From Trichocoleus sp. (lineage in GTDB: Bacteria > Cyanobacteriota > Cyanobacteriia > Elainellales > Elainellaceae): 32,000 nucleotides of DNA. The notes under the pieces are model-generated. The model saw only the letters and a program-made list of their open reading frames with translations, made no database searches and was not told the origin of the DNA. Location of the stretch: the NCBI GenBank assembly GCA_036702865.1, contig DATNQD010000045.1:1-32000 (forward strand), read 5' to 3'. Position 1 is the stretch's first letter; every line of letters begins with the position of its first letter. Below are positions 1 to 32,000 of this stretch, piece after piece. The position numbers and the translations under genes were made by a program.

Positions 1-366
1 TGTTATGCTGACTTCTAAACTATTCTTCTTTCCAGGTTCTCGGCTCCCGTCGATACCCCTCAAACTCGCTCGCCTGAGCAGTACCTCGTTCACCGCTTTA
101 TCAACATATCTAATCCATCCCCACTCTGTCAACCCCTTCACTGGAAATTCCGTAGCCCTCTTTCAATTGGTTATTGGCTAGTAGCAAGACTAATATTTTG
201 TGTCGCGGGTTAGGTTAATAGAAGAGTGATAGGGATAGGCTGAGTTAGCCACTTCCCGCCAATTACACTTTTACCAAAAGCACATGTTTCCCTTACGAAG
301 AGAGAGGGAGTGTGTTGCTCTAGGCGATAATTGATAGGTTGTATTGCTGGAATTTGGGAGTTTGCT

Positions 367-1254
367 GTGAATTTTCAGTCGGTGATTGCGACACTACACC
401 AATTTTGGAGCGATCGAGGTTGCTTAATCGTTCAACCTTACGATACCGAGAAGGGAGCGGGGACGAAAAGCCCACATACATTCTTGCGAGCGATTGGACC
501 TGAACCGTGGTCAGTTGCTTACGTTGAGCCTTGCCGCCGTCCTGCTGATGGGCGATATGGAGAGAATCCTAATCGAGTACAGCACTACTATCAATATCAG
601 GTGCTGATCAAGCCATCACCAGATAATGTACTGGAGATTTATCTAGATTCACTGAGAGCATTAGGAATTCAGCCTGAAGATCATGATATTCGGTTTGTTG
701 AGGATAACTGGGAAGATGCAGCAGTTGGGGCATGGGGTGTTGGGTGGGAAGTCTGGCTAGACGGTATGGAGGTTACTCAGTTCACCTACTTCCAACAATG
801 TGGTGGAATTGACTGCCGCCCTGTCTCAGTTGAGATTACTTATGGATTAGAGCGATTGACCATGTATCTCCAGGGCGTTGATTCGATCTTTGATATTGCC
901 TGGAATAATGAACTAACTTATGGGGACATTTACCTGCAAGGCGAAATCGAAAATTCGATTTATAACTTTGAGGCTTCAGATCCGGAGCGACTGTTTACTC
1001 TGTTTGGTTTGTTTGAGCAAGAAGCAGAACGCCTGATGACGCAGGGGCTTGTTTTGCCTGCATTTGACCAAGTGCTGAAGTGTTCTCACACCTTCAACCT
1101 TTTGGACGCACGAGGTGTTATTTCTGTCACAGAGCGAACCCGCTACATTTTAAGAATTCGGAATTTAGCTCGACAAATCGCGCAACTCTATCTGAAGCAG
1201 CGGGAAGAAATGGGGTTCCCACTACTTAAAGCTGTACAGTCCAAGGCTGCTTAA
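367..1254 (+). CDS. glyQ: glycine--tRNA ligase alpha subunit
   Basis: ORF 331..1254. The translation has GlyQ hallmarks ([67 protein letters not shown]). GlyQ proteins normally begin near xNFQ, so the GTG at 367 is preferred over the TTG at 331. Confidence 0.9.
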
Positions 1255-1418
1255 TACTTCTCTAGGAATGTCTGTTCATACAAGAACTGGGTCTTGCTCT
1301 TTCTCATCCAATCGCTAATTTTGGCGAACTAGCAACCTAGATAAGAAACAGCCTGACCCAGCGATTGAAGATTTAGGAATTGATTACGAGTTCTGACTCA
1401 TCAATTCTCGCTGCTCTC

Positions 1419-2180
1419 TTACCGTCTACCCCGGTAAGGCACTTTGTTGAGATAGTCTACATCTGCAGCACGGAGGTTTTGAGCATAGTTGCCTTTTGCA
1501 GCAATTGAAGATGCCATATCGCGGTATTTGCGGGGATCACCTTCTGCCAGTTGACGCTCCTGGAATTTGCGCGTGTAGAATTTCTCCACCACAAACCGCC
1601 AATCAGTTCTGACTGTGCCCACTTTTTCGCGGAAGTCCTCACCGTAGCGAGGTGTGACCAGGTTAAAAGGACGTGATTCCATCCGCTTGCGCTGGTATGG
1701 CACGGTGTTGTCACCAAAAGCGTTGGTATATTCCTCACTGTCAATCAGTGCATCAATGAAACCGTAGTAACCAAGAGTTGCAACCTTGATCGACCAAGCA
1801 ATTTTTTCATCTTGATTGTAAGGTGCACGGCCCAACAACCGCTTTAAGCAAATTTCAACTAGACGATAGTTGTCGTTAACTGAAACAACCTGACTATAAA
1901 ACCGCTCAGATTTTGCCAAGCCACGAACAAAATCACGCACACTGATTGCCCGGTTTTTCAACTGGGATTCCAACGCAGACAGGCGGTTGAACTTGAGGAT
2001 CTGATGCTCGCTGAATACTTGCCGATATGCTGCCCAAATCACTTCGCGCAGCTCAGCATCAGAAGCAGCATTTTCTATGCGATAGATATAGGGCGTATCT
2101 TCATCTTCGTCGGACTTGCCAAAGCTGGAAACCCGCTGATTTTGCGTTGATAGCTTATAGTCAAGCAACGGCAATGCCAT
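1419..2180 (-). CDS. cpcG: phycobilisome rod-core linker, CpcG family (4th tandem copy)
   Basis: 253 aa. N-terminus is [13 protein letters not shown]-linker domain is present ([57 protein letters not shown]). It is the last gene of the cpc operon. Confidence 0.9.
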
Positions 2181-2404
2181 GCTGATATCTCCCTTTTGTA
2201 ATGGTGATGTCCAAAATTAAGTTGATTGCACTGGATTGAACTGCAACTGGGCAACGCGATCGGTTTATTCTCTTAGAATGTGCCTTGGGTCACGGGCTCA
2301 AACCAGTTCGCTCTAAAGCTTATTATCCCGTGGAATGGGGCGGAGTGGATAAGGAATGAGGAATTAAGCGAGATTGAGGGATGAAAAGTAAGGGATGAAA
2401 TGGG

Positions 2405-3142
2405 TTAGCTGCCTGTGGTGGGTAGATTACCTACCAGTAGTGTGATTACACCAAGCAGGAATAGCAGGAGAATCACTCCGGCAACTCTGCCCCAGTTTGT
2501 AGTTTGTACAAAGGTTTCCATCTCAAACGGTTCATTGAAGTTGAGGTTAAAGCGACTGACTGAAACATAAGGTTTGGCTTCAGGGAGACTGTCTCGGTAG
2601 TCTGCACCATAGCGGGGGGTGAAACTGAACGGGCGATCGGTCATGCGCTTCCGCTGATAAGGCACAACGCTGTCGCCAAAGTTTACGGTGTATTCCTCGC
2701 TGTCTAGCAATGCATCTACAAAGCTGCTCCAGCCAAGCGTTGCAATCTGCACTGACCAGGCAATCTCTTCCTCTTGATTGTATGGGGCGCGACCAAGCAA
2801 CCGCTTCAAGCACATTTCAACGAGCCGATAGTTATTGTTTGGCTCCACTACAAGTTGATAGAACCGCTCAGACTTTGTTAGTCCTCGAACAAAATCACGG
2901 ACTGAGATGGTGTGATTCTTTAGCTGGGTTTCCAGCACGACCTGTCGGTTGAATTGGAGCATTTCCTGCTCATTAAATATCTGCCGATAGGTTGCTCGAA
3001 TCAGTGCATCCATTTCACTAGCTGTAGTAGCGTTGTCCAGTCGATACAGGTGAGGTGTATCTTCGTTGAGGTCAGATATTCCGAAACTTGACACTCGCTG
3101 ATTTCGAGTCGTCGGTTTGTAGTCTAGTAGAGGTAACGTCAT
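2405..3142 (-). CDS. cpcL: CpcL-type phycobilisome rod linker (CpcG paralog with C-terminal membrane anchor)
   Basis: The ORF track gives 2405..3229. The conserved CpcG N-terminus [10 protein letters not shown] begins at the ATG at 3142, preceded by a GGAGAA SD. A PBS-linker domain is present. The C-terminus [19 protein letters not shown] is a hydrophobic helix, as in CpcL. Confidence 0.85.
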
Positions 3143-3401
3143 GAGGTTTCTCCTGAAAAACTGCAATCCTACGTCTATGTTCGATGACAACTGGATGGGT
3201 TTTGTGAGTGATCTACCTGAATGAACCAATAAGTTTTCTAGTTTGAACAGCAGGAAAGCAGTCTCCCTGGCAGCAGTTCAAAAGTGTCACTCGCTCATTT
3301 AGGAAGACAAGCATGAAATAGACCTCTTGCAGCGATCGAACCGAGTTTTCATGATGCAGTGATGCAAGAGATCAGGAGTGTGTGAAGCAAACCTGTTTGG
3401 A

Positions 3402-3477
3402 GTAATTGGGGATAGGTAATTGGTCAAATTCAACTACAAATAAGTGATTGCCCGCCACCTACCACCCATTACCCATC
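3402..3477 (-). repeat. inverted heptamer-repeat hairpin just 3' of the second cpcG copy
   Basis: GATAGGTAATTGGT (3411-3424) pairs with ACCCATTACCCATC (3464-3477) at 12 of 14 positions. The right arm has period-7 units CCACCTA CCACCCA TTACCCA. It shares the 10-mer GGTAATTGGT with position 7211. Confidence 0.5.
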
Positions 3478-3494
3478 GGTTTGAACCCGGAAGG

Positions 3495-4235
3495 TTATCG
3501 CACTGGGAAGCTTGCCGAGGTGTTGATTGAAACAGGCGTATTTGGCTTCGTACTGCGGGTCATATCAGGAATCGTGATATTTGCCGTGTTAACTGAAACC
3601 GTCTTGCTTGGGGTGATCTGGATCGATCGTGCCATGTCACGGAAGTTGTTGATGTCGCCCCACTTATACCGTTGTGACTCAAGTTGATCCCGCCAGTAGT
3701 TACCGTAGCGAGGCGTCACTAAATTAAATGGACGATCTTTATAGCGACGACGCTGAGATGGAACTGTGTTGTCACCAAAGTTAACGCCGTATTCTTCACT
3801 GTCTACCAGCGCATCAACAAAGCTATCAAATCCTTTTGTCGCAATTTTGATCGACCAAGCAATTTTTTCATCTTCGTTGTAGGGCGATCGACCTAATAAG
3901 CGCTTCAGGCACAGCTCTACAACTCGGTAGTTGGAATTTGTTTCAACTACTAACCGCCGGAAAGTTTCAGACTTTGCTAGCCCTCGCACAAAATCGCGCA
4001 CTGTGATCGATCGGTTTTTGACCTGCGATTCCAGATTAGAGAGACGATTGCTCTTGAGAATGACGTGCTCACTGAACACCTGACGGTAAGCTGCCCAGAT
4101 AAGCTGTTCTAAATCGCTGTTGTCGGTGCAGTTTTCAAGACGGTAGATATAGGGGGTATCTTCGCCAGGAACTTCATAGCCAGGAACGCGATGATTCCGG
4201 GAAGAAGGAGTGTACTCGAGAAGAGGAATTGCCAT
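3495..4235 (-). CDS. cpcG: phycobilisome rod-core linker, CpcG family (2nd tandem copy)
   Basis: 246 aa. N-terminus is [13 protein letters not shown]-linker motifs are present ([45 protein letters not shown]). Confidence 0.9.
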
Positions 4236-4248
4236 TGGAGTTTGTAAA

Positions 4249-4269
4249 AGGATGAAGGATGAAATGAGG
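4249..4269. repeat. tandem heptamers AGGATGA AGGATGA AATGAGG in the spacer between the first and second cpcG copies
   Basis: Read directly from the sequence at 4249-4255, 4256-4262 and 4263-4269. Confidence 0.7.
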
Positions 4270-4285
4270 AGAGATTGAAGACAGT

Positions 4286-5125
4286 TTAGGCTTTGGGTGT
4301 ACCGTACAGATAGCGATAAGGGAGGGCTACTTTAGGCGGTTTCACGCTGGGTTTACTTAGTTCACTGCTGCGACTAGAGTCGGGAACCTTAACTGAACTT
4401 GAGGTTGCTCTTGCCACATCACGCTGTGAATCAACCTGCGGGATCAGCATTGTCTTCGTCATGTTGAAGAACATGGGAGAGATTGCCTGACGAATAATCT
4501 TGCGATCGAGATTGCCGCTTTGATATTGCCGTACCTGATAGTAGGAGCGGTTTTGTAGCTCCATTTCCACCAACCGTCCACGCCAGTAGTCGCTGTAGCG
4601 GGGATTGGTCAGGTTAAAGGGGCTTACTTCCATTCGTCGGCGCTGATAGGGGACAACATCATCGCCAAAGTTTTGCTGGTATTCTTCGCCGTCTACTACT
4701 GCATCAATAAAGCCATGTAGCCCTTTCGTAGCGATGACGATCGACCAAGCGATTTGCTCATCTTTGCCGTAAGAAGCCCGTCCCAGAAATCGCTTAAACG
4801 TGAGATCGACAATGCGATAGTTCGAGTTCAGTTCCGCAATCTGTTCTCGGTAAACCTCTGATTTTCCCAAACCCCGAATAAATTCTCGGACTGAGATTGC
4901 TCGATTTCGCAACTGAGATTCTAAAAATTGCTGACGGTAGCTTTCAAGAATCAAATGTTCACTAAAGATCTGACGATAGCAAGCCCAGATAATCTCAGTG
5001 ACATCGGTATCAGAAATCGCGTAACTCAGACGATACAGCTTGGCATCATCTTCATCAGCGACATCATAACCCTCTACCCGTTGATTCTGAGTCTTTGGAG
5101 TAACTTTGAGGAGGGGTATCGACAT
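4286..5125 (-). CDS. cpcG: divergent CpcG-family linker (1st tandem copy) with a long Ser/Pro/Lys-rich C-terminal tail
   Basis: The ORF track gives 4286..5149 with a TTG start. The family N-terminus MSIPLLKV begins at the ATG at 5125. The PBS-linker domain is recognisable but more diverged ([34 protein letters not shown]). Confidence 0.8.
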
Positions 5126-5172
5126 TCGCTTAACCTTAGTTATAGACAACTTTAAAAATCTGGCGAAATCTT

Positions 5173-5811
5173 TTAACTAGCGTCCGCCAGTACCTTTAGA
5201 GCCAGGAGACTTCTCGCCTGGACTGCTCGATCGGTATCTGTTTCACTCATCTGCTGGAGCCTAATTATCGTCTCAGGTGACGAAGGCAAAGCCAGGGCAA
5301 GGGCTTGAAGTCCCACAATTGCTGCATAGCGCAGTGACCAATCTGAGTCTTCGGTAATTTTAAGCAGGGACTCAAGCACCTGCTTTTGAGCCAAGGCGAC
5401 CTGCTCATCCGGTAGCAACTGCCATTGCAAAAAGCCCAATCCCTTCGTTGCAGCTCGTCGTACACTAGGCGCAAAATCTGCTTCAGCCGCAGCCAGTAAC
5501 ACGTCCAAGGCACGCGGATCACCAATTCCCACTAATGCCCGAATTGCCCAGGCTCTTGCCCCATAGTTGTAGTCATCCAGCAACTCCAACAAAGGCTTAA
5601 CCGCTGTCGTTCCCATTTCCACTAATCCCCGCACAGCGATCGCCGCTGCCCCAGCATTGTTAAATCCTAAGGCGCGAATTAGTGTCGGAATCCCTGCCTC
5701 CTGCCTTGCTGCCGCCAATGCCTGAACTGCGCTAATCAACTGCTCAGATGAACCTGCCTGATCAATTGCGTGAATTAAGGACTGGAGGCTAGAGGAATTA
5801 GTCGCAGTCAT
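5173..5811 (-). CDS. cpcF: phycocyanin alpha-subunit phycocyanobilin lyase, CpcF subunit (HEAT repeats)
   Basis: 212 aa, Ala/Leu-rich HEAT-like repeats (RAWAIRALVGIGDPRA, VRRAATKGLG, LRYAAIVGL). It sits directly after cpcE in the cpc operon. Confidence 0.85.
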   Translation of the reverse strand: MTATNSSSLQSLIHAIDQAGSSEQLISAVQALAAARQEAGIPTLIRALGFNNAGAAAIAVRGLVEMGTTAVKPLLELLDDYNYGARAWAIRALVGIGDPRALDVLLAAAEADFAPSVRRAATKGLGFLQWQLLPDEQVALAQKQVLESLLKITEDSDWSLRYAAIVGLQALALALPSSPETIIRLQQMSETDTDRAVQARSLLALKVLADAS

Positions 5812-5890
5812 GGGAGAGGAATAGGTTTTGGGTATTGAGGAAGTCGGGATAAATTATATGGACAATTACACTACAGGCAAGAGGGACATG

Positions 5891-6739
5891 CTAAAGCAAA
5901 CTATCCATCAGCGTCATCAGGTGAATTGCTTCTGGGGAAAGAGTTACTTTGTCCCTAACTTCATGTTCCAGCAAGCCTTTTAGAGAGAACAGCTTAAAGC
6001 TATTTTCTGCCGCTGCATTGGCAATTGCTTCTGCTGCCGGAAGATAGCCAACTGCTCCCAAATCAGACAAAGCAACACGACGTAAATTAATGTCACTGCC
6101 TGAAAGAGCCTGAATTAACCGATCGCCATATTGCGCTTCGCCTGTCAACTGATACATTGCCCTCGTGGCAGAGTATTGCACTCGTCCCATTGGATGCGAC
6201 AAAAACGGCTGAATCAAATCGATCGCCGTTGTCTGCCATTCAGTATTTGGAGCGAGTGCGCCCAGTGCCTCCATAACTGCCTCGTAAGGTTGAGCAAGAT
6301 GAGGACGACCCGGAACAAGCTGAGCTGCTGCAACACCACCCTGTAAAAAGGGCAATAAATCAGGTACACAAGATGAATCACTAAGCGTTCCAAGCGATTG
6401 AGCTGCTGCTTCCCGCACGTAAAAATCTTCGCAGAATAAACAGCACACTAAACCAGGAACGGCTCGTCGATCGTTTAGCTTTCCTAAAGCGCGCGCTGCA
6501 TTACGCCGCAAAGGATAGCCCCCTAACTCAGTACGGTCAGATTCATCTTCTAAAGCAGCAATCAGTGCATCAACTGCCGCTGGACAATCTACACGAAATT
6601 TCCCCAACCACCAGGCTGCGTAATATCGCAAGCTCAAGTCTGGATGAGTCAAGTTTGCAATTGCTTGCTCTACGGTCAATTCACCTGCTGAAGATGATCC
6701 AGAAGATCCAGCAGACTGTTCGGGGTTAGGCTCCAGCAT
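5891..6739 (-). CDS. cpcE: phycocyanin alpha-subunit phycocyanobilin lyase, CpcE subunit (HEAT repeats)
   Basis: 282 aa. Contains LSLRYYAAWWLGKFR and repeated HEAT-like units (RRNAARALGKL, VREAAAQSLG). It lies between cpcD and cpcF. Confidence 0.85.
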   Translation of the reverse strand: MLEPNPEQSAGSSGSSSAGELTVEQAIANLTHPDLSLRYYAAWWLGKFRVDCPAAVDALIAALEDESDRTELGGYPLRRNAARALGKLNDRRAVPGLVCCLFCEDFYVREAAAQSLGTLSDSSCVPDLLPFLQGGVAAAQLVPGRPHLAQPYEAVMEALGALAPNTEWQTTAIDLIQPFLSHPMGRVQYSATRAMYQLTGEAQYGDRLIQALSGSDINLRRVALSDLGAVGYLPAAEAIANAAAENSFKLFSLKGLLEHEVRDKVTLSPEAIHLMTLMDSLL

Positions 6740-6806
6740 GAGTTAGACAAAAACACAAATTGACAGAAGGCTACCAACAAACAACCTCTAAATGACACCG
6801 AATCCT

Positions 6807-6878
6807 CGTTTCCAGGTAAAGCCAGGGAAACCATTAACAGCTCAGCTTTCAAGCCTTACCTGGTGGAACCCGGAAACG
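6807..6878 (-). other. stem-loop with alternative pairing partners in the cpcD-cpcE spacer
   Basis: CGTTTCC (6807-6813) pairs with GGAAACG (6872-6878), and AGGTAA (6814-6819) pairs with TTACCT (6856-6861). A competing GGAAAC lies at 6826-6831. Confidence 0.3.
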
Positions 6879-6927
6879 AAAATAGGTGAACTAAAGTGGC
6901 TAAATGCTGATAGCCGATTGCAGCAAC

Positions 6928-7161
6928 TTAAGCAGTGAGCGCTTCAATCTTGACGATCTTGCCGCCCATCCGCAGAATACGCTGCATTTCGTCATTCATC
7001 CGGTTGTAGGGCACAGTGATGAACACGCTGCCGCTCTGACGGATGGAGTAGTTATTTTTATCGCTTTCCTCGTTCTGACGCAGTCCTACCACTTCATAGC
7101 GGAACATCCGGCTTCCCGAAGGACTATTTGCAGAACCACCAACCGCAGCTTGTCCAAACAT
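6928..7161 (-). CDS. cpcD: phycocyanin-associated small rod-capping linker CpcD
   Basis: The ORF track gives 6928..7197. The ATG at 7161 (MFGQAAVGG) has an AGGAGG SD about 10 nt upstream and matches the usual CpcD N-terminus. CpcD-domain motifs are present (RMFRYEVVGLRQ, SGSVFITVPYNRMNDEMQRI, GGKIVKIE). Confidence 0.85.
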   Translation of the reverse strand: MFGQAAVGGSANSPSGSRMFRYEVVGLRQNEESDKNNYSIRQSGSVFITVPYNRMNDEMQRILRMGGKIVKIEALTA

Positions 7162-7210
7162 TGGCTTTATACCTCCTGTAGTGATGATGTGAAACATATG
7201 GGAAATTGCA

Positions 7211-7278
7211 GGTAATTGGTAATGGTAAGTTCGATTGCTGACTCACAACCCATTACTAATTACCAATTACTCATTACC
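7211..7278 (-). repeat. inverted heptamer-repeat hairpin in the cpcC-cpcD spacer
   Basis: GTAATTGGTAAT (7212-7223) is perfectly complementary to ATTACCAATTAC (7259-7270). The right arm reads as the period-7 units CATTACT AATTACC AATTACT CATTACC (7251-7278). Confidence 0.6.
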
Positions 7279-7280
7279 GC

Positions 7281-8144
7281 TTATGCAGGTGAAACACTCA
7301 CAATTCTGCCGCCCTGCCGCTGAATTTGCTGCATTCTGGGAAGCAGTTGATTGTAAGGAACCAGATAAGCAGTGCTGCTACGACGAACACTCGGATATCC
7401 AGCTCCCCGTATTCCAGCCACTTCGAGGCGGAACATCCGAGGCTCATCACCTGTAACTGCACCACCCAGGCACTTTGCGGGCGCAACATCATTGCTTGCC
7501 CGATAGTGCGACCAGCTATTGCTGCTAGAAGGAGCAACGATCGACGAAGACTTGTTTTGTGCTAATTCACGAGCCAGACGAGAATTGTTTTGCTCTGTCT
7601 GAGCTCGATCGCTGTTAGCATAACCCCGGTACAGACGGAACATCCGGTTAAAGCCAACCGTTCTTGCACCTGTGTGGAAATCGAAACCCCGATAGTAGGG
7701 CACAATATTCTCACCAAAGGTTGCCTGATACTCTTCTGAATCGATGTAAGAATCGATCTCAGCGTCGTAACCTTCGTTTTCGTAGAGATCCAGGTGGAAA
7801 ATCACCTCAGACTCATCGTAAGGGGCACGACCCAACAAATGCTTGTAGTTGAGTTCAATGACCCGCGTTTGGAAACTGCTATAGAAAAACTTTTGTTTGT
7901 ATAGTTCAGACTTGGCAACGCACCGCACGAACTCCCGCACAGAAACTTTGCGGTCTCGCAACAGTGATTCAGCACTGATCAACCGCTCGGAAGCCATTAG
8001 ATAGTCGTTACCCAACACCTGACGATAGACCGCACGAATCACATTGTCTATGTCTTCTCTCGTCGAGGTCGGACGCAGTTCTACCCGTGCAGCATCACTA
8101 AATGCAGATGTTCCTAACCGGGAAGCTGCTGTTGTTACAGCCAT
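7281..8144 (-). CDS. cpcC: phycocyanin-associated rod linker CpcC (PBS-linker domain plus C-terminal CpcD-like domain)
   Basis: 287 aa. Linker-domain motifs are [27 protein letters not shown] and [14 protein letters not shown]. The C-terminal CpcD-like domain has [17 protein letters not shown] and [18 protein letters not shown] precedes the ATG at 8144. Confidence 0.9.
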
Positions 8145-8380
8145 GAGTTATCTCCTCCAACAAAGCGAGCTAGCCAAAAGAAGGGATGAAATCGGAAAGA
8201 TAAAGGATGAAGAAAATTAAATAAACACAGCGAATCAAAAATTAAAGCAAAACGAGCAATGAAGGCAACACAGCTTTTGCGATCGAGGAAAAAACAAGCC
8301 CACCTTTCTACTGAAGAGGCGAAAGTAGCTTTAACTTATTCCTCATCCCCCATCCCTCATCTTTCCTATAGATACACTAC

Positions 8381-8436
8381 GCCCGGAAAAGTAAACCATT
8401 GCTAGAGACAACCAGCAACCGCATACCTCTCCGGGC
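8381..8436 (-). terminator. GC-rich stem-loop just 3' of cpcA (candidate partial terminator or mRNA-stabilising hairpin)
   Basis: GCCCGGA (8381-8387) pairs with TCCGGGC (8430-8436). An inner pairing is TTGCT (8399-8403) with AGCAA (8414-8418). The structure begins 11 nt after the cpcA stop codon. There is no clean U-tract. Confidence 0.35.
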
Positions 8437-8447
8437 TGCACGATCAA

Positions 8448-8936
8448 TTAGCTGAGAGCGTTGATCGCGTAATCGATGTAAGCATTAGCTTCAACAGCAG
8501 CTTGACCTGTGATACCGTGGTTAGCCTTGATGCTCTTCAGAGCTTCAACATACCAGCTAGGAGACAGATCAAAGGTGCGGTTGATTTCGTCCAGACCAGC
8601 AACCAGGTACTCATCCAGAGGACCGGTACCACCAGCAACCAAGCTATAGGTGATGATCCGCAGGTAGTAACCGATGTCACGAGCGCACTTGGACTTACCA
8701 CGAGCATCAGCAGCGAAGTTAGAACCTTGCTGTTGAGTTGTGTAAGGGAACTTTTGGTATACAGCATTTGCTGCACCATCAATCAGGCTCTGTGCATTGT
8801 TGGTCAGTGTGCGAGCAGCCTCTAGAGCAGCAGCAGCGCGCTCATAACGACCGAACACTTGGTGCATTTCAGCATTGCTGAGGAAACGGCCTTGAGTATC
8901 TGCAGCAGAAATTGCTTCAGTAATGGGGGTCTTCAT
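8448..8936 (-). CDS. cpcA: C-phycocyanin alpha subunit
   Basis: 162 aa. Starts [20 protein letters not shown]. The bilin-binding Cys sits in [11 protein letters not shown]. The C-terminus is [10 protein letters not shown]. Confidence 0.95.
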
Positions 8937-9061
8937 TATGTTATCTCCCTAATGTTTAATCCTTCAAAGTTTGCAGCGAGAAGAGATGTCATTAGTTATT
9001 TGCCTTGAATCATGCGTCAACTGCTAAAGCAAGTAACAGAGGACGATGCTCAAAGGACAAA

Positions 9062-9580
9062 TTAACCAACTGCAGCAGCAGCGCGATCGAAATAGCTAGC
9101 CAGCTCAGAAACGAGAGAGCTGCAATCACCCTTGGTAATACCATTGGGATCGTTAGCAATTGCAAGAGCAGCATCCTTCATTTTTTGAACGCCCGCAGCC
9201 ACAGAACCACCGGGAACGCCCAGAGCTTGGTAGGTCTCACGTAGACCGTTCAAGCAGCGATCGTCAAGAACGCTGGAATCGCCAGCCAAAGTTGCGTAGG
9301 TAACATAGCGCAAGATGATTTCCATGTCGCGCAAGCAAGCAGCCATACGACGGTTGGTGTAAGCATTTCCGCCTGGCTGGATGAGCTGAGGCTGTTCTTC
9401 AAACAGAGCACGAGCTGCATTAGCAACGATGGTGGAAGCATTACCGGTGACGCGGTTCACAACGTCCAAGCGCTTGTTGCCTTCGCGAACCAGATTGTTC
9501 AGCGCATCGAGCTGGGAAGCACTTAGAAACTCACCTTTTGCATCTGCTTGAGAAACAACTTTGGCGAATGCATCTAGCAT
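9062..9580 (-). CDS. cpcB: C-phycocyanin beta subunit
   Basis: 172 aa. Starts [20 protein letters not shown]. Contains Cys82 ([10 protein letters not shown]) and Cys153 (KGDCSSL). An AGGAGA SD is present. The operon context (cpcA/C/D/E/F/G) supports phycocyanin rather than phycoerythrocyanin. Confidence 0.93.
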
Positions 9581-10433
9581 GGACTCAATCTCCTAATTGT
9601 TTTGGTTAAGTTCGGTTTTGATCAAACCTTGATTTAGTTTCAAGCTGGCTAAGCAACCTGAAGGAGTTCTTTACAGACACCGTCCTCACCATCTCGCTTA
9701 GTTCTGCCCACACAACTCGTCTCATTACCTCAAGGAAGAGTAGAGTCGAGAGAAATCTGAGAAAATTTCACATTTGTATGAGAAAGCAGAAAGGCTTACG
9801 AGTGATTGGTTTAGATGGCTTAAACTCTGCGTTTTTTGCCCTCCAGGTATTCTTATACAATGCTCTAGGGGCATTATTTGTTACGAGTTGTTGAGATCCG
9901 TCTCGTTCTGGAGATGAATTGCTCAAATCCAAGCCCTGACCCAATTTCGTCGCAATCTAGCCCTACAACTCGTCATATTTCTTTTCAATTTCTTGGCTAA
10001 TAAATTAAGTAATGTAAATTCATTTTTTCTTCAGATTCCCACGAAAGTCTTGTGGAATCAGGGCTATTTTTGAGGTTATTGGAAAATCTGATTGCTTTGA
10101 TAATGTAAAGCTAAGTAAATTAATTGCCTAAAGAAATTTTTAAGTTTGGTAAAGGCATCACGGAATACAGCAATTTTCGCGAGGCACTTCCAGCAGAGAT
10201 AAATTTAGCAGTGACCGAATGAGCCTCTCGATTGATTCGATCGCTGTAGCAATTTGTCACGATAGAAAAATTTGATTAGTCTGGCTCGCGACCCAAAAAT
10301 TGAGCGCAGGATTCTGGATAGTGTTTTGCTCATTACCCAGAAATTCAGCAGTCCTCGTATTGCGGCAGCTGCATTGAGGCGATCGAGCCTATTAACAAAA
10401 ACGGACAGAACAAGAGAACTAGGAATAACCGCA
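9581..10433. promoter_or_regulatory. divergent intergenic region that must hold the cpcB promoter and leader and the promoter of the TspO-like gene
   Basis: About 850 bp, partly AT-rich, with no convincing ORF, lying between divergently oriented cpcB and the TspO-like gene. It contains a thrice-repeated 9-mer (see findings). Exact transcription start sites cannot be determined from sequence alone. Confidence 0.5.
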
Positions 10434-10910
10434 ATGATTCGATCTTGGATGGTAATTGGCGGCGTCACATTCGTTATTGCTCTAATTGGCGGCAGTATCA
10501 ATCCACCTCAGGGAGTGCAGTGGTTTAAGCGGCTTCGACGTCCTCAATGGCTTACCTTTGAGGCTGCTATTCCCCTAATCTGGATCACCATCTTTGTCTG
10601 CGGCGCATGGTCAGCCTACATTGTTTGGGAAAAAGACCCTAGTAGCTCCAAGACCTGGCTGTTGATGGCAGGCTATTTGCTGCTAGAACTGCTGACACTG
10701 GCATACAATCCCGTCATGGAGTTTCTTCGGAGCCTTAAAGCAGGCACAATCATTGGCGCAACTGGTGCCCTCTGGGGCATCCTCCTAACGCTCATCGTTC
10801 TACCCATTTCTGGCTGGGCAGCCCTCTTGCTCCTCCCCTATGTTCTTTGGAGCCCGATCGGCACTTATACGACTTGGGAAATGGCGAAGTTAAATCCAGG
10901 AGATGTTTAA
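10434..10910 (+). CDS. TspO/MBR-family (tryptophan-rich sensory protein-like) membrane protein
   Basis: The ORF track gives 10272..10910. The ATG at 10434 gives about 158 aa, which fits the 5-TM TspO size. Family-like motifs are WFKRLRRPQW, IPLIWITIFVCGAWSAYIVW and the C-terminal LLLLPYVLWSPIGTYTTWEMAKLN. Confidence 0.65.
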   Translation: MIRSWMVIGGVTFVIALIGGSINPPQGVQWFKRLRRPQWLTFEAAIPLIWITIFVCGAWSAYIVWEKDPSSSKTWLLMAGYLLLELLTLAYNPVMEFLRSLKAGTIIGATGALWGILLTLIVLPISGWAALLLLPYVLWSPIGTYTTWEMAKLNPGDV

Positions 10911-11104
10911 GAGATAAGCAGAGACAGGAGAAGAAAAGAAAACTCCTGCCCCTATCATCCGCGCCCGACCATTTGAGGATTCGGCAAAGATTTGGTGCAA
11001 TTCGATCGCTTAGAGCTACAATCCTAACTGCCGAAACAGGTTATCTTGAAAGCCTTACGGCTGTGGTTGATGCAGTTCAAGCCGGACATTTGAGGAGAGT
11101 TGGT

Positions 11105-11572
11105 ATGGTTCGTTCCCTAGTTCCTTTACAAAAATTAATTCTCCGTGGTGCGGTAGCAGTTGCTGTTAGCATTCTGGCGGTCAGTTGCTCTGAGAGCAAA
11201 ACTTCTCAATGTAATAAGCTCATTGAGGTTGCGAATCAGGCAGTCACTCAGGTTCAATCAGTGACTCAGAACACTGATCCAAGTAATGCAAATCCTAATA
11301 ACGTTCAGGCGATGAGCAAAATTGCGGATGCAGCCGACCAGGCCCGATCGCAGATGCAAGCTTTACAGCTCTCGGACAATAACTTAAAAGCGTTTCAAGA
11401 TCGTTTTGTGGCAATGTATACCGAAACCAGTCAAGCGACGCGCGAACTGGTAGCAGCAGCAAATGCCAATAATCCTGAAAATGCTCAAAAATCATTCAAC
11501 GCACTGAAAGCAGCAACAGATAAAGAGAGTCCACTCGTGGAAGAAGTCAATCAGTTTTGCACGAAAGAATAA
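11105..11572 (+). CDS. hypothetical helical lipoprotein
   Basis: The ORF track gives 10847..11572. The ATG at 11105 has a GAGGAG SD and gives a signal peptide ending in the lipobox-like LAVSC. The rest is Ala/Gln/Asn-rich and helical. The longer form would overlap the TspO-like gene. Confidence 0.5.
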   Translation: MVRSLVPLQKLILRGAVAVAVSILAVSCSESKTSQCNKLIEVANQAVTQVQSVTQNTDPSNANPNNVQAMSKIADAADQARSQMQALQLSDNNLKAFQDRFVAMYTETSQATRELVAAANANNPENAQKSFNALKAATDKESPLVEEVNQFCTKE

Positions 11573-11672
11573 TTTGAGCAAACCTCAAGCCTTTAGTGAG
11601 GGGAAATTGCTGCTTCAAAATTGTTTTTTTGAATTGATGAACCAATAGCATACTGACAGCTAGCTACTCGTC

Positions 11673-11694
11673 GTCTATTGAAAGTCTATTGAAA
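11673..11694. repeat. perfect 11-bp tandem duplication (GTCTATTGAAA x2)
   Basis: 11673-11683 and 11684-11694 are identical. It lies in the spacer between the convergent lipoprotein and dipeptidase genes. Confidence 0.85.
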
Positions 11695-11702
11695 GTTCCG
11701 CT

Positions 11703-12434
11703 TCAGGCTTTGCCGTAACGTGCAGTCCAGTTCTTATTAGGTTCAGACTGCTGCATCAGCCATGCCCATACCTGATCGCCTTGCGAAAAGTGCCACCACT
11801 CGCAGTGATGTTGTCGGAATCCTGCTGCTGTCATCACTTGCTTTAGCTGTTGACGATGAGCATGGAAGCGATCGGCATCTGCCTGAGTCAGCGTCTTGTC
11901 TTGCGTCCAGGCAGTTTTATCTGCAAAGTGATCAGGGTAGGAGCGGAGAGACATTTCATCAATTGCTGACCCCATTGCTACAGGCATCCCTGTTTCATCA
12001 ACCAGCGTCACATCGATCGCAGCTCCAGTACTGTGCGGCGGCGGCATTGCCGGATCGAGACTGGGAACTGCCCAAAACTGATAAACCTCTTCCCAAATGG
12101 TTTGCTGCTGCTCTAGAGTCAAATTTTCTAGTGATAAAGCTCGCTCTGCCAGCGTTTGGGCAAAGGTATAGTCCACCATATATTGCTGAACAGCGATCGG
12201 TCGATAGGCATCAAAAACGAGGATCTTCCAGCCTGGAAAATTTTGCTGAAGCAGCGATTGTGCCTGTAGCAAGCTGTTGAGAACAGTATGACGCAGGTAG
12301 TAAGGAGATTTATTACCGTAGGGAGCACCTCGTTTAACGTAAGGATGTGGTTCTTCAAGCGCAAAGCGATCGAGCGGAATCGGAACGAGCGGTTCACCAC
12401 ATTCGACGATCGAAATTTGCTGATAAGGCTTCAT
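11703..12434 (-). CDS. D-alanyl-D-alanine dipeptidase (peptidase M15D, VanX/DdpX-like)
   Basis: 243 aa. Zn-ligand and catalytic motifs are in the family order: FDAYRP, HSTGAAIDVTL, EWWHF. Confidence 0.8.
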   Translation of the reverse strand: MKPYQQISIVECGEPLVPIPLDRFALEEPHPYVKRGAPYGNKSPYYLRHTVLNSLLQAQSLLQQNFPGWKILVFDAYRPIAVQQYMVDYTFAQTLAERALSLENLTLEQQQTIWEEVYQFWAVPSLDPAMPPPHSTGAAIDVTLVDETGMPVAMGSAIDEMSLRSYPDHFADKTAWTQDKTLTQADADRFHAHRQQLKQVMTAAGFRQHHCEWWHFSQGDQVWAWLMQQSEPNKNWTARYGKA

Positions 12435-13216
12435 AGCAGTGTTTACTAAAACAAGAGCATCGGTGTTTAGGATAGCAATCGATCAAGCTTTTTACTGCCT
12501 GAGTTTTCTTGCAACTGTTTTGATGCACATTGCATCTCTTAGAGTTTGAATTTTATCCAATTAGAAAGCGCTTTAAAGTCCAAAATCCAATTCTATTTTG
12601 GGAAATAGTAAACGAATTCAAATATGATTGAAAACTCGCAACGTCAGACTATAACAGGAATAAGCAGCTCAATAGAGCGATAACGGACGTCTTTTTGATG
12701 CTGAGCAGCGATCGTTTGTTGCAGTATTTAAAACAAATAGTAAGCCTGAATTCAGAGGCAGCATGACATCAATCCTAGTCATACTAAATCACCAAATAGT
12801 CAGGATAAATAACCCAATTATTTAGCAGAGAAAATAATATTAACTTTATTCGCCGTCTTACCGTCCATATTTCTGTAAAACAAAAACTTGAACCCAGCCA
12901 GTGCAGCGATGAGAACATCGATTACTGCTTTGCCAGCATAAGCAATCGAAAGTAAAGAACGATCGCTTCCTGAAACACGAATTCCTGAGAGCGGCATTCC
13001 GTCGAACACCTATGTTTTTGCCGTTTTTACAATTCAGGTGTTAGACCTGCGATAAATTTGTCCACAATAGGAGGGGGGTAAGACCTCACATCTATCAAAA
13101 ATCTACTAAACTCGCAATTCATCCAGATTGATCTCAGCCGAATTAACGATTGTTACTCCGATCGTTTGCCGGATTTTTGAACTTGCTTTCTGGATTCGCC
13201 TCAGGAGAACCGTTGG

Positions 13217-14176
13217 ATGAGCGACAAGACCGACCTTAACCAAATCAGCCGTCTGCTTATGAGCCTGGAACGATCGAAGAAACCTAAAATGCTCGTGGTT
13301 GATGATGAACCTGATAACCTTGACTTGCTCTACCGCACGTTTCGTCGAGAATTTCATGTACTGCGGGCTGAGAGCGGAGTTACGGCGTTGGAGATGCTAG
13401 CAACAGAAGGTGAAGTTGCGGTTATTATCTCTGACCAACGGATGCCAGAAATGAAAGGGACAGAATTTTTGAGCAAGACTGTGCCCCAGTTCCCTGACAC
13501 CATGCGGATCATTCTGACCGGTTTCACAGATGTTGAAGATCTGGTCGAGGCAATTAACTCTGGACAGGTCTATAAATACATCACCAAACCCTGGAACCCT
13601 GAAGAGCTTAAAACAGTGGTTCATCGGGCGGCTGAAACCTACGACCTTCTGAAGCAGCGGACGGAAGAACTCCAACGGGCACAAGCACAAATTACGCTGC
13701 TCGATGCGATCGTCCAGATTACGCACCAATCTTGCTCAGATGCCGATCGCCTGAATGCCATCGCTGCCGCCTACCGTGAAGCCTTTTCTACGGATATCTG
13801 CATTCTGCAATACTCTGAGGATTTAGGGCTGGCATTTGACAGCGTGATCAGCAGCCGCGTCAAGGAGACCTGCAAAACCTGGTTAAACCAGGACCCTCTG
13901 ACTCAAACTGTGATCCAATCTAAGCAAATGCAAGTGACGGTCGAAAGTTCTGCCACTCCTTTGCCCCAAATGTATCTCGATGCCGGGATTCAGGCTCATC
14001 TCCTCGTTCCGGTGCTATTTCGCGAGCGCGTTCTGGCAGTGCTTTCACTCCAGTGGGCACATCCTTATGGCTTGCGGGAAGACGAGCTATCGCTGCTGAA
14101 TCTATCGACTCATCTGGTTGGCATCGCTCTCAGCGGAATGAACTCTCACCATGCAATGATGGAAGCCAATGTGTAG
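13217..14176 (+). CDS. response regulator: receiver domain plus C-terminal GAF-like domain
   Basis: The receiver domain has KMLVVDDEPDNL, ISDQRMPEMKGTEFL and YKYITKPW. The C-terminal roughly 160 aa show a GAF-like pattern (LLVPVLFRERVLAVLSLQW, ELSLLNLSTHLVGIAL). Confidence 0.8.
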   Translation: MSDKTDLNQISRLLMSLERSKKPKMLVVDDEPDNLDLLYRTFRREFHVLRAESGVTALEMLATEGEVAVIISDQRMPEMKGTEFLSKTVPQFPDTMRIILTGFTDVEDLVEAINSGQVYKYITKPWNPEELKTVVHRAAETYDLLKQRTEELQRAQAQITLLDAIVQITHQSCSDADRLNAIAAAYREAFSTDICILQYSEDLGLAFDSVISSRVKETCKTWLNQDPLTQTVIQSKQMQVTVESSATPLPQMYLDAGIQAHLLVPVLFRERVLAVLSLQWAHPYGLREDELSLLNLSTHLVGIALSGMNSHHAMMEANV

Positions 14177-14195
14177 GATCAAAAGATAGTGTTGT

Positions 14196-14918
14196 TTGGC
14201 ATCGAAACCTGTGACTTCTTCTCCGCCCCCAGCCCAAGACGTTCAGGCGTTATTCGATCGGATTGCGCCTGCCTATGATCAGTTAAATGACTGGCTCAGT
14301 TTAGGGCTGCATCGCGTCTGGAAACAGATGGCAGTGAAATGGAGCAATGCGCGTCCTGGGTCTGTTTGTATTGATGTCTGTTGTGGGAGCGGCGATCTGG
14401 CACGTCTGCTGGCAAAACAAGTTGGGCAAACAGGGCAGGTCTATGGAGTTGATTTTTCCTGCGGTCAACTCTCGATCGCCCGTGAACGGACTGCTCAAAG
14501 CTTTCCACCGCTTCCTATAACCTGGATTGAAGGAGATGCCCTAAATCTACCCTTTGAAGCCAACTTTTTTGACGCTGCCACCATGGGCTATGGCTTACGC
14601 AACGTCACTGATATTGTGCAAAGCCTCAAAGAACTCCATCGCGTTTTGAAACCCGGAGCCAAAGCTGCAATTCTCGACTTCCACCGTCCTGAGAACCCTC
14701 CCCTGCGAGCTGCCCAACAATGGTATCTCGATCATTTTGTGGTACCAATTGCTCAAAACCTAGGATTGCGCGACGAATACGCTTATATCAGCCCTAGTCT
14801 CGATCGATTTCCACTGGGTTCTGAGCAGGTCAGCCTTGCCCAACAAGCTGGATTTACCCAAGCCATCCACTATCCGATCGCGGCTGGTGCAATGGGCATT
14901 CTCGTTGCCACAAAATAA
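14196..14918 (+). CDS. menG: UbiE/MenG-family methyltransferase (probable 2-phytyl-1,4-naphthoquinone / demethylmenaquinone methyltransferase)
   Basis: FDRIAPAYDQLNDWLSLGLHRVWK is present, along with the SAM motif DVCCGSGDL and YGLRNV. The start (TTG at 14196) is uncertain. Confidence 0.78.
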   Translation: MASKPVTSSPPPAQDVQALFDRIAPAYDQLNDWLSLGLHRVWKQMAVKWSNARPGSVCIDVCCGSGDLARLLAKQVGQTGQVYGVDFSCGQLSIARERTAQSFPPLPITWIEGDALNLPFEANFFDAATMGYGLRNVTDIVQSLKELHRVLKPGAKAAILDFHRPENPPLRAAQQWYLDHFVVPIAQNLGLRDEYAYISPSLDRFPLGSEQVSLAQQAGFTQAIHYPIAAGAMGILVATK

Positions 14919-15017
14919 GTAGCTCCAAAATAAAATAGATAATTAGAACATCACTCCTCACGAAACTCTCTCCCGCCATTTTCTGCTCCCGCATCCCCCC
15001 TATCCCCTTCACCCCCA

Positions 15018-16247
15018 TTGGACCTCGTAACGCTCTGGACACTCACAGCACCCCCAATCGTGGGTGGCATTATTGGTTATTTCACCAATGACATTGCCAT
15101 TAAGATGCTGTTTCGCCCCTATCGGCCCATCTACATTGGTGGACGTCGATTGCCCTTCACGCCTGGTTTAATTCCAAGCAACCAGGAACGATTGGCAAAG
15201 CGAGTTTCTGACACGATTATGGGATCGCTGCTAACGCCAGAAGAACTGCAAAAACTGGCTCGAAAGCTGTTGCAGATCGATCGGACTCAGGCAGCAATTC
15301 GATGGCTGCTCAACTTGGCATTGAATCAAATCCAGGGAAGCAATCAGGAGAAAGCCGCGAAGGTCATTGCAAATATTCTGCGTGATTTGCTGGGACAGTC
15401 GCTGCCGCGTTTGATGAAAGTGCTGGCAAGGCGAGAAGATTTTCTAGAAACGCAACTCAACCAGTTATTTGATCAGGTGTTGTTGGAGCTACGGTTAACC
15501 GACGCTCAGGCAGGGCAACTTGCATCCTGGGTGCTAGAGGTCGTTATTCCGCCTGATGTCATTCGCCAGCTAATCGTTGACTTTTTAACCGATCGCAACA
15601 TCAAAATTATTGATGATGGTCTGCGCGAAAAGACAAGTGGAACTGCCTGGGTCGTTGCCAATTTGTTTGGAATTCGGAATACGTTAACTCGCCTGCGAAC
15701 CTACTGCCTGGATGAACGCGAAGAAAGCAATGTTCGCCTAACAGAGCTGATTCAGTCCTTAGGCGTGCGCGATCGGCTCAGAGAAACCCTGCAAAATCTC
15801 TCTCTGCAAAATCTACCGATCACCACTGTTCGTCAACTGCGAAAAACAATGCGGGACACCGTGCGGACTTACCTGCAAGAAAAAGGCTCTAACGTACTGC
15901 AAGGGCTGAGTGATTCGATCGATTGGTACAACGTTGCTAATCTGCTGCTCAATCGACTTCGCACTTCGGAAGTTGTCAGCAGTTCCCTCGAACCCATCAG
16001 CTATGAGCTAGCTCTGATACTAGAACGCTATCTGGAGCGAGATTTAGAAACCCTTGTCGAACAGGTTATCCCCATTCTTAATATTGATCAGGTGATTATT
16101 AATCGGGTGCAGGCAACGTCTCCATCTGATCTGGAAGACGCAATTCAAGGCATTGTCAAAAACGAACTCCAGGCGATCGTCAATTTAGGCGGCGTTCTCG
16201 GATTCGTCATTGGTTTAATTCAAACTGGCTCACTGCTGCTTCGGTAA
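15018..16247 (+). CDS. DUF445-family membrane-associated protein
   Basis: 409 aa. The N-terminal hallmark is [20 protein letters not shown]. The C-terminal hydrophobic segment is [14 protein letters not shown]. The start is TTG and uncertain. Confidence 0.72.
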
Positions 16248-16405
16248 TATTGAGATTCTTTAAGACAGAATGGAAGTAAGCTTGAGCAATTCGCTTGTTG
16301 CTATAGACTTCTGTAAATGTCTGAAAAAATCCTTTAATCACTAGGGAACAATGAAAGAACAACGAGCGTAGTCGCTGTGAGTTGATACGACCGTTAGGTA
16401 GATCC

Positions 16406-17437
16406 ATGCCGCCTCTCAAGCTTTCAGAATATCAGTTTCAGGCTTTTCAAAACTTTGCCGAGGCCTCAGCTGGCGTTTTAGACTTCTTGCAAAAGAGAGT
16501 AGGTTTTGGCTTGTGGATGGTGACGCGCACCGAAGGCGATGACTGGATTGTTTTAGTAACCAACAACACGGCATCTAATGTTTACCAAGTCAAACAAGGG
16601 GATGTGTTGCACTGGTGTCACTCCTATTGTTGCCAAATGGTGCAGGGATTAGGACCCTACGTCGCACCTCGATCGCAAGAAATTCCGGTTTATGCCAACG
16701 CCTTAATTAACAACCAAGTTCCCATCGCTGCCTATATTGGCGTACCCCTAACCTGGGCAGATGGTCGTCTCTTTGGGACACTTTGTGCGATCGATCCTGA
16801 ACCCCAACCTGAATCGATCCTTGCAGAACTGCCAGTCATTCAAATTCAGGCGCAGTTGCTCTCAACCATTTTGACATCAGAACTGAAAGCGCAGGCTTGT
16901 TCTCGCCATTTGGAACAAGTTAGAACTGAATCGCAACTGGATAAGCTGACGGGAGTTTATAACCGTCGTGGCTGGGATCGACTCGTCATGGTTGAAGAAG
17001 AACGATGCCAGCGTTACGGCAGTCCTGCCAGCATTATTATCCTTGACTTGGACAATCTCAAGGTGATCAACGATCAATATGGACATGTCGCAGGCGATCG
17101 ATTGCTGCAAAAGACAGCAGCCTGTTTGATCAGCGCTGTCCGGCAAAATGACGTTTTAGCACGATTAGGCGGCGATGAATTTTCAGTTCTGGCAATTGAG
17201 GCAGGAGCTAATGTTGCCCAAGAAATTGTCGATCGGATTCACAAAAAATTGGCTGAGACGGGCATTGCAGCTTCGGTCGGTTGGGCAGTCCGAGAACCAC
17301 ATACTGGCATTCCGATCGCGATCGAGGCGGCAGATGCTCGAATGTATGAAGCCAAACGGCAAAAACATCTGACTCCTCCCCGGCTCAAACGCTTCTCATT
17401 TCTGACTCCGTTCTCGTTCAAGCATCACCCTCATTAA
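16406..17437 (+). CDS. GAF-like sensor diguanylate cyclase (GGDEF)
   Basis: The ATG at 16406 is preferred over the TTG at 16382. The GGDEF domain has LTGVYNRRGW, LDLDNLKVINDQYGHVAGD and the active site GGDEF, with an RQND I-site five residues upstream. Confidence 0.85.
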   Translation: MPPLKLSEYQFQAFQNFAEASAGVLDFLQKRVGFGLWMVTRTEGDDWIVLVTNNTASNVYQVKQGDVLHWCHSYCCQMVQGLGPYVAPRSQEIPVYANALINNQVPIAAYIGVPLTWADGRLFGTLCAIDPEPQPESILAELPVIQIQAQLLSTILTSELKAQACSRHLEQVRTESQLDKLTGVYNRRGWDRLVMVEEERCQRYGSPASIIILDLDNLKVINDQYGHVAGDRLLQKTAACLISAVRQNDVLARLGGDEFSVLAIEAGANVAQEIVDRIHKKLAETGIAASVGWAVREPHTGIPIAIEAADARMYEAKRQKHLTPPRLKRFSFLTPFSFKHHPH

Positions 17438-17461
17438 TGAGACATGAAAATGAGACATGAA
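17436..17461. repeat. perfect 13-bp tandem duplication (AATGAGACATGAA x2)
   Basis: Read directly from the sequence: 17436-17448 and 17449-17461 are identical. It overlaps the TAA stop of the GGDEF gene, in the gap between the convergent GGDEF and trpS genes. Confidence 0.9.
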
Positions 17462-17470
17462 CTGAGAAAT

Positions 17471-18481
17471 TTAGAGCCGCTTCGAGAAACCCAAGGCAGA
17501 TTTCACCTTCTCCAGCGTCACATTGGCGATCGATTCTGCTTTCTCCCGTCCCTCTCGCAGCACTTTCTCCAGATAGCCAGGCTCATCCATGATGGCATTG
17601 TACTTTTCTTGGATTGGCTGGAGTGCGCCGATCACAGTCTCCGTCAGCAATGGTTTAAATTGTCCCCAGCCCATGTCCGCGCATTCTGCGGCAACAGCTT
17701 CTTTCGTTTGGTTGGAGAGGATCATATAAAGCGATAGAAGATTATTGCATTCTGGACGATCGGGGTCATCAAAAGTGAGTCCACGCACAGAATCGGTTTT
17801 GCAGCGTTTGAGCTTGCGCTGAATCTCATCAGGTGGATCAAGCAAATTGATTCGGCTTAAGTCAGATGGATCAGACTTCGACATTTTCTTGGTTCCATCC
17901 GTTAAGCTCATCACTCTCGCCCCTTCCTTCCGAATCATTGGATCAGGCAGCTTGAGAATTGGCTGGTCTTCCTTGCCAAACAAATAATTCAAGCGAGCAG
18001 CGATATCGCGAGTCAGTTCTAGGTGCTGCTTTTGGTCTTCTCCCACAGGCACTTTATCTGGCTCATAAAGCAAAATGTCTGCGGCTTGCAGCACTGGATA
18101 GGTTAATAATCCAGCCCCCACATTTTCCCCTTGCTTGATCGCTTTTTCCTTGAACTGCACCATATCTTCCAGCCAGTTAAGCGGCGTAATGCAGTTGAGC
18201 AACCAGGCAAGCTCCGTATGAGCCGGAACATGAGATTGAACAAAAATTGTGGCGTAGTCCAGGCTAATTCCGCAAGCCAGGTACATGGCAGCAACTTTAT
18301 AGGTATTCTTCGCCAGTTTGATTGGGTCATGAGGAACGGTAATGGCATGAAGATCAGCCATAAACAAAAAGCTGTCAAAATCTTGCTGAATGTCCACCCA
18401 ATTCCGAATCGCACCCAGATAGTTCCCCAGATGTAAATCACCTGTTGGCTGAATTCCGGAGAGAACACGCGGCTTACCCAT
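17471..18481 (-). CDS. trpS: tryptophan--tRNA ligase
   Basis: 336 aa. Class I motifs are a HIGH-like GDLHLGNY and KMSKS. TrpRS-like sequence is seen throughout (QPTGDLHLGNYLGAIRNW, VPVGEDQKQHLELTRD). Confidence 0.95.
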   Translation of the reverse strand: MGKPRVLSGIQPTGDLHLGNYLGAIRNWVDIQQDFDSFLFMADLHAITVPHDPIKLAKNTYKVAAMYLACGISLDYATIFVQSHVPAHTELAWLLNCITPLNWLEDMVQFKEKAIKQGENVGAGLLTYPVLQAADILLYEPDKVPVGEDQKQHLELTRDIAARLNYLFGKEDQPILKLPDPMIRKEGARVMSLTDGTKKMSKSDPSDLSRINLLDPPDEIQRKLKRCKTDSVRGLTFDDPDRPECNNLLSLYMILSNQTKEAVAAECADMGWGQFKPLLTETVIGALQPIQEKYNAIMDEPGYLEKVLREGREKAESIANVTLEKVKSALGFSKRL

Positions 18482-18647
18482 AAACGTTACTCGATTCCCG
18501 TTGAAATACCTCTCATCATTTTGCCCGATCGCACCCAGAACAGTGTTTTTTGCAAACCATTATCTTTGGCACAGGGCAGGTCGAGCGACCTATAATTTAA
18601 GAAATGTAACAGATTTAGGCTCCAGTTCTGGCAAATCCGGATTTATC

Positions 18648-18947
18648 ATGCCTCAAATGTCTTATCGAGCGATCGATCAGTTTCAAGCTTGTTTGTCTCT
18701 TGCCGCCGATCTGTCCCGTCATGCTGAAGCAAAACAAGCCTTCTCAAAATTGCACAACGAGCTAGCGACCGATCACCCTTTTGCCGCACAAATGCTCGAA
18801 CTCGCCTGGAACGAAGTGCTTGCCGCAAAGCGATCGGCAGGTTTCTGGGAGCGGATTTCTAACGCAGAGCGCCAGATGACAGAGCAAATGGCAGCCAGCC
18901 ATGTCCAGCTTCAGCAAAACTATCTGCGCTTGATCCAGGAACAGTAA
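18648..18947 (+). CDS. hypothetical small helical protein
   Basis: The ORF track gives 18501..18947. The ATG at 18648 (MPQMSYRAIDQF) gives 99 aa. No family was recognised. Confidence 0.4.
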   Translation: MPQMSYRAIDQFQACLSLAADLSRHAEAKQAFSKLHNELATDHPFAAQMLELAWNEVLAAKRSAGFWERISNAERQMTEQMAASHVQLQQNYLRLIQEQ

Positions 18948-18982
18948 ACTGCTCCATCACTGATTGTTTTCCTGGCAACGAG

Positions 18983-19020
18983 AAAGCAAAACAAAAACAA
19001 AAAGCAGCCCGAAGGCTGCT
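18983..19020 (-). terminator. intrinsic-terminator-like hairpin oriented for the minus strand
   Basis: AGCAGCC (19003-19009), loop CGAA, then GGCTGCT (19014-19020). On the minus strand the stem is followed by TTTTGTTTTTGTTTTGCTTT (19002-18983). There is no T-run on the plus-strand side. Confidence 0.45.
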
Positions 19021-19159
19021 CTAACAATCTTTCACCTGATTTGGGTCTAGGTTATCAAGACAGCCATCGTCTTGTCGGTCGCCCAGCACACATTTCCAGC
19101 TTTTTTGCCAAAGTTGGGATCGCATATGATTTTGTAGTACTGCCAGCAACGGGCAAACT

Positions 19160-20230
19160 ATGAGCCAATCCCCCCTCGATCGCACCACCATTCCGCCCGC
19201 CGGACATGGACTGCTCAGCATCGTCGTTGGTGCAACTTATCCGCTTCGGGCACTCTGGCTCTTTCTGAAAACACCCCGGCTGCGACGCTACATCCTCATC
19301 CCGATTCTGATCAACATCGTGATTGGAGTGACGCTTTATGCCACTCTCCTGTTTGCCGGATTGAGCGCGATCGACCAGTTCATTAGCAATGTCCCGATTT
19401 GGATTGCTCAACTTTCGCAGATTTCTGAGAGCTTGCCGCAAGTTGGACTGCCCAATCAGATTGCCAACTTACCCCACTGGAACGTTCACTTCCCCCATGT
19501 TTCTCTCCCCAATCTAACGACCTATCTGCCCCACTGGAACATTCCCCTCCCTCATTGGCAAATCCAGTTTCCGCAGATCCAGTTTCCCGCTGTTCGGGTG
19601 CCAAATGGGTTGATGCAGTGGCTCTCTACCCTTTCCAGCGAGGCAATTGCTTTTTCAATCTGGCTCCTGCGTCTGGCATTAAGTCTGGTTTTGCTACTGG
19701 CAACAGGATTTGTGCTGCTGCAATTTGGTGTTTTGCTGGGCGCACCCTGGTATGGCAAGCTGTCTGAGGAACTGGAAAAGCTTCGAACTGGGCAATTACG
19801 AACAATCGAGGTTAGTCCCTTTCAAGAAGTGAGTCGAGCGATCGGGTATGAAGCGAAAAAGCTGGTGATCACGATCGGGCTTGGTTTACCTCTCCTGTTG
19901 CTGAATTTTTTTCCAGGCGTTGGGACTCTGGTTGCCTCCGTTGGAGGAGTGCTTTTGGCAGCGACGATTGTCTGTCTCGACTTTCTTGATTCAGCCGTTG
20001 AGCGTCGTCGTCCTCGCTTTCGCGCCAAGCTAGGAATGATTGGGCGTAGTCTGCCTGCGAGTGGTAGCTTTGGGCTGGTTTGTCTGGGTTTAGTCAGCAT
20101 CCCCTTTGTCAATTTGCTGGCAATTCCGATCTGTGTTGCCGCTGGAACGCTGTTTTTCTGCGATCGGATTCTGCCCCAGATTGACTCTAAACTAATTCAG
20201 CGAGATGCCCTCAAGCTGAGATCGGAATAA
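19160..20230 (+). CDS. EI24/CysZ-like (DUF540-type) multi-pass membrane protein with a repeat-rich insertion
   Basis: 356 aa. The N-terminal motif is ATYPLRALWLFLKTPRLRRYILIPILIN, with several hydrophobic helices. An internal insertion is rich in Pro/His/Trp repeats. Confidence 0.65.
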   Translation: MSQSPLDRTTIPPAGHGLLSIVVGATYPLRALWLFLKTPRLRRYILIPILINIVIGVTLYATLLFAGLSAIDQFISNVPIWIAQLSQISESLPQVGLPNQIANLPHWNVHFPHVSLPNLTTYLPHWNIPLPHWQIQFPQIQFPAVRVPNGLMQWLSTLSSEAIAFSIWLLRLALSLVLLLATGFVLLQFGVLLGAPWYGKLSEELEKLRTGQLRTIEVSPFQEVSRAIGYEAKKLVITIGLGLPLLLLNFFPGVGTLVASVGGVLLAATIVCLDFLDSAVERRRPRFRAKLGMIGRSLPASGSFGLVCLGLVSIPFVNLLAIPICVAAGTLFFCDRILPQIDSKLIQRDALKLRSE

Positions 20231-20317
20231 TTGGAGCTTAAAAAGGCAAAAGGACAAACAAAATGTCTGCCCTAACAAAAACTAGATTTTGCATAAGTAA
20301 CGATAATCCCCAAAAGC

Positions 20318-20560
20318 TTACTTCTCAACAGGGCGAGGAAAGACTTTGAATGAGGCAGGCTTAAGAAAGAGCCAGCTTACGAAAAAGAAAGAAGCAGTCG
20401 AAAGCTGTACAAGATCTAGGGCCGAGAGATAGCCATCTGCAAAAGTAGCAACACCGCGATCGAGGATGCCGAAAACCCAGGAGGACAAGCCTAGTAGCCA
20501 AATACCACTTCTAAGGCTGGTTAGAAATGGAATTAAATCTAATGGGTGCTCAGTATTCAT
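20318..20560 (-). CDS. hypothetical small membrane protein (2 predicted TM helices)
   Basis: 80 aa. A GAGGAG SD lies upstream of the ATG at 20560. The hydrophobic segments are GIWLLGLSSWVFGIL and ASFFFVSWLFL. Confidence 0.5.
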   Translation of the reverse strand: MNTEHPLDLIPFLTSLRSGIWLLGLSSWVFGILDRGVATFADGYLSALDLVQLSTASFFFVSWLFLKPASFKVFPRPVEK

Positions 20561-20897
20561 GGGTTTACTCCTCTCAGGATAAAAGCGTGAATGAAGTATG
20601 GCTGAGTAGATAAGTTCAAACTGACTGATGCCGTTTCATACATTTTAAGAAATGTGAAACATTCTTGACTATCTGTCCAATTATGTAAGTTTTTCTCGTT
20701 GCTGCCTGTATTCAGGACTACAGCTTGGGGCAGGGAACCTCAGTAGCGAGCACCCAAAAAGAAGTCCATACGAAGTTCATGCACTGCTCCACCGATCGCC
20801 CATCTTCAGCAGAATTTTTTTTAGAAATACTTGCTCAACATTCCACGAATTGCCCCTTCGCCTGAAAGAATAGAGGGAAGGTGAGTGCTGGGAGTAT

Positions 20898-22496
20898 ATG
20901 GTTTACGCGATCGATTTTGGGACAAGCAATACTGTCGTTGTGCGCTGGAATCCGGTGACACAGCAGGCTGAAACGGTGACCTTATCCGAAATTGCCCAAC
21001 GTCTGGCCGAGAATCCGCCGCTCGTTCCCAGTTTGTTGTTTGTAGAAGATGCGAGTCAGGGAAACGTTGTCATTGGACAACAGGTACGCGATCGAGGCTT
21101 AAATCTGGGCAGCAGTTCTCGGTTTTTCCGCAACTTCAAACGCGGCATTGGCACAGAACTTCAGGGATTTTTGCCAGAGTTGGACGATCGTATTGTCACG
21201 TTTGAACAGGTGGGGCAATGGTTTCTCTCTAACGTCATTCAACAACTTCAGGCGAGCGATCCCAATCTTGAATCGCTGGTTTTCACCGTTCCGGTGGATA
21301 GTTTTGAGGCATATCGGCTGTGGCTGACCCAGGTGTGCCAGTCGCTTCAGGTGGAGCAAGTCCGAATGCTCGATGAGCCAACCGCAGCAGCTTTAGGCTA
21401 TGGCTTGCAGAATCAGGGAACGATTTTAGTTGTTGACTTTGGGGGTGGAACGCTGGATATGTCGCTGGTACGGCTAGAAGGCGATAAACGGAACCCCGAA
21501 AAGAAACCATTGGGCTTTTTGCTCAAGTTTGGGCAGAAGGTTTTAGAGGAGTCGGCACAGCGTCCAAAACTGGCACGAGTTTTAGCAAAAGCAGGGCAAA
21601 ATCTGGGTGGTTCTGATATCGATAACTGGATTGTTGATTACTTCACCCAAACTCAGGAACTCGCCTGCACACCCCTGACGCTTCGACTTGCCGAACGCCT
21701 GAAAATTCAGCTTTCCCAACAGACTGAAGCCACTGAAGTTTATTTTAACGACGAAACGTTTGAGAGCTACGAGCTTCAGATGAGCCGCGATCGGTTCAAC
21801 CAACTCCTGACCGAGCACCAGTTTTTCGAGCGCCTGGATGCCTCAATGACCCAGGTCCTTCAGCAGGCACAGCGACAGGGGTTAATCACAAACGAGATCG
21901 ATGCTGTTTTACTGGTCGGTGGAACGGCTCAGATTCCTGCCGTCAAAACCTGGATCGAGCAATATTTTCCTGTGGAAAAGATCCGATCGGACAAACCATT
22001 TGAGGCGATTGCTCAAGGCGCGCTCCAGATTCAGCAGGGCATCGAAGTCAGGGATTACCTCTATCACAGCTACGGCATCCGCTATTGGGATCGGCGAAAT
22101 AACTGTCATGGCTGGCATCCCTTGATCAAGCAAGGACAACCGTACCCAATGGATCGTCCCGTTGAGCTGTTTTTGGGTGCTTCGATCGAAAGCCAGCCCA
22201 GCATTGAGCTGATCATCGGCGAACTCGGACAGGAAACGGGCGCAACTGAAGTCTTTTTTGACGGCGATCGCCTGGTGACTCGGACGGTGAGTGGCGGCAC
22301 ACCCATTGTCAAACCGTTGAACGATCAGGGAGCTGCCCGCACGATCGCTCAACTCAAACCACCCGGATACCCTGGCAGCGATCGAATTAAAGTCTTGTTT
22401 CGGGTTGATGAATCTCGTTTTCTGCGAATCACGGTCGAGGATATTTTGACGGCTGAAACGTTGTTAGACGATCGAGCGGTTGTGCAATTGAGCTGA
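20898..22496 (+). CDS. Hsp70-family (DnaK-like) ATPase, short atypical form
   Basis: 532 aa. Actin-fold and Hsp70 motifs are AIDFGTSNTVV, DEPTAAALGYG, VVDFGGGTLDMSLV and LLVGGTAQIPAV. The C-terminal part is short with no recognisable helical lid. Confidence 0.85.
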   Translation: MVYAIDFGTSNTVVVRWNPVTQQAETVTLSEIAQRLAENPPLVPSLLFVEDASQGNVVIGQQVRDRGLNLGSSSRFFRNFKRGIGTELQGFLPELDDRIVTFEQVGQWFLSNVIQQLQASDPNLESLVFTVPVDSFEAYRLWLTQVCQSLQVEQVRMLDEPTAAALGYGLQNQGTILVVDFGGGTLDMSLVRLEGDKRNPEKKPLGFLLKFGQKVLEESAQRPKLARVLAKAGQNLGGSDIDNWIVDYFTQTQELACTPLTLRLAERLKIQLSQQTEATEVYFNDETFESYELQMSRDRFNQLLTEHQFFERLDASMTQVLQQAQRQGLITNEIDAVLLVGGTAQIPAVKTWIEQYFPVEKIRSDKPFEAIAQGALQIQQGIEVRDYLYHSYGIRYWDRRNNCHGWHPLIKQGQPYPMDRPVELFLGASIESQPSIELIIGELGQETGATEVFFDGDRLVTRTVSGGTPIVKPLNDQGAARTIAQLKPPGYPGSDRIKVLFRVDESRFLRITVEDILTAETLLDDRAVVQLS

Positions 22497-22512
22497 GGAT
22501 TGAGTTGATGAT

Positions 22513-23070
22513 TTAACGATGCACCACGACTGGAGTGCCGATCGTTGCCCAGTTAAACAACCAGCGAGCATGATCCACTGCAACATTGACGCAGCCATGA
22601 CTGACAGGCGTGCCAAAACTGCGATGCCAATATGCGCCGTGAATGGCATAACCACCGTCGTAGTACATGGTGTAAGGCACATCAGGCACATCATAATCAT
22701 CTCCCTGCATTCGCGTGGTGCGGTGCTTTGACTGGATCTCGAATGCGCCTGGAAGCGTGGGGTGTGCGCTCGTTCCAGTAGAGATGACAACTGCATAAAC
22801 GGGAGTCCGTCCTTCCCAGGCAATCAAGCGTTGGCGGGAGAGATTAACTTCAATCCAGCGAGTTCCGGTTCGCTTAAGCGCAGACATCGCTTGAGTCGTC
22901 GAACTATATGCCTGAACGGAAGCCGGAATCAGAGGAACCGTGACGATCGCCAGACTCAACGCCAAACCCACAATTGTACTGGCAGAAATCGTACTGACAG
23001 AAATCGATCGACGCAACAAAAACCGAGGCAGGGATACCATAAGCGCAAAGCCTCCTGGGGCAATGCCCAA
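22513..23070 (-). CDS. L,D-transpeptidase (YkuD domain)
   Basis: The catalytic motif is SHGCVNV, with YAIHGAYW upstream. The N-terminus is a hydrophobic signal or anchor. An alternative start is the ATG at 23040. Confidence 0.8.
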
Positions 23071-23246
23071 CTCTCTTTTTAGAATAATTTCGATAAGGTA
23101 AAAAAAGTAGCTCGAGAACTCCGAGATACAAAAAGAATCGTGAAGTGACTGGAGTTCAATCTTTTTGAAGATAGATGCCTTTTTTGGCTACAAAAGCATG
23201 ACTGTCAATTCCAGAAATCTGAATAAATCGCGTTAGAGTCAAAGGA

Positions 23247-24434
23247 ATGTCGATCGATCAGAGCTTTATGAACCAGGAATCTTTGCGAATGCAGGTCGTT
23301 CAGTCTCCCATCATTCCGATCGTTGGGGAACTGATTCGCAATCATCCGGGCACTATTTCACTCGGTCAGGGTGTGGTGTATTATGGGCCACCAGCGCAGG
23401 CGATCGAACAGATCAGCGAATTTTTGGCTCATCCTAATAATCATAAGTATCAATCGATCGAGGGGATTCCATCGCTTCAGGAAGCCATCAAAACCAAACT
23501 AAAAACTGATAATCATATTGCAATTACTGAGGCAAATCGGATTGTTGTCACCGCAGGCAGCAATATGGGATTTATGAATGCGCTGCTAGCGATCGCTGAT
23601 CCAGGTGATGAAGTGATTTTGCAAACGCCTTATTACTTCAACCATGAAATGGCGATTATGATGGCAAACTGTCATCCAGTGATGGTTCCTACTGATGAAA
23701 ACTATCAGCTTTCGGTCGAGCGGATCAAACAAGCCATTACGCCGAAGACTAAAGCGATCGTTACCATCTCACCGAACAACCCAACAGGAGCCGTTTATCC
23801 AGAAGCTGCTTTACGTGAAGTGAACGCAATCTGTCGAGAAAGAGGCATTTATCACATCACAGATGAAGCCTACGAGTATTTTACTTATGATGGCGTTTCT
23901 CATTTCTCTCCGGGTTCAATTCCTGATAGTGAGCCATATACAATCTCATTGTTTAGCTTGTCTAAAGCCTATGGTTTTGCAAGTTGGCGCATTGGCTATA
24001 TGGTGATTCCAGAACATCTCTATACAGCGGTCAAAAAGATTCAGGATACGATCGTCATTTGCGCTTCTGTGGTTTCTCAGTATGCAGCAGTTGGAGCATT
24101 ACAGGTCGGCGCAGATTATTGTCGAGAAAAGTTAGCAACAATTGCTCAAGTGCGTCAAATTTGCCTTAAGGAACTTTCTACAATTCAAGATATTTGTACG
24201 ATTCCGCCAGCAACAGGAGCATTCTATTTTTTGCTGAAGTTACATACACCACTGATTCCTATGACTGTAATTGAGCAATTAGTGAAAGAGTATCAGGTGG
24301 CTGCGCTTCCCGGCTCTGCTTTTGGTTTAACCGATGGCTGTTATTTACGAATTGGTTATGGTGCACTGCAACCTAAAACTGCCGCTGAGGGAATGCGACG
24401 ATTAGTCCAGGGAATTCGGGCGATCGTGGGGTAG
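23247..24434 (+). CDS. pyridoxal-phosphate-dependent aminotransferase, class I/II
   Basis: 395 aa. The PLP-lysine motif is SLSKAYGFASWRIGY. PNNPTG and YHITDEAYEYF are also present. Substrate cannot be assigned from the sequence. Confidence 0.85.
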   Translation: MSIDQSFMNQESLRMQVVQSPIIPIVGELIRNHPGTISLGQGVVYYGPPAQAIEQISEFLAHPNNHKYQSIEGIPSLQEAIKTKLKTDNHIAITEANRIVVTAGSNMGFMNALLAIADPGDEVILQTPYYFNHEMAIMMANCHPVMVPTDENYQLSVERIKQAITPKTKAIVTISPNNPTGAVYPEAALREVNAICRERGIYHITDEAYEYFTYDGVSHFSPGSIPDSEPYTISLFSLSKAYGFASWRIGYMVIPEHLYTAVKKIQDTIVICASVVSQYAAVGALQVGADYCREKLATIAQVRQICLKELSTIQDICTIPPATGAFYFLLKLHTPLIPMTVIEQLVKEYQVAALPGSAFGLTDGCYLRIGYGALQPKTAAEGMRRLVQGIRAIVG

Positions 24435-24534
24435 AGATCAATTGAATTCTGATCGATTACATTCTGATAGTCTGTTTTCGGTTGGGCTGAATCGAAGGAC
24501 GTCTTGAAATTATCTTGTTCTCGCAAAAATTTAA

Positions 24535-26010
<1,476 letters not shown>

Positions 26011-26028
26011 AGAAATCCTTCTGTTTTC

Positions 26029-29000
26029 TCAAGGATTACAGATCTGTCGATCGCTTTCTTTTAGCCTGGGATTCGTTTTGAGGTAGTCGTGCAGCTGCTC
26101 GCACCCTTGCTGCAATAAGTTAGGCAGATTGAGATCCCAAACAATCACATTTCCTGCTTCATCACCACTAATGAGTTTGCGATCGTCAGCGCTAAATTCA
26201 ACGCTATTGATCCGGCTACGATGCCCTAAGAGTGTTTTAAGCAGCGTTCCATCTGCCATTGACCAAAGCTTAATTGTGCCATCGGCGCTACTCGAAGCCA
26301 GCGTTCTACCATTCGCACTAAAGTCTAAGCTAACGACACCCCCCTGATGACCGACAAACGATCGGAATGGCGTTGCACCAATATGCTGATCTTTGACCCG
26401 CCACAGTTGAATAGTGTTATCCCAACGGGCAACCGCTAGAACTGTCCCTTCAGGATTGAAGCGAATAGAAGCAACAGCAGAGGGCTGATCGATCGTTTGT
26501 AAAAGTGTGCCATCAAGACGCCAGAGTTTGAGGGTATTGTCATAACTGCCGGATGCCAAAGTTTGCCCATCGGGACTGAAAGTAATCGAGGTGATACCAT
26601 CTGTATGCCCGGTTAAGGTGGTTTGCAACCAACCGTCTAGTTGCCAGAGCTTAATGGTTTTGTCGTTGCTGCCAGTTGCGATCGTCTGACCCTTTGGGTT
26701 GAAGGCAATCCTAGTAACTCCATCTCGATGTCCGGTGAATGTGGTCAGCAACGCTCCATCTGAAACGCGCCAAAGTTTTGCCTGATTGTCCCATCCGGCA
26801 GAAGCTAAGAGGCGATCGTCTGGGCTGAATTGAATCTCTGAAACGGTTGATTTGTGTGCTTGCAGCCGCCGGACTAAGCGACTTGGGGTATTCTGCACCG
26901 TATGCCAGATCTCGATCGTACCGTTCCAACCTGCCGTGGCAAATGTGCGATCCCCCTCTGGGATTGTTGGCAGCGAAGGACTCCATTGGGCACTGTAAAT
27001 GCTGCCTCCCTGCTGTAAAGGCTGGTTGTTTCCGGTCTTCCAAAGTCGGATCGTTTTGTCTGCACTGGCAGAGGCAAGCTGGCTTCCATCTGGGCTGAAT
27101 TGAATGCTCGAAATCTCGCCGCCATGCCCTTCAAAGGTTTGTTGCAGCAGACCCGCACGATTCCAGAAATCAATCCGACCATTGGCACTCGCTGCTGCGA
27201 TCGTTTGTCCATCCGGGCTAAACCTGACACCATTCACTAAGGCTGATTGTGTTTGTCCAGACGGCAAGACTTGAGAAGTACCGTTTGCCAAATTCCAAAC
27301 CCGAACTGCATGACCACTCGCAGAAACGAGTCGTTGATTATCGGGACTGAACGCAACACTCGTGACTCGATCGCCTGATCCGTTCAAAATACGAATCAAG
27401 ACGCCATCTTGCCGCCAGATCCGAATCGTTTTATCTTCACTGGCAGAAGCAATCTGTCCGTTTGAGCCAAAGCTGACCTGATTCACCCATCCTTGATGCC
27501 CTGCCAAAGTCTTGATCAGCGTTCCATCTAATCTCCACAGTTTGAGGGTACGATCGCGGCTTGCAGAAACGATCGTTCTACCATCTGGGCTAAAGGCAAC
27601 ACTCGTGACCCAATCTTGATGTCCGACTAGACTCTGTTGCAGCTTCACATCACCTGTTGCAGGGTCAAAACCCCAGAGTTTGATGGTTTTGTCTGCACTG
27701 GCAGAAGCAATGGTATTGCCATCCGGACTGAAGGCAACGGAGGTCACGCGATCGTCATGTGCGGTCAGCGTGTTGAGGAGGCTGCCATCTCGTCGCCAAA
27801 GCGCGATCGTCTTATCATCACTGGCTGACGCGAGAAATTGACCACTAGGGCTAAAACTGACTGCGTTCACCTGTTGTGTATGATGTTCGAGCCGATTTCG
27901 CTCTTGGGTATTGTAAAGCGCCTGCTGCATCGTGCTGGTGACGATCGTTTGGGTATCTGTCCAGGTTGGAGCGCCAATTAACCATTTCCCCAGTCCGCCA
28001 ATCTGTTGAAACTGCTGTGCCGCCTTTACGCCACTGAGGAGAGATTCAAGCTGTTGATTCGACCATAAAAGTGCTTCTGAAGAAGCATCTAATGCTGCAA
28101 TGTTTTCAATTTGTGCTGTCAGTTTTTGCTTATAAGCGAGTCCTCCTAGCCCCAAAGCAACCAACCCTAAAGCGCCAATCAGAGCAGCCGCAATTTGTGC
28201 CCGTCTGAGGCGTTGTTGCGCCTGACGCTGTTCTTGCTGCCGAGCCTCTAAGCAAGCTTCGATAAACCGCTGAACTGGCTCAGACAATTCGTCTGTGTAT
28301 TTCACGTAGAGTTCTTCTGCTTCGGCAAGGCGCACTCCCCGTAGGAGAAAATCAGGCTGTTGTCCTCGCTGCATCCAGAGCTGTGCTGATTGTTCGAGCT
28401 GCCGCTGTAAGTGGAGTCGGGCCCGGTTTTCGTCTAGCCACCAGCGCAAGGTTGACCAGTGACGAATCAGGATCTCGTGAGCCACCTCGATCGTGATATC
28501 CGCAGCAGAGAGGGAAGACGGAGAGGAAGGAAGGGCAGAAGCGGATTGAATTTCTGTGCCTTGTTGTCTGTTGCCTTGCTTCTCCTCGTTTTGAGACTGT
28601 TGATTTTCTCCTCGACTTTGTCCTGAAATCCCCTGTCCTGAAATACTTTCTTCTTCCAGGTTAACAACAAGCAGTTTCGCTGCCGTCAGAACTTGTAACG
28701 TGCGCTCAACCAAAGGAGCCGGATATTTCGCAACCACTAAGCTGGACTTGAGGACACGCCGACGGGTATCTTCTGTACCTTCTCCTAGCTGAGTGAGGGT
28801 AAGAAAAATCCATTGGGCACAGGCTTGAGCCTCTGGATCCAAGCTGTCATAGGCTGCCTGCGCTTGCCGTTCTAAGGCTCCCTTGAGTCCCCCAATTTGC
28901 TGGTAACTCTGCAACGTGAGCTTGCTGCCCTGACGCTGTTGCCAAAGCTGCTCTAGAACGAATTGCAGCAGCGGTAAATCCCCAGCCGAGTGGTTCAGTT

Positions 29001-31371
29001 CAGACAACAACACTTCCGCCAACCCCGACTCAATTTGCAGACCTACTTGTTCAGCAGGATGAACGATCGCCTGACGGTAACTCTCCTCTGTGAGATAAGG
29101 CGGAACCAGAACACTAGACTGCTGTAAAATCTTCGCTAATTCAGGAATTTCTAAACAGGGAGCGATAAAGTCTGCTCGTAATGTCAACACAAGCTTGAAG
29201 CGATCGCTTGCATAGGTTACGGCTCCGATCAAGAGTTCCAAAAAGCGATCTCGATCGATAGGTGCTGCCAGTGTAAAGAGTTCCTCAAACTGATCGATGA
29301 CAAAAACGACCAGCGGTTCGGGGCGCGATCGTAGCCACTGCACCAATCCTTCAACCCCTTGATATAGCAGTCCTTCAATCTGTAACTGCTGGTAAGCACG
29401 TTCTTTTTCTGTGCCCGGATCAACCAAACGACGCGACAACGATTTGACAGGTTCAGCGCCCGGTTGGAAGCAACCGATCCACCAATGCTGGCTACCCGGC
29501 AACTGCTTGCCCTGCCGTAACTGAGTCATCAATCCGGCTTGTACCACAGAAGATTTGCCGCTGCCTGAAGCACCCACCACCGCTAAACAAGAGCGATGTC
29601 TCAGTTCATCAACCAGTGTTTGAGTCAACGATTCTCGCCCATAGAAATATTGAGCATTTTCTTCAGCGAACGCTCTCAGCCCCATATAGGGACACAGCCC
29701 TAAATCCAATTCCTCAAAAGGCTTCGCTGCCTTTGCCCCCATTCGTCCCGGTAAAACTTCAATCACGCCTTGCGACCCGGATAGCCAAACTTGAGGCTCG
29801 GTCGCGGTTCCAGCCAGATAAACCTGTAATTGAGCAATCCAGGCAGCGATCGGCAAGCCGGCTTGAGGGTCAGTTTGTTGTAGGGTTTCGAGCAGGGCTT
29901 GCGTAAATTGCTCGGATTGGGCGATCGGTGAAGCAGCAGCAATGATACATTGACCGCGATCGGAGCCGATTTGCAAATCTTCGACCCAAGTGCTGAGAGA
30001 AGTTGCGCCCGGACAATCGAAGAGGAGGATTTGCTGTGCCATACGAGACTGGCGCAAAACCTGCCGTAGCCAAGAGCGACTAAGCTGTACCCCATCGCCT
30101 AACACCAACCAGGCTTCACCGTCTGGTGTCTCTTCAACTCGTCCTCGTAAATAGAGCAGAGCAGTTGTCGTGGCTTGTGGCAGCGAAGCAGAAAAGAAGT
30201 TTGTCGATCGCTCTCTATCCTTGCTATTCCAGGTTTCAATGTCCCGTGGTGTGGCTTGATCATTCCCATCAGCTTCACTCTGGCAACCCAAACAGTCTAA
30301 AATTGCTTGCCGAATCTCTGACCAGGCTTTACCAGGACGAGGGAAATACTCTAATTCAAAGCCCCCTGAACTTCGCAGCACTTTACCCAACGACAGCGTT
30401 TCCTGCCCACTGGGTATGCCTTCAACCACAAGTGCCCGACGAAGCGAAAAAGATGGGACGGTGGGCGATCGCACCCCTAACACTAATTCTCCTACCCCTT
30501 CGACAATTCGCTTCGGGGTTTGTAGCGGAAACTCTGACTGAAGCTGACGATCGCCTCGGCTGCTTTTTTGCTGATTTACTAAGCGAATTTGTTGATTGGT
30601 CTTGTCAATATATTGCAGCGTTTGATGATAGACGTATTTGTATAACGTATCTGCCTCAATCAAGCCCTGAGCATCGATCGCCTCACCCCGTAGCCCGTGC
30701 ATCAAGTAATAGGTAAACACGCCATGCCCCAGTTCGGGGAACTCCCAGGACTGTTGATTTTGGTCGCAGGACAGCAGCGCATAAAAGCCTTTGCTCTGTG
30801 CCGCCCGTTGCCGCAGGACTTCAATGAGTTGAGAAGTTGGGTTGAGAAGGGGAGCTGGATCTGTTTTGCTTCTGGCTCCTTTCAACGTCATGCCGCCACT
30901 ATGACAGGCATCAAGCCAAACAAGCTGTTGGTGTGCAGCACAATTGCTAAGATGTTGCAGCAGTTCTTGTAAGGGTAGCCCGGTCTGCAATAAACTTTCT
31001 TGCTGCGTGTCTGCTAAACAAAGAACGGCTTGCTGATTATTTGCGCCTAGAGTGCCATGCCCTGAAAAGTAGATGAGAACCGTATCTTGAGGCTGTGCTG
31101 CCTGGGTAATGTATTGCAGGCTGGCCCGGACGTTTGCTCCAGTGGGGGGGCGATCGGCAAAATCATGATGGATTCTGACTTCCTTTTTGGGAAAAGCCTG
31201 AGTTGCGACGGTGAGTGCGTCACTTAACCCCTGGCAATCGAGGGCAGGGTAACGCAAGGTGGGCAGGCTTGGCTCCTGGTACTGGTTCACCCCAACCAGG
31301 AGCATCCAAAGTTGAGCACTGCCTGTTTCTAAAGCATATGTGGAGCGACTCGTGCCAATGGTAGTGGGCAT
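26029..31371 (-). CDS. multidomain caspase(C14)-pseudocaspase-STAND P-loop NTPase-TM-WD40(x14) protein
   Basis: Uninterrupted 1780-aa ORF. The caspase dyad is YFSGHGT (His105, codon 31057-31059) and LDACHSGG (Cys156, codon 30904-30906). Walker A is GASGSGKS (29551-29574) and Walker B-like is VVFVIDQFEE (29281-29310). A hydrophobic helix IAAALIGALGLVALGLGGLAY lies at 28132-28194. Fourteen WD repeats with xLW/xIW ends lie at about 26092-27894. Confidence 0.9.
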   Translation of the reverse strand: MPTTIGTSRSTYALETGSAQLWMLLVGVNQYQEPSLPTLRYPALDCQGLSDALTVATQAFPKKEVRIHHDFADRPPTGANVRASLQYITQAAQPQDTVLIYFSGHGTLGANNQQAVLCLADTQQESLLQTGLPLQELLQHLSNCAAHQQLVWLDACHSGGMTLKGARSKTDPAPLLNPTSQLIEVLRQRAAQSKGFYALLSCDQNQQSWEFPELGHGVFTYYLMHGLRGEAIDAQGLIEADTLYKYVYHQTLQYIDKTNQQIRLVNQQKSSRGDRQLQSEFPLQTPKRIVEGVGELVLGVRSPTVPSFSLRRALVVEGIPSGQETLSLGKVLRSSGGFELEYFPRPGKAWSEIRQAILDCLGCQSEADGNDQATPRDIETWNSKDRERSTNFFSASLPQATTTALLYLRGRVEETPDGEAWLVLGDGVQLSRSWLRQVLRQSRMAQQILLFDCPGATSLSTWVEDLQIGSDRGQCIIAAASPIAQSEQFTQALLETLQQTDPQAGLPIAAWIAQLQVYLAGTATEPQVWLSGSQGVIEVLPGRMGAKAAKPFEELDLGLCPYMGLRAFAEENAQYFYGRESLTQTLVDELRHRSCLAVVGASGSGKSSVVQAGLMTQLRQGKQLPGSQHWWIGCFQPGAEPVKSLSRRLVDPGTEKERAYQQLQIEGLLYQGVEGLVQWLRSRPEPLVVFVIDQFEELFTLAAPIDRDRFLELLIGAVTYASDRFKLVLTLRADFIAPCLEIPELAKILQQSSVLVPPYLTEESYRQAIVHPAEQVGLQIESGLAEVLLSELNHSAGDLPLLQFVLEQLWQQRQGSKLTLQSYQQIGGLKGALERQAQAAYDSLDPEAQACAQWIFLTLTQLGEGTEDTRRRVLKSSLVVAKYPAPLVERTLQVLTAAKLLVVNLEEESISGQGISGQSRGENQQSQNEEKQGNRQQGTEIQSASALPSSPSSLSAADITIEVAHEILIRHWSTLRWWLDENRARLHLQRQLEQSAQLWMQRGQQPDFLLRGVRLAEAEELYVKYTDELSEPVQRFIEACLEARQQEQRQAQQRLRRAQIAAALIGALGLVALGLGGLAYKQKLTAQIENIAALDASSEALLWSNQQLESLLSGVKAAQQFQQIGGLGKWLIGAPTWTDTQTIVTSTMQQALYNTQERNRLEHHTQQVNAVSFSPSGQFLASASDDKTIALWRRDGSLLNTLTAHDDRVTSVAFSPDGNTIASASADKTIKLWGFDPATGDVKLQQSLVGHQDWVTSVAFSPDGRTIVSASRDRTLKLWRLDGTLIKTLAGHQGWVNQVSFGSNGQIASASEDKTIRIWRQDGVLIRILNGSGDRVTSVAFSPDNQRLVSASGHAVRVWNLANGTSQVLPSGQTQSALVNGVRFSPDGQTIAAASANGRIDFWNRAGLLQQTFEGHGGEISSIQFSPDGSQLASASADKTIRLWKTGNNQPLQQGGSIYSAQWSPSLPTIPEGDRTFATAGWNGTIEIWHTVQNTPSRLVRRLQAHKSTVSEIQFSPDDRLLASAGWDNQAKLWRVSDGALLTTFTGHRDGVTRIAFNPKGQTIATGSNDKTIKLWQLDGWLQTTLTGHTDGITSITFSPDGQTLASGSYDNTLKLWRLDGTLLQTIDQPSAVASIRFNPEGTVLAVARWDNTIQLWRVKDQHIGATPFRSFVGHQGGVVSLDFSANGRTLASSSADGTIKLWSMADGTLLKTLLGHRSRINSVEFSADDRKLISGDEAGNVIVWDLNLPNLLQQGCEQLHDYLKTNPRLKESDRQICNP

Positions 31372-31633
31372 TGGTTTGACCTGAGTGTAAGACCAAAATC
31401 TCGCCCCCTAAATCCCCCAATTCCAGGAGTTGAATGGGAGTTCCCCAAAGCTAGGAGGGGGCTGCATACAGGATGCTGAACTGAATTTCAAGATAGGTGT
31501 ACAAAGTTGCCTCATCAAAGGGGAAGCCAAAGGTAGAGAATCCTCTAGATTTCAAAACCACCTACTTACTCATAGCATTAACAATAAACCCTTCATCAGA
31601 AGGAATCGATCGTCCTGCTCAAACCAGAACACC

Positions 31634-32000
31634 TTATTGAACTGGAACAATCACACCACAGCCAATTCTCGCACCAGCATTGCCGTTGGGTTGGCTAAAA
31701 TCATCTGCTTTTTCATGTAAGACGATCGCTCGTCCAGTAACTGCGTATGAACCATCATTTAACGTCAGATATGGAAAGGTTTGATCGAGAATAGCAGTCC
31801 CATTTGGATCAACTGCGACATTTCCCAAATCTCCCGCATGGGCTTGTTGCAAGCCGTTGACTAATAAATGTCCATGCTCGACCTGATCAGGGTTGAAGTG
31901 ACCACCAGATGCCATGCCGTTTTCTGCACAACTGCCAATTTCATGGATATGGAATCCGTGCTTGCCAGAGGGTACATTTGTGAGGGTTCCAGATAGATGC
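31634..32000 (-). CDS. sodC: Cu/Zn superoxide dismutase (5' end lies beyond the window)
   Basis: The track ORF 31634..31915 continues in frame to the window edge. Hand translation of 31916-31999 gives HLSGTLTNVPSGKHGFHIHEIGSCAENG, followed by MASGGHFNP, HAGDLGN and RIGCGVI, all Cu/Zn-SOD signatures. Confidence 0.85.
   Translation of the reverse strand, partial: HLSGTLTNVPSGKHGFHIHEIGSCAENGMASGGHFNPDQVEHGHLLVNGLQQAHAGDLGNVAVDPNGTAILDQTFPYLTLNDGSYAVTGRAIVLHEKADDFSQPNGNAGARIGCGVIVPVQ

Follow-up and report, generated by a model that had tools for sequence, protein, structure and literature searches.

A cyanobacterial protein with caspase-like, nSTAND1, and WD40 domains is a candidate single-pass membrane receptor

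The window, by which we mean the whole stretch of 32,000 nucleotides that was analysed, contains a minus-strand gene that is predicted to encode a membrane receptor that crosses the membrane once and is organised around a STAND NTPase, with protease-driven arrest or death as its output. We give this reading a probability of about 0.55. Profile matches and structural models show a domain order in which a metacaspase-like C14 protease is followed by a dead caspase fold, an nSTAND1 NTPase, one predicted transmembrane helix, two putative seven-bladed WD40 propellers, and a tail with a cysteine pair. A preliminary description of this DNA had given the order as effector, switch, and sensor and was correct. 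Proteins of this architecture have been described before, and an extracellular position has been proposed for their WD40 repeats; this gene adds one member. Two details, the tandem pseudocaspase and the Cys-pair tail, may be new to the literature and supply concrete targets for mutation.

The gene and its orthologues

The features of the gene are listed here by position in the window.

26029..31371, minus strand: whole open reading frame (ORF), 1780 aa and stop codon, ATG start
30472..31314, minus strand: active caspase (Peptidase_C14) domain, residues 20-300 (Pfam, AF2/Foldseek, orthologue alignment)
31057-31059, minus strand: catalytic H105 in SGHG, residues 103-106 (motif)
30904-30906, minus strand: catalytic C156 in DACHSG, residues 154-159 (motif)
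29737..30459, minus strand: predicted pseudocaspase domain, residues 305-545, caspase fold with no His/Cys dyad
28354..29697, minus strand: nSTAND1 NTPase, residues 559-1006 (Pfam PF20703)
29551-29574, minus strand: Walker A GASGSGKS, residues 600-607, with K606 (motif)
29281-29310, minus strand: Walker B VVFVIDQFEE, residues 688-697 (motif)
28498-28659, minus strand: low-complexity insert in the NTPase, residues 905-958
28132..28200, minus strand: single predicted transmembrane helix, residues 1058-1080, AQIAAALIGALGLVALGLGGLAY (hydropathy)
27037..27921, minus strand: WD40 repeats 1-7, residues 1151-1445, first presumed 7-bladed propeller (Pfam, self-built HMM)
26134..27036, minus strand: WD40 repeats 8-14, residues 1446-1746, second presumed 7-bladed propeller (Pfam, self-built HMM)
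26032..26133, minus strand: C-terminal tail, residues 1747-1780, motif GC..L.DYL.TNP....DR.(I/L)C, with C1757 and C1778

We judged the ORF to be real, and an identical protein is present on a 131.6-kb metagenome contig. Its ATG start agrees with the homologues, among which M1 is invariant. The window contains five HIP1 sites, two of them inside the gene at 29200-29207 and 30465-30472; the second had been pointed out in the preliminary description. Three features were absent from that description: the inactive caspase-fold domain at 305-545, the helix at 1058-1080, and the cysteine pair C1757/C1778.

At least 20 cyanobacterial genomes carry an orthologue, with identities of 53-70%. Two of the strains with a sequenced genome are Acaryochloris marina MBIC11017 and Tolypothrix tenuis PCC 7101, which makes the open questions directly testable. 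Full-length orthologues were drawn from genome contigs, because the homologue searches did not recover the query and the matches that they listed were at most about 1300 aa long. Two loci, L015 with a truncated ORF and L005 lacking the N-terminus, were left out of the conclusions. The name "Hat/HatR" is borne by a related caspase-DUF8082 protein and by one WD40 protein.

An active-type caspase domain

Residues 23-231 match Peptidase_C14 (PF00656, E 4.6e-17), and the His105/Cys156 dyad previously proposed for a C14 domain is present in the SGHG and DACHSG motifs. An AF2 model of the domain matched MALT1, metacaspase-9, and caspase-9 in Foldseek. Residues H105, C156, D45, and D154 are invariant in the orthologues that could be aligned over the caspase region (15 of 16), and H105 and C156 are also invariant in 36 homologues. 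A low-confidence loop in the model, residues 156-179, holds K164, R167, and K169. The score against the NCBIfam model caspase_w_EACC1 (NF047832) was 139.8 bits, compared with a cut-off of 140, and this near-match counts against the receptor reading.

The nearest solved relatives of this domain are metacaspases with DSCHSGG. DACHSGG aligned with the DSCHSGG of metacaspase-4 and metacaspase-9, and D154 paired with their aspartate. Because DACHSG contains this metacaspase-type D154 and D45 is invariant, the caspase is predicted to cleave after Arg or Lys. D45 is presumably in the S1 pocket, a placement that we take from TbMCA2. Against this specificity, the argument stands on two aspartates, and KrAvs12, a related fusion, was modelled to cut beside Asp (PMC12642450).

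A second caspase-fold domain

According to its model, the region from 305 to 545 is a second caspase-fold domain that is catalytically dead. No Pfam family matches these residues, BLASTP with single sequences gave no significant alignment between domains 1 and 2, and a profile of the middle domain run against PDB sequences returned nothing meaningful. The kinship of the two domains was revealed only by profile-profile and fold comparison. With hhalign the two aligned at E 6.5e-5, pairing SGHG with RGR and DACHSG with DCP-G. The AF2 model of this region alone had a pLDDT of 83.7 and a pTM of 0.81, and its best 50 Foldseek matches in the PDB were all caspase-fold proteins (lowest E 3.6e-6). Among the relatives that were checked, the weaker matches to the pseudocaspase profile were N-terminal stretches that Pfam labels Peptidase_C14. 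The domain has two conserved motifs, LYLRGR (407-412) and LDCPG (451-455), and a disordered insert at residues 367-399. A narrow literature search found no description of a tandem pseudocaspase.

The nSTAND1 NTPase

The NTPase matches PF20703 (nSTAND1; Kaur et al. 2021) at residues 561-1006, covering profile positions 1-378 of 379 with an E of about 1e-122. All of the P-loop NTPase motifs named in the preliminary description are present: GASGSGKS, VVFVIDQFEE, and CPYMGLRAFAEENAQYFYGRE at 560-580, which contains the CPYMGL motif at the start of the Pfam nSTAND1 model. Profile searches supported both the C14 fold and the P-loop NTPase. When residues 559-1164 were compared with Pfam and E values as high as 1 were allowed, the matches were nSTAND1, AAA_16, nSTAND6, NACHT, and others, with no NB-ARC. 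The nSTAND1 score was 412.9 bits. Assignment to the bacterial NACHT proteins (bNACHT) was not supported, Pfam NACHT falling just short of the curated cut-off of 26.7 with 25.9 bits. No solved relative of the nSTAND1 region was detectable by sequence. In the orthologues, Walker A shows no variation and Walker B almost none, and the NTPase is the best conserved region of the protein (63-75% identity).

This conservation bears on whether the protein could be a scaffold or adhesion-type WD40 protein with lapsed caspase and NTPase domains. Of the two caspase folds one has clearly lost its activity, and the "Hat/HatR" naming of related proteins reflects scant knowledge of them. However, H105, C156, D45, D154, and Walker A are invariant and Walker B nearly so at 53-70% identity, and the most conserved region is the NTPase itself, making a scaffold very improbable.

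WD40 repeats and predicted topology

Fourteen WD40 repeats had been counted in the preliminary description, and an HMM built from the units themselves gave the same number at 1151-1746; Pfam marked 13 stretches. The propellers are the least conserved part of the protein (35-58% identity). Tandem Repeats Finder detected no DNA-level repeats in the WD40 region, so nothing indicates that repeats were recently shuffled as in fungal NWD genes. The Cys-pair tail was present in 107 of the 119 best WD40 matches. In matches lacking the tail, the repeat region contained from 0 to 21 cysteines and two was not a favoured number. The helix, double propeller, and Cys-pair tail recur together as a cassette after other N-terminal modules, which are AAA-like, kinase, and SpoIIE by annotation.

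The helix at 1058-1080 is the sole Kyte-Doolittle 19-mer above 1.6 in the protein (mean 2.26), is conserved in the orthologues, and is preceded by an arginine-rich QRLRRAQ. Most of 116 nSTAND1 relatives have a hydrophobic segment about 415-460 aa past Walker A, whether the sensor is formed by WD40 or pentapeptide repeats. Lysine and arginine in the flanks of the helix averaged 5.5 upstream versus 2.4 downstream, and the upstream count was the higher in 68 of 75 homologues. The N-terminal part of the protein has 15 cysteines versus two in the C-terminal part, where C1757 and C1778 are the only ones in the last 701 residues. This pair is kept in 16 of 16 long orthologues, and 14 of the 16 have exactly two cysteines past the helix.

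Because of the helix, its positive-inside flanks, and the cysteine pattern, the propellers are predicted to lie outside, probably in the periplasm or thylakoid lumen. We infer that residues 1-1057, with the protease pair and the NTPase, are cytoplasmic. The C-terminal tail is probably closed by a disulfide. The basis of this topology is hydropathy, charge bias, and cysteine pattern only. Export of about 700 propeller residues after a cytoplasmic part of 1057 residues is plausible by comparison with PknB-type receptor kinases. Counting against signaling across the membrane, known STAND proteins are regulated through a sensor that touches the NTPase, and we know of no STAND protein shown to signal through a membrane. 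A sensor placed outside would be blind to intracellular phage proteins and unable to fold back onto the NTPase in the manner of Apaf-1.

Gene neighbourhood

The gene upstream of the ORF, 262 bp away, encodes a Cu/Zn superoxide dismutase. In agreement with the preliminary description, neither the window nor the 10 kb beyond it contains an integrase, transposase, or defence gene. The neighbours are housekeeping genes, as befits the resident stand-alone gene proposed there. The window has no tRNA genes and no Rfam matches. Several lineages have flanking genes in common with it, and the upstream genes are heterogeneous across the 18 loci compared. Comparison of these 18 loci turned up no conserved partner gene, whether EACC1, gasdermin, or another, and each neighbour was common to at most four. 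Immediately 5' of the caspase gene, no EACC1 gene was found in the window or, by neighbour comparison, in the 18 loci. Pfam labelled none of the genes in the window or its flanks as a gasdermin, and no substrate gene was linked to the caspase gene in these neighbourhoods. A sigma-factor gene lies within the examined flanks (up to about 9 kb) on the window's contig and at five related loci, a loose link. PADLOC returned only a generic "caspase" model, plus "HEAT-ARM_XIII" on the WD40 part, and no Avs-type model. An Avs/AVAST assignment was not supported, given the lack of an Avs model in PADLOC, the housekeeping neighbours, and the lack of a defence island.

The preliminary description had likened the protein to a soluble cytosolic apoptosome or Avs-like sensor. 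This was not supported: a conserved helix stands between the NTPase and the WD40 half, positive-inside flanks are seen in 68 of 75 homologues, and the WD40 half has just one conserved cysteine pair. A soluble or peripherally anchored cytosolic protein of this kind would bind an internal phage or stress protein with its propellers, freeing the NTPase and activating the caspase to cause abortive infection. The order of effector, NTPase, and repeats is indeed that of Avs, bNACHT, and Apaf-1, and KrAvs12 shows that a caspase-STAND fusion can defend against phage (PMC12642450). PMC13581612 also groups cyanobacterial caspase-STAND-WD40 proteins with Apaf-1-like sensors. We nevertheless consider a cytosolic sensor quite unlikely. 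It is at odds with a conserved hydrophobic helix with positive-inside flanks between NTPase and sensor and with propellers that are cysteine-poor save for one conserved pair. PADLOC gave no Avs model and Pfam no NB-ARC match, and no defence island or mobile genes are close to a gene whose flanking genes are common to several lineages.

The same membrane receptor might instead have a regulatory output, in which limited cuts in an antitoxin, an anti-sigma factor, or the protein itself reprogram the stress or envelope response with no killing. MaOC1, the only active orthocaspase known to us from biochemical work, is reported to cleave an antitoxin (PMC7935541). The gene is also vertically conserved across orders in a housekeeping context, has no pore-forming or nuclease partner adjoining it, and has the sigma-factor gene nearby at the loci noted above. 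However, the sigma-factor gene is only loosely associated, no regulator gene recurs consistently beside this gene when neighbours are shared by at most 4 of 18 loci, and where related caspase-STAND systems have been put to the test, the cell dies (PMC12642450). A regulatory output thus appears rather doubtful, and we favor the receptor with an arrest or death output.

Proposed mechanism and significance

In the receptor that we favor, a ligand or envelope-derived cue would bind the outer propellers, and the glycine-rich helix would pass the signal inward as an altered oligomeric state. The nSTAND1 modules would then oligomerise in an NTP-dependent manner and draw the caspase domains together, with the pseudocaspase perhaps serving as a built-in partner or brake of the active domain. 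The protease may first act on the 156-179 loop of its own chain and afterwards on cytoplasmic substrates whose genes lie elsewhere, and the end result would be growth arrest or cell death.

Such a protein would be closer in kind to a death receptor than to an apoptosome in the cytosol. As a tentative extension, on which we would not insist, the trans-membrane STAND NTPase could be a bacterial counterpart of the extrinsic death receptor. Its disulfide-stapled double propeller would sense a cue from the envelope, a neighbouring cell, or phage entry, and its nSTAND1 switch would assemble caspase and pseudocaspase into a pair comparable to caspase-8 and cFLIP. If this is true, the occurrence of the ectodomain cassette behind AAA-like, kinase, and phosphatase modules would mark out an entire class of surface receptors in cyanobacteria.

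For about twenty years it has been disputed what orthocaspases do in the death of cyanobacterial cells, and the debate has lacked a genetic handle. Of the multidomain orthocaspases, the present family is the commonest. If the predicted topology is true, its members would be the first STAND switches to take their signal from the cell exterior, and the "bacterial Apaf-1-like" proteins would have to be re-read since they could not sense intracellular phage proteins.

Comparison with known systems

Among the accessory domains of cyanobacterial orthocaspases, WD40 is found most often (PMC8283722). A p20-NTPase-TM-WD40 layout with extracellular WD40 repeats was proposed for Ava_0039, Ava_3079, and GEI7407_1667 in a 2020 orthocaspase review (PMC7475262). 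The protein described here is like these transmembrane orthocaspases (p20-AAA_16/NACHT-TM-WD40) in having an active-type p20, an NTPase, one predicted helix, and C-terminal WD40 repeats in the same order, a likeness of layout. The description in PMC7475262 is bioinformatic only and is without the dead caspase-fold domain, the C-terminal Cys pair, and nSTAND1. The preliminary description had stated that such fusions are catalogued in cyanobacteria and that none is functionally characterised; they are indeed catalogued (PMC7475262 and PMC13581612), and no functional study of such a protein came to light.

Caspase-STAND-WD40 fusions, mostly cyanobacterial, were noted as Apaf-1-like in a 2026 Nature paper (PMC13581612). 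Like the "bacterial Apaf-1 orthologues" of that paper, the present protein has a caspase-like protease N-terminal to a STAND NTPase and beta-propeller sensors. As points of difference, it has nSTAND1, no NB-ARC match, and a predicted helix between the NTPase and the propellers. The sensors are treated as intracellular in that paper, unlike those predicted here, and a term search of it found "transmembrane" once, as an abbreviation in a figure legend.

KrAvs12 from Ktedonobacter is a caspase-STAND fusion shown experimentally to be a trigger-dependent protease that needs its catalytic cysteine (bioRxiv 2025, PMC12642450). Its caspase domain is of a type related to ours (NF047832, 139.8 bits, 0.2 under the cut-off). 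The substrate of KrAvs12 is an EACC1 pore-former encoded upstream, and its triggers are phage tail-connector proteins that it detects in the cytoplasm (PMC12642450). Our gene differs in having a Cu/Zn superoxide dismutase gene upstream, no conserved small partner gene, and a WD40 sensor past a predicted membrane helix.

With the apoptosome of Apaf-1 and caspase-9 the protein has in common a STAND-class NTPase, a double WD40 propeller, and a caspase output that would be activated by induced proximity. Apaf-1 itself is a soluble NB-ARC protein that recruits its caspase in trans via CARD, and its propellers clamp the NTPase and bind cytosolic cytochrome c. The apoptosome caspase cleaves after Asp. 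We take none of these traits (NB-ARC, CARD recruitment, solubility, propeller clamp, Asp cleavage) to hold here. An Apaf-1/AP-ATPase orthologue was not supported, given the missing NB-ARC match and the hydrophobic helix 1058-1080 between NTPase and WD40 repeats.

MaOC1 from Microcystis aeruginosa is an active prokaryotic C14 protease, likewise cyanobacterial, for which the basic-P1 specificity predicted here has been reported. It is a small soluble protein without an NTPase, helix, or WD40 repeats, and its gene, unlike ours, adjoins a toxin-antitoxin pair. PknB-type receptor kinases differ in having a kinase rather than a protease output and no NTPase switch. The likeness to them is that they too combine a large cytoplasmic enzyme, a single helix, and an extracytoplasmic repeat sensor, and that ligand-driven clustering activates the enzyme.

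Open reading frame and domain composition

The gene lies on the minus strand, where an ORF running from an ATG at 31371 to 26029 encodes 1780 amino acids. This start codon agrees with the homologues, in which M1 is invariant. The preliminary description had proposed a caspase, a P-loop NTPase and a WD40 sensor in one polypeptide, and the ORF and every motif it named were found in place: SGHG at residues 103-106 (H105), DACHSG at 154-159 (C156), CPYMGLRAFAEENAQYFYGRE at 560-580, GASGSGKS at 600-607 (K606) and VVFVIDQFEE at 688-697. Profile searches backed all three modules. Pfam placed Peptidase_C14 at residues 23-231 (E 4.6e-17), and the NCBIfam model 'caspase, EACC1-associated type' (EACC1 is a small pore-former encoded beside certain caspases) scored 139.8 bits at a cut-off of 140. 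The nSTAND1 match (PF20703) covers residues 561-1006, essentially the whole model (E about 1e-122), and the CPYMGL motif is the beginning of this model. An HMM made from the protein's own units recovered the 14 WD40 repeats counted earlier, and Pfam gave 13 stretches. HIP1 is present at 30465-30472, as first noted, and again within the gene at 29200-29207. The nSTAND1 match contains, in its C-terminal part, a low-complexity insert rich in Gln, Ser and Gly (residues 905-958; window 28498-28659, minus strand), which is not conserved among orthologues.

A second caspase fold

The preliminary description missed a second caspase fold at residues 305-545, a region that matches no Pfam family and is conserved jointly with the caspase domain. 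Hundreds of cyanobacterial proteins resemble residues 1-558, with 53-63% identity across 89-100% of their length (for most, 97-100%), and the C-terminal parts of these proteins vary (DUF8082, GUN4 or nSTAND1). The AlphaFold2 model of 305-545 alone was confident (pLDDT 83.7, pTM 0.81). When it was compared with the PDB using Foldseek, all of the top 50 matches were caspase-fold proteins (best E 3.6e-6), including MALT1, metacaspase-9, CED-3, caspases 6, 7 and 9, and GPI transamidase. Profile-profile comparison with the caspase domain (E 6.5e-5) aligned YFSGHG with YLRGRV and LDACHSG with FDCP-G, so that Arg stands in place of the His and the register of the Cys is not kept. A search of 1.84 billion representatives with the 305-545 profile returned 150 proteins only. 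Strong matches have the domain at about residues 300-530; weak ones fall on N-terminal stretches which, in the nSTAND1 relatives checked (a single caspase domain each), Pfam calls Peptidase_C14. Together, these four lines of evidence identify residues 305-545 as a dead caspase duplicate. The N-terminal module is a predicted active caspase followed by a pseudocaspase that retains conserved motifs of its own (LYLRGR, LDCPG). A limited literature search found no description of a caspase in tandem with a bacterial pseudocaspase.

A predicted membrane helix and outside-type sensor

Also missed was a predicted membrane helix with an outside-type sensor. The sole strongly hydrophobic 19-mer in the protein (residues 1060-1078, mean Kyte-Doolittle 2.26) follows the nSTAND1 match and precedes the first of the WD40 repeats. 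Among 116 nSTAND1 relatives scanned, most of those reaching far enough have a hydrophobic segment about 415-460 residues past Walker A, with WD40 and pentapeptide repeat sensors alike. Its position is conserved and its sequence is not, as expected of a membrane anchor. In the 75 relatives with both helix flanks present, Lys plus Arg averaged 5.5 in the 15 residues upstream versus 2.4 in the 15 downstream, and the upstream count was higher in 68. This bias predicts an N-terminus inside and a C-terminus outside. Fifteen cysteines occur in the 1056 residues before the helix and two in the 701 after it (C1757 and C1778, both in the tail). This pair is kept in all 16 long orthologues, with exactly two cysteines after the helix in 14 and 8-16 before it. 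Few cysteines with one conserved pair are what exported, disulfide-bonded domains usually show. Among the 119 best protein matches to the WD40 part, 107 have the Cys-pair tail and 86 have a helix at most 200 residues before the repeats. The repeat part contains exactly two cysteines in 73 of the 107 tail-bearing matches; tail-less matches have 0 to 21, with no preference for two.

The evidence for a WD40 sensor of the outside type is indirect and draws on three independent properties, the helix, the charge bias and the cysteine pattern. The preliminary description had likened the protein to the apoptosome and to Avs modules; its three modules are present, the hydrophobic segment separates two of them, and we consider a cytosolic apoptosome- or Avs-like assembly improbable.

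In the same matches (P0237-P0355), the helix, the double WD40 propeller and the Cys-pair tail (GC.W..DYL.TN....DR.LC) come together repeatedly in cyanobacteria as a cassette behind other N-terminal modules, annotated as AAA-like, kinase, SpoIIE phosphatase or nSTAND1. The sole TIR-annotated match (P0238) has the helix and lacks the tail.

Proposed mechanism

We favor, with a probability of roughly 0.55, a membrane receptor in which an outside cue on the propellers drives the NTPase and caspase inside. The caspase pair and NTPase would be cytoplasmic and the propellers extracytoplasmic. Binding of the cue would alter the oligomeric state via the glycine-rich helix, and the nSTAND1 modules would oligomerise with NTP and gather the caspase domains, the pseudocaspase acting as a built-in partner or brake. 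That a STAND switch is driven from outside the cell is a tentative proposal, less likely than not. The protease's P1 preference is probably Arg/Lys, because D154 aligns with the Asp of plant metacaspase DSCHSGG; we presume that the invariant D45 belongs to the S1 pocket, by comparison with TbMCA2. The protease may first cut its own disordered loop (156-179), which holds K164, R167 and K169. The outcome may be cell death or regulation; the same receptor layout with a regulatory, non-lethal output is rather unlikely in our view. The catalytic and nucleotide-binding residues are conserved, and we give a non-catalytic scaffold very little credence.

Orthologues and genomic neighborhood

When one genome per species was scanned, 22 loci proved to be 53-70% identical to the protein across residues 2-1101, among them loci of Coleofasciculaceae, Elainellales, Chroococcidiopsis, Gloeocapsopsis, Stenomitos, Acaryochloris marina MBIC11017 and Tolypothrix tenuis PCC 7101. 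Full orthologous ORFs encode 1696-1868 amino acids. The ORF of Leptolyngbya sp. BL-A-14 (L015 7989-10982) ends at 997 amino acids with an unrelated tail, which suggests a frameshift or pseudogene. Identity is highest in the NTPase (63-75%), followed by the caspase (58-70%) and then the pseudocaspase (40-57%) and propellers (35-58%). No repeat homogenisation was seen at the DNA level.

The exact protein was found on a 131.6-kb metagenome contig. The window and 10 kb beyond contain housekeeping genes and no integrases, transposases or defence genes, so the earlier remark that no such genes flank the caspase gene holds over this longer range. Neighborhood genes include glyQ, the phycocyanin operon, TspO, D-Ala-D-Ala dipeptidase, a response regulator, a UbiE-type methyltransferase, a GGDEF protein, TrpRS, an Hsp70-like protein, YkuD, an aminotransferase and a GH1 glycosidase.

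Features of the window around the gene
1419-9580, minus strand: phycocyanin-type operon with an unusually large linker gene set
8448-9580, minus strand: cpcB/A-like phycobiliproteins
7281-8144, minus strand: linker with CpcD domain
5173-6739, minus strand: two HEAT-repeat lyase subunits
1419-5149, minus strand: four further tandem paralogous phycobilisome rod-linker genes
10847-11572, plus strand: ORF of 241 aa, no Pfam match, may not be a gene
18501-18947, plus strand: ORF of 148 aa, no Pfam match, may not be a gene
20898-22496, plus strand: short Hsp70/DnaK-like gene (532 aa), ~3.5 kb from the caspase gene
31634-32000, minus strand: Cu/Zn SOD gene directly upstream of the caspase gene, same strand, 262 bp away (9103-9738 in L001, the gene's own contig)

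Some loci have flanks in common with the window: SOD upstream in an Elainellales genome (L004 2602-3246), the FHA-ABC transporter (L005), and aminotransferase-YkuD-Hsp70 downstream (L009 and L022). These shared flanks indicate vertical inheritance at a single chromosomal position. The most widely shared neighbor occurs in at most 4 of 18 loci, and the directly upstream genes in the 18 are mutually unrelated. No EACC1 or gasdermin gene adjoins the studied gene, and no linked substrate or partner of this kind was found among the 18 loci.

The Hsp70/DnaK-like gene keeps its position, with the aminotransferase and YkuD, in two other lineages (L009 9215-10804, L022 15549-17138). Fusions of lidless DnaK-like domains to EACC1-protease modules are reported in PMC12642450; a link with the caspase gene here would be speculative. 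A Ser/Thr kinase with C-terminal DUF8082 (PF26309) lies ~6 kb past the window's right end (L001 2624-3883). Most ~700-aa relatives of the caspase-pseudocaspase module also have DUF8082 after it, and this domain seems to be a shared partner. A sigma-70-family gene is loosely associated with the caspase gene, occurring in the fetched flanks (up to ~9 kb) at L001 1-1111 and in five other loci (L007, L010, L012, L014 and L023), adjoined in three cases by a DUF1822-family gene.

Comparison with known systems

The protein had no match to NB-ARC or the Avs models (nSTAND1 is defined in PMC8195603) and did not reach the NACHT cut-off, and we reject membership in the Apaf-1, Avs or bNACHT families. The apoptosome likeness in the preliminary description stands in part, as a proposed NTPase-driven caspase platform. 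Related caspase systems include EACC1-caspase (PMC7159879) and KrAvs12, a Ktedonobacter caspase-STAND fusion in which a phage protein triggers cleavage of EACC1 (PMC12642450). Among cyanobacterial orthocaspases, WD40 is the most frequent accessory domain (83 of 473 proteins), followed by AAA_16 (PMC8283722). Caspase-STAND-WD40 fusions in cyanobacteria are noted in PMC13581612, where a term search found a membrane helix nowhere discussed. The family to which the gene belongs is already known and catalogued, though experimentally unexplored. The closest description is that of the transmembrane orthocaspases with p20-AAA_16/NACHT-TM-WD40 architecture (Ava_0039, Ava_3079 and GEI7407_1667) in a 2020 review, which already suggested an 'extrinsic' death pathway with the WD40 domain outside the cell (PMC7475262). 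The tandem pseudocaspase, conserved Cys-pair tail and family-wide positive-inside helix refine this published hypothesis and create no new category.
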